A stretch of DNA of 64,000 nt. Source: an uncultured Bacilli bacterium. GTDB lineage: Bacteria > Bacillota_I > Bacilli_A > RF39 > UBA660. The stretch spans positions 12,883 through 76,882 of the forward strand of contig CAKOHK010000006.1 of NCBI GenBank assembly GCA_934085595.1, read 5' to 3'. This document shows positions 1 to 64,000 of the stretch, piece after piece (positions within the stretch are counted from its first letter, which is position 1; every line of letters starts with the position of its first letter). The translations under genes and the position numbers were made by a program. The notes beneath the pieces are model-generated. The model was not told the DNA's origin. It saw only the letters and a list, made by a program, of their open reading frames with translations, and made no database searches.

Positions 1-418
1 CTACACTAAATATAAAAGTATAAATATTCTTTTCTTTAAATCTATTTTTTAAATATATACACATAGTAAGACTACTAAGAGCTATTCTAAGTATTATGAT
101 AAACGTATAATATTTATATACACCAGCATTATCAAAGAATACGCATAATAAGTTAGTTGGATTTGACATATAATAAGCAAATGTACCAAAGAAATTATAT
201 CCAAGACCACCTTTAAAAGAATAAAATAAACTTTCATGACCAAATAATACTTCTCTATAGTATGAAGTAAATCCAGGATACTGTAAAAAGCCATCGTATT
301 TAGCAAGACTCCATTTTCCAAAAGGATATGTCTTATTTAATAAACATACTATTAACATTATAATAATAGGAACTATAAAACATAACACTTCTAATTTATA
401 TTTTTTTAAATATTTCAT
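1..418 (-). CDS. YfhO-family polytopic membrane protein (5' part; gene continues beyond window start)
   Basis: Manual reverse-strand translation from ATG (complement of 416-418) gives MKYLKKYKLEVLCFIVPIIIML...PFGKWSLAKYDGFLQYPGFTSYYREVLFGHESLFYSFKGGLGYNFFGTFAYYMSNPTNLL, open to position 1. The hydrophobic N-terminus and conserved blocks resemble the YfhO family. It is absent from the ORF track because it is truncated. Confidence 0.45.
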   Translation of the reverse strand, partial: MKYLKKYKLEVLCFIVPIIIMLIVCLLNKTYPFGKWSLAKYDGFLQYPGFTSYYREVLFGHESLFYSFKGGLGYNFFGTFAYYMSNPTNLLCVFFDNAGVYKYYTFIIILRIALSSLTMCIYLKNRFKEKNIYTFIFSV

Positions 419-543
419 AACACCACTACTTTCTAGACAATTGTAACATAAAAATAAAAATTATGAAATTTTTTTGAAAAAGGTCTTGAAAAAAAAGTTA
501 ATAACTGATAAGATGTTTATAGTAAAGGAGGAAAAAGAAGAGT

Positions 544-1251
544 ATGGATAATAATAAGGGACAAACAATATTCCTATCTGTAATAGGTATTGCTACTTTA
601 TTAGTTGCTATTATCGGAGCTACATTTGCATACTTTAGTATTACTGTTACTGGTAATGAACAAGCATCAAGTATTTTCGTAACAACAGCTACTCTTGGAC
701 AAATTAACTTTGTTGATGGAACTCAAATTAAATGGGATAAAGTTAATTTAGAAAAAGGTGGAACTGACAAAACTGAAAGCAAAACTTTCACAGTTGAAAA
801 TACTGCTACTACTGCATTAACTAGTGATGTGACTTATGATGTTTACATGAAAGTTACTGCTAATACTATTTCAGCTGCTGCAAATGGAAGTGCTGGTGCT
901 GGTGCAAGTATCACTTATACTAGTGGAGCTCAAGCTGGAACTACTAAAAATTTAACTGCAGGTGAAGATTACTTCGTTTACAAAATCGAAGATGCTGATT
1001 CTGCTACTGCTGGAAAAGTTAATACTGGTGACAACTTAATTAGTATTGCTGAAACTGCTGTTCCTGGAGTATCAACTGATACAACTAAAGGAACTAAATT
1101 AAGTACAACTAGTGGTAAAATGGCTACTGGTGGACTTAATAGTAAACATGTGTATAAGTTTACATTAACTCTTAAGAATGCTGCTGACGCTACTCAAAAC
1201 GGAGTACAAGGTAAATCATTCGCTGGACAATTACAAGTTTATACAGATTAG
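544..1251 (+). CDS. TasA/CalY (camelysin, M73)-like secreted fibre subunit with SipW-cognate signal peptide
   Basis: Strong RBS AAAGGAGG upstream. N-terminus ...LLVAIIGATFAYFSITVTGNE matches the SipW-cognate signal motif (compare B. cereus CalY GGTFAYFSD, B. subtilis TasA GTWAAFND). It lies 2 genes upstream of a SipW-type signal peptidase. The C-terminal GKSFAGQLQVYTD block recurs in other TasA-like proteins in this window. Confidence 0.75.
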   Translation: MDNNKGQTIFLSVIGIATLLVAIIGATFAYFSITVTGNEQASSIFVTTATLGQINFVDGTQIKWDKVNLEKGGTDKTESKTFTVENTATTALTSDVTYDVYMKVTANTISAAANGSAGAGASITYTSGAQAGTTKNLTAGEDYFVYKIEDADSATAGKVNTGDNLISIAETAVPGVSTDTTKGTKLSTTSGKMATGGLNSKHVYKFTLTLKNAADATQNGVQGKSFAGQLQVYTD

Positions 1252-1333
1252 TAATTGCTTAATGTAAAGTACAAGAAGTAAATATTATTCAACTCTATTT
1301 TACATAAAGTTGTTTAATACGTACGTATGGATT

Positions 1334-1366
1334 AAAAGTAGATGATTAATGTCTACTTTTTTCTTT
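1334..1366 (+). terminator. Rho-independent terminator after the TasA-like gene (AAGTAGA-loop-TCTACTT + T-run)
   Basis: Inverted repeat aagtaga/tctactt followed by tttttt read directly; coordinates approximate. Confidence 0.4.
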
Positions 1367-1405
1367 TGTATTGAATAACAATTAAAATAATGATATTATA
1401 ATAAT

Positions 1406-1879
1406 ATGAAGAATAGATGGGTTACTAATTTAATAATTATTTTAATGTTTATATCTGTATGTATAATGACAGCTTTATTTGCGGACAACTATCACAAAAT
1501 AAAAAACTCAAACATAAACTATGTAAATGCAAGTTTATTTATAACATATAATAACGATAAACAAATAAAGTTAGATAGAGAAAATATAGATTATGATTAT
1601 GAGTTTAATATTACTAATAATAGTGCATATACCGTAAAATATAAATTAGTGCTAGAAATAAACAGTAAAGATAATATAACTTATAATTTAGAAGGTAATC
1701 CATATAAGAAAACAAAAGAAGACATATTAATTAACAAAACTGGTAAAATTAATAATGAAAAAATAGAATTAACAGGTGCAGTTATAACAGGAGGACAAAC
1801 TCATTATTATAAACTAAATGTAAAATGTACAAAATGTAAAAGTAAAATACTTGGCGATGTAAAATTGGAGAGTGATTAA
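1406..1879 (+). CDS. Small secreted/membrane protein, candidate second SipW substrate (TapA/minor-subunit-like)
   Basis: N-terminal hydrophobic segment ending ...MTALFADNYHK resembles the A-x-F-x-D SipW-cognate motif. It is positioned between the TasA-like gene and sipW. Confidence 0.4.
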   Translation: MKNRWVTNLIIILMFISVCIMTALFADNYHKIKNSNINYVNASLFITYNNDKQIKLDRENIDYDYEFNITNNSAYTVKYKLVLEINSKDNITYNLEGNPYKKTKEDILINKTGKINNEKIELTGAVITGGQTHYYKLNVKCTKCKSKILGDVKLESD

Positions 1880-1880
1880 A

Positions 1881-2498
1881 ATGGAAGAAACAAAAAAAGA
1901 AAAAATATTAAGAAGACTTAAAATATTTATGAAAGTAATAGGATATTTTATAGTTGCAATACTAGTAGTAATAGGATTATTTTTAGTTTTCTATTTTGTT
2001 TCAGGTAAGTCAGCAGAAGCAAAAGGGCATAAACAACTGGTAGGTCTTTATACAATTATAAGCCCAAGTATGACTCCAATAATTAAACCATATGATGTGG
2101 TATTAACGTATAGAGTAGATGACCCTAATGATTTAAAAGTAGGGGATGTAATAACATTTTATTCTACAAATGATTTCTTTGGCGGAATACCAATAACACA
2201 CAGAATAAAAGATATAAGGGCTGTACCAAATGTAGGAACGGTATATATTACAAAAGGAGATGCTAACGGCAAAGAAGACAAAGAACAAGTATATTTCAAT
2301 AATATAGTTGGAAAAGTAGTAATTAAATTACCACAATTAGGTAAAGTACAATTCTTCCTAGCATCAAAAGGAGGCTGGATTATAGCAATACTAATCCCAT
2401 CACTAGCGGTTATATCTTATGATATATATAAAATATTTAAACTAATTCTTCTTAAAAATAAAATGTTAAGTTTAAGAAATAAACACGGTAATTTATAA
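1881..2498 (+). CDS. sipW: Signal peptidase I, SipW type (S26 family, ER/archaeal-type)
   Basis: N- and C-terminal TM segments. Catalytic Ser box ...LYTIISPSMTPIIKPYDVVL (SxSMxP) and downstream GDVITF...HRI motifs. The ORF track starts at GTG 1872, but ATG 1881 directly after the upstream stop is the likelier start. A terminator hairpin (actagg...cctagt + T-run) lies near 2512-2545. Confidence 0.75.
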   Translation: MEETKKEKILRRLKIFMKVIGYFIVAILVVIGLFLVFYFVSGKSAEAKGHKQLVGLYTIISPSMTPIIKPYDVVLTYRVDDPNDLKVGDVITFYSTNDFFGGIPITHRIKDIRAVPNVGTVYITKGDANGKEDKEQVYFNNIVGKVVIKLPQLGKVQFFLASKGGWIIAILIPSLAVISYDIYKIFKLILLKNKMLSLRNKHGNL

Positions 2499-2612
2499 AA
2501 TCACAAACTAGGTTACATAATACTCCTAGTTTTTTAATAAATATTAAAGTGTATTATTGCAATTGATTAAATAGTTTGATATACTTTAATATAGAAGAAT
2601 AGGGAGGATATA

Positions 2613-3740
2613 ATGAATAGTGTGTTAGAAAAGTATTTTCTCACAAAAGAAAAAGAAATATTCAAATATGCTGAAGAGATAATGCGTATGTTTTCTTATA
2701 CTCCAGTAATTAATTATGATAGTAAAACATTCAAAAAAATTATAAACATATTTTTTGAAGATAAATATAAAATATTAAATCCAACTTTCGATAGAGTATC
2801 GAAATATTATAATTTTGAAGAAGAAGTTGATCCTGAATATAAATACATACTAGATTCAGTAATTAAATGTTATGAACTAGAAGAAATAGAAATTGAAAAT
2901 AATGAAGATATATTCTTTTATTCATATATATTATACTTTGCTGTGCTAATTGATAAGTTAAAAGATACAATACTTATAATGCCAAGCAAAGCAGATTTTA
3001 TGGTAAGTATAGCGAAGAAAGTATCAAATAGATTTGAATATGAAAAAGATGAGTCATTTGATAAATATACGAATGAAATAGTACAAATGATTAAGGAAAA
3101 CATAAAATCTCATAACAAATTAAATAATGCTATTAACAAAGCATCTAACAAAGATTTCTATAATGAATATATTCTATTAAGTGATGAATATAGTTTATAT
3201 AAATTAAAATATAATACAGATATAAAAGGCAGAAATAAATACAAAGAAAAAGACTTAAATAAAATATATAAAAAGCAAAATATAGAAGACAAATTAAAAA
3301 TAATGAGTTATGGTTACTCTCAAATAGTACTATTAAGATGTTTGCTAAATGATATGAGAAAAACAGTAGCATTAGAAATAACAAAAGATTTCTACAGCAA
3401 GAAAAGTAATATAAATGCATTCTTAAGATTAGTTACAAATAAATATACTAGTGATTATTCTAAAGTGCTAATAAAAGCAGAAGAATATGAAGAATGTGAA
3501 AACTTAGAAATATTAAAAAATAACGATATTAAAATAATAATAGAAAGTGATAATTTCGAAGATATTCTTAAAATTAATTTTGATGAAAATATGGTTTTAT
3601 TAACATCTTTAAGTTTGATTAATGAACATAAAAGTGAACTAACTAATAAAAACATTAAATATATTAAAAGAGTGGATGAAACTACTTATACAAGTAAAGA
3701 ATTATTTATTACAAACAAAACGGAGGTAGATTATGAGTAA
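2613..3740 (+). CDS. Hypothetical Lys/Glu-rich soluble protein, first gene of the McrB-like operon
   Basis: Long ORF with a Shine-Dalgarno sequence (AGGGAGG). No recognisable domain. Confidence 0.45.
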   Translation: MNSVLEKYFLTKEKEIFKYAEEIMRMFSYTPVINYDSKTFKKIINIFFEDKYKILNPTFDRVSKYYNFEEEVDPEYKYILDSVIKCYELEEIEIENNEDIFFYSYILYFAVLIDKLKDTILIMPSKADFMVSIAKKVSNRFEYEKDESFDKYTNEIVQMIKENIKSHNKLNNAINKASNKDFYNEYILLSDEYSLYKLKYNTDIKGRNKYKEKDLNKIYKKQNIEDKLKIMSYGYSQIVLLRCLLNDMRKTVALEITKDFYSKKSNINAFLRLVTNKYTSDYSKVLIKAEEYEECENLEILKNNDIKIIIESDNFEDILKINFDENMVLLTSLSLINEHKSELTNKNIKYIKRVDETTYTSKELFITNKTEVDYE

Positions 3741-5238
3741 TACAGGATCATTTTTCTTAGATTTTTTAAAGCCATTTTTTAAAGGAATAATAAGTATATT
3801 TGAAGCAATATTTAAAGGATTGTTTCAAATGTTTAATGTAGTTGATTATATTAAAATTATAAGAGAACACAAAGAAGAATTAACAGGAGCTAAAATAATG
3901 CTTGTTATACTAGCAGTTCTATGTTTACTTGTTCTTTTAGGATTATTAATATATGTAATAATTAGAATTGTTAAAAGAGTAATTAGAATTAAAAGAAAAA
4001 GCCATGAACAAGATTTATTAATGGATGAAGTAGAAAAATTAAATTACGAAAACATTAAGCTAAAAAAAGAAAATGAAAAATATTTAGCAATGGCAAATGG
4101 CGAAGTAAATGAAAATGGAGAAGTAGTTCCAAAGGAAGGTGAAGAGGAAGACGAAACAGCAGAACGTTTCTATAGACTATCAAAAATTGATGAAGAATGG
4201 AAAGATTATGTTCCAGAACCAACTAACACTACAATAAAATTAAATGAATTATGTGAACAATTTAGAAATTATTCAGCAAGTAAATTAGGATTATATTATA
4301 ATATAGATTTAATTAGACTATTCATTTCAGCCTTTGCATCAAACAGATTAATAATTTTACAAGGTATATCTGGTACAGGTAAAACATCATTAGCATACGC
4401 AATGGGAAGTTTTATCAATAATGATTCAGTTATTGCACCAGTACAACCATCATGGAGAGACCGTGCTGAATTATTCGGATACTTTAACGAGTTTACTAAA
4501 AAGTTTAATGAAACAGAATTATTAGCTAAGATGTATGAAGCATCTTATAATGACAAAATATATATATCAATTCTAGATGAAATGAATATAGCACGTGTAG
4601 AATACTATTTTGCAGAAATGCTATCAATTATGGAAATGCCAAGTTATGATGAGTGGGTAATAGATTTAGTGCCAAACCCATGGCCAAGCGATCCAAAGAA
4701 ATTAGTAAATGGTAAGTTTAGAATACCAAAAAATATGTGGTATGTTGGAACAATAAATAACGATGATTCAACATTCATGGTAACAGATAAAGTTTATGAC
4801 CGTGCTTTACCAATCAGTATTGATGAAAAAGCGGAAGAGTTTAAAGCACCTGATACAGATAAAGTAAATATTGGGTGTGAATACTTACTAAAATTATTTG
4901 ATGAAGCACAAAAAGCAAATCCAATGAGCGAAGATGTTTTATCAAAACTAAGCACAATGGACGATTATGTAATTAAACATTTTAGAATATCATTTGGTAA
5001 TCGTATTTTACAACAAATGAGAAACTTCGTACCAGTATTCGTATCATGTGGAGGACAAGAAATAGTGGCAGTAGATTATCTTATCTGTCATAAAATATTA
5101 AGAAAGTTTGAACAATTAAATATGTCATACATAAGAAATGAAGTAGATGGATTTATAGAGTTTTTAAATCAAACATTTGGACAAGATGTTATGAAAGAAT
5201 GTACAAGATATCTATTAGAACTTAAAAAGAATGCGTAA
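3733..5238 (+). CDS. Membrane-anchored McrB-family AAA+ (AAA_5) GTPase/ATPase
   Basis: One TM helix (LVILAVLCLLVLLGLLIYVII) then a coiled coil. The C-terminal region aligns block-by-block to E. coli McrB: IILQGISGTGKTSLA ~ FILQGPPGCGKTFVA; VQPSW..ELFGYF ~ VQFHQSYSYEDFIQGY; ISILDEMNIARVEYYFAEMLSIME ~ IFIIDEINRANLSKVFGEVMMLME; IPKNMWYVGTINNDDSTFMVTDKVYDRALPISID ~ [34 protein letters not shown]. Confidence 0.7.
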   Translation: MSNTGSFFLDFLKPFFKGIISIFEAIFKGLFQMFNVVDYIKIIREHKEELTGAKIMLVILAVLCLLVLLGLLIYVIIRIVKRVIRIKRKSHEQDLLMDEVEKLNYENIKLKKENEKYLAMANGEVNENGEVVPKEGEEEDETAERFYRLSKIDEEWKDYVPEPTNTTIKLNELCEQFRNYSASKLGLYYNIDLIRLFISAFASNRLIILQGISGTGKTSLAYAMGSFINNDSVIAPVQPSWRDRAELFGYFNEFTKKFNETELLAKMYEASYNDKIYISILDEMNIARVEYYFAEMLSIMEMPSYDEWVIDLVPNPWPSDPKKLVNGKFRIPKNMWYVGTINNDDSTFMVTDKVYDRALPISIDEKAEEFKAPDTDKVNIGCEYLLKLFDEAQKANPMSEDVLSKLSTMDDYVIKHFRISFGNRILQQMRNFVPVFVSCGGQEIVAVDYLICHKILRKFEQLNMSYIRNEVDGFIEFLNQTFGQDVMKECTRYLLELKKNA

Positions 5239-5254
5239 TAATTAGGAGGAAAAA

Positions 5255-6349
5255 ATGATCGACAAAATCACAGAAATATTTGGAAATGTAAGTAATGAAG
5301 ATTATAAATCGTTTAACGATAAAATAAACTCAATAATAAACTTTACAAGAACAACTGAAAATGTTTCTCGTGATTTTAGTTGGGTACCAATTGTAGAAGA
5401 AACAATTCCATATTTAGATACTATTATTAGAAATCCAAAAAAGTTTTTACAACAAGAAGAAGATATAGTAATAGTGGAAAAATCTAAAAAAATATCTACA
5501 GAAACAGTAAGACACTTAGCTCAGCATACAAACTTTATACAAGATGTAGATGATGAAGGAATGGTAAAACCATCAAAAGTACTTAATGTAGAAAAAGAAG
5601 ATTCATGGGATTTGTATGAAAATAGGTTTATATATACTCTAGTAAAAGAACTAGCTTCATTTGTAGATAAATATGCAGGAAAAGAGTTAGAAAATCCAAA
5701 AATAGAAACTAATAGTAGTTTAGTTTATACTGCAACTACTAATTATGAAAACGAAGATATATCTGTAAGTATTAATTTAGAAAGCAGTAAAAAACAAGAA
5801 CCTAAAGATTTTGATATGGATGCAATGAAAAAAAGAATTACTTACATAAGAGATGTAGTAGGTGATTTTGAAAATAGTGCATTCATAAAAAGTTTATCAC
5901 AAGCAGTACCAGTAAAATCTCCAATTAAAAAGACAAACATAATACTAAAAGATCCAAACTTCCAAAAAGCACTAGCGTTATGGGAGTTTATAAAGAATAC
6001 AGAAATTGGCGAACCTCAAGATATTAAAAAAGATGTTAAAGATTTAACAACAAAAGAATTAAAATCAAAAATAGATATGTGCTCATTCTTAGAATACATA
6101 TCAACAACAGATAAAACAAATGATGAAGACATAACAGCAAAATCACTAGCTTCAAAGATATTATCTTTAATAGATGAATATGTAGATATAACAGAGCTAA
6201 CAGAAAAGAAAATACAAGATTTTGTACATGAAGAAATATCTAGTGAAATAGAAAAAAGAAAAGAAAAAGAAAAAAATATAAAAGAAATGTATGATAAATA
6301 CATTAAAGAATGCAATGCTTATATAAATGATTTATGTGAAATAATGTAA
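5255..6349 (+). CDS. Hypothetical protein in the McrC position downstream of McrB-like gene; no PD-(D/E)xK motif seen
   Basis: Starts 17 nt after the McrB-like gene with an RBS (AGGAGG). Acidic/Lys-rich C-terminus; no nuclease motif identifiable by eye. Confidence 0.45.
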   Translation: MIDKITEIFGNVSNEDYKSFNDKINSIINFTRTTENVSRDFSWVPIVEETIPYLDTIIRNPKKFLQQEEDIVIVEKSKKISTETVRHLAQHTNFIQDVDDEGMVKPSKVLNVEKEDSWDLYENRFIYTLVKELASFVDKYAGKELENPKIETNSSLVYTATTNYENEDISVSINLESSKKQEPKDFDMDAMKKRITYIRDVVGDFENSAFIKSLSQAVPVKSPIKKTNIILKDPNFQKALALWEFIKNTEIGEPQDIKKDVKDLTTKELKSKIDMCSFLEYISTTDKTNDEDITAKSLASKILSLIDEYVDITELTEKKIQDFVHEEISSEIEKRKEKEKNIKEMYDKYIKECNAYINDLCEIM

Positions 6350-6368
6350 GTATTAGAAAGGAAAAACT

Positions 6369-7730
6369 ATGCAAGACAATATAAATAAAGATACTGAAGA
6401 AAAAGTAACAAATGAACCAAAAGAAAATATAGAAGAAGTAAATGAAAGTTCTGTTGTTGATGATTTCTTCATGGAAGATATTTATAAGAACAATTATATA
6501 GATTTATATAAACTAGAAGGTTTAGATATTAAAGACCAATCTAAAATATTTACATTATTATTAACAAACATATATAAAGACTATAGTGACATTGATTATG
6601 GAAATATAAGAAAATATTCATTAAAATGTTTAAAATTAAGCTGTGACCCTGAAGAAAACGAGCTTAAATTACCATATAAATTATTAGTAACTAAAGATAC
6701 TAATAGAATGTATTTTAAGTTTGAAAAAGATAAAACTATGCTACTATTCTTTATAGTATTAGGACTATTTATAGCAATAGCTATCGCAGCAACTTATTTT
6801 GGATTAAGATACTTATCATTAGAGCATTTAAATATAGATATAAATGGTGATGGAATCGCAGATATTAACATTGATGTATCAGGAAACGAAAAAGCAGAGA
6901 TTAACATTTCAGAAGATAGAAAAACACCTATAAGAAATATAGATTATAAAGGCAATAGAAAACCAACATTTAATGTCGATGAAACAGGAAGTGGAAAAGC
7001 AACTAAAAACTTAATGAATCAAGATATAGATGGTGATGGAAAATGTGATTTGAACTGTGATACAACTGGTGATGGTTGGCCAGATTTAAACATTGATATA
7101 GACGGCGATGGAAAATGCGATTTATACTGTGATACTGATGGGGATGGGAAACCAAACTTAAACTTTGATACAACTGGTGATGGAACATGTGATTTACACT
7201 GTGATACAGATGGAGATAATATTTGTGATGTTAACTGTGTAAGTAATGTAAAAGCAGTAGAAGACATAACAGGTAACTCAAGTGTAGTAGGAAACAGTGC
7301 TACAGATGTAACAACAGCCCAGTTCGTAGTAGACTTCATAGATTCAAAAGAAATACGAGCCGAGAACTTATTCCCTGATGATCAAGATGATAAAGATGTA
7401 ACTAAATATGTGACAAAGACATTTACAATAGATAACAAATCTCCTATAAATGTTGTATATAGAGTAGAATTAGTTGTAAACAAAAATACATTTACAAGTG
7501 AAAACTTTGTGTATAATATGAAGTCAACTAATAATGGATTAACAAAAGATTTTGAGATGGTACCTAAGAAAACTGCGGATATAGCAGATAGAGTATTAAT
7601 AACACCAAATACAAAACAAACATATACATTAACATTTAAACTTAAAGGAATTGGAAAGAAACAGAACTTTGATCAAGGAAAAGTATTCCGAGGTTATTTA
7701 CAGGTTTACGTTTATGAACAAGGACACTAA
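6369..7730 (+). CDS. Membrane protein with thrombospondin-type-3-like Ca-binding Cys repeats and a TasA-like C-terminal beta domain
   Basis: Internal TM segment (LLFFIVLGLFIAIAIAATYFGL). Tandem DxDGDGxCDLxCDT repeats (DIDGDGKCDLNCDTTGDGWPDLNIDIDGDGKCDLYCDTDGDGKPNLNFDTTGDGTCDLHCDTDGDNICDVNC). The C-terminus ...QGKVFRGYLQVYVYEQGH parallels GKSFAGQLQVYTD of the 544-1251 protein and NYNQGK(R/S)xYGVLGV of the 52416/54301 proteins. A terminator (aggaca...tgtcct + T-run) overlaps the stop near 7725-7752. Confidence 0.55.
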   Translation: MQDNINKDTEEKVTNEPKENIEEVNESSVVDDFFMEDIYKNNYIDLYKLEGLDIKDQSKIFTLLLTNIYKDYSDIDYGNIRKYSLKCLKLSCDPEENELKLPYKLLVTKDTNRMYFKFEKDKTMLLFFIVLGLFIAIAIAATYFGLRYLSLEHLNIDINGDGIADINIDVSGNEKAEINISEDRKTPIRNIDYKGNRKPTFNVDETGSGKATKNLMNQDIDGDGKCDLNCDTTGDGWPDLNIDIDGDGKCDLYCDTDGDGKPNLNFDTTGDGTCDLHCDTDGDNICDVNCVSNVKAVEDITGNSSVVGNSATDVTTAQFVVDFIDSKEIRAENLFPDDQDDKDVTKYVTKTFTIDNKSPINVVYRVELVVNKNTFTSENFVYNMKSTNNGLTKDFEMVPKKTADIADRVLITPNTKQTYTLTFKLKGIGKKQNFDQGKVFRGYLQVYVYEQGH

Positions 7731-7859
7731 AATGTCCTTTTTCTTTTATAAAAAAAGTGATACAATTAAATAGCAACCAAATGTATACAAACAGCAATTG
7801 AAAATGTATTGTAAAGAATTATGATAAAATGATAATATTGTTATGAGAGGAAAAAAAGA

Positions 7860-9068
7860 ATGTTAGAAGTAATAAACAAAATATTAATAATATTTACTAA
7901 TTTATACGGATTATACTTTATTGTGACAGCACTTTCTATATTTAAAAAAGAAAAAAAGAAAGAAAACAAAAATAAATACAAAAATTATTTTTCAATATTA
8001 ATTCCAGCTAGAAATGAAGAGAAAGTTATAGCTAACTTAATAAATAGTTTAAATAATATGAATTATGATAAAGATAAATATGAAATAAATGTAATACTTA
8101 ATAATTCAAAAGATAATACCTATAATGTTTCTACAAACGCTGGAGCTAATGTATTAAGGTGTAAAAGTAAAATAACTACTAAAGGGGAGGCTTTAAAAGA
8201 AGCTTTTAGAAAAATTAACGATGATAAAATAGATGCATATATTATATTTGATGCTGACAATGTAGTAGACAAAGACTTTTTAAAATATATGAATGAATCT
8301 ATTAATAATGGTTATAAGGTTGCCCAAGGATTTAGAGATACAAAAAATGATAAATGTAATTGGATTTCATCTTCATATACAATATATTATTTTATACAAA
8401 ATCTATTCTATAATAAATCAAGAAAGAAATTAAATAGATCTGCATCTATTAATGGTACAGGTTTCATGATAAAAAAAGAAGTAATTGATACAATAGGATT
8501 TAATGTAAAAACATTATCAGAAGATGTAGAGTTTACAGGCATATGTGCATTAAATGATATTAAAATTGACTTTGTAGAAAAAGCAGTTACATATGATGAA
8601 CAAGCATCAGATTTTAAAATATCATGGATACAAAGAAAAAGATGGTCAAAAGGTTGTTTACAATGCTATAGAAATTATTTTAAATCACTAATAAAAAAAT
8701 CAAATAAACCTTCTTGTTTAGACATGCTATTGATATACTTTGCACCAATATTACAAATATTATCTTTATTCATTGTTATAATAGATTTAGTATCAATGTA
8801 TTATAATGGAATAATACAAAATATAAGTATGAATACAATAATTTTCAGTATATCATTTGCAGTTATAATATATTTATTACAAGTTATAGTTTCATTATAT
8901 TCTATTTATTATTTTAAAAGAGATATTAAGAAATATATAAGTGGAGTATTCCTTTTTCCAGTATTTCTAATAACTTGGCTTCCAATAAATATAGTAGTAT
9001 TATTTAGAAAAAATATTAAATGGGAGCATATAGAACATAGTAAAAGTTTAACAATAGAAGACATGTAA
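7860..9068 (+). CDS. Family 2 glycosyltransferase, polytopic membrane type
   Basis: LIPARNEEKVI and FDADNVVD (DxD) motifs in the N-terminal half; multiple C-terminal TM helices. Confidence 0.65.
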   Translation: MLEVINKILIIFTNLYGLYFIVTALSIFKKEKKKENKNKYKNYFSILIPARNEEKVIANLINSLNNMNYDKDKYEINVILNNSKDNTYNVSTNAGANVLRCKSKITTKGEALKEAFRKINDDKIDAYIIFDADNVVDKDFLKYMNESINNGYKVAQGFRDTKNDKCNWISSSYTIYYFIQNLFYNKSRKKLNRSASINGTGFMIKKEVIDTIGFNVKTLSEDVEFTGICALNDIKIDFVEKAVTYDEQASDFKISWIQRKRWSKGCLQCYRNYFKSLIKKSNKPSCLDMLLIYFAPILQILSLFIVIIDLVSMYYNGIIQNISMNTIIFSISFAVIIYLLQVIVSLYSIYYFKRDIKKYISGVFLFPVFLITWLPINIVVLFRKNIKWEHIEHSKSLTIEDM

Positions 9069-9077
9069 AAACAGGCA

Positions 9078-11054
<1,977 letters not shown>

Positions 11055-11192
11055 TTATATTTAAAGAATACTAAAATAAATATTATAAATGTCAGTAAAA
11101 CTATATCTCAACCTAAAGTTGATAAGATTCAACCACATAGTTATTTAAAAAAATAAGTATATATATTATGATTATATCGAAAGAGGTGAAAA

Positions 11193-11873
11193 ATGAAAAA
11201 ATTAAATTATATTATTATCGGAGGAATATCATTAATATTAGGATTTATATTAAGTATATTAATATTTGACTATAAAAATAATCTAGAAAAACTTCCATTA
11301 CCAGAAGTAACATCAGGACAAAGAGGTACACTTGGAATAGATAAGAACATTAACGAAGAAACAATTGATAATTATTTAGGAAGAAGTGATAGTGTATATT
11401 ATGATATGAGAATGTTAAAAGACCCAGGAAATTATGAAGCTATTGGAGGAGATTCATATTTATCTGGAATAATAAAAGGTTTTGAAGTTTTACCATATCC
11501 ATACATTACTGAAGTAAAAGGTTTGCCAGAGGCAGTAGGGGACTCATACAAAGGAGAAACTTTATTTAGAGAAGAAAATGGAAAGTACATAGAAAACTAT
11601 AAAGAGTCATTGGAAATATTAGAATACTTTTTCCCTAAAGATAAAAACATATTCTTAATGTGTGGAGGAGGTGGATATGCCGGAATGGCAAAAAATCTTC
11701 TAGTATCTCTAGGATGGGATGAAAACAAAATATATAATGTAGGTGGTTACTGGTACTATAACGGTAAAAATAATATAAATATAAAAAGAATAACAGATAA
11801 TAAAACTACATATGACTTTTGGAAACTAACATACCATAATATTGATTTTAACTTATTAACAAAGGTAAATTAA
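11193..11873 (+). CDS. Membrane-anchored protein with a rhodanese-like domain
   Basis: N-terminal TM segment. YYDMRMLKDPGNYEAIGGDSYLSGIIKGF and NIFLMCGGGGYAGMAKNLLVSLGWDENKIYNVGGYWYY match the rhodanese (D-R ... C-x-x-G ... GG..W) pattern. Confidence 0.45.
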   Translation: MKKLNYIIIGGISLILGFILSILIFDYKNNLEKLPLPEVTSGQRGTLGIDKNINEETIDNYLGRSDSVYYDMRMLKDPGNYEAIGGDSYLSGIIKGFEVLPYPYITEVKGLPEAVGDSYKGETLFREENGKYIENYKESLEILEYFFPKDKNIFLMCGGGGYAGMAKNLLVSLGWDENKIYNVGGYWYYNGKNNINIKRITDNKTTYDFWKLTYHNIDFNLLTKVN

Positions 11874-11876
11874 TTC

Positions 11877-12323
11877 ATGAAGAAAATAATAATCATTATA
11901 TTAACAGTCATTCTATTAACTGGATGCGTAAATAAAACTGAAAAAATATATTTAAGTGATGAATATTATAACAATGGTTCTTTCATAACTTATACAAGTG
12001 AAGATTTATCTAGTTTAAAAGATAAAACTTATTTGTTATATACATATAATAATTACTGCTCACTACCAGTATCATGTGAAGAAATCTTTAAATCATTTAT
12101 GGAAAAATATAAAATAGATATAGTTCAAATACCATATGCTGAGTTTAAAAAGACAAAGTTTTATAGCACAGTAAAATATGCTCCAAGTATATTAATAATA
12201 CAAAATGATAAAGTAATTTCATACTTAGATCCAAATAAAGATGAAGACCTACCAAAATATCAAGATAAATCAAAGTTTGAAAATTATCTAAAAGAATATA
12301 TATATTTCACTAAAGAAAACTAA
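11877..12323 (+). CDS. Lipoprotein, function unknown
   Basis: Signal peptide with lipobox LLTGC. A terminator (gaaaac...gttttc + T8) follows near 12316-12345. Confidence 0.5.
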   Translation: MKKIIIIILTVILLTGCVNKTEKIYLSDEYYNNGSFITYTSEDLSSLKDKTYLLYTYNNYCSLPVSCEEIFKSFMEKYKIDIVQIPYAEFKKTKFYSTVKYAPSILIIQNDKVISYLDPNKDEDLPKYQDKSKFENYLKEYIYFTKEN

Positions 12324-12353
12324 TTAATGTTTTCTTTTTTTTATAAAAAAATA

Positions 12354-12382
12354 TTGACAAAAAACTATAACTGTCATACAAT
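12354..12382 (+). promoter_or_regulatory. Sigma-A-type promoter TTGACA-17-TACAAT for the ytrA-like operon
   Basis: TTGACA at 12354-12359, 17-nt spacer, TACAAT at 12377-12382; read directly. Confidence 0.55.
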
Positions 12383-12386
12383 ATCA

Positions 12387-12408
12387 TTGTATTAGTGAAG
12401 TAATACAA
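12387..12408 (+). promoter_or_regulatory. Perfect palindrome TTGTATTA-N6-TAATACAA, candidate GntR/YtrA autoregulatory operator
   Basis: 8-bp inverted arms with a 6-bp spacer immediately downstream of the -10 element and upstream of the GntR-family gene. Confidence 0.5.
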
Positions 12409-12423
12409 TGAAAGAGAGGTAAC

Positions 12424-12786
12424 ATGTCTGTAGATTTTAACAACAATACTCCAATATATTTACAATTATTAGAAAGTGTAAAGACAAGTATAATAAAAGG
12501 AGAATTAAAATGTGGAGATAAACTTCCGTCAGTAAGAGAATATGCAAATATGTATAAAGTAAATCCTAATACGATGCAAAAGGCCTTAATCGAATTAGAA
12601 GATTTAAAATTAATATACACAGAGAGAACTAATGGAAAATATGTAACAAATGATTCAAAAATAATTGAAAAAATAAAAGAAGACTATGCTAAAAAAATAA
12701 TAGATAATTACTTTGATAGTATGAAAAGTATTGGATTAGATGAAAAAGAAGCAATTAGTTACCTAAATAATAGAAAGGAAAAATAA
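12424..12786 (+). CDS. ytrA: GntR-family (YtrA subfamily) transcriptional regulator
   Basis: Winged HTH KLPSVREYANMYKVNPNTMQKALIELEDLKLIYTERTNGKYV. Short (120 aa) YtrA-type protein heading an ABC operon. Confidence 0.7.
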   Translation: MSVDFNNNTPIYLQLLESVKTSIIKGELKCGDKLPSVREYANMYKVNPNTMQKALIELEDLKLIYTERTNGKYVTNDSKIIEKIKEDYAKKIIDNYFDSMKSIGLDEKEAISYLNNRKEK

Positions 12787-12787
12787 A

Positions 12788-13483
12788 ATGGAATTATTAA
12801 CAATAAATAGTTTATATAAAAATTATGATAATAAACAAGTACTTAAAGATATAAACTTGAATATTAATAGTGGAAAAATAATAGGTCTTTTAGGCAAAAA
12901 CGGAACAGGTAAGACAACACTTATAAAACTAATTAACGACTTATTAACACCGACAAAAGGTACTATAAAGTTTAAAGGAAAAACAATAGGAGTTGACAGT
13001 AAAAAAAGAATATCTTATTTACCTGAAAGAACTTATTTAGATAAGAATATGAAAGTATCAGAAGTAATAAAATATTTTGAAGATTTTTATACAAACTTTG
13101 ATAGTAAAAAAGCAATAAAGTTATTAAAAGATTTAAAACTTGATATTAATCAAAAATTATCTAAAATGAGTAAAGGTATGCAAGAAAAAGTACAGTTAGT
13201 TCTAGTAATGTCAAGAAAAGCAGACCTATATATATTAGATGAACCACTAGGTGGAGTAGATCCTGCTACAAGAGATTATATATTAGATACAATATTAAAT
13301 AACTTTAATGAAAATGCAAGCATAATAATATCTACACACTTAATATCAGATATAGAAAGAATACTTGATGAAGTAATATTTATAGATGATGGAAAGATAA
13401 TATTACAAAGTGATGCAGATAGTCTTAGAACAAAAGAAAAAGCATCCATAGATGAAATCTTTAGGAGGAAGTTCAAATGTTAA
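12788..13483 (+). CDS. ABC transporter ATP-binding protein
   Basis: Walker A GLLGKNGTGKTTL, signature LSKMSKGMQEK, Walker B LYILDEP. Confidence 0.85.
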   Translation: MELLTINSLYKNYDNKQVLKDINLNINSGKIIGLLGKNGTGKTTLIKLINDLLTPTKGTIKFKGKTIGVDSKKRISYLPERTYLDKNMKVSEVIKYFEDFYTNFDSKKAIKLLKDLKLDINQKLSKMSKGMQEKVQLVLVMSRKADLYILDEPLGGVDPATRDYILDTILNNFNENASIIISTHLISDIERILDEVIFIDDGKIILQSDADSLRTKEKASIDEIFRRKFKC

Positions 13484-14265
13484 AAAAGTTACTAAAATAT
13501 GATTTAAAAAACATGCTTAAATCAATAAGCATATTCTATCTTTTATCTATAGTATTTGCTATAACTACAAGAATATTAGAAGGATTAAATGAAACAATAG
13601 TGGTTAATATCATAACTCAAATATCAATGGGAATTATGTTTTCAATGATAGCAAGCTCAATAATAAATACTTTAATGAGAAACTGGGTAAGATTCAAACA
13701 AACTATATATGGTGATGAATCATATTTAACTCATACTCTTCCGGTAACAAAGCATCAAATATTAACATCAAAATCATTATTATCAGCAATTAATTTATTA
13801 ATCACATTTATAGTATGTATAATATCGTTATTAATAGCTTTTTATACTAAAGATAATATCATGTATTTAAAAGATTTAACAACTGTAATATCTACATCTA
13901 TTGACATAAATCCTAAAGTATTTATAGTACTAGTATTTATGATATTATATTTAGAAGTATATAACATTATAATATCAGGATACTTAGGAATATTACTTGG
14001 ACATAAAAAAAGTAATAATAAAGTTGGATTTTCAGTACTATATGGATTCATAACTTACATATTAACACAATTAATAGTATTACTTTGTATATATATAATA
14101 GGTTTATTTAATCAAGATGTTATGAATGTTTTTACTTCAAATAACTTAAATTATTCAATAATAACACCATTAATATACACTTTTACATTAATATATATAG
14201 TTATAATATATATAGTAAATATAGTAAGTAATAAAGTTTTTAACAAAGGCGTTAACGTAGAATAA
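13477..14265 (+). CDS. ABC-2-type transporter permease
   Basis: Six predicted TM segments; overlaps the upstream ATPase gene (operon). Confidence 0.6.
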   Translation: MLKKLLKYDLKNMLKSISIFYLLSIVFAITTRILEGLNETIVVNIITQISMGIMFSMIASSIINTLMRNWVRFKQTIYGDESYLTHTLPVTKHQILTSKSLLSAINLLITFIVCIISLLIAFYTKDNIMYLKDLTTVISTSIDINPKVFIVLVFMILYLEVYNIIISGYLGILLGHKKSNNKVGFSVLYGFITYILTQLIVLLCIYIIGLFNQDVMNVFTSNNLNYSIITPLIYTFTLIYIVIIYIVNIVSNKVFNKGVNVE

Positions 14266-14562
14266 ATACTTAAGGGAAACATATGCTCAAAGAAAAGTAT
14301 TAAAATTATCAGGTGGAGAACAACAAAGAGTAGCCATTGCTAGAAACTTATCTTATAATCCTAAAATAATACTTGCTGATGAACCAACGGGAAACTTAGA
14401 TAAAGATACAGAAAATGATATATTAAAAATATTTAAAGAACTTGCTAAAAAAGATAATAAATGTATTATTATCGTAACTCATTCAGAAAATGTTTGTAAT
14501 CAAGTAGATGAAGTATTTGAACTAAAAAAAACTAAAGAAACTAAAAGAGGCTCTAAACAATA
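14264..14562 (+). pseudogene. 3' fragment of a second ABC ATPase gene (YtrE/MacB-like); N-terminal Walker A half missing
   Basis: Manual translation gives ...YAQRKVLKLSGGEQQRVAIARNLSYNPKIILADEPTGNLDKDTENDILKIFKELAKKDNKCIIIVTHSE...*. This is the ABC signature, Walker B and H-loop, but with no in-frame start and no Walker A upstream. A terminator hairpin agaggct...agcctct is near 14537-14575. Confidence 0.55.
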
Positions 14563-14568
14563 AAGCCT

Positions 14569-15246
14569 CTATTTTATTTCTAATTCACTATTATTAAATT
14601 CTTTATCAATAAGTTCTTCATGCATAACTTCTTCATAAGAATTAAGATATACATCTTCAATTCTATCAACTCTACATTTTTCTGCCTTTATAATAGCTTT
14701 AACTTTACTAACAGCTTCATCTAAATCATCATTAACAACAACATAATTATATTTTTTATAATAATTTATTTCATTATATGCAGTTTTAAATCTTTCTAAT
14801 ATTCTTTCTTTAGATTCCGTATTTCTATTTTCAAGTCTTCTTTTAAGTTCTTCCATAGAAGGTGGCATTATAAATATAAATAATGCAGATTTAACTAACT
14901 TTTGTACTTTAATAGCGCCTTGAATATCAATTACTAATATTACATCAATTCCATTATTTAAATACTCTTCTATTTTATCTTTAGGAGTACCATAATATTT
15001 ATTATTATGAACAGTAGCGTATTCTAAAAAATATCCTTTTTTAATTCTATCTTCAAACTCTTCTTTACTAACAAAATAATAATCAACTCCATCTTTTTCA
15101 TTTCCTCTAATTTCTCTTGAAGTCATAGAAATAGAAATCCAAATATTATCCATTTCATTTTTAACTCTATTACATATACTATCTTTTCCAGTACCACTAG
15201 GACCAGAAACTATAATAAGCATTCCTTTATTATTTTTTTTAATCAT
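14569..15246 (-). CDS. gmk: Guanylate kinase
   Basis: IIVSGPSGTGKDSICNRV P-loop and SMTSREIRGNEKDGVDYYFVSKEEFE...LEYATVHNNKYYGT motifs. The start at MIKK has RBS AAAGGAG; the ORF track start is 27 nt upstream. Confidence 0.8.
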   Translation of the reverse strand: MIKKNNKGMLIIVSGPSGTGKDSICNRVKNEMDNIWISISMTSREIRGNEKDGVDYYFVSKEEFEDRIKKGYFLEYATVHNNKYYGTPKDKIEEYLNNGIDVILVIDIQGAIKVQKLVKSALFIFIMPPSMEELKRRLENRNTESKERILERFKTAYNEINYYKKYNYVVVNDDLDEAVSKVKAIIKAEKCRVDRIEDVYLNSYEEVMHEELIDKEFNNSELEIK

Positions 15247-15342
15247 GATTTCTCCTTTTATATATATTAACATATACTTTACAAAATAAAAATACTCTTA
15301 TAAAAAAATATAGTATAATAAAATAAACTAAATGGAGGAAAA

Positions 15343-15642
15343 ATGAAAAGATTTAAAGTAGATGATAGTTATGAAAATAATGTACCACATAACATTTTAT
15401 TAAAAGGTGAAGAGTATTATAATGAGGAAAGAATACTTGATATATGGTATAAGAAAAAAGAGATAACATCTTATATTAGTGGAAATGAAATATATAGAGT
15501 TAAACTAAGTATTAAAAATAACAAAATAGATTATTGTACTTGTACTTGTCCATATTTTATAGGTAATAATGGTATATGTAAACATATAATAGCGGTTATA
15601 TATTATATTAAAGAAAACAAAATACCAAAATTAAAAGAATAA
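15343..15642 (+). CDS. Small SWIM-type zinc-finger protein
   Basis: CTCTCPYFIGNNGICKHIIAV = CxCx(n)CxH SWIM signature. Confidence 0.45.
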   Translation: MKRFKVDDSYENNVPHNILLKGEEYYNEERILDIWYKKKEITSYISGNEIYRVKLSIKNNKIDYCTCTCPYFIGNNGICKHIIAVIYYIKENKIPKLKE

Positions 15643-15652
15643 AAAAGAAGAA

Positions 15653-16459
15653 TTAACTTCTTTTATCAAACATACAAACCATCTTATACATACTTACAGA
15701 TATAATAATTAATATAACAATTCCACTCATAACCAAATCTAAATTAAATATTTGACTTCCATATAATATCAAATGACCAATACCAGCTTTAGATGTTAAA
15801 AACTCTCCCATAATAACGCCAATTAAACACATAGATATATTTATTTTAAGAGTACTAATTATAGTATTTTTATTACTTGGTAATATTACATTCATAAGTA
15901 TACTAAATCTAGAAGCACCATAACATTTTAATAATTTAATTTTATTTTCATCTGTATTTATAAATCCATTAAGTAAAGACTCAGTACTAACTATAATAGA
16001 TATTAATATCGCCATAGTTATAATAGCTTTAATATTAGCACCAGCCCATATTATTATAATAGGACCAAGAGCAACTTTAGGAAGAGAGTTTAATATAGTA
16101 AGATATGGATCAAATACTTTATATAGAAACTTACTATAACAAAGTATAATAGCAATTATAATAGATAAAACACCTGCAAGTATAAAAGAAATCATAGTTT
16201 CTTTTACAGTAATCCATATATGATATACCAAATTATTATCATTAAATAAAGATATTATAGTTTTAAATATTTTATAAGGACTACTAGTTATAAATGAGTT
16301 TATAATATTTTTATCAGCAAGCACTTGCCATAAGATAATAAATAATATAAGAATAAATATTTGAGTAAATAATACTAATATTTTATTATATTTAATTTTT
16401 TTTAAATATTTTAATTGTTCACTACTCATATCCATCAATTTCTTTCCATAATAAATCAA
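15653..16459 (-). CDS. ABC transporter permease (NitT/TauT/SsuC family)
   Basis: Polytopic membrane protein in an operon with ATPase and SBP genes. Confidence 0.7.
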   Translation of the reverse strand: MIYYGKKLMDMSSEQLKYLKKIKYNKILVLFTQIFILILFIILWQVLADKNIINSFITSSPYKIFKTIISLFNDNNLVYHIWITVKETMISFILAGVLSIIIAIILCYSKFLYKVFDPYLTILNSLPKVALGPIIIIWAGANIKAIITMAILISIIVSTESLLNGFINTDENKIKLLKCYGASRFSILMNVILPSNKNTIISTLKINISMCLIGVIMGEFLTSKAGIGHLILYGSQIFNLDLVMSGIVILIIISVSMYKMVCMFDKRS

Positions 16460-17177
16460 AATAATAACTAAACTCTGGTGCTTTTCTATTCATAGTTGGA
16501 CTACTTCTATTACTTAGATTTATTTCATATATATTTTTAATAATTGCAGGCCTATTTGATAAAACTATAATTTTATTAGAAAGTGAAATTGCTTCCGAAA
16601 GATCATGCGTTACCATAAGTACAGTTTTATTTTCTTCTTTAATAATTCTATAAACATCATCACTAACTTTTAACCTTGTTTGATAATCAAGAGCTGAAAA
16701 GGGTTCATCAAGAAGCAATATATCAGGTTTAGTAGCAAGAGTTCTAATTAAAGCAACTCTTTGTCTCATCCCACCAGATAAATTAGAAGGATATTTATCT
16801 TTAAACTCATATAAATTATATTTCTTAAGTAAATGAATTACATATTCTTTACTATCTTTATTTAATTTTTTACTTATTTTAAGACCAAGCAAAGCATTAT
16901 CAAGTATAGTAAGCCAAGGAAATAAAGTATCATTTTGAAACATATAAGATACATTAATATTATCTTTAATTATAACATTACCATCATAATCATTATCAAG
17001 ATTAGAAATTATATTAAGTATAGAACTTTTACCACATCCAGAAGGACCAACTATACATATAAAATCCCCTTTATTAATATCAAAAGATATATTATTTATA
17101 GCTTTAGTTTCTCCACTTAAAGTATGATATGTTTTAGAAAGATTATATACACTCAAAATACTATTTGTTAAACTCAT
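16422..17177 (-). CDS. ABC transporter ATP-binding protein (SsuB/TauB-like)
   Basis: IVGPSGCGKSS Walker A; LSGGMRQRVALIRTL signature; LLLDEPFSALD Walker B. Confidence 0.85.
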   Translation of the reverse strand: MSLTNSILSVYNLSKTYHTLSGETKAINNISFDINKGDFICIVGPSGCGKSSILNIISNLDNDYDGNVIIKDNINVSYMFQNDTLFPWLTILDNALLGLKISKKLNKDSKEYVIHLLKKYNLYEFKDKYPSNLSGGMRQRVALIRTLATKPDILLLDEPFSALDYQTRLKVSDDVYRIIKEENKTVLMVTHDLSEAISLSNKIIVLSNRPAIIKNIYEINLSNRSSPTMNRKAPEFSYYFDLLWKEIDGYE

Positions 17178-18150
17178 TAGTTATTAGTAGAGTATTATCT
17201 ATTTTATTATTAATACTTTTTCCATATAATAATACATCTTGTAATCTATCAAAATCTTCTATTTTTATATAAGTACTATCATACCAAGAATCAGCATCTT
17301 TATATCTTTTAACAAGTAAAGTAAGATCATCTTTATTCATATCACTAAATTGATTAATAATCGCATCAGCTATATCTTTTTCATTATTATTTAAAACAAA
17401 TCTTATACCTTTATTAAGTGCTTTATTAAATCTCTTAATTAAATCTTTATTATTATTAATATAATCTTCTTTAGCATAGAAAGTTGTATAAGGAACTTCT
17501 CCAGATAAATTACCAAGTGAAGCTAAAACACAACCACTCTTAGACTGTTCAACTTTCAAAGCATTAGGTTCAAATAAATTAACAAAGTCTCCTTGACCAC
17601 TCATATAAGCACCAGCAAGACTAGCAAAATCAACAGAAGAATCGATATTAACTTTATTATAATCTACATTAGATTCTTTTAAAGCATACATAAACATCAT
17701 AAGAGGCATACCAGCAGTTCTACCAGCAAGAACTTTTTTACCTTTAAGCATATTCATATTAAACTTATCTTTAAGTGCGCAGTCACCTACTATAAATTGA
17801 CCATCTCTTTTAGTAAGTGAAGCAAATGTAATAAGTTTCATTTTAGAATTATTGTAAACATAGATAGTTGCTTCAGGTCCACTAAACCCTATATTAGCAT
17901 CTCCAGAAATAACAGAAGTAGCAACCTTATCAGCACCAAGAGTAAGTACTAAATCAATATCAATTCCTTCGTCTTTAAAATAACCTTTTTCAATACTAAC
18001 ATAAAGTGGACTATAAAATATTGAATGTGTAACCTCAGATAAAACAACAGTATCTAGTTTACTATCATTATGTTTTTCTTTATATGTATAAAACATAGTA
18101 ATACAAATCAATATAATAGTAGCACTACATACAAGTATAAATTTCTTCAT
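17161..18150 (-). CDS. ABC transporter substrate-binding protein (NMT1/SsuA-like)
   Basis: N-terminal membrane anchor/signal, periplasmic-binding-like domain, first gene of the 3-gene ABC operon. No TPP riboswitch motifs in the 5' leader. Confidence 0.65.
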   Translation of the reverse strand: MKKFILVCSATIILICITMFYTYKEKHNDSKLDTVVLSEVTHSIFYSPLYVSIEKGYFKDEGIDIDLVLTLGADKVATSVISGDANIGFSGPEATIYVYNNSKMKLITFASLTKRDGQFIVGDCALKDKFNMNMLKGKKVLAGRTAGMPLMMFMYALKESNVDYNKVNIDSSVDFASLAGAYMSGQGDFVNLFEPNALKVEQSKSGCVLASLGNLSGEVPYTTFYAKEDYINNNKDLIKRFNKALNKGIRFVLNNNEKDIADAIINQFSDMNKDDLTLLVKRYKDADSWYDSTYIKIEDFDRLQDVLLYGKSINNKIDNTLLITNEFNK

Positions 18151-18228
18151 AAATCACTCTCTCTTTCAAAGTATTATATTCAAAATACATATAAAAGTGT
18201 TTTACATGTCATTTCTTTTACATTTTAT

Positions 18229-18257
18229 TTGACAACTAGTATTGACTTTGATATAAA
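18229..18257 (+). promoter_or_regulatory. Sigma-A-type promoter TTGACA-17-TATAAA upstream of 18296 gene
   Basis: Read directly from sequence. Confidence 0.45.
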
Positions 18258-18295
18258 TAAATTATATAATTTATGCAGAAAAGGAGACAAAGAAT

Positions 18296-18658
18296 ATGTT
18301 AAACTTAATAAACTTTTTAGATACTATCGATAATACACAAGAGTTATGTGATAGTTTAAGACCAGTACTTAGATTAGTAGGATATGTATTATTATTAATA
18401 AAAATTGCTGTACCTATTATTTTAATAGTTGTTGGTGTAGTTGATTTAATGAATGCAGTATCTCAAAAGAAAGATGATGATATTAAAAAAGCTCAACAAT
18501 TATTAGTTAAAAGAATTGTGGCAGCAGTTATGGTATTCTTAGTAGCAACTTTAGTATCAGTAGTAATGAGATTAGTAGGAAATACTTCATATACTAAGTG
18601 TATGGATTGTATAGATCATCCAACAAGTTGTACAGTAGATGAAGATACAGGAGATTAA
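18296..18658 (+). CDS. Small membrane protein, unknown function
   Basis: Two hydrophobic segments. A terminator (agaagtag...ctacttct + T-run) follows near 18672-18700. Confidence 0.4.
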   Translation: MLNLINFLDTIDNTQELCDSLRPVLRLVGYVLLLIKIAVPIILIVVGVVDLMNAVSQKKDDDIKKAQQLLVKRIVAAVMVFLVATLVSVVMRLVGNTSYTKCMDCIDHPTSCTVDEDTGD

Positions 18659-18738
18659 TAAAATTAACTAGAAGTAGTAACTACTTCTTTTTATTTGAAA
18701 AAAAATATATATAGTGTTATAATCTTACTGAGGGAATT

Positions 18739-20793
18739 ATGAAAAAAGAAATAAAAAATAAAGTAAATAAAATAATAAAAAGTATAGCTAAGTTTCTTAA
18801 AAAATATGCTTCAACTAACATATTATTTTTGTCTTATGTAATATTATCAGTATTAGTTGGACTTAGCTTAAGATGGGCAACAATAGGTAATAAATATATA
18901 TTCAAGCCAATTTTCTGTGATATAGCAGTAGCATTATTAATCGGAGCATTTGGATATTTATTCAAACCAAAATACCAATTTAGATATTTTTTCTCATGGT
19001 TATTTTTTGCAGTAGCACTAGCAATAGCAAATACTATTTACTATCAATTTTTTAAATCATTCATATCAGTTAATTTAATATCAACCGCATCAATGATAGG
19101 TGAAGTAAATGATTCACTATTTGAAAAAATGCATTTTTACCAATTTTTATATTTAATATATCTATTTATATTCATATTCATACATAAAAAACTATCGAAA
19201 AAGAATTATTATTTTGAAGTTGAAAAAATAGAAAAAGGAAAGAGAATGTTTACATACACACTAGCGTCTTCTGGAATTATAGTATTACTTTTATCTATAA
19301 CTTTAACTGGTACTGATTTAAGTAGATTAATAAAACAATGGAATAGAGATTATGTTGTACAAAAGTTTGGACTTTATGTTTACACTATAAATGATATGGT
19401 TCAAAGTATGCAGCCTAAGATAGATACATTATTTGGATATGATGAATCAGCTAAAACATTTAGAGAATATTATTCATGCAGATGGGAAAATGAAAATAAA
19501 AAGAAAAATGAATATACAGACATATTTAAAGGTAAAAATTTAGTATTTATTCATATGGAAAGTATGCAAAACTTCTTACTTGATTTAGAGTTTAATGGAG
19601 AAAAAGTAACTCCAAATATAAATAGATTAGCAAGTGAAGGAATATATTTTTCAAGATTCTACCCACAAATAAGTACAGGAACATCTTCTGATACAGAGTT
19701 TACACTATTAACTGGTTTAATGCCATCAGCAAGTGGTACAGTATTTGTAAACTATTATGATAGAGATTATAAGTCAATGCCTAAATATTTTGATGATTTA
19801 GGATATTATACATTCAGTATGCATGCAAATAACGCAGAATATTGGAATAGAAAAACAATGCATAATAGCCTTGGATATAAAGAGTTTTATGCAAAAGATA
19901 GATATGAAGTACCGACAGATACAAAAGATCCAAATTATGTAGGCTTGGGTCTATCAGATAAATCATTCTTTAAACAAATATTACCAATATTAAATGATAT
20001 AAATGATACAAAATCTCCATACTTTGGAACAATTATTACGCTTTCGAATCACTCACCATTTAATTCGCTTGATAAATATGATCCAATAGATGTAACAATG
20101 AAATACACAGAATTAAATGAAAATGGTGAAGAGGAAGAAAAAACAGCAAAATATATAGATGGCACTCCAATGGGTAACTATGTAAAATCAGCACACTATG
20201 CAGATGCCGCACTAGGACAATTCTTTGAAGATGTCGAAAATGGTTCCTTTGCAGATGACACAGTATTCATTCTATATGGAGATCACGAAGCAAGACTTGC
20301 TAAAAGTCAATTCGATTTATTATATAATTACGACCCTAAAACAAATGAGAGAATACCAGAAGATGATGAAAACTATTACAGTTTAGATAATTATAAATAT
20401 GACCTATTAAAAAATACACCATTAATTATATGGACAAAAGACAAAAAGTTCCAAAAAGAAATAACAGATGTAATGGGAATGTATGATATTTTGCCAACAG
20501 TTGCTAATATGTTTGGCTTTGAAGAAAAATACGCTTTAGGACATGATATATTTAGCGATAATGAAAAAATAGTGGTATTTCCAAATGGGAATGTATTAAC
20601 AAATAAAGTATATTATAGTAACTTAAATAATAATTATGTAGTACTAACTGATGAAACTATAGATGAAGATTATATAACAAGAATATCTTCAAATGCCGAA
20701 AAAATATTAGATGTATCAAATGGGATAATTAGACACGATTTAATAAAAAAAGAAGCAGATAAGATAGGAGAATGTAATAGTGAAGAAAAATAA
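18739..20793 (+). CDS. ltaS: LtaS-family polyglycerolphosphate lipoteichoic acid synthase / sulfatase-like membrane protein
   Basis: Five N-terminal TM helices, then an extracellular sulfatase-fold domain with the GTSSDTEFTLLTGL, LSNHSPF and YGDHE motifs typical of LtaS/MdoB. Confidence 0.75.
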   Translation: MKKEIKNKVNKIIKSIAKFLKKYASTNILFLSYVILSVLVGLSLRWATIGNKYIFKPIFCDIAVALLIGAFGYLFKPKYQFRYFFSWLFFAVALAIANTIYYQFFKSFISVNLISTASMIGEVNDSLFEKMHFYQFLYLIYLFIFIFIHKKLSKKNYYFEVEKIEKGKRMFTYTLASSGIIVLLLSITLTGTDLSRLIKQWNRDYVVQKFGLYVYTINDMVQSMQPKIDTLFGYDESAKTFREYYSCRWENENKKKNEYTDIFKGKNLVFIHMESMQNFLLDLEFNGEKVTPNINRLASEGIYFSRFYPQISTGTSSDTEFTLLTGLMPSASGTVFVNYYDRDYKSMPKYFDDLGYYTFSMHANNAEYWNRKTMHNSLGYKEFYAKDRYEVPTDTKDPNYVGLGLSDKSFFKQILPILNDINDTKSPYFGTIITLSNHSPFNSLDKYDPIDVTMKYTELNENGEEEEKTAKYIDGTPMGNYVKSAHYADAALGQFFEDVENGSFADDTVFILYGDHEARLAKSQFDLLYNYDPKTNERIPEDDENYYSLDNYKYDLLKNTPLIIWTKDKKFQKEITDVMGMYDILPTVANMFGFEEKYALGHDIFSDNEKIVVFPNGNVLTNKVYYSNLNNNYVVLTDETIDEDYITRISSNAEKILDVSNGIIRHDLIKKEADKIGECNSEEK

Positions 20794-21385
20794 AAAAGTA
20801 CTAGCACTACTAATACTAATAGGGGTTATATTATTTGGATATTTAATATTTAGAGTACGCAATGATTTCTTTAAAAAACAAGATAAAACAGTAGTAGATT
20901 CAATAGGATTATATGGATACACACTAGAAAAGACAGATACAAAACTTTATGAAAACTATTTTAAAGAATTAAGTAAAATATTAAATGAAAAAACTATTGA
21001 TTATGAAAAATATGCAGAATACTTATCAAAATTATTCATAGTAGATACCTTTACATTAAATAATAAACTAGCATCAACAGATATAGGTGGAACTGAATTT
21101 ATACATCCAGACTTAAAAGAAAACTTCAAAGAAAATATGGGCAACAATATGTATAGGAATATAGAAGTAAACTTAGACGGAAAAAGACAGCAAGAATTAC
21201 CTATAGTTAAAGATGTTACAATAGACACTATTAAAGAAGACAAAGTAAAATATAATGATAAAGAATATGATGGATATATTATAAAAGCAAATATAGAATA
21301 TGAAAAAGACTTAGGATATCAAACAGAGATAGAACTAACAATTATAAAAGATGACAAAATATTATACATAATCAAAGGAAAGTAA
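20780..21385 (+). CDS. Membrane-anchored hypothetical protein
   Basis: N-terminal TM helix. A terminator (ctagttata...tataactag + T7) follows near 21383-21418. Confidence 0.45.
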   Translation: MKKNKKVLALLILIGVILFGYLIFRVRNDFFKKQDKTVVDSIGLYGYTLEKTDTKLYENYFKELSKILNEKTIDYEKYAEYLSKLFIVDTFTLNNKLASTDIGGTEFIHPDLKENFKENMGNNMYRNIEVNLDGKRQQELPIVKDVTIDTIKEDKVKYNDKEYDGYIIKANIEYEKDLGYQTEIELTIIKDDKILYIIKGK

Positions 21386-21459
21386 CTAGTTATAAAAAGT
21401 TAATATAACTAGTTTTTTTAACGAAAAAATTATGTTATAATCATAATAGGAGAAATATT

Positions 21460-22842
21460 ATGTATAGAGTAGAAGATATAAGCGATATAACAAAAAAGTT
21501 TGGAGATTATATCGCATCATATATTAGTGAACTAGAAAGTAAATTAGAAAAAGTATCAAATACTAAGTTTTATGAGGATTTAAAAAATATATTAAAAACA
21601 TCAACTGACTTAGAAGATTTTTTACATATAGAAAAAGATATATTAAAAATAAACCCTTCTTTAAAAGGAATATTTGATATATTAAACTTTTACTATGAAA
21701 ACAACGCATCAAACGCACCACAAGCTAGAAAAGCAATAGAGAATCTTAAAAATAGTGGTTTACTATCAAAAATAGATGTACTTTCACAAAATACAGAAGA
21801 AAAGAGTAAATTAGAAGAAGAAATAAAAAAATGTAAAATGATTCTATCAAATAATATAACTGATTGGGATTATTATTTTGATTTAATTAAAAAAAGTGAT
21901 TTAACAGATGAAGAACAAATAGAGCTTTTATCTAAAATTGCTTATGAAAGCACTCTTGAAAAAGAAAAAGTAACTACAAAAGAAGATAAAAAAGAAGAAA
22001 AACCCGCAAAAGAATATGTAAGTACTGAAAAAATGGGAGTAGAACTTGAAAGATTAAGAGAATTAAATAGAAAAATAAATAATTATATAGCAAAATACAG
22101 TAGTTTAGTTAACAATAAAACTCCTAATCAAATAACAATGTATAAAGATGTTATTAACGCCCTAGGAACTAATTTATATGATGAAGTAGGAAACTACAAA
22201 GTAAAAGAAGAAGCAATAATTCTTTTAACATTTAGAGCTCAAGCCTTACAAGCTGATATAAGTTCTGTAGTATCTTCTCTTAAAAGTACATACGAAAAAG
22301 AAGATTTTGACATGTTAGAATTATATTTAGACGAACTATCTAAAATAGAAGATTTATTAAGTGGTTTAGACTCAGAAATAACAGAAGAAGAAAAAGAAGC
22401 AAATAGTAATGGTACAAAGAATGTAATATACTTAACAGATGAAAACAACAACCCATACTTTAGTTACTCAAACTTACAATTTGAACAAAAATTATCATAT
22501 AAAACTCTTCTTGAAAAAATAAGTAAAGGTTTATTTGACTACAAAAAACATAAAAATGGAGCAACAGTACTAGGTACAAAATCAAATAGAGTATATGTAA
22601 ATATCTCAGGAAGATATGGTTGTTCTTATGTAATATTAAATGATGAATACCTTCTAGTATTATCTCTAGCACCATATCAAAATGTTTATTCTGAAAGTTT
22701 AAAAATTGAATCACAAGAAGAAAAGAAAATTAAAGAATTAAAACAAAATCCAGAACTAGCTTATGACATTTTAATATCACAAAGTGATTTAAGAAATAAA
22801 ATCGAAGAAGAAATAAGCGAAGACAAAGGAGTAGTGCTATGA
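21460..22842 (+). CDS. Hypothetical helical protein; C-terminal ~90 aa with possible RelE/ParE-like fold
   Basis: The C-terminus ...HKNGATVLGTKSNRVYVNISGRYGCSYVILNDEYLLVLSLAPYQNVY resembles the RelE/ParE pattern (R..Y..RIG-DYRIIY...D..L.IGHR...Y). Its stop overlaps (ATGA) the start of an XRE HTH gene. Confidence 0.4.
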   Translation: MYRVEDISDITKKFGDYIASYISELESKLEKVSNTKFYEDLKNILKTSTDLEDFLHIEKDILKINPSLKGIFDILNFYYENNASNAPQARKAIENLKNSGLLSKIDVLSQNTEEKSKLEEEIKKCKMILSNNITDWDYYFDLIKKSDLTDEEQIELLSKIAYESTLEKEKVTTKEDKKEEKPAKEYVSTEKMGVELERLRELNRKINNYIAKYSSLVNNKTPNQITMYKDVINALGTNLYDEVGNYKVKEEAIILLTFRAQALQADISSVVSSLKSTYEKEDFDMLELYLDELSKIEDLLSGLDSEITEEEKEANSNGTKNVIYLTDENNNPYFSYSNLQFEQKLSYKTLLEKISKGLFDYKKHKNGATVLGTKSNRVYVNISGRYGCSYVILNDEYLLVLSLAPYQNVYSESLKIESQEEKKIKELKQNPELAYDILISQSDLRNKIEEEISEDKGVVL

Positions 22843-23033
22843 AAGATATAGATATAGTATTTAATAAATTAAAAAAAGAATGTATAGACATAATACTAAA
22901 GCAAAAAGTAAGCGCAGAAGAATTATCTTTCAGATTAGGATGTTCTCCTAGTATGTTAATAAGTTTATTAAAAGGCAAAAATGAAGATATATCAATATAT
23001 TTAAAACTATATGATGTATTGGTGAATTGGTAG
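22839..23033 (+). CDS. Small XRE-family helix-turn-helix protein
   Basis: ELSFRLGCSPSMLISLLKGKNED matches the HTH_XRE pattern. Translationally coupled to the upstream gene. Confidence 0.5.
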   Translation: MKDIDIVFNKLKKECIDIILKQKVSAEELSFRLGCSPSMLISLLKGKNEDISIYLKLYDVLVNW

Positions 23034-23040
23034 GTGAATT

Positions 23041-24888
23041 ATGACATTAACAGAAATAATAGAAGATAAGAAAAATGATTTATCAAAAGAAGTAAGTACA
23101 CTTGAAAGAGCTACTAAAGAATCACCAGAAGAAATAAGAAAATTAAAAGAAGAAATATATAAAGTAACAGAAATGTTAAATGTCCTACAAGATGATATAT
23201 ATAGAATAGAAGAACTAAATGAAGAAGATATATTAAATTACATAGATAACTTTGATGAAGAAATAAAAGAAAAAATAAGATTAATGAAAATAACAGCAAG
23301 AGCCGTAAAGAAAGGATTAGATGTTGATTTAACAACAGAAGAAAGAGCATTACTTCAAGATATAATATCACATCTTCAAACTAAAAAAGATGATTTAAAA
23401 GACTTCTTATCAAGTCTTACAAGTAAAGTAAGAGCCTATAATGACCTATACGAAAGAGCATATCTAAATTATCAAGAACTAGAAACTATATTAGAAAAAT
23501 TAAAAGATCCGAGTAATGGAGAAAAATTAACTGAAGCAGAGTTTAATATTTTATATTCAAACATTATTGAAGATACTTTTATAAGTAATGAAGTTAAAAA
23601 AGAACTATTAATTCAAATAAAACTATACAATTTAAACGGAAAAAGAAAAACAGAAGTATCAGTAAAAAAAGCAAGTTTTGAAGAAATACAAGACTTATTA
23701 AGAGAATATAATGTACAAGATAAAACTATTAAAAGAGCTTCTTCATTTAAATCAGAATTAACTAGTAATATAAACATTAATAATGCAAGAGAAATCTTAG
23801 ATTTTATGTCAAGTACAAAAATAGATGGAAATATAAAACTATTATCTAAGTTTACAAGTGAAGCACTTTTAGCCATACTATCATATGGAACTTTGAGTAG
23901 TGTTAAAAATAGATTTGAAGTTCTAGAAAGAGAATCTCTACTTAATGATTTCTTCTTTGATACTCCAAGTGTGTGGATAGACAATTTAAAAATCAAAAAA
24001 ACAAGACAAAGAAATAATAAAGATAAAGAAACATTATCTTCAGTTAGAACTTTAAATTACTTTGCACACGTTTCTTCTTATGAAGATATAATGGCAAACT
24101 ATGAATATCTAAAAGGAGAAGGAGTAGACATTAGTTTCAAAGACGCTATAAGTAAAAGAATACTAACTATGAATAGTGAAACAATAAAAAGAAATACAAA
24201 AATAATTAATTTCTATGGACTATCTAAAGTACCAACGTTATATTTAATATCTTACCTTGATGAAAAATGTGATAAGTTCTCTGAATTAGAATTATTAAGC
24301 GGACCAGAAGCTAAGCATAAAATATATTCAAATGCAGTAGCCACTTTCCCAACAATACTAGCAAAAACACCAGAAGAAATATTTATGCTCCTTTATAAAG
24401 AAAAAAGAGCGTTAAGTAAAAATGATTTCTATAGAAGAATATTTTCTGAATCAAGACAAGGTAATTTTAAGACATATTTAACAAGAGATAAATTAGGTTA
24501 TAAATTAAAAACAAGTCAAGACATAGAAACATTCTTTGCTTCAGAGTTTATAGACCAAAGTCAAGAGATACCAGATTATATAGCATATGCAAAAGCATTA
24601 AGTGAAAACAAGAGCTTTGAATATGACAAGAATATATTATTACTACCAGAAATAATAGAACTAGAAGGTTATAAAGATGAAAATAATTCACTTATATATA
24701 GATTTGGAAGTGAAGCAATTTCAGTACATAAAGTATTATCAAACTATAGTGCTCTTCAAAAATCAGGCATACCACTTGATAAAAAAGCATTAATGTTCTG
24801 TATTTGTGAAGGAAGTTATTTAAACGAAGAAGCATTTAACATGATATCAGATATTATAGGTTTTAAAGAAGAAAGGAATCTAAACTAA
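23041..24888 (+). CDS. Hypothetical 615-aa protein, N-terminal coiled-coil
   Basis: Long ORF, operon-internal, no recognisable domain. Confidence 0.45.
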   Translation: MTLTEIIEDKKNDLSKEVSTLERATKESPEEIRKLKEEIYKVTEMLNVLQDDIYRIEELNEEDILNYIDNFDEEIKEKIRLMKITARAVKKGLDVDLTTEERALLQDIISHLQTKKDDLKDFLSSLTSKVRAYNDLYERAYLNYQELETILEKLKDPSNGEKLTEAEFNILYSNIIEDTFISNEVKKELLIQIKLYNLNGKRKTEVSVKKASFEEIQDLLREYNVQDKTIKRASSFKSELTSNININNAREILDFMSSTKIDGNIKLLSKFTSEALLAILSYGTLSSVKNRFEVLERESLLNDFFFDTPSVWIDNLKIKKTRQRNNKDKETLSSVRTLNYFAHVSSYEDIMANYEYLKGEGVDISFKDAISKRILTMNSETIKRNTKIINFYGLSKVPTLYLISYLDEKCDKFSELELLSGPEAKHKIYSNAVATFPTILAKTPEEIFMLLYKEKRALSKNDFYRRIFSESRQGNFKTYLTRDKLGYKLKTSQDIETFFASEFIDQSQEIPDYIAYAKALSENKSFEYDKNILLLPEIIELEGYKDENNSLIYRFGSEAISVHKVLSNYSALQKSGIPLDKKALMFCICEGSYLNEEAFNMISDIIGFKEERNLN

Positions 24889-25130
24889 TGGACTTTTTAA
24901 AAGAATATGGACTAACAAATGAAGACGTAGAAAACTTAGAAATTAACTTAGAAAATGACGACATTAACTTTATTTGTATGCATGAAGAAGAAATGAAAGA
25001 AATAATAGAATATTTTATATCTAAAGGACTTAATAAAGACGATATAATAGAACTATTAATATATAAAACAGAATTATTTTATGAAACAAAAGATAAAGTA
25101 AAAGAAATATACGAAACTAATGATAATTAA
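24888..25130 (+). CDS. Small acidic hypothetical protein
   Basis: Translationally coupled (ATGA overlap) to the upstream gene, followed by a strong terminator. Confidence 0.4.
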   Translation: MDFLKEYGLTNEDVENLEINLENDDINFICMHEEEMKEIIEYFISKGLNKDDIIELLIYKTELFYETKDKVKEIYETNDN

Positions 25131-25142
25131 AATAAGTATTAA

Positions 25143-25170
25143 AAGGTGATTTTCATCACCTTTTTATTAT
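25143..25170 (+). terminator. Rho-independent terminator (AAAGGTGAT-tttc-ATCACCTTT + T-run)
   Basis: Perfect 9-bp stem read directly. The ORF-track start of the 25146 ORF lies inside this hairpin and is therefore not the real start. Confidence 0.7.
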
Positions 25171-25187
25171 GGAAAAGTACAAATAAA

Positions 25188-25216
25188 TTGACTTTTAGCC
25201 ACTTTTGCAGTATAAT
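25188..25216 (+). promoter_or_regulatory. Consensus sigma-A promoter TTGACT-17-TATAAT
   Basis: TTGACT 25188-25193, 17-nt spacer, TATAAT 25211-25216; followed by RBS AAAAGGGG and ATG 25248. Confidence 0.65.
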
Positions 25217-25247
25217 AACAAAGCAAATTGAAAAAGGGGTTAGGGTT

Positions 25248-26498
25248 ATGAAATATTATAGTGTGGATAAAGAATTAAATGAAATATATAATATATCAAG
25301 AATCTCAAGTATAAAAATAAGTGATTCTACAAATGCTAGTTCTAAAGTAGTAATTCCAGTAGTGACAATAACTTATTATGATGAAGACAATAACGAAAAA
25401 ATCATGGTTTATTATGGAACAGATAAATATTTTGATATATTAATAAAGAAAATAACTGAAGTTTATAATAATGAAGTAGGAAAAGAAGTTTTACCAAACC
25501 TAAGTCCATTTAGAAAAGAAACTTTAGTTATAGATGAAAACACAAAAGATATACTTTTAAAAGGAAACTTAGAGTTCCAAAGAGATTTATTTAAACAATA
25601 TAATGATATGAATTATTATAATAGAAGTATTTTAAGAAGTAATAATAAACTAGAGTTTTATTTACAAATAGCACTTTATCATCTAAATCAATTCTTAAAA
25701 AATACAGATGCTAACATAACATTTGGAAATAATTTAAGAGGCTATAAAGAAAATAATGTAATAATTGGTATTAAAAATGGTCATGCTACATATTTTCCAG
25801 TTATATTTTATGAACCAGAAAATAATAAAGCTGTACTAGAGATAGGTAACATATTTGATGTAATATCACCAGTTAAAATATTAATAGAGTTTAAAAATAA
25901 TGGCGTTATGGTTACCATAACAAATAAAGAACATAATTTAGAATTATTCTCATCATACACTATAGATAAAGAAGAATTAGAAGAAGAACATTATACATAC
26001 ATAAATGGAGAAATAAGTTCATTTTATAGAAATAAACATCAAAAACAAGATGGAAAGTATCCACTTCCATGGAATGCATATTTACAAGAAACTAAAAATG
26101 TAGAACCTTTAGAAGATGGATTTATCACAGAAAGTATATTTAGATATTATAGTGAAACCGAAGACAGATTCTTAGAAAAAGAGTTTTATTCTAAATATTA
26201 TAGTAAGAGTGCATATAACAGAGAATATACATTAAATGAATATATAAGGACAAGAGTGTCACAAGTATTAAATCATCAAGAAAATGTACATGTAATCGAA
26301 ACATATTTCCATAACGCTTTATATAGTAATGAGTTTTATAGAGATATGTTAAGAAATAAATATTTCTATCATCTATACAAAGGTGACATTCACGATATAG
26401 ATGAAATAAGTACTATAGGCTATTATGATAAAGATTCAAGATATGAAACAGATATCAAAAATAGTAGTGTAGCACTAAAATTAATAGGGGGTAATTAA
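25248..26498 (+). CDS. Hypothetical 417-aa protein, first gene of AAA_5 operon
   Basis: Start reassigned to ATG 25248 (MKYYSVDKE) downstream of the promoter and RBS. No domain recognised. Confidence 0.5.
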   Translation: MKYYSVDKELNEIYNISRISSIKISDSTNASSKVVIPVVTITYYDEDNNEKIMVYYGTDKYFDILIKKITEVYNNEVGKEVLPNLSPFRKETLVIDENTKDILLKGNLEFQRDLFKQYNDMNYYNRSILRSNNKLEFYLQIALYHLNQFLKNTDANITFGNNLRGYKENNVIIGIKNGHATYFPVIFYEPENNKAVLEIGNIFDVISPVKILIEFKNNGVMVTITNKEHNLELFSSYTIDKEELEEEHYTYINGEISSFYRNKHQKQDGKYPLPWNAYLQETKNVEPLEDGFITESIFRYYSETEDRFLEKEFYSKYYSKSAYNREYTLNEYIRTRVSQVLNHQENVHVIETYFHNALYSNEFYRDMLRNKYFYHLYKGDIHDIDEISTIGYYDKDSRYETDIKNSSVALKLIGGN

Positions 26499-26499
26499 A

Positions 26500-28686
26500 A
26501 TGGGTATATTTAGTGAACAAACAAGAATAGATAGTTTAATTAAAATAGCAAGATTAATAAATACAAATTACGAAAAAGAGGGTGAAGTATTAGAATACTT
26601 ATCAAAACTACAAAAAGGAAAAATAAATAATGATTTTATTGATGATGATATATTAGAGGCATGTATAAAGTCATACTTAAATGCTAAAGATAGTACTGTG
26701 AGTTTTGACGAGTTAAAAGAAACTATAAAGTTTATGCTTCCATATGCTGAAGAAACAGAAGACTTTGAAAGTATAAAATCTATGATATTAAGAAGTTCAG
26801 ACTTAATAGTATATGATAAAGACTTAGTTAATACAAAATTATATATGTTATTTAACGATAAGATTTTATATACACAGTTTATGAGAATATTAAAAAGAAC
26901 AGGTATTTTAGAAAATAAAATAATATATAGAAACTTAGTTGATTATGCATGTAATATTGCACCTTTATGTATGAACTCAAGTGAGTTTTCTAATGAACTT
27001 ATTTCTTATGTAAATGATATTCAAAAAGAACTAGGTAGTTTAGATGAAGCCAAATTAAAAGATTATAATGTTAAAAGATTAGTAGAAATGAAAAAAAGAC
27101 GTGGCATTTATCCACTTGATGAAACAACATTACTTGAAATAAGTTCTATGCTAGATAGAGTACAAAGAATCTCTTCTACCTTTGAAGATATTGAAACAAG
27201 AGTAAAAAAATATGAAGAACAAATTAGCCTAATAACAGCAAGAGGTATTGAAAAAATAGATAATGAAGCAGCAGATAAAATTAGAAAACTAGCCTCAGAC
27301 ATAGAAGAAGTAAAAGCTGATTTGATAAAAAGAGTAGATGATTATGTTCTACTATTAAAACAAGCAATGAAAAAAACAAGTGACGAAGTTTTAGCAAAAG
27401 TACTTGAAGAAGCATCAGAAACATTAAATAAAATTAAAGTACAAGCAAAAGAGATAACAGTTATTTCAAATAACGATTTAGTTCGTATGAAAAAACAAAA
27501 AGATGAAATAGTAGAAGAAATTAAAAGTAGTCCAGAACTAAGAAATATGTTGACAGAAGAAGATCTATCAAGCAAATTAAAAGAAGTTCTTAAAGGAGTT
27601 AAAAATGGAGATATAAGTAATGCACCAGTAGCAAGTAGTGAAGTTATAATTCCATCTACTCCATATATAATAGTTCCAGAAGAAAAGATAGACTACACTA
27701 TATTAAAAGCATTCGATGAAAGCATTCCTTATTCTGAAAGAATAGGAATGATAAAAGACGAAATGTCTACAAGACAAAGAAATGGAGAAAGATTCCATAG
27801 AAAAACACTTGAAATAGCGGGAGCTTTAATCGAGGGGGATTGGCCTTATGTATATGGTCCATCTGGAATGGGCAAGAGTTACTGTATAGAACAAGCAGCA
27901 GAACTACTTGGTATGAAAAGCATAGATAATGGTAAGATAACAGATAAATATAGCATTATGGCATATAATGACCCACACGGAAGATTTAGAGTTACACCTA
28001 CATATAATGCAGTCGCTTTTGGAAAACTACTTACACTTGATGAGTTTGATAATGGTAACACTGATAGTTTCATAATATATAATAATATCTATTCTAATTT
28101 ATTAAGCACTCTTGAAACTGGTAAAGCAAGATATATTACATTCGGAGAAAATGTACAAACTCGTGTTCATCCAAACTTCAGGATGATATCAGCAGGAAAT
28201 ACAGATGGAGAAGGTGAAAACGAAGCATATTCAGATAGACATAAAATAGACGAATCAGTAATTGAAAGAATGGTGCCAATATATTTTGATTATGATAATG
28301 AAGTAGAAAAAACTATATTAGGTGATTATAAAGCATGGTACGATATAATAGTTAAGTTTAGAAGTGCATGTATGGCTTATTCTAATTCTACTGGAGTGTA
28401 TGCAAAAGGTATAATTACCACAAGAGATGCATCTTTAATATCAAAATATATAAGACATAATAGTAAAACAGTAGATGAAGTGTTATCACAAAAGTTTGTA
28501 CAAATAAAAGATGAAGCATATCTAAATGCAATAGCACAAGAATTAAGAAAATACTATGGTTTAACTGATAGTAGAATAATAGATTTAGATATGTCAAATA
28601 CAAGACTTGATAGTATAAAAGATCCAAAAGCCATCGCAAAGAAATTAATATGTAAATGTGAGGGAAGACATAATGCAAGATGGTAA
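26500..28686 (+). CDS. AAA_5 / McrB-MoxR-like AAA+ ATPase with ~430-aa coiled-coil N-terminal extension
   Basis: C-terminal Walker A YGPSGMGKSY; LDEFDNGNTDSFIIYNNIYSNL (Walker B / sensor region, compare McrB IDEINRANLSKVFGEVMMLME); VHPNFRMISAGNTDGEG...RHKIDESVIERMVPIYFDY (compare McrB VPENVYIIGLMNTADRS...ALRRRFSFIEI). Confidence 0.65.
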   Translation: MGIFSEQTRIDSLIKIARLINTNYEKEGEVLEYLSKLQKGKINNDFIDDDILEACIKSYLNAKDSTVSFDELKETIKFMLPYAEETEDFESIKSMILRSSDLIVYDKDLVNTKLYMLFNDKILYTQFMRILKRTGILENKIIYRNLVDYACNIAPLCMNSSEFSNELISYVNDIQKELGSLDEAKLKDYNVKRLVEMKKRRGIYPLDETTLLEISSMLDRVQRISSTFEDIETRVKKYEEQISLITARGIEKIDNEAADKIRKLASDIEEVKADLIKRVDDYVLLLKQAMKKTSDEVLAKVLEEASETLNKIKVQAKEITVISNNDLVRMKKQKDEIVEEIKSSPELRNMLTEEDLSSKLKEVLKGVKNGDISNAPVASSEVIIPSTPYIIVPEEKIDYTILKAFDESIPYSERIGMIKDEMSTRQRNGERFHRKTLEIAGALIEGDWPYVYGPSGMGKSYCIEQAAELLGMKSIDNGKITDKYSIMAYNDPHGRFRVTPTYNAVAFGKLLTLDEFDNGNTDSFIIYNNIYSNLLSTLETGKARYITFGENVQTRVHPNFRMISAGNTDGEGENEAYSDRHKIDESVIERMVPIYFDYDNEVEKTILGDYKAWYDIIVKFRSACMAYSNSTGVYAKGIITTRDASLISKYIRHNSKTVDEVLSQKFVQIKDEAYLNAIAQELRKYYGLTDSRIIDLDMSNTRLDSIKDPKAIAKKLICKCEGRHNARW

Positions 28687-29620
28687 AAGTAATATAACTA
28701 GATATCCTTATAATATATTTTCACCAGTGAAAATATTAGATGATAGTTATATTCTTTATCCTGCAAAGTTTAAAGGCTTAAAAGATTTATATACTTTCTT
28801 AAAATCAAATCCTGAAATAAATAGTGCTGTATTTAAAGATCCTCATAGTCAAAGGGTAAGTGAAAGTGATTCATTCTATGGCGTATCTTATGAAGAAAGT
28901 TTAGAAAGATTGATTCATGATGACCCTCAAAACTATAGATTATTTGCAGAACTTAATAAAGAATATGTAGGTGCTGGTAAAGTGGTAACTCATAGATATA
29001 AAACAGTAAACACCCTAGCAGGAGGACATATAGATCCAGTTTTATACTCAAAAGGTTCACCATTATGTTATGAAACACAAGAAGTAATAGTTGCACCTAG
29101 ATACATAACAGCACATGTAGGTATTTCTACATCATATAAAACAACAGATGCTCAAATATACAATAAAGCAATATCAGTAATTAATATAGTTTATGCACTT
29201 CAAAAATATGGATATAAAATAAAATTAGATTCTTATGTTAGAGTAAAATGTAAAAATGAAATAATACAAATAATAATAGATTTAAAAGAAAGAAATGGTA
29301 GATTAAATATAAATGATTTATATGAAGCTACATGCAACAAAGAGTTTTATAGAAGAATAATATTTAGAGTAATAGAAAGTATGTCTGTAGAAGATACACG
29401 TTGGCCTACTATATATGGTTCAGAATTCTCTGGCTCAATAGTTAAAAATGATAAAGATTTATATTTTGCTTCTCCTATGGAAATGGGTCTTACAGGTGAA
29501 GATTTATATGAAGATTTTAGAAGAGTTTTAGCTTATATGCACTTAGAAGATTATATTGATGTACCAAGAGTAGAAAAAGATTTTAAAGAGAAGAGCACTA
29601 AACTAAAATTACAGTTATAA
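28673..29620 (+). CDS. Hypothetical 315-aa protein, last gene of AAA_5 operon
   Basis: Likely start ATG 28673 (MQDGKSNIT) with RBS GAGGGAAG; the track start 28658 is in the same frame. A bidirectional terminator (aaaaaacgattt/aaatcgtttttt) is near 29625-29660. Confidence 0.45.
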   Translation: MQDGKSNITRYPYNIFSPVKILDDSYILYPAKFKGLKDLYTFLKSNPEINSAVFKDPHSQRVSESDSFYGVSYEESLERLIHDDPQNYRLFAELNKEYVGAGKVVTHRYKTVNTLAGGHIDPVLYSKGSPLCYETQEVIVAPRYITAHVGISTSYKTTDAQIYNKAISVINIVYALQKYGYKIKLDSYVRVKCKNEIIQIIIDLKERNGRLNINDLYEATCNKEFYRRIIFRVIESMSVEDTRWPTIYGSEFSGSIVKNDKDLYFASPMEMGLTGEDLYEDFRRVLAYMHLEDYIDVPRVEKDFKEKSTKLKLQL

Positions 29621-29654
29621 TTAAAAAAAACGATTTAAATCGTTTTTTATTTTT

Positions 29655-30101
29655 TTAAAAGAACTTTTGATATTCACTTCCATCAGGTCTCTTACAAGTA
29701 TGAGTACTATAAGTATATACTGAACCAGGAACTGATTTTTCACATTCGTATTTTAATATATAGTTTTTTTCTATAGGTAATACTAAAAATACAAATATTA
29801 AAGCAGCAATAGTATAAGTAACAAGTCCAAATATTGATGCTTCTAAAGCTCCATGTGCTTTATTAGGAAAATCTTTTTTACTCATAAAGTAATAAGCAAT
29901 ACCAAAAGGTGGTACTAATAAAGAACCTGCAGCCATACCCTTAGTTGTTTTATCATATGAATCATTACTATATGTTTTAACTACTTCCTTATTTTCTTCT
30001 TTAGCAATTTCCTCTTCTGGTTGTACTGAAGTTTCTTTGTTGCAATAAGGACACACTTTATCATTATCATTTATTTCATTTCCACAATTTAAACAAAACA
30101 T
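29655..30101 (-). CDS. Zinc-ribbon domain membrane protein
   Basis: N-terminus CLNCGNEI...CPYCNK zinc ribbon; C-terminal hydrophobic segments. Confidence 0.5.
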   Translation of the reverse strand: MFCLNCGNEINDNDKVCPYCNKETSVQPEEEIAKEENKEVVKTYSNDSYDKTTKGMAAGSLLVPPFGIAYYFMSKKDFPNKAHGALEASIFGLVTYTIAALIFVFLVLPIEKNYILKYECEKSVPGSVYTYSTHTCKRPDGSEYQKFF

Positions 30102-30137
30102 TTTATCATCTACTTTCTATAAAAAGAATACCACAAA

Positions 30138-32108
30138 TTATTTATCATTGTCAATTGATTTAAGTTCAAACATAATATCTCTAAGTTCAGTAGCTCTTTC
30201 AAAATCAAGCTTACTCGCAGCTTCTCTCATTTCTTTCTCAATACGGCTAACCATTTCGTTAATTTCTTTCTTAGAATATTTTGGCTTTTTAGTCTTTTCT
30301 TCACTTATTTCAGTACTAATTACATCTTTAATTTCTTTAACTATTGTTTTAGGAACAATACCATGCTCTTTATTATATGCCTCTTGTATACTTCTTCTTC
30401 TATTAGTTTCTTTAATAGCTTTATCCATCGCATCACTAATATAATCAGCATACATTATTACATGCCCATTTTCATTACGCGCAGCTCTTCCTATAGTTTG
30501 AATTAAACTTCTATCACTACGTAAGAACCCTTGCTTATCAGCATCCATAATACATATAAGTGATACTTCAGGAATATCTATACCTTCACGAAGTAAATTA
30601 ATACCAACTATAACATCTATTTTACCAAGCCTAAGATTTCTAATAATATTAAGTCTCTCAAGAGTTTTAATTTCATTATGCAAATAAGTAACTTTATACC
30701 CAAGTTCTTTTAAATAACTAGTAAGTTCTTCACTCATTCTAATAGTTAAAGTGGTTATAAGAACCCTCTCATTCCTTTCAATTCTCTTATTTATTTCATT
30801 CACTATATCATCTACTTGATTCTTAATTGGCTTAACTTCAATGGTAGGATCTAATAATCCAGTAGGTCTAATTATCTGTTCAGTACATTTTTTTACAAGA
30901 GATAATTCGTAATCACCAGGAGTAGCAGATATATATATTGTTTGATTCAGTTTTTCATTAAACTCCTCAAACTTTAAAGGTCTATTGTCAAGCGCACTTG
31001 GTAATCTAAATCCATAATCAACAAGAGTTTGTTTTCTCATTCTATCCCCATTATACATAGCTCTTACTTGAGGTATAGTTACATGGCTCTCATCAATAAC
31101 AAGTAAAAAATCATCAGGAAAGAAATCAATTAAAGTAGTTGGTGTTTCACCTTTATCTCTTAAAGACATATGTCTACTATAATTCTCAATACCATGACAA
31201 AATCCAGTTTCACTAAGCATCTCTATATCATACATAGTTCTTTCTTTAAGCCTTTGTTCTTCAAGTAATTTTCCTTCATCATGTAACTCTTTAAGCCTAA
31301 TATCAAGTTCATTTTTAATTCTCTTAATTGCCTCTTTAAGTTTTTCATCACTTGTAACAAATAATGAAGCAGGGAATATACTTGTAGTTCTAAGATTACT
31401 GATAACATGACCAGTTAAAGGATCAAATGTACTAATTTTCTCTATCGTATCACCAAACATTTCTATTCTAATACCATTCTTTTTTTCATAAACAGGTATT
31501 AATTCAATCGTATCTCCCTTAACTCTAAATGTACCTCTTTTTAAATCAAAATCACTTCTCTCATACTGCATATTAATAAGTTTCTCTAAAATACTATCTC
31601 TCTCAATTTCATCATCAACACTTAAATTAAGCATCTTATTGATATATTCTTCTTTTTCACCAATACTATATATACATGATACAGAAGAAACAACAATAAC
31701 ATCTCTTCTATTAATTAATGCACTAACCGCAGCATGTCTAAGTTCATCTATCTCATCATTAATAGATGAATCTTTTTCTATATATAAGTCTTTACTTGGT
31801 ACATATGCTTCTGGCTGATAATAATCGTAGTAACTTACAAAGTATTCAACACGGTTATTAGGAAATAACTCTTTAAACTCACTATATAATTGACCCGCTA
31901 AAGTCTTATTATGTGCAAGTACTAAAGTAGGTTTATTAACCTTATTAATAACATTAGCAATTGTAAATGTCTTACCAGTACCAGTCGCACCAAGTAAAAC
32001 TTGACTCTTTAAATTATTATTAAGTCCACTCACAAGCTCATCTATAGCCTGTGGTTGATCCCCGCTAGGTTTATAATTAGAAACTAATTCAAACATAATG
32101 CCCTCCAT
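30138..32108 (-). CDS. uvrB: Excinuclease ABC subunit B
   Basis: [25 protein letters not shown] Walker A, helicase motifs and the C-terminal UvrB/UvrC interaction domain are all recognisable. The true start is possibly at MFELV, 12 nt downstream. Confidence 0.9.
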
Positions 32109-32110
32109 AA

Positions 32111-32770
32111 TTATATAATATATTTTTTATATCCCATATTTTTTAAATATTCATAAGCATAAATAACATCATTTGGAATAATACTCTTACTAAGAAAAAA
32201 TAATCTATAATGTTTTAACATAAATATTTCATGAGTTAATTCGTTAATCACTTCATCACTATCAATATTATTTTGCTTCTTAGTTTTACTAACATACTCT
32301 TTAAAATTAACATCATCACATGTAACAAAACATTTTACATTATATTTACTATATATAAGTTTACATCTCCTACATGCATAAGGCTTATGAACAGCAATAA
32401 TCTTATCATACTTTATATTAAGCTTTTTAAGTTTTTTAATAGACAATTTAACATTAAGGTTAGTACTAAAAGATTTACTTTCAGTTATAATATTGCTTTC
32501 ATCTATATCATTACTTATGGCTATTTTCTTAAAAATTTCTGCTTCACTATCACTTACTTTATTTATTGTTCCTTTTCCTTTATAACCAGTAAATAAAATA
32601 TATTTAGCATAATTATTCTTATAAAGATTACAGCAAAGTAGTGCTATCTCAGTATCAGCTGAACCATGTCCAATTATAACATCATTTTTAGTAATTTTAT
32701 CACATACTTTAAGATAATCATATAGTATTTCACTTGCCTTAAAAACATCACTATTCATATTAAAACTCAT
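32111..32770 (-). CDS. Hypothetical protein, possible DUF218/YdcF-like
   Basis: [21 protein letters not shown]...[11 protein letters not shown] weakly resembles the DUF218 fold. Low confidence. Confidence 0.3.
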
Positions 32771-32889
32771 TTCTACATAATAATATCATTTAACTTTTAT
32801 TGTGTCAAGCAAAAAAACAAACATATTTTTGCAAATTAAATCATTTACAAAACATAACAATTTTATTATAATAAAAATAGGAGAAACTT

Positions 32890-33414
32890 ATGATTATAAT
32901 GTTAGAAAACCCTATACAAACTTATAAAGCATTTAATAAAGTAGACGGAAAACTCATAAATAGATATAAAAGAGTATTTGAAATAGGAAAAGAATACTTT
33001 ATAGAAGGAGAAATAAGGTTTGGAAATAATGGAAACGGATTTCATTCATGTAAGAATCTAGAAGATACTTTAAGATATTTTGATTTTTTTAATGAAGAAT
33101 GTACAATATGTACATGTGAAATAAAAGGTGAAATATCAGTAAGAAATGATGAATATTATGGCTATTATGATCAATATTCTTCATCATATCTAAAACTATT
33201 AAAAGAATTATCAAGAGATGAAATAATATCTTATGCTAAGCAAATAAGACATAATGATATAGCATTAGAAAGATTTATAAGAGATTTTTATCTGACTCAA
33301 GAAGAAATAGATTATTTTAGAAATAAATATAAAAGAAATCCACATGTACTTTACACACTAGATTATTTTAAAGGAACAACAGAAGACTATCAAATGAAAT
33401 TAAAATCATATTAG
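32890..33414 (+). CDS. Hypothetical 174-aa protein
   Basis: ORF with RBS AGGAGAA. No domain recognised. Confidence 0.4.
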   Translation: MIIMLENPIQTYKAFNKVDGKLINRYKRVFEIGKEYFIEGEIRFGNNGNGFHSCKNLEDTLRYFDFFNEECTICTCEIKGEISVRNDEYYGYYDQYSSSYLKLLKELSRDEIISYAKQIRHNDIALERFIRDFYLTQEEIDYFRNKYKRNPHVLYTLDYFKGTTEDYQMKLKSY

Positions 33415-33584
33415 TAATTTTAAAGTTTAATTACAAAACAAACTGGTATAGCAATATACTTGTTTTATTTTGAAAATATCGGCCGAAATTACTTAACAAT
33501 GTCAAAATAATTTGGAAGAATATAGAGTCAATTAAGGGGTTATGTGTAACCTTTTAAAAATATTTATCAGGGGGTTTGATTTAA

Positions 33585-33838
33585 TGATCAAAAGAAAACT
33601 ATTAGCTGTTCTTTTATCATTTGGTTTAGCTTTTACAAATGTTCTATTTGTAAATGCGTCTGAAACTCAAAGATTAGTTGATACTAAAGTTGAAACTAAT
33701 AAAGATGTTTGCATAGATTTAACAAAAGAAGAAGCTGAAGCAAAAGGATATGTTTTAATTAATAAAACTGTCGAAGAAATTACTCACAGCGAAGAATATA
33801 CTTTAGCAGAAGTATATACAAGTGAAGAGGAAGCGTGA
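33585..33838 (+). CDS. Small secreted protein (signal peptide)
   Basis: MIKRKLLAVLLSFGLAFTNVLFVNA|SETQ signal peptide. Probably the upstream half of a gene split by a frameshift (see findings). Confidence 0.35.
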
Positions 33839-34047
33839 AAGGATACGATTTAAAATTCGAATCAGTGAAAATCATTGAAGGAAAAGTAGTAATTGATACT
33901 AATTTGGTAGTTAAATACGAAGTAACTGGACCTGATGTAGATCCAGATTTCTCAGTAACTGGAGTAGAATCAAATGATGTAGCAGGTTATACACTATTTA
34001 CTAGTATATTAATGTTACTAGCTATTATAATCAAAAAAAGATTCTAA
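33835..34047 (+). CDS. Small protein with C-terminal hydrophobic anchor + KKRF tail
   Basis: GTG start overlapping the previous stop. Ends ...GYTLFTSILMLLAIIIKKRF. A palindromic terminator ACACATGTGT + T-run is near 34058-34082. Confidence 0.3.
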   Translation: MKGYDLKFESVKIIEGKVVIDTNLVVKYEVTGPDVDPDFSVTGVESNDVAGYTLFTSILMLLAIIIKKRF

Positions 34048-34144
34048 TTAAAAACTAAAGGCACACATGTGTCTTTTTTGATGTCTAAATCTCTTTCAAT
34101 TTATTTAATACTAATGTATAATTTAATAGGTTAGGAGAAGTAAA

Positions 34145-36226
34145 ATGATTTTAAATAAAGAACAACAATTAGCTGTTAATCACACAGAAGGACCATGTTT
34201 AGTTCTCGCAGGAGCAGGAAGTGGTAAAACAAGAGTATTAACACAAAGAATAATAAAATTAATAGAAGATGGTATAAGACCACAAAATATACTAGCAATA
34301 ACATTTACAAACAAAGCAGCAAAAGAAATGAAACAAAGAGTTGAAGAAAAAATAGGTATTCTAGCAAATGATATTTTTATCGGAACATTTCACTCTTTTG
34401 GACTTAAAATAGTAAGAGAAAACTATAGCGAACTTGGATATACAAAGAATATTAATATACTTGATACAGATGATGCTAAAACTCTTATAAAAAGAATATT
34501 AAAAGATAATGGCTACATGGTAGAAAATTATGATATAAAGCATATATTATCAAGAATAAGTAGTGCTAAAAATGATGGTATATCACCAGTAGAGTTTTCA
34601 AAACTCTTTCTAAATGAAGAAGATAAAGTAACAGGTGTAGTTTACATGGACTATACAAGACTTTTACACACTAATAATTCAGTTGACTTTGATGATTTAC
34701 TTATAAAACCAGTAGAATTATTTAAAACACATAAAGATATACTAGAAAAATACCAAGAACACTTTAAATATATATTAGTAGATGAATATCAAGATACAAA
34801 CACCATTCAATATGATTTATGTAAACTATTAGCAAGTAAATATAAAAACATATTTATAGTAGGAGATGTAAACCAATCAATATATGCATGGAGAAATGCA
34901 GATTATAAAAACATATTAAAGTTTAAAAATGATTATAAAGACTGTAAAGTGATAAAACTAGAAGAAAATTATAGAAGTACAAATAACATATTAAAAGCAG
35001 CTAACTCTGTTATACATAATAATAAAAATAATGAACACTTAAAACTATGGTCAAGTTTTGAAGATGGAGAAAAAATAGATTATATTAGATGTAACGATGA
35101 AAAAGAAGAAGCATCATTTATAACTAGAAAAATAAAATCATTAGTAAACACTGGATATAAATATGAAGACTTTGCAGTTTTATATAGAACTAATGCTCAA
35201 AGTAGAGTTATTGAAGAAGCGTTTATAAATAGTAATATTCCATATAATATTATAGGTAGTTATTTTTTCTATAATAGAAAAGAAATAAAAGATTTAATCG
35301 CATACTTAAATATAATATATAATCAAAATGATAGTATTAGTTTAGAAAGAGTAATTAATGTACCTAAAAGAGGAATAGGTAATAAAAGTATAGAAGAATT
35401 AAGAAGAAAAGCTAAAGAAAATAATACTACTATGTTTGACGCTATTGATAGTGGTAAAGAACTAGCGTGGAAAAAAATAATTCTTGAATTAATAGAAGAT
35501 TCTAAAAATATGGGAATAAAAGACTTAGTAGAAAGTGTCTTAAATAAAACAGGATTATTAAAAGAATATGAAGATAATCCATCATTAGAAAATGATATTA
35601 AGAAAGAAAACTTAGAAGAGTTTGTAAGTTTAGCTGTTAATTTTGAAGAAAATAATATTTATGATTTAGAAACATTTCTTCAAAATGTAATGCTTGTAAG
35701 TGATAAAGGTCAATATAATGATAGTAATGATAGAGTTAATATAATGACACTACACTCAGCAAAAGGTCTTGAGTTTAAAGTAGTATTTCTAGTAGGTATG
35801 GAAGAAGGCTTATTCCCTCATTCAAGAAGTTTCTATGAACCAGAAGAATTAGAAGAAGAAAGAAGACTATGTTATGTTGGAATAACAAGAGCAAAGAAAA
35901 AACTTTACTTAATTAACACTAAAAAAAGAACAATCTATGGTAAAACTAATATGAGTATTCCAAGTAGATTTATAAAAGAAATAGATGAAGAATTATTAAA
36001 TCAAGAAGAAGAAATATCTAATACAAAACCACATACAATTATATACAATACAAAAGAAATGTATAATGAAACATCATCACTAAAAGCAGGTGATAAAGTA
36101 AAACATACTATATATGGAAATGGAGTAGTAATATCAGTAAAAGATAATCTAGCATCTATTGCTTTCTCACATGGTATAGGATTAAAAACAATCGCAGCAA
36201 ATCATAAAAGTATAACAAAGATTTAA
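34145..36226 (+). CDS. pcrA: ATP-dependent DNA helicase PcrA/UvrD
   Basis: LVLAGAGSGKTRVLTQRI Walker A; UvrD-family helicase motifs throughout (VDEYQDTN, YRSTNNIL, TLHSAKGLEF, GITRAK). Confidence 0.85.
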   Translation: MILNKEQQLAVNHTEGPCLVLAGAGSGKTRVLTQRIIKLIEDGIRPQNILAITFTNKAAKEMKQRVEEKIGILANDIFIGTFHSFGLKIVRENYSELGYTKNINILDTDDAKTLIKRILKDNGYMVENYDIKHILSRISSAKNDGISPVEFSKLFLNEEDKVTGVVYMDYTRLLHTNNSVDFDDLLIKPVELFKTHKDILEKYQEHFKYILVDEYQDTNTIQYDLCKLLASKYKNIFIVGDVNQSIYAWRNADYKNILKFKNDYKDCKVIKLEENYRSTNNILKAANSVIHNNKNNEHLKLWSSFEDGEKIDYIRCNDEKEEASFITRKIKSLVNTGYKYEDFAVLYRTNAQSRVIEEAFINSNIPYNIIGSYFFYNRKEIKDLIAYLNIIYNQNDSISLERVINVPKRGIGNKSIEELRRKAKENNTTMFDAIDSGKELAWKKIILELIEDSKNMGIKDLVESVLNKTGLLKEYEDNPSLENDIKKENLEEFVSLAVNFEENNIYDLETFLQNVMLVSDKGQYNDSNDRVNIMTLHSAKGLEFKVVFLVGMEEGLFPHSRSFYEPEELEEERRLCYVGITRAKKKLYLINTKKRTIYGKTNMSIPSRFIKEIDEELLNQEEEISNTKPHTIIYNTKEMYNETSSLKAGDKVKHTIYGNGVVISVKDNLASIAFSHGIGLKTIAANHKSITKI

Positions 36227-36284
36227 TATCTTGAAAAAATAATATAAAAATGATATAATATGCCTAATTCATGAGGGGGATAAT

Positions 36285-37412
36285 ATGAAAGAAACACTTA
36301 CAGGTTTATTCATTCAAAGAAGATTTGAAGATTATGTTAAAGAATTAGAAGAATATTTATATGAAGGTTGTGCAGTAGATGCAGATATAATACTTGAATA
36401 TGCAAAAGTATTAACATATTTAAGTAAGTTTGATGAATCATACAAAATATTAAAAAATATGGAACCACTAGCAAACAAATATAAATTAACATCAAGGATC
36501 GCATGGGGTTACTATATAAATAATAAACCAAAAGATACTATCAGAATGTTAAAACAAATGAAGTTTTTAAATGATACAAATGCATATTTATTAGCTAAAG
36601 CATATATGCTAGATGGTAACTATTTAGAAGCAAAATGCACACTAAATAATATATTATATGATTTTCCACATACTACCATAAGATATAAAGTAGAAGATAT
36701 GTTAACAATATTATCAAATCACACTAAATATCACATGCCTTTAGAAATGGCATATGATAGTTTTAAAGACAAAGGTCTTAAACTAGAAAAAGGACACGTT
36801 GTTTATTTAAAAAAGAATGTGTTTCCAAATAAAAAATATATGGGTAAAGGTTATCATAGAAGACCATTCTTAATATATAAAATAGAAGGCGATAAACTAT
36901 ACTTATTTCCATTAACAAAGAATCCTATAAATAAAACATTTGTATTAAAAGAACATAAATATCCATACATAGGATTTGATAGGTACATAGTACCAGATAT
37001 TTATATAACTACTTTATCAAATGTATTAAGTGTAAAAGATAAAATATATGACTCTGACTATGAAAATGCTCTTAAATATCTAGCATGTAAGATATATAAT
37101 GTTAGAAATAAAGAAGATGAAACAGTAAAAGATTTCTATAGTGATGTTTATGGAAAGCCAAAATTATTTGATGTAATAGTTGACTATACTCCTGAAACTA
37201 AAGAAAGAAGATTTTACTTTGTAATTGGGTTCACTTTAGATGGATATAAAGTAGTAGAAATAGATTTTAAAACAAAAGAAGCTATATCAAGTATAATGAC
37301 ATATCCTGATAATAGATTTATTTATAGTATTAAAAAATTAGAAGATGAAGAAAGAAGTATTACAATAAATAGTATAAACTTTGATGAAACTTCTTTAAAA
37401 TTATTAAAATAA
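36285..37412 (+). CDS. Hypothetical protein with TPR-like N-terminus and a central MazF/PemK-like segment
   Basis: KGHVVYLKKNVF...GKGYHRRPFLIYKIEGDKLYLFPLTKNP resembles PemK/MazF (RGDIylvdf...GkrRPalVvS...vvPiTs). Speculative. A bidirectional terminator aaaggtttgc/gcaaaccttt is near 37413-37440. Confidence 0.4.
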   Translation: MKETLTGLFIQRRFEDYVKELEEYLYEGCAVDADIILEYAKVLTYLSKFDESYKILKNMEPLANKYKLTSRIAWGYYINNKPKDTIRMLKQMKFLNDTNAYLLAKAYMLDGNYLEAKCTLNNILYDFPHTTIRYKVEDMLTILSNHTKYHMPLEMAYDSFKDKGLKLEKGHVVYLKKNVFPNKKYMGKGYHRRPFLIYKIEGDKLYLFPLTKNPINKTFVLKEHKYPYIGFDRYIVPDIYITTLSNVLSVKDKIYDSDYENALKYLACKIYNVRNKEDETVKDFYSDVYGKPKLFDVIVDYTPETKERRFYFVIGFTLDGYKVVEIDFKTKEAISSIMTYPDNRFIYSIKKLEDEERSITINSINFDETSLKLLK

Positions 37413-37436
37413 AAAGGTTTGCTTAATGCAAACCTT

Positions 37437-38009
37437 TTATGATACAATCTCATTTCCATCAAACTTAACATCTAAGAACTTTTGAGCAGATAAATAATCA
37501 CACATATGAACAAATCTCTGATATTTACTAACAGGTTTTTTAAGAACTTCATTCCCTTTATAATCTGTAGTCCATTGTCCCATATGAGTTTCTACACATG
37601 AACAAATAAACTCTATTTCTTCATCTTCAAGAGTAAGTTTATCCATATTATCTTTAATAAAATTACTAATTAATATAGGATGATCAAATCTAGTATATTC
37701 TTCCTTAGGATTACCACATTTAAGACCATCATGTATTAATATTGATATAAGTAATAAATCTTTTTCATGACTATTAAAGTTTTGAACTGAATCATTATTT
37801 AATAATGTATATCCAATTCTAGTAGCAACCTTACTATGTCTAACAAGACCACCTTCACCAAGAGAAAAACTAGGATGATATTTTCCAGTGCTACTAGCAG
37901 GAACTTCATAAAAATAATCTGGTAACATATTTAATATAATAACAAGATTATCTCTAAGTCTTTTATCTTTTATATAATTAATTTCTGTATTAAAAACATC
38001 ACTTTTCAT
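37437..38009 (-). CDS. HD-domain phosphohydrolase
   Basis: H...HD..K pattern (HSKVATRIGYTLL ... LISILIHDGLKCG). The start at MKSDV has RBS TAGGAG; the track start is 45 nt upstream. Confidence 0.5.
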   Translation of the reverse strand: MKSDVFNTEINYIKDKRLRDNLVIILNMLPDYFYEVPASSTGKYHPSFSLGEGGLVRHSKVATRIGYTLLNNDSVQNFNSHEKDLLLISILIHDGLKCGNPKEEYTRFDHPILISNFIKDNMDKLTLEDEEIEFICSCVETHMGQWTTDYKGNEVLKKPVSKYQRFVHMCDYLSAQKFLDVKFDGNEIVS

Positions 38010-38151
38010 ATTAACTCCTATAAAAATATTATATAATAAAACTAAATAAAACAAAACAAAAAAATCATGTCAAAATAAGTCGAATAATAAAAAATAAATT
38101 GAATAAATAAATAGTGTATGTTAAAATTATATTGTAAGTAGGAGCGGGTAT

Positions 38152-38679
38152 ATGAAAAAAATATTAAAAAATGATAAAAAAATAACAAGTAGAAATTACT
38201 ATATGGTTTTAATAGTGTCAATTATAGTAATAGTATTAACATTATATATAAGATCATTTATTATAAATTATCAAAACAATGTTAATAATACTAGCGTATT
38301 TGAAAAGAATAATATTAAATCTATAACAATAAATGATTTAGATTACATAATCCCAGAAACTGATGAAGCAATTATTTATGTAAGTTACACTGGAGATAAA
38401 AAAGTAACGGCTATGGAAAGTAAACTTTACAAAGAAATTAAAAAGAAAAAATTAGAAGAAAAGATAATATATTTAAATATAACAGATAATTTAGAAGGAA
38501 ATGAATACAGCGTATTATTAAAAGAAAAATTAAAAGATGTTAAAGAAAAAATAAACACACCACCAATGCTTATATATATTAAAGATGGTAAATGTATAGA
38601 TGCGATGAGTAGCGAATTAAAACAAATAGATTATAAAGTATTCGATAAACTAGTAGAAGAGTACAATATAACGGATTAA
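38152..38679 (+). CDS. Membrane-anchored hypothetical protein
   Basis: N-terminal TM helix. A terminator (aatatgtt...aacatatt + T-run) is near 38683-38712. Confidence 0.4.
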   Translation: MKKILKNDKKITSRNYYMVLIVSIIVIVLTLYIRSFIINYQNNVNNTSVFEKNNIKSITINDLDYIIPETDEAIIYVSYTGDKKVTAMESKLYKEIKKKKLEEKIIYLNITDNLEGNEYSVLLKEKLKDVKEKINTPPMLIYIKDGKCIDAMSSELKQIDYKVFDKLVEEYNITD

Positions 38680-38747
38680 ATATGTTCAAAACATATTTTT
38701 TTTTATTAGAAAATATGCTATTATATTTTTAGGGTAGAAGAGGTTAT

Positions 38748-40367
38748 ATGAAAGGATATATAGTAATTAATTATATAAAAGATTCTTTATGTTATAACTT
38801 TAGAAAAATAACAAAAGAAGAAAAAAAATATGTAAATAGTAATTCTTTATATAAAGATAGTCTTTTTTATAGCTTAAATTACCTAAAAAAGAATATTAAT
38901 AAAATCTCTTCAACCATAAAAAATAACTTTAATGAAATAAATTATTTTATAGTAAGAACTACAGTAACATTTAAATATGTTAAAATGTTAATGGAAAAAC
39001 TATCATGTAATAAATTAAGGCTATTATTTGAATACTCTATATCAATAGAAGATTATAATTTATTATCAAGTATTAAAGATTTAAAAGAAATAGATGTATA
39101 CTTTATGCCTACATTTATTATAAATAGATTTGAATCATTAAATATAAAAGTAATAACACACTATACAAATAAAATATCATCAAAGTTTATGTTAGAACAA
39201 GATTCAATAGATTATGATACTTTATATTATAGAAAAAAATTATATATAACAGATGACTATGAAGAATTAGAAGAAGATATAAAAGAGTTCTTTAAAATAA
39301 ATTATTATTTAAAATCAATAGATTTATATTGTTTCGAAAAATCTATTATAGAAAAATTAGTTAAATTAATAACAGAAGATAACACTAAAAATATAGTTAT
39401 TTTAATGCATCAATATAGTGATAAAGGTAACTTTATAAAAACAAACTTTAAATATTTAAAAGATATTAATAAAAAGTGCAAAGAAAACTCTTTATGTGAG
39501 TTTAGAGTAGTATATTCAGAAGACTATTTAAGAAATAATTTATTTAAACAACTATCATATAATAATTTAAAATTAATGATGATAATGATTATATATCTAT
39601 GTGCTAGTACATTTATAATATCTTCTTCATTTAATGCAGTTAATTCACTAAATGCAGATAAATTAAAACATGAAATAATAGAAAATGAAAACAATGATAC
39701 AAAAACCGAGCCATCAGAAGATAATAAAAATGAATTAACAGATAATGATATAGTACTTGATAATAAAGAAGAAGAACAAGTAAAAAGATCTAAATATGAT
39801 TTAGAAAATATAATGGATAATCTTTTAAAAATAAATAATGAAACTGTAGGATACTTAGTAGTAAAAAATACTAATATATCTTATCCAGTAGTTAAACACA
39901 CAGATAATAGTTATTATTTAAAAAGAGACTTCTATAAGAAAAAAACAAGTATGGGATGGGTATTCTTAGACTATAGAAATAGTAAAGATAAGTTTGATGA
40001 TAATAATGTAATATATGCTCATAGTATGAAAAATGGTACGATGTTTGGTACACTTAAAAAAGTAATAGAAAGTAGTTATAGAAGTAATAGTGAAAATATG
40101 ATTATTTCATATGATACATTATTTGGAAAATATAAGTTTAAAATATTCTCAGTATATAAAGTAGATTATACAACAGATTATTTAAAAACTAACTTTGATA
40201 GTGAAAAAGACTTTAATGAATTTGTAAAATTAATTAAATCTCGTAGTGTATTTAAATCAAAAGATAAAGTAAAATATGGAGATAAAATATTAACGCTATC
40301 AACATGTACAGGAAATAACAATAGAAGACTAGTAGTACATGCAGTACTTATAAAGGAGGAAAAGTGA
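38748..40367 (+). CDS. srtB: Class B sortase with ~330-aa N-terminal cytoplasmic extension and one TM helix
   Basis: The C-terminal ~210 aa carry class B sortase motifs: NNETVGYLVVKNTNISYPVVKHTDNSYYLKRDF, MGWVFLDYRNS, NNVIYAHSMKNGTMFGTL (catalytic His), ILTLSTCTGNNNRRLVVHAVL (TLxTC catalytic Cys plus Arg). These are preceded by a TM helix (LKLMMIMIIYLCASTFIISSSF) and a 280-aa N-terminal domain of unknown function. Confidence 0.75.
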   Translation: MKGYIVINYIKDSLCYNFRKITKEEKKYVNSNSLYKDSLFYSLNYLKKNINKISSTIKNNFNEINYFIVRTTVTFKYVKMLMEKLSCNKLRLLFEYSISIEDYNLLSSIKDLKEIDVYFMPTFIINRFESLNIKVITHYTNKISSKFMLEQDSIDYDTLYYRKKLYITDDYEELEEDIKEFFKINYYLKSIDLYCFEKSIIEKLVKLITEDNTKNIVILMHQYSDKGNFIKTNFKYLKDINKKCKENSLCEFRVVYSEDYLRNNLFKQLSYNNLKLMMIMIIYLCASTFIISSSFNAVNSLNADKLKHEIIENENNDTKTEPSEDNKNELTDNDIVLDNKEEEQVKRSKYDLENIMDNLLKINNETVGYLVVKNTNISYPVVKHTDNSYYLKRDFYKKKTSMGWVFLDYRNSKDKFDDNNVIYAHSMKNGTMFGTLKKVIESSYRSNSENMIISYDTLFGKYKFKIFSVYKVDYTTDYLKTNFDSEKDFNEFVKLIKSRSVFKSKDKVKYGDKILTLSTCTGNNNRRLVVHAVLIKEEK

Positions 40368-41002
40368 AAAAGATATTAATTGCAATATTAACAGTTATAT
40401 TATTTATACCTTATCTAAAAGCAGATTGTGACTATCAAAGTGAAGTTAGATTAGGAAAACTAGCAAGTTCAATAACATATGAATATAAATATGATAAAAC
40501 ACATAATAATTTCACATTAACTCTTTATAATGTAAGTGATGAATTATATATAACATACAATCAAAGAATAATAGCACCTACTGATGGTAAAGTTACAATA
40601 AATAATTTAAATCAAGGAACGTATTTATCTTTACCAGTAGAAGCATTAAAAGGAAGCTGTAATGGTTCATTAATGACTTTATATATAATACTTCCATACT
40701 TTAATAAATACTATAATTCAGTAGAATGTAAAGATTATGTTGATAAATTAAAAATATGTACAGATGAATTCTTATCATATGAACCAAATGAAGAATTATT
40801 AACATCAAATATAAATAATTATTTAAATGGAATTAAAAATAATGAAATAAAAGATGATACAAATCAAACAATAACTATAGTAGATAAAGCAAAAAACTTC
40901 GCAAGTAAATGGGGTATAAAAATAGGCTTATCACTAATAACAACAATATCATGTATAGTTTATTTTCAAGTAAAAATAAGAAAATTAAAACATGGACTAT
41001 AA
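40364..41002 (+). CDS. Secreted protein with C-terminal TM anchor, sortase-operon associated
   Basis: Signal peptide MKKILIAILTVILFIPYLKA|DCD. C-terminal hydrophobic segment + KIRKLKHGL. Same architecture and size as the 222-aa cassette protein. Confidence 0.5.
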   Translation: MKKILIAILTVILFIPYLKADCDYQSEVRLGKLASSITYEYKYDKTHNNFTLTLYNVSDELYITYNQRIIAPTDGKVTINNLNQGTYLSLPVEALKGSCNGSLMTLYIILPYFNKYYNSVECKDYVDKLKICTDEFLSYEPNEELLTSNINNYLNGIKNNEIKDDTNQTITIVDKAKNFASKWGIKIGLSLITTISCIVYFQVKIRKLKHGL

Positions 41003-41087
41003 TAGATTTACTTTATAGACAATATTACAATTTTCTTTTTAATATTAATAGTTAAATAAAGTTAATATCTATAATAAAGGAGTGTAT

Positions 41088-41750
41088 ATGAAGAAAATAA
41101 ATAAAATAATGCTCATAATATTAGGAATGTTAATAACTGTTAATGTAAAGGCAGTATGTCAAGATAATAAAATAAATGATTGGGCAGAAAGTTTAGAAAT
41201 AAAGTTTCAAGAAGTAAAAAATGAAGAATATCCATATTCATATTTATTAATGTTAAATAATCCAAGAGAAGATTTAAAAGTAATCGCAAAAGATACATAT
41301 AGTAATGGAGAATATAATGTAGAATATGATACAGACTTTAAAAACTATGTTATTGGAAGCGAAATACATTTTATAAAAAAAGAATATGAATTAAATATAT
41401 ATATGTCAGATAATGCATCTACTTGTGCAAAAGAATTAGTAAAAACTATTAAATATGCAGTACCAAAATATAATGAATATAATGATACATTATATTGTGA
41501 AGCTAATCCAGATGATAAAGAATGTGGAGCATACACAGATACAACAAAGAATGATAAAATGGATGATAAAGTAAAAGACTATTATGATAAACAAATAGAA
41601 AAAGAAGAAATAAGAAATCTACCTACAGGACAAAAAGTATTAAGATATATATTAGAATATGCTCCATATGTACTAGTACCACTAGTTATCCTAGTAACAG
41701 TATATCTAATAGTAATAAAAGTTATAAAGAAAAGAAGTGATGAAGAATGA
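41088..41750 (+). CDS. Small secreted protein with LPxTG-like C-terminal sorting signal (NLPTGQ + TM + KKRSDEE), cassette copy 1
   Basis: Signal peptide ...TVNVKA|VCQD. The C-terminus is RNLPTGQKVLRYILEYAPYVLVPLVILVTVYLIVIKVIKKRSDEE. The ATG 41088 start has RBS AAAGGAG; the track uses GTG 41082. Confidence 0.55.
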   Translation: MKKINKIMLIILGMLITVNVKAVCQDNKINDWAESLEIKFQEVKNEEYPYSYLLMLNNPREDLKVIAKDTYSNGEYNVEYDTDFKNYVIGSEIHFIKKEYELNIYMSDNASTCAKELVKTIKYAVPKYNEYNDTLYCEANPDDKECGAYTDTTKNDKMDDKVKDYYDKQIEKEEIRNLPTGQKVLRYILEYAPYVLVPLVILVTVYLIVIKVIKKRSDEE

Positions 41751-44700
41751 GAAAATTAAAATACCTATTCTTTAGTACATTAGTATTACTAACAAGTATA
41801 AGTACTACATTAGCCATTACTTCATCAGGACAAGTTCCAAATAGTGAAAAAGAAACAATATATCCAAGAGGATACACTACATCATGTAGACCAACTAGTT
41901 CATCAAAAGATGCGATTTATAGCTCAGTTGGAGGAGTACTTAGTGGATATATAGAAAATTCAAATATATATTATGATTCTAAAGTTTCCGATGAACTATA
42001 TACAGACGAAGTATATGCGGAAAGAGCATGTAATGAATATACAGGTTCAAGTGATAATAAAATCCACAATTATGTCTGTGATGGCACTAAACAAACTACT
42101 GGATATGCTTGCTACAAAGAAGGTAAAGTAACATTTGAAATAGATGGAAGAACCTATGAAAATATTGATGTTGATGGTGGAAGAATGTATCCCACAGAAT
42201 CTGATTGTAGTTCAAACTGTTCAGGTACATGTAAACTTCAACAAGGATATAAATATATTTATGGAAAGCAAACACAAACTGGTGAACTAAAAAATGGGAA
42301 AATAATTAATGTTGAAGGTATGCAATATCTTACTAAAAGTGGTGGAAATGCGTTTTGTATTCAGCCTATTTATTCAATGGGGTGCAATCCTGATGGTAGT
42401 CCAAATTATTGCTTAGATAGTCAATTTGATTTAAATACATGTAATAATGCTAAAGAATATAACAATGACTATAGATGTGGACTTGCACATATAGCACTTC
42501 ATGCAACAGAAGTCTTTTCTAAGAACGATAATAAGTTAGATGATAGAGAATATGCAATAGCGGATATAGCGATGAGAATGTATGCGGCATATAAAGGAAA
42601 ATTAAGAGGAACTGTTACATCAGGAGTACCAACAAAGCCAAAAGAGTATCTATATCAATATATATTCGCATTGACTGCTAAAAGAACAATAGCGGATTCC
42701 AATTATCAGAAAGATGGAATGATATGCAACTATGATGCGAATAATATAGGAGTATTATGTACGAATAATAATAACACTTTATACAAAGAAGCACTTAAAT
42801 TATTTATTAATGCTTATAATGCTAATAAACTAGATGCTAGCGGAAATAAAGTACCGGATTTAATAACAAAAAAGATAGATAATTCAACAGAAGAAATTGA
42901 AATAACAAAACCGTGTGAACCTGGTGAAAATGGATGTAAAATAAAAGTGACTCTTGTAACTGCCGATGGAAAAGTAGTAGACGAAGATGACAATGTAACA
43001 TGTTCAAAAAATATATGTACAGCAAAAATATCAGGAGAAAAAACCTGTGTAATCAAAGGTGGACAATCTTATCAAATAAGAGTACAAATAAGTAATTTTA
43101 CTGCAGAAGGTTCGATGAAAATATATCACGATTGTAAACATCCAAATAGTAATCAAATAATGTTCGTATTTGATGCGAAAGGAACCGAAACAGTTGATAC
43201 ATTTGAAAAGAAATACGAAATAAATGCAGTCTGTGAAGATACAACTTGTGATAATAAATCATTACAGACAAAAGTAACAAAAACAAATGCAAGTGGAACA
43301 AGTAACAATATCACATCATGTGATGGATATAGTGAAAATGCATATGGAAAAACGACAAAAGAAATTAATAGCAAATATTATGGAAAAGGAAATTATGATG
43401 GTTATGACAAAATAACTATCGCAGAACCTTCCCTTAAAGATATTTTAAATAATTGTGATAAAAGTTATTTTAGACAAACAAAATATGATCAGGGTGGTGG
43501 AGGATATTGTGAAGTTTACTGCCGTAAAGAAACTGTAATTTATATGGCAGATAAAACAAAAGTGTTCTCTGGAATGCAATTTCAGTATAAATTAGAAGAA
43601 AAAATACCAAATAGTAAAACGACAGATAATCATATAACTTCAATTGTTCAAGTAAAGCAAGAATGTGCATCAGTAATTCATTTTGATGAATGGTATGCAA
43701 AATTAGAAGAATTATTAAAAAATGTTGCAAATGCATGGAACGATTGGAAACATTATGAAGCAATGTATCTTCAAGAAATAGATAAATCTACGGATTATCC
43801 AGAGATCACATGGTATGACCCTCCTTGTACAGCTAACTGTGATGCTTTAAGTGGAAGCAAAACAATGAAAGATGCATGTAATGCTACAAAAGATTTAGAG
43901 GGAGAGTTCTCAACAGGTGGTCAAAAAATTAAAATAGAAGAAGCATGTAAAAATAGAGTAACATATGACCAGTCGACCGGAAGTGTTTGTAATCCAGGAT
44001 GTACATACATTATTAGTTGGTTGCAAAAAAATACCGAACATAACACATACACATATAATAATGGTGGTTCATTATCTAAAAAAGTAGATAAAAGTTCCGA
44101 AATAGATGGTAATTATGGAGGCTCAAGATTGAGCTGTACATATAATAGCGGAACATATAATTATACTTATAGTAGAGACAAAGACGGATCAATTTCATCT
44201 GGTTCAGGTGTGTTAGAAACAGGATTAACTCGTCCATCTAATAGAATTGAGTCATTAAACTATAAAAGTTTCTTAGGAAACGATCCGGATTATTACTATG
44301 GATACTCTAAAGAGCAATGTGAGAATGATGCAGCAAATAGTCTTGGACAAGCTCAATCACTAGCTGCATCAAGAGCATCTGCAGGAGACTATAATTATTG
44401 TGCAGATGTTAAGATATGCAAAAGAATGGTAAATAAAAAATTAGTGCAATATGAATGTGGATGTAACAGGTATACATGGCAAATTACTTCAATATCATCA
44501 ACAACATATAATAGAGGAACGTGCTCATATACTAGTGGTGGAACTTGCTCTCAAGGTAAAAATGCTGATCCTGACAAAGTAAAAAACGCAACACTTGCTA
44601 AAAGAAGTGCATATTTAGCAGCACAAGCAGCAGTACAACAACATTTAAAATATATTCAAAATTGTAACTTATATGGTGCAAATGATTGGGTACATGTTGA

Positions 44701-46150
44701 TTCAGCAATAAAAGATTATGTTTTAACTCTCGGAAGTACAGGATACCCTAGAGAATCTTCTGGAACTGGTGGATCTGGTGGATCTGGTGGCGGAGGTACT
44801 GGAAGTGGAGGAGATGGCACAGGCGGAGGTGGAAACACCGGAGGCGGTGGTGGAGATACAATATATATAACTAAACCTGGTCAGGAACAAACGGCAGCTA
44901 TGCCTGGATATGAAAATTTAAAAGCCACAAACGCTTTATCAACTACTAGCAAATATGCAACAATAAAATTAGCAACTGATAGTTCGTTGAGTACAATAAT
45001 AAAGAAAAATATATTATCAGATGCGAGTTGTCTAAGAACTGGAACATGTCCAGAATTAGATGTGGAATATGATGATATAGCTTACGGAAACACACAAAGA
45101 TATGATAGAACTGCTCATGTAGTAGATTCAGAAGATTTACCTAATAAATATTGTAAAGACGAAAAAGGACAAGACTGTGAATACAGTTACTCAGATATAG
45201 AAAAATGGGTTCCACTAATAGTTTGCGATAACAGCTCTGAAAAAGAAATAAACAAATATTGCTATATACCAAGTGATACAAAAGTACCAACAGCAAGAAG
45301 AGCCTATTTTACAACAACAACAGAACTTATGTATTATAGACCAAATGAATATTATACAGAAAATCATACTGGAAAAGTAATTGAAGTTAAAAGTAATACA
45401 AGGGTTGATTCAAATAAATATGCAATGCTTGGTAAAAACGTATATCCTATATCTAACGTAGATACTGGAATATACGGAATTAGATATCATTTTATAGGAA
45501 TTGGTAGTGGAAAGTTCTATAACATTTCTAAAAACAATAACACAGGATTAAAACTTAACAATTTTGATTATACATGTGCATATGAAGCGTATAATAACTC
45601 AAATAAATATGACTGTGATGGAAGCAGTTGCAATGGAAATGATAATACATGTGTAAGAGTAACTGAAACGGCTCCAAATCTATCAACAACAAAATGGGAT
45701 AAATTAACAGATAAAAAGAGTTATGGATTTATGTTCAAAAATACTGAACTATCAGATATTTTCAAAAATGAAAATAGAAAAATAGGAAATAACTGGAATA
45801 ATGAAAAAGCTCAAATAGCAAAACAAGAAATAGAAGAGTCGGCAACTGATATTTATACAAATAGTGAAAGATTAATGTTAAGTGTAACATTGTCAACAGA
45901 TGCAATTAAGAAAATTAGAGAATATAACGAATCAAGAGAAACAAATGCAGGAGGATATACAGATGATTCACTAATTAGTTGTGAACTTGCAAACGCTATA
46001 GATGGAGATGGAAAAGTGTTCAAAAACTGTAGAAGTGCATTTATAGATGAAATAAGTACAGGAAGTGGGGTACTTGGAATAAAATCAAATAGTGAAATTA
46101 TAAGGGGAGGAAAAGAAATAGGAAGTAGTAGCAAAGGAGGCAATAATTAG
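41747..46150 (+). CDS. Giant (1467 aa) cysteine-rich secreted protein, cassette copy 1
   Basis: Signal peptide MRKLKYLFFSTLVLLTSISTTLA. Dozens of Cys in paired patterns (CDGSSCNGNDNTC, CEPGENGCKIK, CSKNICTAKI). Gly-rich linker SGTGGSGGSGGGGTGSGGDGTGGGGNTGGGGGD. No C-terminal sorting signal. Confidence 0.6.
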   Translation: MRKLKYLFFSTLVLLTSISTTLAITSSGQVPNSEKETIYPRGYTTSCRPTSSSKDAIYSSVGGVLSGYIENSNIYYDSKVSDELYTDEVYAERACNEYTGSSDNKIHNYVCDGTKQTTGYACYKEGKVTFEIDGRTYENIDVDGGRMYPTESDCSSNCSGTCKLQQGYKYIYGKQTQTGELKNGKIINVEGMQYLTKSGGNAFCIQPIYSMGCNPDGSPNYCLDSQFDLNTCNNAKEYNNDYRCGLAHIALHATEVFSKNDNKLDDREYAIADIAMRMYAAYKGKLRGTVTSGVPTKPKEYLYQYIFALTAKRTIADSNYQKDGMICNYDANNIGVLCTNNNNTLYKEALKLFINAYNANKLDASGNKVPDLITKKIDNSTEEIEITKPCEPGENGCKIKVTLVTADGKVVDEDDNVTCSKNICTAKISGEKTCVIKGGQSYQIRVQISNFTAEGSMKIYHDCKHPNSNQIMFVFDAKGTETVDTFEKKYEINAVCEDTTCDNKSLQTKVTKTNASGTSNNITSCDGYSENAYGKTTKEINSKYYGKGNYDGYDKITIAEPSLKDILNNCDKSYFRQTKYDQGGGGYCEVYCRKETVIYMADKTKVFSGMQFQYKLEEKIPNSKTTDNHITSIVQVKQECASVIHFDEWYAKLEELLKNVANAWNDWKHYEAMYLQEIDKSTDYPEITWYDPPCTANCDALSGSKTMKDACNATKDLEGEFSTGGQKIKIEEACKNRVTYDQSTGSVCNPGCTYIISWLQKNTEHNTYTYNNGGSLSKKVDKSSEIDGNYGGSRLSCTYNSGTYNYTYSRDKDGSISSGSGVLETGLTRPSNRIESLNYKSFLGNDPDYYYGYSKEQCENDAANSLGQAQSLAASRASAGDYNYCADVKICKRMVNKKLVQYECGCNRYTWQITSISSTTYNRGTCSYTSGGTCSQGKNADPDKVKNATLAKRSAYLAAQAAVQQHLKYIQNCNLYGANDWVHVDSAIKDYVLTLGSTGYPRESSGTGGSGGSGGGGTGSGGDGTGGGGNTGGGGGDTIYITKPGQEQTAAMPGYENLKATNALSTTSKYATIKLATDSSLSTIIKKNILSDASCLRTGTCPELDVEYDDIAYGNTQRYDRTAHVVDSEDLPNKYCKDEKGQDCEYSYSDIEKWVPLIVCDNSSEKEINKYCYIPSDTKVPTARRAYFTTTTELMYYRPNEYYTENHTGKVIEVKSNTRVDSNKYAMLGKNVYPISNVDTGIYGIRYHFIGIGSGKFYNISKNNNTGLKLNNFDYTCAYEAYNNSNKYDCDGSSCNGNDNTCVRVTETAPNLSTTKWDKLTDKKSYGFMFKNTELSDIFKNENRKIGNNWNNEKAQIAKQEIEESATDIYTNSERLMLSVTLSTDAIKKIREYNESRETNAGGYTDDSLISCELANAIDGDGKVFKNCRSAFIDEISTGSGVLGIKSNSEIIRGGKEIGSSSKGGNN

Positions 46151-46630
46151 ATGAAAGAATCAATATGGGGCTATATGATATTAGCACTAGGAATAGTAAT
46201 AATAGTAGTATTACTATTGGTACAAAGAGTAACAACAACAGGAGAAGAAGATTACTACCTAGTAAGAGAAATATTAGAGTCCTCAATGATAGACGCAATA
46301 GATTATGGTTCTTATAGATTATCAGGAAGAATAGTAATGTCAGCAGAAAAGTTTGAAGAAGTATTTATAAGAAGATTCGCAGAAAGTGTAACGAATAATA
46401 GAGAATATAAATTAGAGTTCTATGAAATCTATGAAGACCCTCCAAAAGCAACAGTAAGAGTAAGGACAGCAAGTGGAGATTATAGTGTAAACTCTGATAC
46501 ATTAAATGTAAGTATAGATACACTATTAAGTGGAATATTAGAAACAAAAGATACAAGAACATGCGATGATGTACCAGAAGATACAGATACTGCTCCAACA
46601 ATACCAGTACTTCCAGTATTTGGAAATTAA
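46151..46630 (+). CDS. Small membrane-anchored protein (159 aa), cassette copy 1
   Basis: Start ATG overlaps/abuts the giant gene's stop (TAGATG). N-terminal TM ILALGIVIIVVLLLV. Confidence 0.5.
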   Translation: MKESIWGYMILALGIVIIVVLLLVQRVTTTGEEDYYLVREILESSMIDAIDYGSYRLSGRIVMSAEKFEEVFIRRFAESVTNNREYKLEFYEIYEDPPKATVRVRTASGDYSVNSDTLNVSIDTLLSGILETKDTRTCDDVPEDTDTAPTIPVLPVFGN

Positions 46631-46635
46631 ACTTA

Positions 46636-46676
46636 AAAGAACTATTAAGGAATAAGATATTTATAGTTCTTTTTTT
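46636..46676 (+). terminator. Rho-independent terminator (AGAACTAT...ATAGTTCT + T7)
   Basis: Inverted repeat read directly. Confidence 0.55.
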
Positions 46677-46822
46677 ATAGTAAAACTTAATAACTGTTTA
46701 TAAAGTTAAAGCCTTAAAACATTAAAATAAGTATGAAAATGTACAAATTTTATTTTCAAATAAAACATGGACTATAATTTATAAAAATGATATACTTATT
46801 TTATAAAAGTAAAGGAGTGTAT

Positions 46823-47485
46823 ATGAAGAAAATAAATAAAATAATGCTCATAATATTAGGAATGTTAATAACTGTTAATGTAAAGGCAGTATGTCAAGAT
46901 AATAAAATAAATGATTGGGCAGAAAGTTTAGAAATAAAGTTTCAAGAAGTAAAAAATGAAGAATATCCATATTCATATTTATTAATGTTAAATAATCCAA
47001 GAGAAGATTTAAAAGTAATCGCAAAAGATACATATAGTAATGGAGAATATAATGTAGAATATGATACAGACTTTAAAAACTATGTTATTGGAAGCGAAAT
47101 ACATTTTATAAAAAAAGAATATGAATTAAATATATATATGTCAGATAATGCATCTACTTGTGCAAAAGAATTAGTAAAAACTATTAAATATGCAGTACCA
47201 AAATATAATGAATATAATGATACATTATATTGTGAAGCTAATCCAGATGATAAAGAATGTGGAGCATACACAGATACAACAAAGAATGATAAAATGGATG
47301 ATAAAGTAAAAGACTATTATGATAAACAAATAGAAAAAGAAGAAATAAGAAATCTACCTACAGGACAAAAAGTATTAAGATATATATTAGAATATGCTCC
47401 ATATGTACTAGTACCACTAGTTATCCTAGTAACAGTATATCTAATAGTAATAAAAGTTATAAAGAAAAGAAGTGATGAAGAATGA
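46823..47485 (+). CDS. Small secreted LPxTG-like protein, cassette copy 2 (identical to 41088-41750)
   Basis: Identical amino-acid sequence to copy 1 from MKKINKIM on. Confidence 0.55.
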   Translation: MKKINKIMLIILGMLITVNVKAVCQDNKINDWAESLEIKFQEVKNEEYPYSYLLMLNNPREDLKVIAKDTYSNGEYNVEYDTDFKNYVIGSEIHFIKKEYELNIYMSDNASTCAKELVKTIKYAVPKYNEYNDTLYCEANPDDKECGAYTDTTKNDKMDDKVKDYYDKQIEKEEIRNLPTGQKVLRYILEYAPYVLVPLVILVTVYLIVIKVIKKRSDEE

Positions 47486-50400
47486 GAAAATTAAAATACC
47501 TATTCTTTAGTACATTAGTATTACTAACAAGTATAAGTACTACATTAGCCATTACTTCATCAGGACAAATACCATCAAATCAAAAAGAGTTTATATGGTA
47601 TAAAGGAAAAAGCTGTGCTCCAGGTTCAGAAGTAAAATATGGTCCAGTATCAGGTTATTATAGTGCTTTTTCTTCAGATAGTAAGAAATCTTATACATAT
47701 TACACATCACCAACTATATATACTGATGAAGCATATGCTACAAAAGGATGTGAATACTTTACATCACAAAGTAAAAATAAAGATAAAAATTATTTATGTA
47801 CAGGGACTAAACAAACATCAGGATATGCTTGTTACAAAGAAGGAAAAGTAACATTTGAAATAGATGGAAGAACATACGAAAATATTAATGTTGATGGTGG
47901 AAGAATGTACACTAGTGAATCAGAATGTGCTGATAACTGTAGCGGAACATGTAAAGTTCAAAAAGCATATGGATTTGAATATGCAACAGAAATAGACACA
48001 GGAACAACTACTAACGGTGAAATAGCGCCTCTTTATGGAGATGTATACTCAACAGCAAATGGTAACCCTGCATTTTGTATACAACCAGCAGCAAGAATGA
48101 GTTGTTATGGAGATAATAGTGCCCAATATTGTTTAAACAGTACTTTCGATTTAACAACATGTAATACAGCAAATGGATATAAATCTGATTATAGATGTGG
48201 TCTTGCAAATATAGCACTTCATGCAACAAAATTAAAAAATAATGACAATGCATTAAACGATGAAGAATATGCTATCGCAGATATTGCAATGAGAATGTAT
48301 GCAGCATATAAAGGAAAATTAAGAGGAACTGAATACGCATCAGTGCCAACAGAATCAGCATTCAATGAAAGCGGATTAAAAAAGAATGTGTTTATGGGTA
48401 AATATCTATTTGGATTAACAGCCAAAAGAGTAGACCAAGATGGTAATTATTTAAATAATGGACTTAAATGTAATACAGATACAAGAAACATAGGAATTAT
48501 GTGTAACTGTGATCCAAAAACAGGAAGCTGTCAATATAATCAAACTACATACTTAGAAGCATTAAAATTATTTAAAATGGCACTTGATACAAATACACTA
48601 GATAGTGAAGGAAACAAAGTACCAGACTTAATTACAAAAAATATAGATAACACAACAAGTGAAATAGAAATAACTAAACCATGTGAGCCAGGAGAAGACG
48701 GATGTAAAATAAAAATAAGTCTTGTAACTGCTGATGGAAAAGTAGTAGACGAAGATGACAATGTAACATGTTCAAAAAATATATGTACAGCAAAAATAAC
48801 TGGTGAAAAAACATGTATTGAAAAAAGTCAAAAGTATAGCGTAAAAGTTGAAATATCTAATATAAAGTTTGATGGAGAAATTAAAGAATACCATCACTGT
48901 ACTTATCCAAACGATAGACAAATAATGATGGTTCTAGATATAGCGGCACAGGAAGTAACAGATAACTTTACTAAAACTTATGAAGTTAAAACAACATGTG
49001 ATTCATGTGTTAATAATTCTTCTGATATGAAAACAACAATAACATCAGAAAATGCTAATGGAACTAAAAATAAATCATTAACAGCATGTGACGGAAATAA
49101 AAATTATGGTGAAGGTGACTACGATGGATATGACAAAATAACAATCGCTGAACCATCAATGGATTCTATACTTAAAAGTTGTGATAAAGAATCATTTAGA
49201 GAGAGTGAGTTTGAAATAAATACTGGAGGATATTGTCAAATATATTGTAGAAAAGAAACTGTAATATATTTAGCAGATAAAACAAAAGTATTCTCAGGAA
49301 TGCAATTCCAATATAAATTAGAAGAGAAAGTACCTAATAGTAAAAAAACAGATAATCATATATCATCAATAGTACAAGTTAAAAAAGAATGTACATCTGT
49401 TATAAATTATCAAAAGTTTGAATCAGAATTAGAAGCAAAATTAAAACAAGTAGCAAATGCTTGGACTGAATATAAAAAATGGGAAGCTCTTAGATATGCT
49501 GAGTCATATGCAGATGATTCAAGTTATCCAAAAGTAGCATCTTATAAACCACAATGTAGCGCAAACTGTGATATAGGTGACAATCAAACTGTAAATAAAG
49601 CATGTCAAGAAGTAAGTGGAGAAGGTGCATTTATATTAGAATGGACAAGTGGAAAAATTGCTGGTACTAAAGGCTATGGCGCTAATGCATGGTGTGGTTC
49701 AGTACCTCAAACAGATATAGATTCAGGCGGTGTGTGTAATCCAGGATGTCACTTTAAATTAAGATGGTATAAAAACGGAAATACAAAATATCAACAATTT
49801 ACATATAGTGGAAACGGAAACGGAAGTAATTCAGGAAAAGAAGCATCAGCACAAGATGGAGAACTATATGGAATATCTAATAGAACATGTATAGCAAGAG
49901 ACGGAGGATATAACTATAAAACCATTGATAATGGTGGTGGAAAGTGTTCATGTGCATCATCCGGAACAGTAAATGGATTTACAGAAGTTATGTCATTGGA
50001 TAATCCATACACTAAAGCAAAATGTAATGCAGATTATAAAGACAAAAAAGGTTTTTCTGCACCAAGTAATAGTTGTTCATATCAATCAGGAACAGAAAAG
50101 TATGAATGTGGAACCATTAGAAGACCTAAGTCATGTATTAGAGCTGTGTATACAACTAAAACATGTGAAGGTTCATTTACAGGTTATGCATCAAGTTCAT
50201 GTAATTTTACATCAACAGGATCTTGTACACCGGGTAAAGATGGTGATCCACAATATGTAGCTAAACATTTAGTTGAAGCAGCGGAAAAATATTATTCACT
50301 ACAAAATGAAGTATTACAAATGCTTAAAAACTTAGAAAACTGTAATTTCTATGGTAATGATTGGATTGCAGGAGAACCAAGCTTTAAATCATATGAATTA

Positions 50401-51786
50401 AGTCTTACAAAAGGTGGAACTCGTGGTCTAGTATCAACTGCACAAGCAATATTAAACGCAGGAAAAGTAGTTGAAGGAAATTATGGTGAAGGTGGAGGCG
50501 GTGGCGGAGAAGTCATTAGTATTCCAGAATTCGATGCATTAAAAATGTCATACGACTTCACAAGCGATGTTAAAACATCAACTGCTCTAGAAGAATATAA
50601 TAATAACTATGCAAAAATAAAACTAGCAACAAGTACAAACGATGTAATAAAGAAAAATATTCTAGCATCAGCTACATGTTTAACAAATAATACATGTCCA
50701 GAACTAGATGTAGAATATAATGATGTAGCATATGGAAATACACAAAGATATGATAGAACTGTAAATGTAGTAGCAGATGACGATATATTTAATCATTATT
50801 GTATAGGTGACAATTGTGGTTTATCAGTAGATCAAGTTAAAAGTAATACATACTTTATAGAATGTGACGATACAGGATTAAAACCAGAAAAGAAAACATG
50901 TAAAGTAATAACAGTTCCAGTATCACATGCAACAAAAGCATACTTTACTTCAACAACAGAACTTATGTATTATAGACCAAATGAATATTATACAGAAAAC
51001 CATACTGGAAAAGTAATTGAAGTTAAAAGTAATACAAGAGTTGATAGTGGAAAATATGTATCATTAGGTAAAAATGTATATCCAATATCAAATGTAAATA
51101 CAGGAATATATCCTATAAGTTATCATTTTACTAATATAGGTAGTGGTAAATATTATAATGTTTCTAAATATAATCAAACAGGTTTAAAACTAACTAATTT
51201 TGATTATGATTGTGCATATGAAGCATACAATAATTCAAATAAATATGACTGTGATGGAAGCAGTTGTAATGGAAATGATAATACATGTGTAAGAGTAGTA
51301 GAAACAGCTCCAAATCTATCAACAACAAAATGGGATAAATTAACAGATAAAAAAAGCTACGGATTTATGTTCAAAAATACTGAACTATCAGATATTTTCA
51401 AAAATGAAAATAGAAAAATAGGAAATAACTGGAATAATGAAAAAGCTCAAATAGCAAAACAAGAAATAGAAGAGTCGGCAACTGATATTTATACAAATAG
51501 TGAAAGATTAATGTTAAGTGTAACATTGTCAACAGATGCAATTAAGAAAATTAGAGAATATAACGAATCAAGAGAAACAAATGCAGGAGGATATACAGAT
51601 GATTCACTAATTAGTTGTGAACTTGCAAACGCTATAGATGGAGATGGAAAAGTGTTCAAAAACTGTAGAAGTGCATTTATAGATGAAATAAGTACAGGAA
51701 GTGGGGTACTTGGAATAAAATCAAATAGTGAAATTATAAGGGGAGGAAAAGAAATAGGAAGTAGTAGCAAAGGAGGCAATAATTAG
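47482..51786 (+). CDS. Giant (1434 aa) cysteine-rich secreted protein, cassette copy 2 (mosaic paralog)
   Basis: The first ~29 aa and the last ~165 aa are identical to copy 1, and the preceding ~120 aa are near-identical. The centre alternates identical blocks (YACYKEGKVTFEIDGRTYENI; EYAIADIAMRMYAAYKGKLRG; EIEITKPCEPGE.GCKIK..LVTADGKVVDEDDNVTCSKNICTAKI; KTKVFSGMQFQYKLEEK) with strongly divergent stretches. The Gly-rich linker is shortened to GEGGGGGGE. Confidence 0.6.
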   Translation: MRKLKYLFFSTLVLLTSISTTLAITSSGQIPSNQKEFIWYKGKSCAPGSEVKYGPVSGYYSAFSSDSKKSYTYYTSPTIYTDEAYATKGCEYFTSQSKNKDKNYLCTGTKQTSGYACYKEGKVTFEIDGRTYENINVDGGRMYTSESECADNCSGTCKVQKAYGFEYATEIDTGTTTNGEIAPLYGDVYSTANGNPAFCIQPAARMSCYGDNSAQYCLNSTFDLTTCNTANGYKSDYRCGLANIALHATKLKNNDNALNDEEYAIADIAMRMYAAYKGKLRGTEYASVPTESAFNESGLKKNVFMGKYLFGLTAKRVDQDGNYLNNGLKCNTDTRNIGIMCNCDPKTGSCQYNQTTYLEALKLFKMALDTNTLDSEGNKVPDLITKNIDNTTSEIEITKPCEPGEDGCKIKISLVTADGKVVDEDDNVTCSKNICTAKITGEKTCIEKSQKYSVKVEISNIKFDGEIKEYHHCTYPNDRQIMMVLDIAAQEVTDNFTKTYEVKTTCDSCVNNSSDMKTTITSENANGTKNKSLTACDGNKNYGEGDYDGYDKITIAEPSMDSILKSCDKESFRESEFEINTGGYCQIYCRKETVIYLADKTKVFSGMQFQYKLEEKVPNSKKTDNHISSIVQVKKECTSVINYQKFESELEAKLKQVANAWTEYKKWEALRYAESYADDSSYPKVASYKPQCSANCDIGDNQTVNKACQEVSGEGAFILEWTSGKIAGTKGYGANAWCGSVPQTDIDSGGVCNPGCHFKLRWYKNGNTKYQQFTYSGNGNGSNSGKEASAQDGELYGISNRTCIARDGGYNYKTIDNGGGKCSCASSGTVNGFTEVMSLDNPYTKAKCNADYKDKKGFSAPSNSCSYQSGTEKYECGTIRRPKSCIRAVYTTKTCEGSFTGYASSSCNFTSTGSCTPGKDGDPQYVAKHLVEAAEKYYSLQNEVLQMLKNLENCNFYGNDWIAGEPSFKSYELSLTKGGTRGLVSTAQAILNAGKVVEGNYGEGGGGGGEVISIPEFDALKMSYDFTSDVKTSTALEEYNNNYAKIKLATSTNDVIKKNILASATCLTNNTCPELDVEYNDVAYGNTQRYDRTVNVVADDDIFNHYCIGDNCGLSVDQVKSNTYFIECDDTGLKPEKKTCKVITVPVSHATKAYFTSTTELMYYRPNEYYTENHTGKVIEVKSNTRVDSGKYVSLGKNVYPISNVNTGIYPISYHFTNIGSGKYYNVSKYNQTGLKLTNFDYDCAYEAYNNSNKYDCDGSSCNGNDNTCVRVVETAPNLSTTKWDKLTDKKSYGFMFKNTELSDIFKNENRKIGNNWNNEKAQIAKQEIEESATDIYTNSERLMLSVTLSTDAIKKIREYNESRETNAGGYTDDSLISCELANAIDGDGKVFKNCRSAFIDEISTGSGVLGIKSNSEIIRGGKEIGSSSKGGNN

Positions 51787-52266
51787 ATGAAAGAATCAAT
51801 ATGGGGCTATATGATATTAGCACTAGGAATAGTAATAATAGTAGTATTACTATTGGTACAAAGAGTAACAACAACAGGAGAAGAAGATTACTACCTAGTA
51901 AGAGAAATATTAGAGTCCTCAATGATAGACGCAATAGATTATGGTTCTTATAGATTATCAGGAAGAATAGTAATGTCAGCAGAAAAGTTTGAAGAAGTAT
52001 TTATAAGAAGATTCGCAGAAAGTGTAACGAATAATAGAGAATATAAATTAGAGTTCTATGACATCTATGAAGACCCTCCAAAAGCAACGGTAAGAGTAAG
52101 AACAGCAAGCGGAAATTATAGTGTAAACTCTGATACATTAAATGTAAGTATAGATACATTACTAAGTGGAATATTAGAAACAAAAGATACAAGAACGTGT
52201 GAAGATGTACCAGAAGATACAGATACTGCCCCAACAATACCAGTACTTCCAGTATTTGGAAATTAA
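51787..52266 (+). CDS. Small membrane-anchored protein (159 aa), cassette copy 2
   Basis: 3 aa substitutions relative to copy 1. A terminator (aagatact...agtatctt + T-run) follows near 52271-52298. Confidence 0.5.
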   Translation: MKESIWGYMILALGIVIIVVLLLVQRVTTTGEEDYYLVREILESSMIDAIDYGSYRLSGRIVMSAEKFEEVFIRRFAESVTNNREYKLEFYDIYEDPPKATVRVRTASGNYSVNSDTLNVSIDTLLSGILETKDTRTCEDVPEDTDTAPTIPVLPVFGN

Positions 52267-52358
52267 AACGAAAGATACTAAAAAAGTATCTTTTTGTATA
52301 CACAAAAATGTTAGAAAATTAACTTATAAAATCAGACTAATAATTTTAATTTTGCTTC

Positions 52359-52388
52359 TTGACATTGAAGGAAGAATATAATTATAAT
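52359..52388 (+). promoter_or_regulatory. Sigma-A-type promoter TTGACA-18-TATAAT upstream of TasA-like paralog A
   Basis: TTGACA 52359-52364; tandem TATAAT hexamers at 52377-52388. The block TTTGCTTCTTGACA...TATAATT(G/A)TTAATAGAGAATA is repeated upstream of paralog C at 55765-55815. Confidence 0.5.
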
Positions 52389-52415
52389 TGTTAATAGAGA
52401 ATAAAGGAATGTAGA

Positions 52416-54212
52416 ATGAAAGATAAAAAGTTTATATTTGCAAGTGTATTGGTAGCAGTATTTTTATTAACAGTAGGTCTAACTTATGCTTATTTTAGTT
52501 TGACAGTTAGTGGTAATGATGTAGCTGAGACTATAAATGTAAATACTACAAAGTTAGAATTAAAATATACTGATGGAAAAGAAGTAAAAGCAAATGGTAT
52601 AGAACCAGGCTGGACCATGACTAAAACTTTAACTATTGAAAATACTGGAACAGAAGAAGTTTTTTATGATTTAGGATGGCAAGATTTAACTAATGAAATA
52701 GAACAAGATGAACTTAAAATAAGTGGTACATGTGATAGTGGAAGCTGTGAAGATATAGAAGAAAGTATAGTACCTCTAGTATCAAATCAAAAAGCAAGTT
52801 CTGGTAAAGTAGTTAATCCATATAAAAGTGGAATAGCTATCGCAGGTGGTGAAACACATTCATATACAATTAAACTTGAGTTTATAAATTATACTGATAA
52901 AGCACAAAACTATAATCAAGGTAAAAGATTATATGGAGTACTTGGAGTAGCTGAAAGCACTAAAACATTTAACTTAACATTGAATTTAGAAGATGAAAAT
53001 GGAAATCCACTAGCAAATAAAGAAGTGACAATACATTCAGAACCTAAAACTTCAACATCTGATAGTGCAGGAAAAGTTGTATTTAATGACGTAGAAGTAG
53101 GAATGCATAATTTAGAAGTAAAAACTGATACTAAAACATTAAATGCTAAAGTAAAAGTACAAGGTTCAAATAATAATGCGGTTGAAAAAACAGATAATAA
53201 TTATACAATTAAAGGAACTTCAAAGGAAAATAATATTAACTTAGGAATAACAGTTGATAGTGAAAAGGTAACAGATGTATACGTGAAAGGTAGTAAACTT
53301 AATGCTTATTTAATAGATAATTATAGTGCGTTAGGTTTAACTAAAATTGAGCAGGCGGCAGTAAATAATCAAACTTATGATAGTACTGAATATAGATATC
53401 AAGGAGCAAATCCAAATAATTATATAACTTTTAATAATGAAGAAGGTAAGTGGAGAATCATCGGCGTATTCGAAGTTGAAACACCTAATGATGATGGAAC
53501 ATATACTAAAGAAAATAAAGTAAAGATAATAAGAGATTCAATAGGTACATCGGCGTATGATGGTAAAACAACACTTTTAGTAAATTATAAAGTTTCAACT
53601 ATAAATAGTAATTTAAATAATTCTAATGGTGCAGCGCCTTATGATATATTGAAAAATAATTCAAGCTATATTACTAAAACAAGATATTATATGGGAAATG
53701 TATCAGAATCTCAAATGTTGAAAGGTATTTATAGCGATGAGAGAAACAAAAGTTCTAATAGTGATAGCGACTATGATGACTTCTTTATTGGGTTAATTTA
53801 TACAAGTGATTATATGTATGCAAGTAGTAGTTGTTATGATAAAGATAATAATACATCCACAAAGTTAGGATACTCTACAAGTGAAAGTAATGATTACAGA
53901 GCATGTACAAATGATAATTGGTTGTATACTGGTAATAATTATTGGACTTTTAATAATAGCAAATATAGTGACGAAGAACACATTTATACAGACAATTATC
54001 AAGTTGGAAAGTTGAGATTCACTTCTGCAAAAATTGCAGCTCCAAGTGGAGGATATTTATTTCCTGTTTATATTTCTGAAGATGGAAAAATATACTACCA
54101 AAACAGAAAATCCAGTTATAATGTAAGACCTTCATTATATCTAAGTACAGATGTAACATTTATGAGTGGCAATGGCACTATAGATAATCCATTTACTATA
54201 TCAATTAAATAA
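52416..54212 (+). CDS. TasA/CalY-like multidomain fibre protein (paralog A, 598 aa) with SipW-cognate signal peptide
   Basis: N-terminus ...LLTVGLTYAYFSLTVSGNDVAE (SipW-cognate motif). Conserved NYNQGKRLYGVLGVAES block. A central Ig/CnaB-like insert and a ~250-aa Cys-containing C-terminal domain are shared with paralog B. Confidence 0.65.
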   Translation: MKDKKFIFASVLVAVFLLTVGLTYAYFSLTVSGNDVAETINVNTTKLELKYTDGKEVKANGIEPGWTMTKTLTIENTGTEEVFYDLGWQDLTNEIEQDELKISGTCDSGSCEDIEESIVPLVSNQKASSGKVVNPYKSGIAIAGGETHSYTIKLEFINYTDKAQNYNQGKRLYGVLGVAESTKTFNLTLNLEDENGNPLANKEVTIHSEPKTSTSDSAGKVVFNDVEVGMHNLEVKTDTKTLNAKVKVQGSNNNAVEKTDNNYTIKGTSKENNINLGITVDSEKVTDVYVKGSKLNAYLIDNYSALGLTKIEQAAVNNQTYDSTEYRYQGANPNNYITFNNEEGKWRIIGVFEVETPNDDGTYTKENKVKIIRDSIGTSAYDGKTTLLVNYKVSTINSNLNNSNGAAPYDILKNNSSYITKTRYYMGNVSESQMLKGIYSDERNKSSNSDSDYDDFFIGLIYTSDYMYASSSCYDKDNNTSTKLGYSTSESNDYRACTNDNWLYTGNNYWTFNNSKYSDEEHIYTDNYQVGKLRFTSAKIAAPSGGYLFPVYISEDGKIYYQNRKSSYNVRPSLYLSTDVTFMSGNGTIDNPFTISIK

Positions 54213-54300
54213 GATACTAAAACCTAGTACCTTTTTATAGGTTCTATTGTAATTAATCATTAGAGTTGATATAATAATAACTAGAGTAAAGGAAGATAAT

Positions 54301-55725
54301 ATGAAAGATAAAAAGTTTATATTTTCAAGTATATTGGTTGCAACATTCTTGTTAACAGTAGGGCTAACTTATGCTTATTTTAGTTTGACAGTTAGTGGTA
54401 ACGATGTAGCTGAAACTATTAATGTAAATACTACAAAGTTAGAATTAAAATATACTGATGGTAAAGAAGTAAAAGCAGACGGTATAGAACCAGGGTGGAC
54501 TACAACTAAAACTATTACAGTAGAAAATAAAGGTAATGAAGAAACATATTACACTCTTGGATGGCAAAAACTTTATAATGAGATTCAAAAAGATGAACTT
54601 GTTATAAGAAGTTCGTGTACAAGTAGTGGAGTAACTACAGGTACATGTCAAAGCACTGAAAATGTAATAATTTCACAGACTCTAGTAGTGACAGCAGAAA
54701 CAAATAAAGTAGTATATCCATATAAAGAAAATGCAAAGATATTACCAGGTGAAGTTCATACCTATACTATAACGATAGAATTTATAAATTATACTGACAT
54801 GCCACAAAACTATAATCAAGGCAAAAGCTTTTATGGAGTGTTAGGAGTAGCAGAAAGTGGCGAAAAATCAATTCTTGCAGATTATCTAATAGAAAATTAT
54901 CAAACGTTAGGTTTAACAAAAATAGATCAAGCTGCAACTGGTAATCAAAATTATGCTACAACCGAATATAGATATCAAGGAAAAGATCCAAATAATTATA
55001 TTACATTTAATGATGAAACTGGAGTATGGAGGATAATTGGTGCTTTAGAAGTAGAAACACCTCAAACAGATGGAACTTATATTAAGGAATATAAAGTTAA
55101 AATTGTTAGAGATAGTCTAGAAAATGGAAAGTGGGGAAGCGTGTCTGCAAATGACTGGACTTCAGCATCACTTATGACTACATTCAATAGCGGAGATTAT
55201 TATAATAGAAGTGGTTCTTATAGTGAAACTGGATTAACGGAAAATGCAAAAAATCAAATAAGCAGTACGAAATGGTATTTAGGAAATGCACAATATGGTG
55301 TTAATACGCAAAAAGTATATTCATCTGAAAGAAGTACTAGTGTACAAAGTGGCAATAAGCAAACATGGGATGGAAAAGTTGCGCTTATATATCCTAGTGA
55401 CTATATGTATGCAAGTAGCGCATGTTATAATGATGATACAAAAAAAGGTTGGGATACTAATGGTATATCACCATTTAATACAGATTATAGAAGTGAAACA
55501 TGCAAAAGTACAGGATGGTTATTAGATACAAATCAATGGTATTGGGCTATTTCCCCAAACAATTTCAGTTCAGATTTTGCAATGGTTATACTTAGTGAAG
55601 GATATATGAGAAGTTATAGTAGTTATCGTAATTCAGGTGGTATTCGTCCTTCATTGTATCTTAACGCTAGTGTAAATTACATATCAGGATCTGGAAGTAA
55701 TAGTGACCCATTTATAATAGGTTAA
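54301..55725 (+). CDS. TasA/CalY-like multidomain fibre protein (paralog B, 474 aa)
   Basis: The N-terminal ~60 aa are nearly identical to A. It has the NYNQGKSFYGVLGVAES block and a homologous C-terminal domain (YRYQGKDPNNYITFNDETGVWRIIGALEVETP...). Confidence 0.65.
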   Translation: MKDKKFIFSSILVATFLLTVGLTYAYFSLTVSGNDVAETINVNTTKLELKYTDGKEVKADGIEPGWTTTKTITVENKGNEETYYTLGWQKLYNEIQKDELVIRSSCTSSGVTTGTCQSTENVIISQTLVVTAETNKVVYPYKENAKILPGEVHTYTITIEFINYTDMPQNYNQGKSFYGVLGVAESGEKSILADYLIENYQTLGLTKIDQAATGNQNYATTEYRYQGKDPNNYITFNDETGVWRIIGALEVETPQTDGTYIKEYKVKIVRDSLENGKWGSVSANDWTSASLMTTFNSGDYYNRSGSYSETGLTENAKNQISSTKWYLGNAQYGVNTQKVYSSERSTSVQSGNKQTWDGKVALIYPSDYMYASSACYNDDTKKGWDTNGISPFNTDYRSETCKSTGWLLDTNQWYWAISPNNFSSDFAMVILSEGYMRSYSSYRNSGGIRPSLYLNASVNYISGSGSNSDPFIIG

Positions 55726-55822
55726 CTAATAAAAAAGTGTTCACGAAAGTGTTCGCTTTTTATTTGCTTCTTGACAGGGGGGGTACCTTTATAATTATTA
55801 ATAGAGAATAGAGGTACATAGA

Positions 55823-56191
55823 ATGAAAGATAAAAAGATTATTTTTGCAAGTGTATTAATTGGTATATTCTTGTTAACAGTAGGAATTACTTATGCTTAT
55901 TTTAGTTTGACAGTTAGTGGTAACGATGTAGCTGAAACTATTAATGTAAATACTACAAAGTTAGAATTAAAATATACTGATGGAAAAGAAATAAAAGCAA
56001 ATAGTATAGAACCAGGTTGGACTATAACTAAGAGTTTAACTATCGAAAATACTGGAAGTGAAGAAGTATATTATGATTTAGGATGGCAAAAGTTAACTAA
56101 TGAAATACAAAAAGATGAACTTAAAATAAGTGGTACATGTGATAGCGGCAATGGAACTATAGATAGTCCATTCACAATATCAATTGATTGA
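55823..56191 (+). pseudogene. Internally deleted TasA-like paralog C (122 aa): N-terminal 107 aa fused to the last 13 aa of the family
   Basis: The sequence is colinear with paralog A to ...KISGTCDSG, then jumps to NGTIDSPFTISID (A ends ...SGNGTIDNPFTISIK). The deletion junction lies at the microhomology AGTGG(C/A)AATGG. Confidence 0.5.
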
Positions 56192-56271
56192 TACTAACCT
56201 CTAGTATCTTTTAATTTGCTTAAAGTTGTAATATAATTATAGTGTTAGTAACTATGGAAAGGATATATTAT

Positions 56272-59200
56272 ATGAAAAAAGATTTTATTATAGATGGTAA
56301 TGAAGCATGTGCTAAAGGAGCATATTTATTTAGTGAAGTATGTGGTATTTATCCAATAACACCAGCATCCCCTATGGCTAGTCTTGTAGATAAATGGAGC
56401 TCTAAAGGAAAGAAAAACATTTTTGGAAGTAGAGTTAAAGTAATCGAAATGCAAAGTGAAGCAGGTGCAGCAGCAGTAACACATGGTAGTCTTCAAGCAG
56501 GTAGTTTAAGCACAACATTCACATCATCTCAGGGTTTACTATTAATGATACCAACAATGTATAAAATGGCAGGTGAAATGTTACCTGGTGTAATCCATGT
56601 AGCAGCAAGAAGTATCGCAACTCACGCTCTTTCTATATTTGGAGATCATCAAGACGTATATTCTACCCGTACAACAGGCTTTTGTATGTTATCTTCAAGT
56701 AGTGTAGAAGATGCTTATTATTTAGGATCAATAGCACATCTATCAGCAATTGAAGGCTCTCTTCCATTTTTACATTTCTTTGATGGATTTAGAACAAGTC
56801 ATGAGCTTAATAAAGTATCACTTCTTGACGAAGAAGAAATAATGAATCTTGTAGATAAAGAAAAAATAAATGAGTTTAAAAATAGAGCACTAAATCTAGG
56901 CAAAGAAATAACAAGGGGAACTTCTCAAACAGCAGATGTATATTTTCAAAATACTGAAGTAAGAAATAAATATTATGATGACATGCCAGATATCGTAAAC
57001 AATTATATGGAGAAAATAAATAAACTTGCAGGTACATCATATAAACCTTTTGAGTACTATGGAGATAAAAATGCAGAATATGTACTAGTTGCCATGGGAA
57101 GTGTAACAAAAACTATCATGTCTGTTATTGATGAATTAATAAAAGAAGGTAAAAAAGTTGGATTAATAACAGTACATCTATATAGACCATTTAGTACTAA
57201 ATATCTATTAAATGTATTACCAAAAACTACTAAAAAAATATGTGTATTAGATAGAACTAAAGAGCCAGGTAGTATTGCTGAACCTCTATACTTAGACATT
57301 GTATCTAGTTTAAAAGATAAAGATATTGAAATATATGGTGGTAGATATGGTCTATCAAGTAAAAATATTTCATTAAATGATATAAATGGTGTATTTTATA
57401 ATCTAATGAATGTAAACACAAAAGATCACTTTACAGTTGGTATTATAGATGATATTACTAATCATAGTATAGATTCTAAAGAAATAAATATATCTCATAA
57501 TTATAAAGAAATAAAAGTATGGGGATTTGGTTCTGATGGTATGGTCGGAGCATCTAAAAACTTCATGAAAGTACTAGGAAGTGAAGAAAATACTTATGTT
57601 CAAGGATACTTTGAATATGATTCTAAAAAAAGTGGAGGAGTCACTATATCTCATTTAAGATTCTCATCTTCTAAAATAGAAGCTCCTTATTTTTTAGTAA
57701 ATCCTGATTTTACAGTAGTATCAAAAGATGTATATTTAAGTAAATATGATTGTCTAGAAAATGTAAAGAAAAACTCAATACTATTAATTAATACAAGTTT
57801 GAATGATAAAGATTTAAATGATTTAATAAGTTTAAACAATAAAAAACAAATATTAAATAATAATATTAAAGTTTATGTGTGTTCTTTAGAAGAATTAAAT
57901 GAGAAATATAATCTTAATGGAAAAATAAATAATGTTATTTGTAGTTATATGTTAGAATTAATGGATAAATCAAATTTACTTGATAAGTTTAAAGAATTAA
58001 TAAAGAAAACATATCAAAGTAAAGGTGATACTGTAATTACTAATAATATAGAAGCAATTTCTTCATCATTAAAATATTTATATGAAATAGATAATTCTAT
58101 CTTTACCTTAAGAGAAGATAACTCTATAAATGATAATAATATTATGAATGAAATGCTTTATAGAAGAGGAGACCTACTAAAAGTTTCAGATTTTATTGAT
58201 CATAGAGATGGTACTTTTGAAGGTGGAGTAGCTGCTTCTGATAAGAGAAAAATATCTTCTTTTGTTCCTAAGTGGTGTAAAGAAAATTGTATACAGTGTA
58301 ATAGATGTGCGTTTGTATGTCCTCATGCAGTTATAAGGCCTTTCTCTCTTGATGATAAAGATTTAATAAATGCTCATTTAGATAAAGATGAAACTCTAGA
58401 AAGTCTAGGAGAAAGTAATAAAAGATTTTATATATCTATTAATGAAGCTAACTGTACTGGATGTGGTTTATGTATGCAGGCTTGCCCTGGTAAAAATGGC
58501 GAAAAGGCTTTGATAAAGGGAACATATAATGATAGACTTGATAAAGTAAGTGATAGATTATTTAAAGATCAAATAAATGATACAAAGTTTAACAAGTTTA
58601 CAGTAAAAGGAGTAAGTTATCAAAAACCATATTTTGAGTTTAGTGGAGCTTGTGCTGGATGTGGAGAAGCAGGTTATATAAAAATATTAACTTTACTTTA
58701 TGGAAGAAATATTGTTATAAGTAACGCTACTGGATGTTCTTCTATATATGGTGGAAGTCTTCCATTAACTCCATATAAAATACCATGGATGAACTCATTA
58801 TTCGAAGATAATGCAGAGTTTGCATTTGGTATTCATGAATCATACAAAAACACAAGAAATAGAATTAAAGATATAATGTATGAAACAAGAAATGAAGTTT
58901 CTCCATTAGTTAAAGATATTTATAAAACATGGATAGATAATATGGAAGATGATGATATTACAAATGCTGTAAAATATGAACTAGAGAATAAAGATATACC
59001 ATCATCATTAAGAGAATTAATTGATTATATTCCATCAAGAAAAGTATGGGTAATCGGAGGAGATGGTTGGGCTTACGATATAGGATATGGTGGACTTGAT
59101 CATGTACTTCATTCAAATGAAAATATTAATATTTTAGTTCTTGATACAGAAGTATATTCAAATACAGGAGGTCAAAGATCAAAATCAACTAGAGTAGGAA

Positions 59201-59676
59201 GTGTAGCAGAGTTTGCATCAAATGGTAAACTAGAAAATAAAAAAGATTTATTCAAAATAGCAATGGCTATACCAAATGTTTATATAGCATCCATATCAAT
59301 GGGAGCAGATATGAATCAAACACTAAAAGCATTCAAAGAAGCTACAGAACACGATGGACCATCATTAATAATAGCTTATAGTACATGTATAGAACAAGGT
59401 ATAAAAGGTGGTCTTACTTCTTCACTTGATGAACAAAAAATGTTAGTAGATGTTGGATATAATATTCTAATGAGATATAATCCAGAAACTAATAAATTAA
59501 CAGTTGATTCTAAAGAGCCAGATTTTACAAGATATGAAGAAGTATTTAAAAGAGAACTTAGATATAAAAATCTAGAAGTAAATAATGAAGATTATGAATC
59601 ATTATATGAAGAAAATCTTAATAATGCTAAATCAAGATATAATTATTTTAAAGATTTAGAATCAAAGAGTGAATAA
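56272..59676 (+). CDS. nifJ: Pyruvate:ferredoxin (flavodoxin) oxidoreductase
   Basis: ~1135 aa single-chain PFOR with two ferredoxin-type CxxCxxCxxxCP clusters (CIQCNRCAFVCP; CTGCGLCMQACP), a TPP-binding GDG motif and a conserved N-terminal domain. The start at ATG 56272 has RBS GGAAAGGA; the track uses GTG 56242. Confidence 0.9.
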   Translation: MKKDFIIDGNEACAKGAYLFSEVCGIYPITPASPMASLVDKWSSKGKKNIFGSRVKVIEMQSEAGAAAVTHGSLQAGSLSTTFTSSQGLLLMIPTMYKMAGEMLPGVIHVAARSIATHALSIFGDHQDVYSTRTTGFCMLSSSSVEDAYYLGSIAHLSAIEGSLPFLHFFDGFRTSHELNKVSLLDEEEIMNLVDKEKINEFKNRALNLGKEITRGTSQTADVYFQNTEVRNKYYDDMPDIVNNYMEKINKLAGTSYKPFEYYGDKNAEYVLVAMGSVTKTIMSVIDELIKEGKKVGLITVHLYRPFSTKYLLNVLPKTTKKICVLDRTKEPGSIAEPLYLDIVSSLKDKDIEIYGGRYGLSSKNISLNDINGVFYNLMNVNTKDHFTVGIIDDITNHSIDSKEINISHNYKEIKVWGFGSDGMVGASKNFMKVLGSEENTYVQGYFEYDSKKSGGVTISHLRFSSSKIEAPYFLVNPDFTVVSKDVYLSKYDCLENVKKNSILLINTSLNDKDLNDLISLNNKKQILNNNIKVYVCSLEELNEKYNLNGKINNVICSYMLELMDKSNLLDKFKELIKKTYQSKGDTVITNNIEAISSSLKYLYEIDNSIFTLREDNSINDNNIMNEMLYRRGDLLKVSDFIDHRDGTFEGGVAASDKRKISSFVPKWCKENCIQCNRCAFVCPHAVIRPFSLDDKDLINAHLDKDETLESLGESNKRFYISINEANCTGCGLCMQACPGKNGEKALIKGTYNDRLDKVSDRLFKDQINDTKFNKFTVKGVSYQKPYFEFSGACAGCGEAGYIKILTLLYGRNIVISNATGCSSIYGGSLPLTPYKIPWMNSLFEDNAEFAFGIHESYKNTRNRIKDIMYETRNEVSPLVKDIYKTWIDNMEDDDITNAVKYELENKDIPSSLRELIDYIPSRKVWVIGGDGWAYDIGYGGLDHVLHSNENINILVLDTEVYSNTGGQRSKSTRVGSVAEFASNGKLENKKDLFKIAMAIPNVYIASISMGADMNQTLKAFKEATEHDGPSLIIAYSTCIEQGIKGGLTSSLDEQKMLVDVGYNILMRYNPETNKLTVDSKEPDFTRYEEVFKRELRYKNLEVNNEDYESLYEENLNNAKSRYNYFKDLESKSE

Positions 59677-59748
59677 GAAAATTGATTAACATCTAAGTAA
59701 ATGTTATACTAATAACTAAGGTTGATTATAACTAGAAGGGAGTAAGAT

Positions 59749-61050
59749 ATGTTTGAGAATCTAAGTGAAAGATTAGCTAAAGTAGTAAGTAATATAAAAA
59801 GTAAAGGTGTAATAAATGAAGATAATATTTCTGATATGATGAGAGAAATAAGATTATGCTTACTTGAAGCTGATGTTAATATATCTATTGTGCGTGAGTT
59901 TACAAATAAAGTTAAAGAGAAAGCTTTAGGAGAAGAAGTTAGAAAGAGTATTAAACCTGGTGATATGTTCGTTAAGATATTGAAAGATGAATTAATTGAA
60001 CTATTAGGTGGAGATAATGCTCCTTTAGTAACTAATAAAAATAGAGTAGTAGTAATGCTTGCTGGTTTACAAGGAAGTGGAAAAACTACAACAGCAGGAA
60101 AACTTGCTAACCTAGTAAGAAAGAAATATCATAAGAAACCATTACTTGTAGCATGTGATATTTATAGACCTGCCGCTATTGACCAATTACAAACAATAGG
60201 AAAATCATTAAATATTCCGGTATACACAGAAGATAGTAAAGATGCTGTATTAATCGCAGAGCACGCTCTATCATACGCTAAAGAAAATAATTATGATTAT
60301 ATAATTATAGATACAGCAGGTAGACTTCAAATAGATGAAAATCTAATGAATGAACTTGTAAATATTTCACAATCTGTAAATCCAGATGAAGTGTTACTTG
60401 TACTAGATGCTATGATAGGTCAAGATTCAATTAATGTAATAAATGGATTTAACGAAAAATTAAAATTAACTGGATGTATCTTAACAAAAATGGATGGAGA
60501 TACAAAAGGTGGAGTTGCTTTATCAGTAAGACACTTAACACACATTCCTATTAAAATGATAGGTGATTCTGAAAAATTAGATGGATTAAGTGAGTTCTAT
60601 CCTGATAGAATGGCAAGTAGAATACTTGGTGATGGAGACTTAATGTCTATCATTGAAAAAACAGAAGCAGAACTTAATAATGAAGAAATGATGAGTACTG
60701 CTAAAAAGTTTCAAAAAGGTAAGTTTGATTTAGAAGATTTCTTAGTAACTTTAAAACAAATTAAAAAAATGGGGCCACTAGAAAACTTATTAAAACTTTT
60801 ACCAGGAGCTTCTAAAATGGGATTAAATAAAGTAACTATCGACCCAAAAGCTATGCCAAGAGTTGAAGCAATTATACTTTCTATGACAAAAGAAGAAAGA
60901 AAAAATCCAGATACAATTAAAGCATCTAGAAAAATAAGAATAGCAAGTGGATGTGGACAAAAAGTAGAAGATGTAAATAGACTTATAAAACAATTTGATG
61001 AAATGAAATCAATGATGAAAAAAATGAATAGTGGTAATTTTAAGTTTTAA
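59749..61050 (+). CDS. ffh: Signal recognition particle protein Ffh
   Basis: N domain, G domain (MLAGLQGSGKTTTAGKLA, DTAGRL, TKMDGD) and a Met-rich M domain. Confidence 0.9.
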   Translation: MFENLSERLAKVVSNIKSKGVINEDNISDMMREIRLCLLEADVNISIVREFTNKVKEKALGEEVRKSIKPGDMFVKILKDELIELLGGDNAPLVTNKNRVVVMLAGLQGSGKTTTAGKLANLVRKKYHKKPLLVACDIYRPAAIDQLQTIGKSLNIPVYTEDSKDAVLIAEHALSYAKENNYDYIIIDTAGRLQIDENLMNELVNISQSVNPDEVLLVLDAMIGQDSINVINGFNEKLKLTGCILTKMDGDTKGGVALSVRHLTHIPIKMIGDSEKLDGLSEFYPDRMASRILGDGDLMSIIEKTEAELNNEEMMSTAKKFQKGKFDLEDFLVTLKQIKKMGPLENLLKLLPGASKMGLNKVTIDPKAMPRVEAIILSMTKEERKNPDTIKASRKIRIASGCGQKVEDVNRLIKQFDEMKSMMKKMNSGNFKF

Positions 61051-61140
61051 TTTGACTATTCTTTCTAATAATAGTATTATTATATTAGGTAAACTATATA
61101 ATAATACTTTTTATATGGTTTAGAATAAAAGGGTGTTCTT

Positions 61141-64000
61141 ATGCAAATAGTATTAATTAAAAGTGAAAAATTATATAAATATCCTTTTCCAGATGAAAAT
61201 GTTAATTCATACCCTGTTAGTGATTATGACGAAAATGAAAATGAAAGACATTTATTAAACTTTGAAAGAGAAGATAAAGGCTGGTTACTTGTAAGCGCTA
61301 GTGGTAGCCAAATAATTGAAAATGGAAAAGAATATGAAAAAGTACCATTACTAATAAATAAGTATTATTCTATTAGAATTAAATCAAGAAATGGATATAC
61401 AAATGCATTAATTTTGGTTTGCGAAGAAAATGATAAAACGTATAAATCATATGCCCTAGCTACTGATGGAGAGTATACTATAGGAAGTGAAAACCAAAGT
61501 ATTATTATGAATGCACCAGGAATTAGTGCACTTCATGCAGTTATAACAAAAAAAGAAAAACAATATTATATAGAAGCAAAAGATTTACTTTATGGCGTTT
61601 ATGTAAATGATATAAAAATCTCAAAAAAACTTTTAAATAATGGTGACAAGATATTTATAATGGGATTTAGAATTATATACCTAGATGGATATTTTATAAT
61701 AAATAATTTTAATAATGGATTATATTTAAACAACAATAATATTTTAATAAAGAACTTACCAAAGTTTACAGGAGAACTATTACCAACAAAAGATGATGAT
61801 CAAGCAAAACTTTATGGTGAAAATGATTATTATTATAGATCACCAAGATTTGTAACGTCAGTAAATCCAGAAGACTTTAGAATAGATAGTCCACCAGCAG
61901 GAAGTATTCCAGATGATACTCCAGTAATATATACAATAGGACCTATGCTAACTATGGCACTATCTTCAGGAGTAACCGCAGCAACTTCAGTTGTAAGTTT
62001 AGTAAATGGAAACAGAGGAATAGTATCAGCTTTACCAGGACTATTAATCGCAGTTGGAATGGTCGCATCAACTATACTTTGGCCATCACTAATGAGAAAA
62101 TACACTAAAAAGAAAGCAAAAGAAGCAGAAACATTAAGACAAAAGAAATATCAAGAATACCTAACAGATAAAAGAAGAAAAATAGAAGCGTTTAAAATAA
62201 ATCAATCACAAGTATTAATAGAAAACTATCCAGATGCTAAAGGTTTAAGAGCAATCATAATAAACAAAAAAAGAAATCTATGGCAAAGACAAATAGATAG
62301 TGAAGACTTCTTATCAGTAAGAGTAGGTTTAGGAACAATACCACTTAAAATAAAGTTAAGTTATTCTAAAGAAGACTTCCAAATGACTACAGATAACTTA
62401 AAAGAAGAATTAGAAAGAGTAGGTAAAAGCGCTGAAACTATACCAAACTCACCAGTTACTATAAACTTAACAGAAAGAAATAAACTAGTTTTAATTGGTG
62501 AAAAGATGTATAGAGATAGTTTACTTAAATATATAATATTACAGTTAGCTACATATCATGCATACACAGATTTAAAATTAGTATTTATGGTAAATGATGA
62601 AATAACTGATTTATGGAATGAGTTTAAAGTATTACCACATGTATGGTCTAACAGTAGAGATATAAGATTCTATGCTAATAATTATGAAGACATGAGTAAA
62701 ATATCTTTCTACTTAGAACAAGTTTATACTAAAAGAAAATATAGTGATGATGATGGAAATGAAAGAAAAGAAAGCGATATCACATATAGAAATGTAACTC
62801 CATATTATCTTTTAATAGTTGATAACATTAAGAAAAATAAAAATGTAGAAATTATTAACAAAGTATTAAAAGAAAAAAGAAATATAGGATTTGGACTAAT
62901 AGTATTAAATGATGGAATATCTAACTTACCAAATGAATGTAATGATTTCTTAATGGCGGCAGGTGAAAAATCAGCAATTATTAAAAATGATTTAAATAAA
63001 GAAAATCAAGTAGCATTTAATATGGATACATTCGAAGGAGTAGATGTAGAAACACTATGTGAAAAATTATCAAATATTCCAGTTAAAGTACCACTAAGAT
63101 TAGATGAAATGAAAACATCTTTAGGCTTCTTAGAAATGTTTAAAGTTGGAAAAATAGAGCAACTAAATATATTTGATAGATGGATTAAAAATAACCCAGT
63201 AAATAGTTTAAATACACCTATAGGTATTCATGCTGATGGAGAATTATTTAATTTAGATTTGCATGAAAAGTTTCATGGACCACACGGATTAATCGCAGGT
63301 ATGACTGGTAGTGGTAAATCAGAGTTTATTATTACATATATCTTATCTATGTGTTTAAACTTTAATCCATTTGAAGTATCATTCGTACTTATAGATTACA
63401 AAGGTGGAGGTTTAACCGGAGCATTTGAAAATAAATTAACTGGAGTAAAACTACCACATCTAGCAGGTACAATAACTAACTTAGATAAAGCAGAAATAAA
63501 TAGAAGTCTTGCATCTATACGAAGTGAACTTAAAAGAAGACAAGAATTATTTAATAAAGCAAAACTAGATTTAAATGAAAGTACTCTAGATATATACAAA
63601 TATCAACAATTATATAGAGATGGTAAATTAAAAGAACCAATATCTCATCTATTTATAATTTCAGATGAGTTTGCAGAGTTAAAAAGTCAACAACCAGATT
63701 TCATGCAAGAATTAATATCAACAGCACGTATTGGTCGTAGTCTTGGAGTTCACTTAATACTAGCAACCCAGAAACCAAGTGGTATAGTTGATGATCAAAT
63801 ATGGTCAAACTCTAAGTTTAAAGTATGTTTAAAAGTACAAGAAAAAGCTGATAGTATGGATGTTATTAAATGTCCAGATGCAGCAGCTCTTAAGAAAGCA
63901 GGTAACTTCTACTTACAAGTAGGTTATAATGACTATTTTGCAATGGGACAAGCCGCATATGCAGGAGTTAAATATATACCAAGAGATAAACTAACTCAAA
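61141..64000 (+). CDS. essC: Type VII secretion FtsK/SpoIIIE-family ATPase EssC/YukA (5' part; continues beyond window end)
   Basis: Manual translation from ATG 61141 (RBS AAAAGGGTG) is open to the window end. It shows N-terminal FHA-like domains (TIGSENQSIIMNAPGISALHAVI), two TM segments, and an FtsK-type ATPase domain with Walker A GMTGSGKSEF and IISDEFAELK. It is absent from the ORF track because no stop lies within the window. Confidence 0.7.
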   Translation, partial: MQIVLIKSEKLYKYPFPDENVNSYPVSDYDENENERHLLNFEREDKGWLLVSASGSQIIENGKEYEKVPLLINKYYSIRIKSRNGYTNALILVCEENDKTYKSYALATDGEYTIGSENQSIIMNAPGISALHAVITKKEKQYYIEAKDLLYGVYVNDIKISKKLLNNGDKIFIMGFRIIYLDGYFIINNFNNGLYLNNNNILIKNLPKFTGELLPTKDDDQAKLYGENDYYYRSPRFVTSVNPEDFRIDSPPAGSIPDDTPVIYTIGPMLTMALSSGVTAATSVVSLVNGNRGIVSALPGLLIAVGMVASTILWPSLMRKYTKKKAKEAETLRQKKYQEYLTDKRRKIEAFKINQSQVLIENYPDAKGLRAIIINKKRNLWQRQIDSEDFLSVRVGLGTIPLKIKLSYSKEDFQMTTDNLKEELERVGKSAETIPNSPVTINLTERNKLVLIGEKMYRDSLLKYIILQLATYHAYTDLKLVFMVNDEITDLWNEFKVLPHVWSNSRDIRFYANNYEDMSKISFYLEQVYTKRKYSDDDGNERKESDITYRNVTPYYLLIVDNIKKNKNVEIINKVLKEKRNIGFGLIVLNDGISNLPNECNDFLMAAGEKSAIIKNDLNKENQVAFNMDTFEGVDVETLCEKLSNIPVKVPLRLDEMKTSLGFLEMFKVGKIEQLNIFDRWIKNNPVNSLNTPIGIHADGELFNLDLHEKFHGPHGLIAGMTGSGKSEFIITYILSMCLNFNPFEVSFVLIDYKGGGLTGAFENKLTGVKLPHLAGTITNLDKAEINRSLASIRSELKRRQELFNKAKLDLNESTLDIYKYQQLYRDGKLKEPISHLFIISDEFAELKSQQPDFMQELISTARIGRSLGVHLILATQKPSGIVDDQIWSNSKFKVCLKVQEKADSMDVIKCPDAAALKKAGNFYLQVGYNDYFAMGQAAYAGVKYIPRDKLTQ

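Follow-up and report, generated by a model that had tools for sequence, protein, structure and literature searches.

An apparent class B sortase subfamily with a cytoplasmic N-terminal domain and dedicated partner proteins in uncultured gut Bacilli

A packed, co-directional gene array

The window, by which we mean the whole 64-kb stretch of DNA analyzed, carries a tightly packed, co-directional array in the order DUF6568, sortase, p212, and then twice p222, giant Cys-rich protein, and DUF5411 (Table 1). The repetition of these last three genes is a tandem duplication: nucleotides 41075-41833 and 46810-47568 are 100% identical, and the second giant is 55% identical to the first overall, with an identical 5' end and 94% identity over the last 1.35 kb. 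The sortase gene is preceded by a good ribosome-binding site, AGAAGAGG, and both this site and the start agree with those of its homologues. The p212 start overlaps the sortase stop codon (GTGA) and has the ribosome-binding site AAGGAGG, while the p222 stop overlaps the start of the giant gene (ATGA), with which p222 is always paired. The p222 open reading frame spans 41082-41750 (222 aa); its true start is probably the ATG at 41088, giving 220 aa. Iterated HMMs started from p222 or from p212 converge on the same 20 ORFs, identifying the two proteins as paralogues. The conserved cytoplasmic tail of p212 reads RKxKHG[IL], in which K207 and H210 are invariant.

Table 1. Coordinates of the array genes and of the domains of the extended sortase
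Feature	Coordinates	Strand	Evidence
DUF6568 membrane-anchored protein, first gene of the array	38152..38679	+	Pfam PF20207, 1.4e-18
Extended class B sortase, 539 aa, whole gene with stop codon	38748..40367	+	ORF list; TIGR03064, PF04203
Cytoplasmic N-domain, aa 1-272, N-terminal hairpin then eight beta-strand/alpha-helix units; orphan	38748..39563	+	
Single transmembrane (TM) helix, aa 274-296	39567..39635	+	Hydropathy scan
Extracellular linker, aa 297-350, acidic/Asn-rich, poorly conserved	39636..39797	+	pLDDT, alignment
SrtB catalytic domain, aa 351-539	39798..40364	+	Aligned to B. anthracis SrtB
p212: signal peptide, 4-Cys ectodomain, C-terminal TM helix, cytoplasmic tail	40364..41002	+	ORF list
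p222 copy 1: signal peptide, ectodomain, C-terminal TM anchor	41088..41750	+	Iterated HMMs
Giant secreted Cys-rich protein 1, 1467 aa, 54 Cys	41747..46150	+	
DUF5411 protein copy 1, N-terminal TM helix	46151..46630	+	PF17424, 5.6e-49
p222 copy 2, identical protein	46823..47485	+	Nucleotide identity
Giant secreted Cys-rich protein 2, 1434 aa, 58 Cys	47482..51786	+	
DUF5411 protein copy 2	51787..52266	+	PF17424, 1.5e-49

Among related loci, L001-L004 and L081 have the DUF6568 gene immediately before the extended sortase gene, p212 comes directly after the sortase in L001-L006, L034, L081, and L082, and giant homologues follow p222 in L002-L006, L034, L056, L060, L081, and L082. In relatives the array runs on from DUF5411 into Tad-type pilus genes, with two CpaB/RcpC-like genes, one for a T2SSE ATPase, and TadB/C-like genes; the CpaB-like, ATPase, and TadB/C-like genes are present in L002-L004, L006, L081, and L082. 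Used as tblastn queries, these CpaB-like, ATPase, and TadB/C-like proteins of the relatives matched nothing in the window. An initial annotation of this DNA had placed the 222-aa gene immediately downstream of the sortase; the 212-aa gene (40364-41002) in fact stands between the two. Its observation that the giants carry no sorting signal was correct, as neither has a C-terminal TM segment or a sorting signal. Co-occurrence of p222 and giant genes with the sortase is seen in the window clade, but most members of the family (L007-L066) have no giant genes within 10 kb.

The extended sortase and its N-terminal domain

Profile scores and alignment identify the 539-aa protein as a true class B sortase whose catalytic triad is intact. 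The protein scores 169.5 bits against TIGR03064 (sortase_srtB; cutoff, 153.75; residues 306-530) and 51.7 bits against PF04203 (cutoff, 26.6; 9.5e-14), and it stays below the cutoffs for the LPKTxAVK-specific SrtB family (NF040525; 74.1 bits; cutoff, 200) and for class C (pilus) sortases (NF033745; 14.6 bits; cutoff, 160). The best PDB sequence matches of the catalytic domain are SrtB of B. anthracis, C. difficile, Listeria, and S. aureus. When positions are counted along a residue-by-residue alignment to B. anthracis SrtB (2oqw/1rz2; E, 5e-37), H425 in YAHSM (40020-40022), C520 in LSTC (40305-40307), and R527 in NRRLVV (40326-40328) fall on H140, C233, and R243, the catalytic residues of that enzyme. 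The triad is invariant in the 36 sequences of alignment A1 and at least 90% conserved in a broad alignment of 65 sequences. Both the TIGR03064 cutoff and this formal alignment uphold the initial assignment of a canonical SrtB domain with His, Cys, and Arg in place. Among the genes scanned with Pfam between 25146 and 55725, none belongs to a NEAT or Isd family.

The TM helix proposed to precede the catalytic domain is present, and hydropathy analysis finds it (aa ~274-296) to be the sole hydrophobic segment of the protein. Known class B sortases have a type II topology, with the anchor at the extreme N terminus and just a few residues in the cytoplasm; here the TM segment at 274-296 follows a folded 272-aa domain. 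This cytoplasmic part is large, as first described, though about 272 rather than 330 aa in size, the higher figure having included the TM helix and the extracellular linker. A conserved juxtamembrane motif, NNLFKQLxxNNLKL, precedes the helix; N264-L276 is invariant in A1 (36 sequences), and residues 258-315 form one continuous helix in the full-length model. Residues 315-354 have pLDDT values below 50, and the linker is gappy and of variable length in A1, with column identities of 0.15-0.35.

The N-domain had been described as being of unknown function, and both the HMM searches and the structure prediction agree: its sequence matches nothing in Pfam, NCBIfam, or PDB. The AlphaFold model of the N-domain is confident, shows eight beta-alpha units, and has no close match in fold comparison. 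A search of 1.84 billion representatives returned just 51 matches, all of them N-terminal in proteins of 486-553 aa or in fragments; the N-domain occurs only in fusion with this sortase. Literature searches for sortases with cytoplasmic domains gave nothing relevant, and a conserved domain of ~270 residues on the predicted inner side was found in no described sortase. Positions conserved at 90% or more across 65 diverse members are N32, Y41, Y45, N49, F147, Q151, Y161, D177, F181, I184, N185, L188, I191, Y256, S257, N264, and Q268; the residues conserved across the family are mostly Asn, Tyr, Phe, and aliphatic.

That the N-terminal region might be a separate gene, joined to the sortase by a sequencing frameshift or assembly error, had been raised at the outset. 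We found 554 protein homologues of the extended sortase, with lengths of 458-566 aa and identities of 48-57% among the 120 matches listed, and at least 567 confirmed matches in species-representative genomes, all from uncultured gut Bacilli ("Mollicutes/Tenericutes" MAGs). Because the fusion recurs uninterrupted in listed homologues from independent assemblies and in hundreds of species-representative genomes, and with the ribosome-binding site and start shared with homologues, we consider the chance of an artefact to be negligible. The sortase with its predicted cytoplasmic N-domain is, by these comparisons, a previously undescribed and widely conserved subfamily.

The N-domain could be a regulatory sensor: on binding some ligand or partner in the cytoplasm, it would gate the outer activity via the continuous juxtamembrane-TM helix. 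The uninterrupted predicted helix from 258 to 315, which joins the N-domain to the TM segment, would suit such a role, as would the invariance of N264-L276 and the conservation of the N-domain even at loci without an adjacent substrate. However, the N-domain has no recognizable ligand-binding or signalling fold, and its family-wide conserved residues are scaffold-like, with no catalytic or metal-binding set. Further, the ~55-residue disordered linker between TM helix and catalytic domain makes conformational coupling unlikely, and we regard a sensor as quite improbable.

Partner substrates and the p222 motif

Across the family, a small secreted xxxTG-TM protein, transcribed divergently, adjoins the sortase in 40 of the 59 extended-sortase loci with upstream flank (scan window, 450 nt; nearly all partners lie within ~50-370 nt). 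Its C terminus consists of N-P/K-x-T-G (NPQTG, NPKTG, NPETG, and NKQTG among others), a TM helix, and a conserved cytoplasmic tail, K-hydrophobic-Y-K/R-I/V-COOH. In the 40 tails, position -5 is K in 36, position -4 is hydrophobic in all, position -3 is Y in 34, and position -1 is I, V, or L in all. Sorting signal and tail are the best-conserved part of the partner (alignment A5), the ectodomains being just ~25% identical. MAGs of these kinds also have a few loci with a short SrtB, whose substrates carry unconserved tails (IKIKEKRN, YRRLHN, and NNKKDKNKKDK). Some family loci carry two or three tandem substrates, and a subclade (L023, L030, L031, and L063) has nearby VPKTG proteins with other tails. 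By eye, some family substrates of ~370-440 aa look vWA-like. By this pattern the subfamily is a dedicated sortase, paired in most genomes with a small secreted protein that is transcribed divergently.

Of the 59 loci, 19 have no adjacent substrate, among them the window and L001-L004, its closest relatives, and the N-domain is still well conserved there. The initial expectation of a substrate next door applies to the wider family, where a different protein, the N-P/K-x-T-G one, lies upstream, and fails for the window, where that protein is absent from this position. A scan for C-terminal TM segments in all ORFs of at least 80 aa in the 64-kb window gave p212 and p222 alone, with no canonical substrate; the region beside the GT2-TPR gene, a sortase neighbour in other genomes, likewise holds none in the window. 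Apart from the unconserved NLPTG of p222, the window contains no NPxTG/NPQTN-type signal. We also rejected the idea that p212 is one of these small substrates in diverged form, since hhalign matches the signal peptide alone. Large co-directional proteins downstream of the sortase in L009, L011, L015, L021, and L042 (~810-1394 aa), a 631-aa protein in L019 that ends at the contig end, and a 253-aa protein in L023 have no Pfam match and are therefore uninformative.

The p222 protein ends as first described, with NLPTG (41616-41630), a 12-residue spacer, a hydrophobic stretch, and KKRSDEE (C terminus ...RNLPTGQKVLRYILEYAPYVLVPLVILVTVYLIVIKVIKKRSDEE). Sortases cut at the T-G dipeptide, and the proposal that p222 is a sortase substrate is not supported by comparison with orthologues, in which T-G is missing outside a same-species cluster. 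Where p222 has NLPTG, orthologues 70-73% identical to it have NKPFLK or NKPLSQ, and more distant ones have GKPWYV, NAPWYQ, or AKPLYQ. The conserved parts are an amphipathic stretch, a Pro-containing TM helix, and the KKRS tail, which together make an ordinary membrane anchor at the C terminus. The orthologue alignment and L081/L082 rule out that NLPTG is a conserved sorting signal. The motif is most likely a species-specific coincidence, and p222 is probably no substrate of the extended sortase.

The same motif can be read differently: p222 may have acquired a working sorting signal in the window species, so that the sortase wall-links p222 and with it the partner giant. NLPTG does fit the N-x-x-T-G pattern that real substrates show across the family, with P, K, V, T, or S at position 2, and it precedes a TM helix and a basic tail. 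The usual adjacent substrate is missing in the window lineage, and p222 is translationally coupled to the giant gene. The motif is also invariant in 15 within-species p222 variants, which carries little weight because these are at least 97% identical. Yet beyond the species no p222 orthologue has T-G, not even those that are 70-73% identical or those of L081-L082, and relatives with the same array (L001-L006, L081, and L082) have an intact sortase and no such motif in p222. Moreover, the spacer from G to the TM segment is 12 charged, amphipathic residues in p222 and 1-4 residues in 42 real substrates, and the KKRSDEE tail lacks the K-hydrophobic-Y-K-I signature. We consider such a gain unlikely.

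A proposed tail reader, compared with known systems

In Mantel-type tests over 42 loci, which ignore phylogenetic non-independence, the distance between substrate tails tracks N-domain distance given catalytic-domain distance (partial r, 0.65; P <= 0.0005) and not catalytic-domain distance given N-domain distance (-0.06). The five-residue motif behaves oppositely, its distance tracking that of the catalytic domain given the N-domain (0.49; P <= 0.0005) and not that of the N-domain given the catalytic domain (-0.34). Distances of the control regions, the substrate TM segment and ectodomain, track both sortase domains, and the pattern holds in three subsets. The N-domain changes more quickly than the catalytic domain and might just be the better clock, a reading that the opposite behaviour of the motif argues against. 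With tail divergence following the N-domain and motif divergence following the catalytic domain, a cytoplasmic tail reader is suggested. The comparative data suggest recognition of the substrate's cytoplasmic tail rather than the regulated anchoring first put forward. The unconserved tails at short SrtB loci, and the invariant tail of p212, whose start overlaps the sortase stop codon, also speak for a tail reader. Against it stand the 19 loci that keep a well-conserved N-domain with no substrate beside it, and the VPKTG subclade with its other tails. Charge complementarity between N-domain and basic substrate tails was considered separately and ruled out, as the N-domain is itself net basic on average (mean charge, +4.5).

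The N-domain might alternatively be a docking or localization module that ties the sortase to a secretion or pilus machine (Tad-type ATPase, platform) or to the p212/p222 tails, so that anchoring occurs where the giant adhesins emerge. The window-clade sortase lies inside an array that relatives extend with two CpaB/RcpC-like genes, a T2SSE ATPase gene, and TadB/C-like genes, and in the distant members L056 and L060 the p222, giant, DUF5411, and CpaB genes lie ~5 kb from the sortase. The invariant cytoplasmic tail of p212 is in keeping with this, as is the link drawn in a passage of PMC9523054 between DUF5411 and CpaF/PilC-type systems in Clostridia. Most members (L007-L066), however, keep the N-domain where Tad, DUF5411, and giant genes are all missing within 10 kb, the window has no Tad genes by tblastn, and the covariation signal is with the substrate tail; such a module seems to us doubtful.

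The best joint explanation, to which we assign a probability of roughly one half, is an active class B sortase of an undescribed subfamily that has a dedicated partner and whose N-domain docks the substrate tail. The catalytic domain would cleave and transfer the substrate at T-G outside the cell, while the N-domain, joined to the TM segment by a continuous helix, would dock the substrate's cytoplasmic tail inside. Docking could pair enzyme and substrate across the membrane, or it could serve to retain or detect the C-terminal piece that cleavage leaves behind. For the lineage of the window, the likeliest partner of the N-domain would be a substrate whose gene lies elsewhere in the genome or the p212 tail RKxKHG[IL]; we infer both that the N-domain binds a tail and what the enzyme acts on here. 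A fuller and distinctly more tentative version is that this may be the first sortase to read its substrate on both sides of the membrane, N-P-x-T-G outside and the K-hydrophobic-Y-K-I tail (or its remnant) inside, re-used in the window lineage for the p212 tail within a giant-adhesin/Tad-associated array.

To our knowledge, described sortases are minimal enzymes consisting of a membrane anchor and an extracellular catalytic domain, and the positively charged tail of the sorting signal is seen as serving retention in a generic way. The present subfamily, found in uncultured gut Bacilli of several hundred species, combines a conserved cytoplasmic domain with sequence-specific substrate tails, which implies that pairing of the sortase with its substrate could take place from inside the cell. 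If true, this would be a new principle of sortase specificity, would give protein engineering a way to orthogonal sortase/tag pairs, and would offer a first functional clue to surface-protein display in poorly known gut Bacilli (MAGs labelled Bacilli, Mollicutes, or Tenericutes). The N-domain defines a new orphan domain family and is a candidate addition to annotation resources, as is the family of sorting signals with a conserved tail.

The catalytic domain is homologous to the class B sortases of B. anthracis (BA4783), S. aureus, L. monocytogenes, and C. difficile (E, 1e-30 to 5e-37). Those enzymes are ~215-255 aa long (PDB chain lengths) with the anchor at the very N terminus, whereas the extended sortase has 272 additional cytoplasmic residues ahead of it. 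NPKTG is a sorting signal of B. anthracis, and the N-P-x-T-G type signal of the family's substrates resembles it. Unlike Isd-type SrtB, the extended sortase has no NEAT/Isd haem-uptake genes among the neighbouring genes scanned, and its partner substrate, unlike those of known SrtB, has a sequence-conserved cytoplasmic tail. Spy0129/SrtC2 of Streptococcus pyogenes is reportedly a pilus-associated class B sortase; like it, the extended sortase combines a class B fold with the apparent role of a dedicated enzyme for proteins encoded beside it, and the tandem or vWA-like substrates of some family loci resemble pilin/tip-adhesin sets. Spy0129 has no cytoplasmic domain, however, and the window has no such tandem or vWA-like substrates. 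Exosortase/PEP-CTERM and rhombosortase/GlyGly-CTERM are said to be dedicated enzyme/signal pairs. In those pairs too, a single enzyme co-occurs with one C-terminal signal that is conserved over all three of its parts, the tail among them, but exosortase and rhombosortase are polytopic intramembrane proteins unrelated to sortases.

Two further systems bear on the array and on the proposed reader. As in the DUF5411 CpaF/PilC-type operons of gut Clostridia (PMC9523054), relatives of the window carry DUF5411 and a large surface protein beside CpaB, T2SSE ATPase, and TadB/C-like genes; the passage of that source on the DUF5411 operon mentions no sortase, and the window differs in having no ATPase or platform genes. 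In S. gordonii, as PMC11326707 describes, the two-component kinase SGO_1180 senses the sorting-signal remnant (C-peptide). That reader is a separate histidine kinase, whereas the one proposed here would be fused to the sortase and is unrelated in sequence; the S. gordonii system nevertheless provides a precedent for specific recognition of a TM-plus-tail fragment at or in the membrane.

A class B sortase with a cytoplasmic N-terminal domain

The extended sortase gene is preceded by a Shine-Dalgarno-like AGAAGAGG. A hydropathy scan finds a sole hydrophobic segment in its product, at residues ~274 to 296, and none at the N terminus. Residues 306 to 530 score 169.5 bits against the NCBIfam class B sortase equivalog TIGR03064, thereby exceeding its curated cutoff (153.75 bits), and the Pfam Sortase family matches as well. 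By sequence, the top solved relatives are the SrtB enzymes of B. anthracis (E = 5e-37), C. difficile, Listeria, and S. aureus. His425 (YAHSM), Cys520 (LSTC), and Arg527 (NRRLVV) align formally with His140, Cys233, and Arg243 of B. anthracis SrtB, the catalytic residues of that enzyme, dispelling the concern that the triad might be misaligned. The TIGR03064 score and this alignment bear out the initial annotation of a canonical SrtB catalytic domain, and on every catalytic criterion the protein belongs to the class B sortases.

The N-terminal domain (N-domain, residues 1 to 272) has no match in Pfam, NCBIfam, or PDB sequences, the last searched as a profile, in line with its earlier description as a domain of unknown function. 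Only 51 proteins among 1.84 billion cluster representatives match it by phmmer, always at the N terminus of proteins of 486 to 553 aa or in visibly fragmentary sequences; the N-domain is therefore exclusive to this fusion. AlphaFold2 predicts it confidently, with a pLDDT of 85.9 and a pTM of 0.78 when modeled alone, and with a pLDDT of 85 to 94 within the full-length protein. The predicted fold has a hairpin at the N terminus and then eight beta-strand/alpha-helix units; we call it an orphan alpha/beta-repeat, LRR-like scaffold, with low confidence in the "LRR" label. Its final helix is continuous with the transmembrane (TM) helix in the model (residues 258 to 315), and between the TM helix and the catalytic domain runs an acidic/Asn-rich linker of ~55 residues (pLDDT < 50). 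With a single TM helix, no signal peptide, and a catalytic domain that has to be extracellular, the protein should have its N-domain in the cytoplasm. The cytoplasmic part described at first as 330 aa measures ~272 aa.

A search of 5.8 billion proteins identified 554 homologues of the sortase. The 120 listed range from 458 to 566 aa, and beyond the same-species cluster the listed homologues are 48 to 57% identical across 99 to 100% of the query. In an alignment of 36 homologues, the N-terminal region aligns as well as the catalytic domain, and a juxtamembrane motif (N264 to L276, NNLFKQLxxNNLKL) is invariant ahead of the TM helix. Further, 17 N-domain positions are kept at ≥90% conservation over 65 members, down to ~31% identity. 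Scanning one genome per species gave 567 confirmed matches, 80 of which were retained. One rival explanation is artefact; the lengths of the listed homologues and the hundreds of genome matches refute a separate N-terminal gene joined by a frameshift, a scenario raised at the outset. The 80 retained matches come from metagenome-assembled genomes (MAGs) labeled Bacilli, Mollicutes, Tenericutes, Erysipelotrichaceae, or Coprobacillus sp. CAG:605, from human, rabbit, goat, and other guts. All told, this is a genuine, conserved fusion with a taxonomic focus.

The organisms probably make peptidoglycan, since SEDS-like C-terminal motifs are visible by eye in ORFs of two loci (L011 and L037). The sulfatase-family protein of the window is consistent with an envelope of Gram-positive type in this "Mollicutes-like" lineage.

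Features of the window and of related sortase loci (L numbers)
Feature	Sequence	Positions	Strand	Description
Candidate defense genes	window	3733-6349		501-aa protein matching PADLOC candidate defense family PDC-M26A (2.9e-40), beside DUF2357 protein
GT2+TPR protein	window	9078-10166	-	
Collagen-type protein	window	10173-11036	-	287 aa, almost all G-x-T collagen-type triplets (Pfam Collagen, 1.9e-32)
Sulfatase-family protein	window	18739-20793		684 aa, LtaS-like in size
AAA-like gene pair	window	26500-29620		728-aa protein with weak AAA ATPase match, then DUF7192 protein
Gene array	window	38152-52266		DUF6568, sortase, p212, p222, giant 1, DUF5411, p222, giant 2, DUF5411
Extended sortase	window	38748-40367	+	539 aa
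p212	window	40364-41002	+	between sortase and p222; start overlaps sortase stop codon
p222-giant-DUF5411 module, copy 1	window	41075-46631		
p222-giant-DUF5411 module, copy 2	window	46810-52267		
Sigma-70-type promoter	window	52359-52388		TTGACA-18-TATAAT
Three paralogous proteins	window	52416-56191		598, 474, and 122 aa; third truncated
Larger divergent substrates (372-415 aa)	L005	8639-9886		vWA-type-looking N-terminal domain (by eye)
	L007	94-1212		vWA-type-looking N-terminal domain (by eye)
	L008	8594-9793		vWA-type-looking N-terminal domain (by eye)
	L028	8546-9793		
	L034	3541-4725		vWA-type-looking N-terminal domain (by eye)
DUF5411 proteins with long C-terminal extensions	L003	12333-13322		
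	L006	6401-7540		
	L082	8343-9482		

A divergent partner gene with a conserved C-terminal signal

We searched the 80 loci for secreted proteins that end in a TM helix and a basic tail. An opposite-strand gene for such a protein, of 176 to 440 aa, adjoins the sortase start in 40 of the 59 extended-sortase loci having upstream flank, nearly always ~50 to 370 nt away (scan window, 450 nt). The partner carries an xxxTG motif (NPQTG, NPKTG, NPETG, NKQTG, NPDTG, and others), as a rule followed by xxxP, ahead of the TM helix and tail that complete its C terminus. The first motif position is N in 26/40 and the second P in 27/40; the tail has K at -5 (36/40), M/F/L/I/V at -4 (40/40), Y at -3 (34/40), K/R at -2 (31/40), and I/V/L at -1 (40/40). 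When 15 small partners are aligned, their ectodomains are ~25% identical, and T, G, P, a TM-helix Tyr, and K..KI-COOH are invariant or nearly so. The substrates encoded near short ordinary SrtB genes of similar MAGs (L073, L074, and L080) are of the NP(x)T type and have unrelated tails.

The tails differ in all five larger substrates (K/E-F-N/S-R-L/I/V, or other). Two loci (L035 and L043) carry NPQTG proteins in tandem groups of two or three, an arrangement that recalls pilus gene sets.

We compared pairwise distance matrices across 42 loci with an extended sortase and an adjacent substrate. Distance over the last nine substrate residues correlates with N-domain distance when catalytic distance is controlled (partial r = 0.65, reached by 0/2,000 permutations) and is uncorrelated with catalytic distance when the N-domain is controlled (-0.06). 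For the five-residue motif the relation is reversed: its distance follows catalytic distance once the N-domain is controlled (0.49) but not N-domain distance once the catalytic domain is controlled (-0.34). As controls for shared descent, the substrate TM segment and ectodomain correlate with both sortase domains. The tail/motif pattern holds in three subsets: one without the four larger substrates that look vWA-like by eye, one restricted to Y-x-[IVL] tails, and one with a single locus for each combination of motif and tail. Co-evolution of each half of the sorting signal with the sortase domain in its own compartment would be expected to give this pattern, which is suggestive only, coming from tests that ignore phylogenetic non-independence and involve few independent changes. 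The N-domain might otherwise be a regulatory sensor, in keeping with the regulated anchoring proposed in the initial annotation.

Members of the family pair an intact, extracellular SrtB catalytic domain with a conserved folded domain on the inner side, and their dedicated substrates form a family whose two-sided signal is conserved. We infer that the N-domain may bind the substrate's cytoplasmic tail, or that of its post-cleavage remnant, and that such binding would provide specificity, co-localization, or clearance.

The gene array, p222, and p212

The array genes are co-directional and tightly packed. Stop and start codons overlap at three junctions (sortase/p212 and both p222/giant pairs), a DUF5411 gene lies directly 3' of each giant (large secreted Cys-rich proteins), no intrinsic terminator is predicted within the array, and a perfect promoter lies just past it. 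The duplicated modules are in tandem, 100% identical over the first 759 nt and 94% over the last ~1.35 kb, and the giants (54 and 58 Cys) are just 55% identical overall, which looks like gene conversion at the ends and diversification in the middle. As previously noted, the giants carry no sorting signal; both lack a C-terminal anchor.

In L002 to L004, L006, L081, and L082, the array runs on downstream of DUF5411 into Tad-type genes: two CpaB/RcpC-like genes, a T2SSE (TadA/CpaF-like) ATPase, and two TadB/C-like membrane proteins. A p222-giant-DUF5411-CpaB block lies ~5 kb from the sortase in L056 and L060, and PMC9523054 notes DUF5411 in predicted CpaF/PilC-type systems of gut Clostridia. Rather than reading substrate tails, the N-domain might dock to such a Tad-type machine; no Tad genes were found within the window. 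Among the extended DUF5411 proteins, a dockerin-like repeat was seen by eye in one, and a weak Peptidase_C39_2-like region occurs in two.

The 222-aa protein p222 had been proposed as a sortase substrate encoded directly downstream of the sortase; the p212 gene, for a 212-aa protein, intervenes. The C terminus of p222 is as first read (RNLPTGQ, a 12-residue spacer, a hydrophobic stretch, and KKRSDEE). A species-specific NLPTG substrate would agree with retention of the motif in 15/15 within-species variants, an invariance that carries little weight because the variants are ≥97% identical. Among orthologues (98, 73, 70, 69, 57, 55, 52, 51, and 48% identical), NLPTG is limited to the same-species cluster; the others have NKPFLK, NKPLSQ, GKPWYV, NAPWYQ, NSAWYE, SAPWYT, or AKPLYQ. 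T-G is also absent from the p222 homologues of L002 to L006, L034, L081, and L082. This absence argues against NLPTG as a conserved sorting signal. What the orthologues conserve is a Pro at the motif position, an amphipathic stretch, a TM helix that contains Pro, and the KKRS tail, a combination that describes a plain C-terminal anchor.

p212 and p222 are paralogous, as iterated HMMs from either converge on the same 20 ORFs. The p212 cytoplasmic tail, RKxKHG[IL], is nearly invariant, whereas the ectodomain is only 30 to 40% identical (alignment A4), with four Cys invariant in the window protein and its homologues. Because of this tail, p212 is a second candidate N-domain ligand in the window lineage. 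An HD-domain gene replaces the divergent partner in the window and its nearest relatives (L001 to L004), and L005 and L034 combine the divergent substrate with the p212-p222-giant array. In the window lineage, the substrate may be encoded elsewhere, or the sortase may work with p212.

The GT2+TPR protein is 50 to 58% identical to the product of a gene that 17 distant loci carry, in many of them convergently and just after the sortase. This gene is remote from the sortase in the window, so the neighborhood has been rearranged in this lineage. The collagen-type protein adjoins glycosyltransferase genes. The three paralogues past the array have near-identical N termini; the 598-aa member matches the start of Pfam Peptidase_M73 (camelysin/TasA-like), and 18 other loci have relatives of this member near the extended sortase. 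The PDC-M26A region may be a defense island, and a PADLOC search of the AAA-like gene pair gave zero matches.

Comparison with known sortases

Isd-type SrtB, LPKTxAVK-type SrtB, and class C sortase were each ruled out as identities for the extended sortase. In the literature searched, we came across no account of a sortase carrying a cytoplasmic domain, and no source found names these proteins. Their interest lies mainly in the two-sided recognition hypothesis and in their wide spread in an uncultured gut lineage. For the specific reading of sorting-signal remnants, S. gordonii offers a precedent, as described in PMC11326707. Usual class B sortases have an N-terminal anchor only, whereas the extended sortase carries a whole additional domain ahead of its TM helix.

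Follow-up and report, generated by a model that had tools for sequence, protein, structure and literature searches.

A tandemly duplicated cassette for giant cysteine-rich secreted proteins, a candidate variable component of a Tad-like pilus system in low-GC Gram-positive bacteria

PilY1 of Pseudomonas and PilC of Neisseria are non-pilin tip adhesins of type IVa pili that operate with the minor pilins PilVWX/FimU. They exceed 1000 residues, carry an ordinary Sec signal peptide, are encoded beside minor-pilin genes, and combine a conserved C-terminal region with sequence that is variable elsewhere. In the T4b-pilus-dependent secretion represented by TcpF/TcpB of V. cholerae and CofJ/CofB of ETEC, a soluble, Sec-exported factor of about 35 kDa is encoded in the pilus operon of the Gram-negative host and handed to a tip minor pilin. 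A further relevant report is a purely computational prediction of a "secretion-related operon" in Roseburia, Ruminococcus and Eubacterium (Miller et al. 2022, PMC9523054). That operon resembles the loci described below in its CpaF, PilC/GspF-like and DUF5411 genes and in a large protein with an internalin-like "cell invasion" domain, whereas the giant family, the sortase fusion, the allelic cassettes and the duplications are not described there.

The DNA analysed here is a 64-kb stretch from an uncultured Bacilli bacterium (the window). An operon on its plus strand begins with a gene for a 175-aa, thioredoxin-fold membrane protein (PedC-like/DUF6568, 38152..38679; Pfam PF20207, 1.4e-18), the position of which is kept in the related loci L001, L003, L006, L007, L009 and L010. 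A disulfide-oxidoreductase role was rejected for this protein because it has no CxxC motif. It is followed by a 539-aa class B sortase (38748..40367) and a 212-aa type-I membrane protein (40364..41002), to which we return below. Downstream, as the initial annotation had noted, a cassette of three plus-strand genes occurs twice. According to the ORF list, alignment and blastn, the first copy consists of a small gene for a 220/222-aa type-I membrane protein (ORF 41082-41750, with a probable true start at ATG 41088), the A allele of a giant protein (41747-46150; 1467 aa, 54 Cys) and a gene for a pilin-like DUF5411 protein (46151-46630; 159 aa) that abuts the giant A stop codon. After a junction at 46631-46822, the second copy comprises a small gene of the same sequence (start 46787 or 46823, end 47485), the B allele of the giant, which is the common allele type (47482-51786; 1434 aa, 58 Cys), and a second 159-aa DUF5411 gene (51787-52266). 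In every locus, the stop codon of the giant directly meets or overlaps the start of DUF5411.

Mapping of breakpoints by blastn bore out a mosaic pattern with near-identical ends: positions 41075-41833 and 46810-47568 are 100% identical over 759 bp, 45283-46631 and 50919-52267 share 94.3% identity, and the central pieces match at 76-82% or are undetectable. The earlier description of the two copies proved accurate in most particulars. The 222-aa genes are 100% identical in nucleotides, and 3 of 159 residues distinguish the two DUF5411 proteins; the giants have the same signal peptide and the same final ~162 aa; they are rich in Cys; and their Gly-rich linkers differ in length, with a long one in copy A against a short one in copy B.

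On its upstream side, the duplication begins within the 3′ end of the 212-aa gene. In the junction, a terminator-like hairpin is accompanied by ~100 nt of sequence unique to it, found in none of the related loci compared; a remnant of the 212-aa gene and then the ancestral spacer follow. This decayed 3′-end remnant, at about 46745-46778, carries a 15-nt deletion. AT-rich hairpins are visible by eye 3′ of each DUF5411 gene; a terminator scan under a G+C-rich rule returned none. These features bear on the origin of the tandem. Its creation as an assembly chimera, in which two co-occurring strains carrying the A and the B allele were merged via the shared 759-bp repeat, is hardly credible: A-only and B-only strains do exist, the shared flanks are long enough to mislead short-read assemblers, and the exact window proteins have no record elsewhere, but the degenerate remnant with its deletion argues against an artefact, as do the unique junction sequence and the insertions of 10 and 30 nt that the copy 1 upstream spacer has acquired for itself, none of which a graph mis-join could produce. 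In addition, L009 is an independent tandem case, and several giant paralogues per locus recur in L009, L012 and GCA_016648615. The L009 tandem giants are only 37% identical, though their 3′ end and DUF5411 gene match at 92%; the homogenisation of this segment, at 94% in the window, is thus seen in the tandem copies of two independent genomes.

Giants A and B are alternative alleles of one locus, and each sister strain has a single type, either A or B. The A allele is 99% identical to its counterpart P0001 in L006, where it stands alone; the B allele has 99% nucleotide identity to L007 and 91% to L001, in both of which it is the sole copy, and P0002-P0006 are all B-like. The window genome has acquired a second giant allele in tandem. 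Blocks in the giant centre that had been called perfectly conserved are so in their amino acids and not in their nucleotides, for which synonymous divergence is saturated (dS 0.4-1.0). Since dS stays at 0.4-1.9 in the central blocks, they are held by purifying selection and not by gene conversion, a process that the initial annotation had invoked; homogenisation is confined to the two ends. Recombination would keep these ends alike, on one side the small gene with the signal peptide and on the other the C-terminal region with DUF5411. The diversifying selection proposed alongside gene conversion was not borne out: omega lies below 1 in nearly all windows of the alignment, no dN/dS above 1 is credible, and the few values of 1.25-1.55 all come from the saturated A/B comparison. 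For the B allele against L001, an unsaturated comparison, omega in the hypervariable region is 0.39 with a maximum of 0.99; dS is also raised there, which points to recombination. Between L010 and L005, identity falls from 89% for the ATPase to 79% for the TadB-like protein, 67% for DUF5411 and 26% for the giant, which is the fastest-evolving part of the gene set.

Giant A runs from a Sec signal peptide through a conserved N region (~1-690), a hypervariable Cys-rich centre (~690-1000) and a long Gly-rich linker to a conserved C region (~1070-1450). The family to which it belongs is unannotated and comprises about 190 clusters, one member of which (P0130) has Flg_new repeats, a possible point of likeness to the large protein of the 2022 operon. 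That the giants hold no known domain, as first proposed, agrees with all searches made: the whole proteins and seven giant segments gave nothing credible in Pfam, NCBIfam or PHROGs at E<=10, PDB sequence searches with a single protein, a 10-sequence profile and a 60-sequence profile yielded Gly-linker noise or no match, and a word-index search for homologues with a 9-sequence profile returned the same 9 proteins. An AF2 prediction of giant residues 1-700 from a 6-sequence alignment reached a pLDDT of 39, too low for a usable model, and yielded no adhesin fold. The designation as an undescribed surface or secreted system is retained. A phage structural protein was rejected, as the giants have no PHROG match and the flanks are chromosomal (UvrB, PcrA, PFOR, Ffh). 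A superficial likeness to thioester-domain (TED) adhesins, in that the family motif [FY]C[IV]QP recalls the thioester Cys motif, was likewise set aside: giant residues 180-380 have no Pfam match at E<=10, and the Gln motif (TQxA[IV]W) is missing, with A[LM]R[LM][WY] in its place.

Overall, the interpretation in the initial annotation is partly supported. It missed the main context, which comes from relatives, where the gene set is tied to a Tad-like pilus apparatus. In seven related loci (L004, L005, L008/L009, L010/L011, L012, L013 and the GCA_016648615.1 contig), a gene set of PedC-like protein, SrtB fusion, 212-aa protein, about 220-aa protein, giant and DUF5411 directly adjoins this apparatus, so that DUF5411 is encoded there, and not within the window, together with a PilB/CpaF-family ATPase and a platform protein. 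The apparatus comprises one or two RcpC/CpaB-like proteins, a T2SSE (CpaF-type) ATPase, two polytopic proteins of ~299 and ~266 aa, an 88-106-aa pilin, a 156-191-aa pilin-like protein and a ~325-aa TadZ-like protein, and then a 115-125-aa membrane protein with LtaS next where checkable. The loci of the relatives share with the Tad/Flp (type IVc) systems of Aggregatibacter, Caulobacter and Bifidobacterium a CpaF/TadA-type ATPase (PF00437 at 8e-29 in the 463-aa protein of L010, a match found in relatives only), two platform-like membrane proteins (no Pfam match for those of 299 and 269 aa), CpaB/RcpC-like proteins (RcpC matches of 25.6-26.5 bits, below the Pfam cut-off of 28.8), a ParA/TadZ-like protein, a small pilin and pilin-like accessory proteins. 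They differ from these systems in adding giant secreted proteins, the SrtB fusion and the PedC-like protein, and in a pilin that has no G/XXXXEY motif and reads MKEATGELNMTVV; the small pilins of the relatives begin MKEA[TS]GELNMTVV..., with no EY as in Flp processing. No TadV or prepilin peptidase was seen at the loci, and TadE/TadF (PF07811) was not detected.

Within the 64-kb window, no Tad apparatus gene is present, and in sister contigs PFOR lies directly 3′ of the operon; the pilus link for this species therefore rests on its relatives. About 17 kb from the operon, genes for a 120-aa membrane protein, an LtaS-type sulfatase (684 aa; Pfam Sulfatase) and a 201-aa protein (18296..21385, plus strand) are 51-57% identical by tblastn to genes of L008 and L010; their homologues form the distal end of the Tad-like cluster in L008, L010 and L012. 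The linkage also weighs on the proposal of a structural role for the giant in a different part of the envelope, such as a spore appendage, an exosporium or an S-layer-like coat, with a merely positional connection to pilus genes. Cys-rich extracellular proteins, a low-GC clostridial-type organism, and a collagen-repeat (BclA-like) gene and glycosyltransferases in the same window would suit such a structure, but homology to known spore or S-layer families is absent and the tie to DUF5411 and Tad-like genes is tight and resists rearrangement across distant taxa, which makes the proposal very unlikely.

DUF5411 is tentatively modelled as a pilin-like fold with an N-terminal hydrophobic helix and a small beta-sheet, and it has an N-terminal motif, M[KR]E[AS], in common with the small pilin of the locus. 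Its leader (MKE[SA]FW[GATM]Y) departs from a class III signal peptide, defined by a short basic leader, Gly at -1 and Glu at +5: at the putative cleavage residue G7, A, T and M occur as well as G, and position +5 lacks Glu. We consider it about an even bet (probability near 0.5) that an uncharacterised Tad-like (type IVc-related) pilus system, found in low-GC Gram-positive Clostridia, has its variable "business end" in this cassette, which would supply an adhesin or cargo borne on a pilin-like adaptor. Gene content, synteny, allelism, divergence pattern and the pilin-like model are observed, and we infer docking, display and a role in adhesion. The giant, which has a signal peptide, would be exported by Sec, fold outside the cell with stabilisation by disulfides or metal, and use its strongly conserved C-terminal region to dock onto DUF5411, the product of the gene immediately downstream. 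As DUF5411 appears pilin-like and shares the N-terminal motif with the pilin, it is proposed to insert into or prime a filament built by the CpaF-type ATPase and the platform proteins. The giant may then be displayed at the pilus or cell surface in the manner of PilY1/PilC with minor pilins, its hypervariable centre forming the exposed part that faces a ligand, the immune system or phages, and the SrtB fusion, the 212/222-aa membrane proteins and the PedC-like protein would be conserved accessory factors.

Like PilY1 and PilC, the giant exceeds 1000 aa, has a Sec signal and no pilin N-terminus, lies beside a pilin-like gene and has a conserved C-terminus. It differs in its Gram-positive host, in a Tad-like rather than type IVa apparatus, in extreme Cys-richness, and in an operon with a sortase and two small membrane proteins; it also shows no sequence relation to them, since neither the PF05567 (Neisseria_PilC) beta-propeller, sought on the C-terminal segments too, nor any other Pfam family matched the giant. 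The same synteny and coupling would also fit a giant that is released through the cell wall as cargo, a colonisation factor or toxin-like effector, by the Tad-like machine with DUF5411 as tip pilin carrier. A soluble giant with a Sec signal peptide and neither a membrane nor a cell-wall anchor, handed to a tip pilin, would parallel TcpF/TcpB and CofJ/CofB, although those cargos are small and unrelated to it in sequence, and the 2022 study (PMC9523054) called this operon type "secretion-related". Release nevertheless seems unlikely, since no toxin or enzyme domain was found in Pfam, NCBIfam or PDB, and the large size, Gly-rich linker and hypervariable centre are more in keeping with an adhesin or antigen on display than with an enzyme that is released.

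Display on a Tad-like pilus does not account for the conserved sortase. The 539-aa protein, whose catalytic part is fused to a cytoplasmic domain of ~270 aa at the N-terminus and to a single TM helix, scores 169.5 bits against the SrtB model TIGR03064 (cut-off 153.75), with a Pfam Sortase match at residues 371-534; YAHS/YGHS, TLSTC and NRRLVVHA are invariant in four sortase homologues. Conservation includes the N-domain, at 49-58% identity in L003, L009 and L010; this domain has no Pfam match. Such an extra cytoplasmic domain is atypical for a class B sortase. The 212-aa protein has a signal peptide, a Cys-containing ectodomain, a C-terminal TM helix and, in an alignment of five homologues, a conserved tail RK.KHG[IL] (the L001 copy contains masked Ns); it has no significant Pfam match. 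Four Cys are invariant in an eight-homologue alignment of the 222-aa family. Paralogy of the two proteins was not supported by BLASTP (E 0.9).

The initial annotation had taken the small protein as LPxTG-like and the giants as sortase-associated surface proteins, and neither assignment was supported. In the 222-aa protein, which does have a TM helix followed by a basic tail, the NLPTGQ motif is not conserved, being absent from homologues (n=7-8) even at 58% identity; the 212-aa family lacks a Pro-containing motif before the TM helix in five homologues; and the giant C-terminus (...RGGKEIGSSSKGGNN) has no hydrophobic segment and hence no tripartite sorting signal. Judged by these motifs, the giant is predicted not to be sortase-anchored and the 222-aa protein not to be a sortase substrate. 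A sortase gene beside a large secreted protein recalls sortase-assembled Gram-positive pili and LPXTG adhesins, yet the giant has no sorting signal and pilin-type CnaB/CnaA domains were not found. The model implied earlier, in which the SrtB fusion covalently attaches the giant, or the 212/222-aa proteins holding it, to peptidoglycan independently of any pilus, would draw on the intact class B sortase in every locus, on small proteins whose TM helix and basic tail have the outline of a sorting signal, and on an operon that stands without a pilus apparatus in this genome. With a soluble, conserved giant tail, small-protein motifs that are not kept, and related loci in which the genes sit embedded in a Tad-like cluster, we regard it as distinctly improbable.

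Tentatively, and with the odds well against it, the Tad-like reading may be extended to a new class of Gram-positive pilus in which a Tad-like machine displays or exports giant variable Cys-rich proteins via a DUF5411 adaptor and the SrtB fusion is an integral assembly or anchoring enzyme. We know of no precedent for a conserved sortase inside a type IV-family pilus locus; if true, this arrangement would for the first time connect sortase chemistry mechanistically with type IV-family pili. Little is known of the organelles by which gut and other anaerobic Clostridia adhere. For the gene set treated here (giants of about 190 clusters, DUF5411, the SrtB fusion, two small membrane proteins and the PedC-like protein), functional annotation had consisted of the 2022 computational flag, and a concrete, testable assignment to a Tad-like pilus is now available. 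As the giant is the most variable component, allelic and repeatedly duplicated, it is a candidate for determining specificity for a host or niche, or for being targeted by phages and immunity.

The cassette occurs twice, head-to-tail, in a window with a G+C content of ~25%, where it is flanked on the chromosome by UvrB, PcrA, PFOR and Ffh. Copy 1 consists of a gene for a 222-aa protein, the gene for the secreted protein giant A (1467 aa, 41747-46150) and a 159-aa gene (DUF5411); copy 2 has the same gene set with giant B (1434 aa, 47482-51786). ORF calls and blastn agree with the tandem unit and ORFs described in the initial annotation, and the cysteine-rich nature of the giants (54 Cys residues in A and 58 in B) and their unequal Gly-linker lengths were likewise observed. 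In a blastn comparison of the two units, 41075-41833 is 100% identical to 46810-47568 over 759 bp, a segment that spans the small gene and the opening 87 nt of the giant. Identity is 94.3% over the 1354 bp made up of the final ~870 nt of the giant and the 159-aa gene. Between these two ends, the copies are 76-82% similar or their similarity is undetectable.

A codon alignment of giants A and B was analyzed in Nei-Gojobori windows. Across the whole centre dS is 0.4-1.9, even in blocks with 85-93% amino-acid identity, where dN is 0.04-0.14. Because dS is this high despite the low dN, the conserved central blocks are old and under purifying selection, with no recent conversion. Homogenization is confined to the ends: dS falls to ~0 in the final ~100 codons, after 0.17-0.19 in the preceding pair of windows, and at the 5′ end the copies do not differ over 759 bp. 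The mosaic proposed earlier is thus present, but its conserved blocks have diverged synonymously, and the gene conversion invoked to explain it is not supported for the centre. An omega of 1.25-1.55 occurs in a few windows, all where divergence is saturated, and is no credible signal of positive selection. In the unsaturated comparison of giant B with the allele of the sister-strain locus L001, the N and C regions have an omega of 0.15 and 0.26, respectively, and residues 691-960 one of 0.39, with a peak of 0.99 in one 60-codon window; dS in the hypervariable part rises from 0.19-0.26 to 0.65. This pattern indicates that alleles have recombined and that constraint is relaxed. Neither comparison demonstrates positive selection, and the earlier suggestion of diversifying selection is not borne out.

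Three conspecific contigs, with flanks at 96-99% nt identity, each have a single cassette with PFOR directly after it. The cassette is of A type in L006 (99% identical to copy 1), of B type in L007 (99% identical to copy 2) and a B-like allele at 91% in L001. Since each sister contig carries one cassette, of A or B type, the two types are alternative alleles at a single locus, and the window contains both. Were the tandem an assembly chimera, two alleles would have been joined artificially; however, the repeats do not meet cleanly at the junction. The ~100 nt 3′ of DUF5411-A have no counterpart in any other fetched locus, and are followed by a 3′-end remnant of the 212-aa gene with a 15-nt deletion and then by the ancestral spacer, while the spacer ahead of copy 1 has its own insertions of 10 and 30 nt. 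These features favour a true insertion of the second allele and make a chimera highly improbable.

Only nine clusters of the giant family were found by word-index search; an exhaustive profile search over 1.84 billion representatives returned 190 at E ≤ 1e-3, of which 132 reach E ≤ 1e-10. Members are mostly 1000-1600 aa and have mid-N and C-terminal regions in common. In agreement with the initial annotation, which recognized no known domain, six representatives contain no family-relevant Pfam domain (one, P0130, has Flg_new repeats), and a 60-sequence profile found no relative in the PDB. Structure prediction for the N-terminal 700 residues reached a pLDDT of only 39. Between the related loci L010 and L005, identity is 89% for the ATPase, 79% for a TadB-like protein, 67% for DUF5411 and 26% for the giant, so the giant is, judged by sequence identity, the fastest-evolving component. 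Its duplication is recurrent: besides the window, L009 has two cassettes with giants 37% identical and a 3′ 725 bp (giant C-terminus and DUF5411) 92% identical, and L012 and GCA_016648615 have two adjacent giants each. The L009 cassettes (5377-15045, ERZ28612947 scaffold_390), an independent tandem duplication in a distant relative, encode giants of 1311 and 1145 aa, protein-identical DUF5411 copies and small genes only 40% identical. Gene order in L012 (2-9921) and GCA_016648615.1 is PedC-like, giant 1, giant 2 (38% identical), DUF5411, sortase, 212 aa and apparatus, with the ~220-aa small gene missing from between these genes.

Upstream of the window cassettes are a PedC-like/DUF6568 protein, a class B sortase and a 212-aa membrane protein. 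The PedC-like protein has no CxxC motif and therefore offers no evidence for disulfide catalysis. The sortase scores over the TIGR03064 cut-off and has an extra ~270-aa cytoplasmic domain and TM helix. A six-gene order (PedC-like, SrtB fusion, 212 aa, ~220 aa, giant, DUF5411) is kept in distant MAGs labelled 'uncultured Clostridium sp.'. The cassette had been described as sortase-linked and the small protein as LPxTG-like. The latter, a type-I membrane protein, has four invariant cysteines, and its NLPTGQ is missing from homologues, even those at 58% identity. The giant C-terminus is a conserved soluble tail, and no operon protein has a recognizable sorting motif. Neither description is supported on these grounds, and a sortase-dependent wall protein is a rather improbable reading of the giant system.

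DUF5411 has 97 homologues at 47-97% identity, a conservation far above that of the giant, and the contigs of these homologues led to loci (L004, L005, L008/L009, L010/L011, L012, L013 and the GCA_016648615.1 contig) in which the cassette genes directly adjoin a Tad-like apparatus. This cluster encodes, in order, one or two RcpC/CpaB-like proteins, a T2SSE (CpaF-type) ATPase (PF00437 at 8e-29), two polytopic proteins (~299 and ~266 aa), a pilin (88-106 aa), a pilin-like protein (156-191 aa), a TadZ-like protein (~325 aa), a membrane protein (115-125 aa) and LtaS, the last seen in the four loci whose contig extended that far. Co-occurrence of DUF5411 with CpaF and PilC/GspF in Clostridia was described in 2022 as a predicted secretion-related operon, in a computational study without experiments (PMC9523054). 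No apparatus genes lie within the 64-kb window; homologues of the cluster's last three genes (120 aa, LtaS and 201 aa) are at 18296-21385. In this species the operon has become detached from the machine, which may lie in another part of the genome or have been lost. The conserved ~120-aa two-TM protein (L010 17774-18133; window 18296-18658) has a Cys-rich tail, CLPCINHP..C, and weak T4SS_pilin/Tad Pfam matches, and is invariably ahead of LtaS where the Tad-like cluster ends.

An AF2 model of DUF5411 from a 45-sequence alignment (pLDDT 71) has a 46-residue N-terminal helix with a hydrophobic start and, after it, a pair of short helices and a three-stranded sheet; Foldseek found no significant match in the PDB. 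An M[KR]E[AS] leader and hydrophobic helix are common to the locus pilin (MKEATGELNMTVV...), the 161-177-aa pilin-like protein (MREAIAGTW...) and DUF5411 (MKEAFWGY...). The classic Gly(-1)/Glu(+5) pilin pattern is not found in DUF5411, which is proposed with moderate confidence to be a pilin-like adaptor.

Several other features were observed. A 3.9-kb insert (52267-56190), missing in sister strains L001, L006 and L007, contains three ORFs (52416-54212, 54301-55725 and 55823-56191) with SipW-dependent/TasA-camelysin-type N-termini (PF12389; TIGR04090 weak) and a common unannotated C-terminal domain, the third being a short deletion derivative. A perfect promoter (TTGACA-18-TATAAT, 52359-52388) precedes them, and no sipW gene was noticed within the window. 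On the minus strand, a collagen-triple-helix repeat protein (10173-11036) adjoins family-2 glycosyltransferases (7860-9068 and 9078-10166, the second with TPR); this arrangement (G+C up to 0.38) resembles a BclA-type exosporium glycoprotein. A 501-aa protein with weak AAA_5-type ATPase matches followed by a DUF2357 protein (3733-6349) may be a McrBC-like restriction module. From the LtaS block to UvrB (21460-29620), five successive large ORFs (460, 615, 450, 728 and 320 aa) have no Pfam match except DUF7192 in the fifth. L001 has an IS-type integrase (rve, 932-1678) between DUF7666 and PcrA that is missing at that site in the window. A large FHA and double FtsK/SpoIIIE protein (EssC-like, type VII secretion ATPase) starts after ffh (window ~61140-64000), as judged from its synteny with L001 19836-24395 and from the precomputed L001 annotation alone.

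The observations behind the best-supported model are synteny, gene coupling, evolutionary rates, allelism of the giants and a pilin-like structural model of DUF5411. The giant would be a Sec-exported, variable, cysteine-rich protein whose conserved C-terminus docks on pilin-like DUF5411, and a Tad-like machine would then display it at the surface, where it may act as an adhesin, or deliver it. In proposed function, giant and DUF5411 are like PilY1/PilC with minor pilins, and the giant is like TcpF/CofJ cargo, with no homology in either case. Counting most against the model are the lack of apparatus genes in the window, weak fold evidence, the poor structure prediction for the giant and a sortase for which it gives no account. 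That the giant is instead a secreted effector is unlikely, and a spore or coat structure is very unlikely. On the preferred reading the system would be a pilus of the Tad/type IV family that includes a sortase and, as a novel and variable module, the giant.

Follow-up and report, generated by a model that had tools for sequence, protein, structure and literature searches.

The three neighbouring genes near the end of the window (the whole 64-kb stretch of DNA analyzed here) raise the question of whether they encode an alternative set of TasA-type fibre subunits or surface proteins with another role. The ORF coordinates (all features lie on the + strand) recovered the array of an earlier note: paralog A of 598 aa (52416..54212), paralog B of 474 aa (54301..55725), and a short paralog C of 122 aa (55823..56191). 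Paralog A is composed of a signal peptide (aa 1-25), a TasA-like domain (aa 26-186), an Ig-like spacer (aa ~187-292), and a lectin-fold domain (aa ~293-598), and paralog B of a signal peptide, a TasA-like domain (aa 26-186), and a lectin-fold domain (aa 190-474). The N-termini of all three follow the pattern MKDKK...(L/I)TYAYFSLTVSGNDVAETINV, and residues 1-60 share pairwise identities of 77-97% in protein and 86-96% in DNA. The near-identical signal peptide carries the motif TYAYFS in A, B, and C, and this kind of motif in signal peptide position was found in just four ORFs of the 64 kb, namely the three paralogs and a 235-aa protein (544-1251). Neither a cell-wall sorting signal nor another anchor was found in A or B. 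Family members in other species were dispersed among housekeeping genes and mostly did not adjoin sipW.

An N-terminal domain of ~160 aa is common to the three paralogs, and its assignment to the TasA/camelysin family was supported by several profile comparisons. The Pfam model PF12389 scored 25.8 bits in A and 24.1 bits in C against a cutoff of 22.5; the score of B, which is 69% identical to A across the domain, was 15.9 bits and under the cutoff. The alignment was limited to profile positions 13-78 of 196. When the N-domain was used in a profile search, PF12389 was precomputed in 120 of the 120 matches listed, and the best two matches among 177,635 PDB sequences were B. subtilis TasA (E 0.011). 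A comparison by hhalign with a TasA sequence consistent with the TasA segments in the PDB-sequence matches gave a probability of 92% (E 7e-7) and placed TYA↓YFS on the TasA cleavage site TWA↓AFN. Matches to TIGR04090 of the BsaA family reached 25-27 bits (E 3e-6 to 1.4e-5), under the curated cutoff of 60 bits. The TasA-like core proposed for the paralogs in the earlier note was thus upheld by the PF12389 matches in A and C, the best PDB sequence match, and the hhalign result.

The check that a TasA-like fold be predicted, proposed in the earlier note, had a weak outcome. The AF2 model of the domain (52491..52973 in A) is an all-beta sandwich with a pLDDT of 83 and with disorder over the first 10 residues of the mature protein. 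A fold search with this model alone did not include TasA among the top 50 matches, all of which were generic beta-sandwiches (best E 1.7e-3), and TasA was obtained as a fold match with a probability of 0.90 (E 0.015) with the full-length model only. Among 35 homologs, the mature N-terminus and residues 71-100 were the least variable parts (0.1-0.25 bits).

The signal peptidase to which these proteins had been linked is located ~50 kb upstream, as previously described, in a separate operon. The first gene of this operon encodes the 235-aa TasA-like core protein with the signal motif ATFAYFS (544..1251), followed by a 157-aa secreted protein without a family match (1406..1879) and a SipW-type (archaeal/ER-type) signal peptidase I (1872..2498). 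The peptidase scored 86.9 bits with TIGR02228 (cutoff 51.85) and 79.9 bits with the Bacillus SipW equivalog model, under the cutoff of 190 of the latter. The same tasA-like, X, sipW order was also present in the locus L017, where a member of the paralog family adjoins sipW, and in the locus L013 sipW is ~5 kb from a family member. In line with the proposal that the signal peptides are SipW-cognate, the TYAYFS motif aligns with TWAAFN of TasA, but the formal search with the SipW-cognate signal model TIGR04088 gave no match in the first 50 residues of A or in the N-domains of A and B. The listed results of the whole-protein and N-domain scans likewise contain no match to this model, and among the paralogs the short-fragment scan covered A only. 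Scores under the cutoff of 19 were obtained for the 235-aa protein (15.1 bits) and for P0124, a protein of a sister species (12.5 bits). This distant SipW may plausibly process A and B.

These observations also bear on the view that A and B are monomeric lectins, secreted or membrane-tethered, where the TasA-like domain serves just as a stalk, the signal peptide is cleaved off by the general signal peptidase or stays on as an anchor, and neither a fibre nor SipW in particular would be required. The missing TIGR04088 match, the distance of 50 kb from sipW together with the housekeeping surroundings in other species, and the generic sandwiches in the N-domain fold search would all agree with it. 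However, conservation is highest in the mature N-terminus, which is predicted to be disordered in the monomer, a pattern known from the donor strands of TasA and BsaA (PMC11580942). The signal and cleavage region also aligns with that of TasA, and the motif is limited to these ORFs and the gene beside sipW. Overall, such a monomeric role was considered rather unlikely.

Beyond the N-terminal module, paralog A includes an insert of ~105 aa (52974..53291; residues ~187-292) that is missing from B. Its match to the CarboxypepD_reg model PF13620 (E 1e-4) lies below the Pfam cutoff, and PF13620 is precomputed in full-length A-type homologs. An Ig/CnaB-like insert confined to A, as first suggested, was therefore recovered in the form of a CarboxypepD_reg/Ig-like domain.

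The C-terminal domain is shared by A (53292..54209) and B (54868..55722), with an identity of 40% (tblastn E 9e-53) and two near-invariant Cys. Its shared, Cys-containing nature agreed with the original description; its size is 285-305 aa and not ~250. The AF2 model of B had a pLDDT above 90 in this domain. The top Foldseek match of the B model in the PDB was 9qa6, the IgA peptidase of Thomasclavelia ramosa (E 4.4e-6 over 306 columns, located to the entry rather than to a domain of it). Residues 31-322 of 9qa6 are a DUF6273 domain with a C-type-lectin-like core (PMC12402451; PMC12237041). Similarly, six of the 11 top Foldseek matches in BFVD were annotated as DUF6273 domain-containing proteins (E 2.5e-6 to 2e-4, probability 0.96-1.00), and these were gut-phage proteins. 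At the sequence level, the DUF6273 model PF19789 had no match in A or B at E values up to 0.1, one of the 35 homologs reached E 0.046, and no PDB sequence match was found for the domain. A comparison by hhalign with the DUF6273 part of sister proteins gave E 0.056; in those sister proteins, which share the N-domain, PF19789 occupies the same position as the head of A and B. The divergent head of 285-305 aa forms a family of its own, for which 2110 proteins were found, and it is also joined to unrelated N-modules in other proteins. On the evidence of the predicted structures, A and B end in a DUF6273-type domain with an enlarged C-type-lectin fold. An earlier reading of the array had missed both the lectin fold of the head and its link to diversity-generating retroelements (DGRs).

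As judged from sequence, DGRs target this family in sister species. The contig L015 contains a complete cassette, composed of the target, a template repeat (TR), bAvd (PF22296, 4.8e-11), and a reverse transcriptase (RT; RVT_1, 3.5e-19). The mismatches between the variable region (VR) and the TR fall on TR adenines in 15 of 15 cases in L015 (p 6e-10) and 20 of 21 cases in L019 (p 2e-10); a B ortholog of 65% identity is among the sequences with adenine-specific VR/TR differences. In addition, 16 positions of a 25-residue VR stretch (residues 453-477) distinguish the ortholog strain variants P0043 and P0313, and 14 of these are TR-Asn positions. Five B-type orthologs from five species have GC-rich, DGR-type VRs, and no RT was present in the adjoining 6-10 kb, which suggests that DGRs act in trans in this family. 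No literature linking DGRs with TasA-family proteins was found in the library searched.

DGR footprints were absent from the genes in the 64-kb window. The segment of B that is equivalent to the orthologs' VR (aa 420-446; 55558..55638) is the most variable between species, yet it is invariant among strains and not GC-rich. For example, residues 419-450 are identical in seven strain variants, whose differences are concentrated in the signal peptide, and the GC contents of the VR equivalents of A and B (0.28-0.35) are typical of the genome, with no GC peak. Besides the paralogs themselves, the window has no further copy of the A or B 3' end that could represent a TR, and tblastn searches of the window with the L015 RT and bAvd found nothing. 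The VR equivalent of B therefore appears to be frozen. It would be most improbable that A or B is still an active target of a TR and RT located elsewhere in the genome: the orthologs with GC-rich VRs but no nearby RT, as well as the VR scaffold residues retained in B, would allow for such action in trans, whereas the ordinary GC content, the invariance of the B segment in seven strains compared to 16 VR differences in a DGR-active ortholog, and the lack of a TR copy, RT, or Avd in the window all point away from it.

Paralog C consists of A-type residues 1-108 followed directly, with the reading frame kept, by the final 14 residues, with a loss of 476 codons (1428 nt) and a junction at codons 108-109 (56144-56149). 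This confirmed C as a deletion remnant relative to an A-type gene, where the N-terminal part is joined directly to the C-terminal end as claimed, but with 108 and 14 residues instead of 107 and 13. The proposed 11-nt junction microhomology AGTGGCAATGG did not hold, as it represents only the right-hand flank; in A, the two ends of the deleted segment (52737-52741 and 54165-54169) have the 5 nt AGTGG in common. The N-terminus of C resembles that of full-length 578-aa proteins from another species more closely than that of A, and C is hence derived from an A-type ancestor of its own rather than from present-day A.

The upstream regions were also found to differ. A promoter-like site matching 12 of 12 consensus positions precedes A (TTGACA-18-TATAAT, 52359..52388), B has a site with a different -35 and a TG before the second hexamer (TTGTAA-17-TATAAT, 54247..54275), and C has a degenerate version of the A block lacking 5 nt (55771..55795), in which TTGACA and TATAAT are separated by a 13-nt spacer that includes a run of seven G (G7, 55777-55783). 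Over the whole window, the promoter scan did not exceed shuffled sequence (32 sites vs 29.4 expected). Hence, of the duplicated promoter reported for all three genes, the leader and ribosome-binding stretch are indeed common to A, B, and C, but the -35/-10 block is shared by A and C only. Terminator-like hairpins follow B (55732..55761; -12.1 kcal/mol, z -3.1, then a U-run) and C (56190..56208; z -2.6).

A dead copy, produced by an in-frame internal deletion of an A-type paralog and bearing a shrunken promoter spacer, is the best explanation for C. That C instead functions as a short protein, such as a chain-terminating or nucleating subunit that may be switched by the length of the G7 run, was considered very unlikely. 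In its favor, the deletion preserves the reading frame, five strain variants (at least 97% identity) have an undamaged 122-aa ORF, the signal peptide, presumed donor strand, and terminator hairpin are kept, and no G/C homopolymer of at least six bases other than the G7 run occurs in the 64 kb. Nevertheless, about half of the beta-sandwich is absent, which makes a stable fold unlikely, and the spacer is four bases short of the usual ~17 nt. The length of G7 is also constant in all five assemblies compared, and the variants are too close to each other for a selection test.

Taken as a whole, the evidence favors, with a probability of roughly 60%, a reading of A and B as two-module secreted surface proteins, in which a TasA-type assembly module is combined with a ligand-binding lectin head, with the VR now frozen and C dead. 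The family appears to have expanded in uncultured, spore-forming gut Bacilli. Its first module would comprise a signal peptide whose cleavage region is of the TasA type and the TasA/camelysin-type beta-sandwich, where the highly conserved mature N-terminus is probably a donor strand by which subunits are built into TasA-type fibres or attached to them. The core subunit of such fibres is likely to be the 235-aa protein encoded next to sipW, and that SipW is the likely processing enzyme. In A, the Ig-like spacer would sit between this module and the second, the enlarged DUF6273-like head, which presumably binds a ligand. The distal head segment corresponds to the VR that DGRs rewrite in sister species, while in this genome diversity would be supplied by the paralogs instead.

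The original interpretation, in which A and B are major self-polymerizing fibre subunits of an alternative TasA repertoire and the extra domains decorate the fibre with no specific binding role, was judged unlikely. The TasA-family N-domain with its highly conserved mature N-terminus and the promoter-like site at each gene are in line with it, and arrays of TasA/BsaA paralogs with nearby sortase genes are common for the family (PMC11580942). In contrast, the head has a lectin-type binding fold that is diversified by DGRs in orthologs, which argues for ligand recognition, and its occurrence on unrelated N-modules also speaks against this interpretation. Among solved TasA-type fibres, no case is known in which each subunit carries a globular head of 300 aa. 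The lectin-fold head and its hyper-mutation by DGRs in related gut bacteria make A and B probable adhesins rather than plain fibre subunits. A more specific form of the two-module reading, offered tentatively, is that TasA-type donor-strand fibres include A and B as subunits, or as tip or decorating subunits, and thereby expose their C-type-lectin heads. In this species the link to a DGR would have been lost, with diversity provided by A, B, and a decayed C in tandem. If true, these proteins would be for a Gram-positive lineage what the DGR-diversified adhesins of type V pili are for Bacteroides, with a head that is reprogrammed in sister species by DGRs often acting on remote targets.

Compared to TasA, CalY (camelysin), and BsaA (PF12389, TIGR04090), the paralogs share the aligned cleavage region, the beta-sandwich motifs GTL.L...PG...K..V.N.G and QN.xQG, a genomic sipW that has a small TasA-like gene as its neighbour, and the organization in paralog arrays for which the TasA family is known. 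In contrast, only the first ~186 residues of A and B are TasA-like and include a Cys-Cys loop, a lectin-fold domain of 285-305 aa follows (plus the Ig spacer in A), and the scores of 26-27 bits are far under the BsaA cutoff of 60. The genes of A, B, and C also lie outside the sipW operon, and a fibre nature of A and B is putative.

The best fold matches of the head are DUF6273 (PF19789) of the T. ramosa IgA peptidase (9qa6) and the gut-phage receptor-binding 'tentaclins'. Like the N-terminal domain of the IgA peptidase, it is an enlarged, irregular alpha/beta head, roughly twice as large as a classical C-type lectin domain (PMC12237041), and as in DUF6273 its C-terminal segment is variable and ends in the conserved motif ...G(V/I)RP.(L/V)YL. 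It differs in the missing Pfam and sequence-level PDB matches and in its placement C-terminal to a TasA-like module rather than in a peptidase or phage tail protein. Related in architecture are proteins of ~407 aa with PF12389 and PF19789 in sister 'uncultured Bacilli' MAGs (e.g. P0124), which have the same module order and N-domains of 40-45% identity (hhalign E 9e-45), but carry a canonical DUF6273 head of ~230 aa instead of the divergent, larger head of A and B.

Among DGR variable proteins, the adenine-specific VR/TR signature is shared by orthologs and relatives of B, one of them with a full cassette, but not by the window's own genes. The adhesive components of Bacteroides type V pili are likewise diversified by DGRs (bioRxiv 10.1101/2024.11.15.621889) and also combine a pilus- or fibre-type assembly module with a lectin-fold head and a diversified tip, whereas the assembly module of the present family is TasA-like, from a Gram-positive lineage with SipW, rather than a type V pilin.

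The array comprises three neighbouring forward-strand genes, paralog A (52416-54212, 598 aa), paralog B (54301-55725, 474 aa), and paralog C (55823-56191, 122 aa). Their first 60 residues are nearly the same, with pairwise identities of 77-97% in protein and 86-96% in DNA, and the hydrophobic signal sequence of each ends in the motif (L/I)TYAYFS. When the whole window was scanned, a motif of this kind was found at the signal position in only four ORFs, namely A, B, C, and a 235-aa ORF at 544-1251. Only A contains an insert, about 105 aa long, whose CarboxypepD_reg/Ig-like match is below threshold; a C-terminal domain of 285-305 aa is common to A and B, with 40% identity between the two copies.

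The N-terminal domain of the paralogs is TasA-like. PF12389 (Peptidase_M73, the TasA/camelysin family) was matched above the cutoff by A and C; B remained under it, and full-length relatives of B do match. A profile of this domain built from twelve diverse relatives retrieved 1252 proteins, with PF12389 present in 120 of the 120 matches listed, and when it was compared with all PDB sequences, Bacillus subtilis TasA took the two best places, with a borderline E of 0.011. In a comparison by hhalign, the domain aligned with TasA at a probability of 92% (E 7e-7), and TYA↓YFS fell on the TasA cleavage site TWA↓AFN; the TasA sequence used here agrees with the TasA segments from the PDB search. The NCBIfam BsaA model gave a match far under its cutoff (E about 5e-6), and a short SipW-cognate signal model had no match in A. 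Among 35 homologs (60-73% identity), conservation along the protein was highest at residues 21-40, the mature N-terminus, and at residues 71-100. For TasA and BsaA, the donor strand has been described as a conserved N-terminal segment lacking order in the monomeric state (PMC11580942), and by likeness to these the conserved N-terminus of the paralogs may act as a donor strand, a parallel that is suggestive only. Inspection by eye showed no G↓F..E motif at the N-terminus, so it was rejected as a type IV prepilin. Additionally, residues N34, E56, and K70 of A, B, and C are invariant or near-invariant across the family, and their positions recall N35-E56-K74, the triad that reportedly forms intermolecular isopeptide bonds in Clostridium perfringens BsaA.

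The sipW locus of the window consists of the 235-aa ORF, followed by a 157-aa ORF and a SipW-type signal peptidase (1872-2498; TIGR02228, 86.9 bits, cutoff 51.85). On related contigs, sipW adjoins TasA-like genes in L017 and lies no more than about 5 kb from a family member in L013, and across species the family genes have no regular linkage to sipW. The L017 operon (258-3091) has a layout comparable to window 544-2498, and its three genes encode a TasA-like protein of 229 aa, a protein of 392 aa that combines Asp-rich DxDxDG-like repeats with a TasA-like domain at its C-terminus, and a SipW of 257 aa. Downstream of sipW in the window, five ORFs of 375, 501, 364, 453, and 402 aa occupy 2613-9068, the 501-aa one with a Walker-A-like GISGTGKT motif.

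The C-terminal domain of A and B, here called the head, has a lectin-type fold. The AlphaFold model of B was very confident over this module (pLDDT above 90), and its best fold match in the PDB was the Thomasclavelia ramosa IgA peptidase 9qa6 (E 4e-6, 306 columns), of which residues 31-322 are annotated as DUF6273 (PMC12402451). The N-terminal DUF6273 of this peptidase has been described as an enlarged C-type-lectin-like domain (PMC12237041), and DUF6273, a C-type-lectin fold found in phage receptor-binding proteins, is also a target of diversity-generating retroelements (DGRs) (PMC10743442). Among predicted viral structures, six of the 11 top matches were DUF6273 domain-containing proteins of gut phages (E 2.5e-6 to 2e-4). 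In sister proteins that share the N-terminal domain, canonical PF19789 takes the head position. At the sequence level the link to DUF6273 is weak, as the PF19789 profile had no match in A or B and hhalign gave E 0.056. The C-terminal domains of A and B gave only chance-level matches to PDB sequences, and a full-length profile gave none. The head is most suitably described as a DUF6273-like domain that is divergent and enlarged. It constitutes a separate family, for which 2110 proteins were found, and 583 full-length relatives of B were identified. Fusions of the head to other partners were also seen, namely to a second type of N-terminal module (about 230 aa, with the signal motif LSYAKFT) and to a Flg_new-repeat protein, and such modularity fits a binding role. 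These fusions were noted at L022 (6325-7872), in P0278-P0310, and at L021 (16525-18258); the LSYAKFT-type fusions are 512-545 aa long with no Pfam match, and the Flg_new protein is of the Listeria-Bacteroides repeat kind.

Evidence for diversification by DGRs was found in relatives of B. When related loci were searched for further copies of the head, an Asn-rich 76-codon fragment was found in L019, directly 3' of a 505-aa B-type ortholog (P0043) that is 65% identical to B. Over 93 nt, 20 of the 21 differences between the fragment and the 3' end of the gene fall at fragment adenines (p 2e-10), as is characteristic of a DGR template repeat (TR). A strain pair of P0043 differs by 16 residues in a 25-residue stretch of the variable region (VR), and 14 of these are at template Asn positions. 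In L019/L020, a GC-rich hairpin (-23 kcal/mol) and the Asn-rich TR-like fragment come right after the ortholog, at 11519-11830, and no reverse transcriptase (RT) was present in the 33 kb examined. A complete DGR cassette was identified in L015, a contig of a goat-caecum Bacilli MAG (JAFQID010000003, 1-4205). It comprises a target gene with a TasA-like domain and a lectin-type head (234-1421), a TR (about 1632-1744), a bAvd gene (2015-2374, PF22296), and an RT (2349-3869) matching RVT_1 with an additional MutS_I-like match; all 15 of the differences between VR and TR fall at TR adenines (p 6e-10). A GC-rich VR was also observed in B-type orthologs at five unrelated loci (0.45-0.65 vs about 0.32 for the gene), two of which share the same post-stop GC hairpin (L024 like L019), and no RT occurred within 6-10 kb of the five. 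The B-type genes of L021, L024, L025, and L026, at unrelated chromosomal sites, each have a GC-rich VR at the 3' end with no adjacent TR or RT, suggesting a DGR that acts on remote targets.

Within the window, no duplicate was found of either the A or the B 3' end, nor any RT or Avd homolog, nor a GC peak over the VR-equivalent segment of B (residues 420-446, 55558-55638), and residues 419-450 of B are the same in seven strain variants. A DGR inside the window was therefore ruled out, there being no TR-like copy, RT/Avd, GC-rich VR, or strain-level VR variation. The VR scaffold residues are kept in B, and between species no other part of the protein varies as much as the VR-equivalent (2.3-2.7 bits). 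JGI metagenome contigs, scanned for exact patterns, had no match to the 3' end of B or to a degenerate TR pattern, nor did a scan of IMG/VR with the TR pattern. From these sequence features, we read the VR-equivalent of B as a putative orphaned, frozen variable region; with 64 kb of the genome covered and no matching TR in the collection scans, loss of the DGR itself is inferred.

Paralog C joins A-type residues 1-108 in frame to the last 14 residues, with 476 codons gone. Its description in the earlier note as a deletion remnant is borne out by this in-frame fusion of A-type N- and C-terminal ends, while the 11-nt junction microhomology proposed there shrinks to 5 nt, AGTGG, common to both end points in A. 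The nearest matches of its N-terminus are full-length 578-aa proteins from another species, so C descends from an A-type ancestor of its own. An upstream block is common to A and C. The promoter-like site of A is a perfect TTGACA-18-TATAAT, and that of C has a 5-nt deletion leaving a 13-nt spacer with a G7 run, fixed in five assemblies. The -35 hexamer of B differs from that of the A/C block, and terminator-like hairpins were seen 3' of B and of C. The G7 run (55777-55783) is the sole G or C homopolymer of at least six bases in the window, in a local GC of about 30%; phase variation at this run is without support, since its length is identical in all five assemblies. Differences between B and its strain variants (P0242-P0250) concentrate within the signal peptide (54322-54360, B residues 8-20), where the most frequent variant matches C (SVLIGIFLL). 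These variants and the 86-96% DNA identity of the 5' ends point to gene conversion between paralogs, and the strain-level differences apparently arise by exchange with C.

On human-gut metagenome contigs (Hadza and other), A, B, and C are arranged in the same way and PFOR, Ffh, and FtsK come next, and with such neighbours a prophage or phage-tail origin of the locus is unsupported. In other species, the family genes are single or paired among cell-division, replication, and transport genes. Related contigs include sporulation genes and come from MAGs labelled uncultured Bacilli, Mollicutes, or Clostridium sp., which places the organisms among uncultured spore-forming gut Firmicutes. Upstream in the window, a 539-aa protein with a C-terminal sortase domain (38748-40367; PF04203, 9.5e-14) and a long unannotated N-terminal part precedes a three-gene module duplicated in tandem (41056-52267), which ends right before A. 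The module encodes a 222/232-aa C-terminally anchored protein (NLPTGQ, TM helix, KKRSDEE tail), a giant secreted protein of 1467/1434 aa that is rich in Cys and matches nothing in Pfam, and a DUF5411 protein of 159 aa (E 1e-49); the match between its copies is 76% across 2.7 kb and 88% across 1.7 kb, and their middles diverge. As a trait of the family, a functional link of the array to the sortase gene and to the giant-protein and DUF5411 genes was rejected, and the array is not a fixed part of that cluster, because homologs elsewhere lie in unrelated housekeeping contexts.

In the most probable mechanism, A and B would be exported via Sec and cleaved after Ala25 by the SipW-type peptidase, and the TasA-like domain would join into or onto fibres by its N-terminal strand, the partner most simply being the 235-aa protein encoded with sipW in one operon. 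The lectin head would be displayed for ligand binding, with the Ig spacer of A lengthening its reach, and C is a decaying copy. Head diversity would come from DGRs in sister species and from paralogs in the window. What the sequences show directly is the domain assignments, the deletion, the DGR evidence of relatives, and the lack of DGR footprints in the window, whereas cleavage, assembly, and binding are inferred.

As a paralog array with one pseudogene, the window locus itself is fairly ordinary, and both TasA-family paralog arrays and DGR-diversified lectin heads are already known. Precomputed domain tables do show the TasA-like module paired with a head of the DUF6273 type, and no paper on this combination or on DGRs with TasA-family proteins was found in the searchable literature. 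TasA-family fibres are regarded as structural biofilm scaffolds, and a widespread TasA module with a diversifiable lectin head in gut Bacilli suggests that such fibres can also be programmable adhesins. The same protein with an active DGR, with a fossil VR, and as paralog arrays constitutes a natural experiment, through which the tuning of attachment or recognition in gut Firmicutes may be studied. For DGR biology, the family adds a target class in uncultured Bacilli that was not found described in the searchable literature, along with apparent remote-target cases with no RT nearby, and for annotation it provides names for two domains in proteins now carrying none. The closest functional parallel to the A/B family is the type V pili of Bacteroides, which bear DGR-diversified adhesins (bioRxiv 10.1101/2024.11.15.621889).
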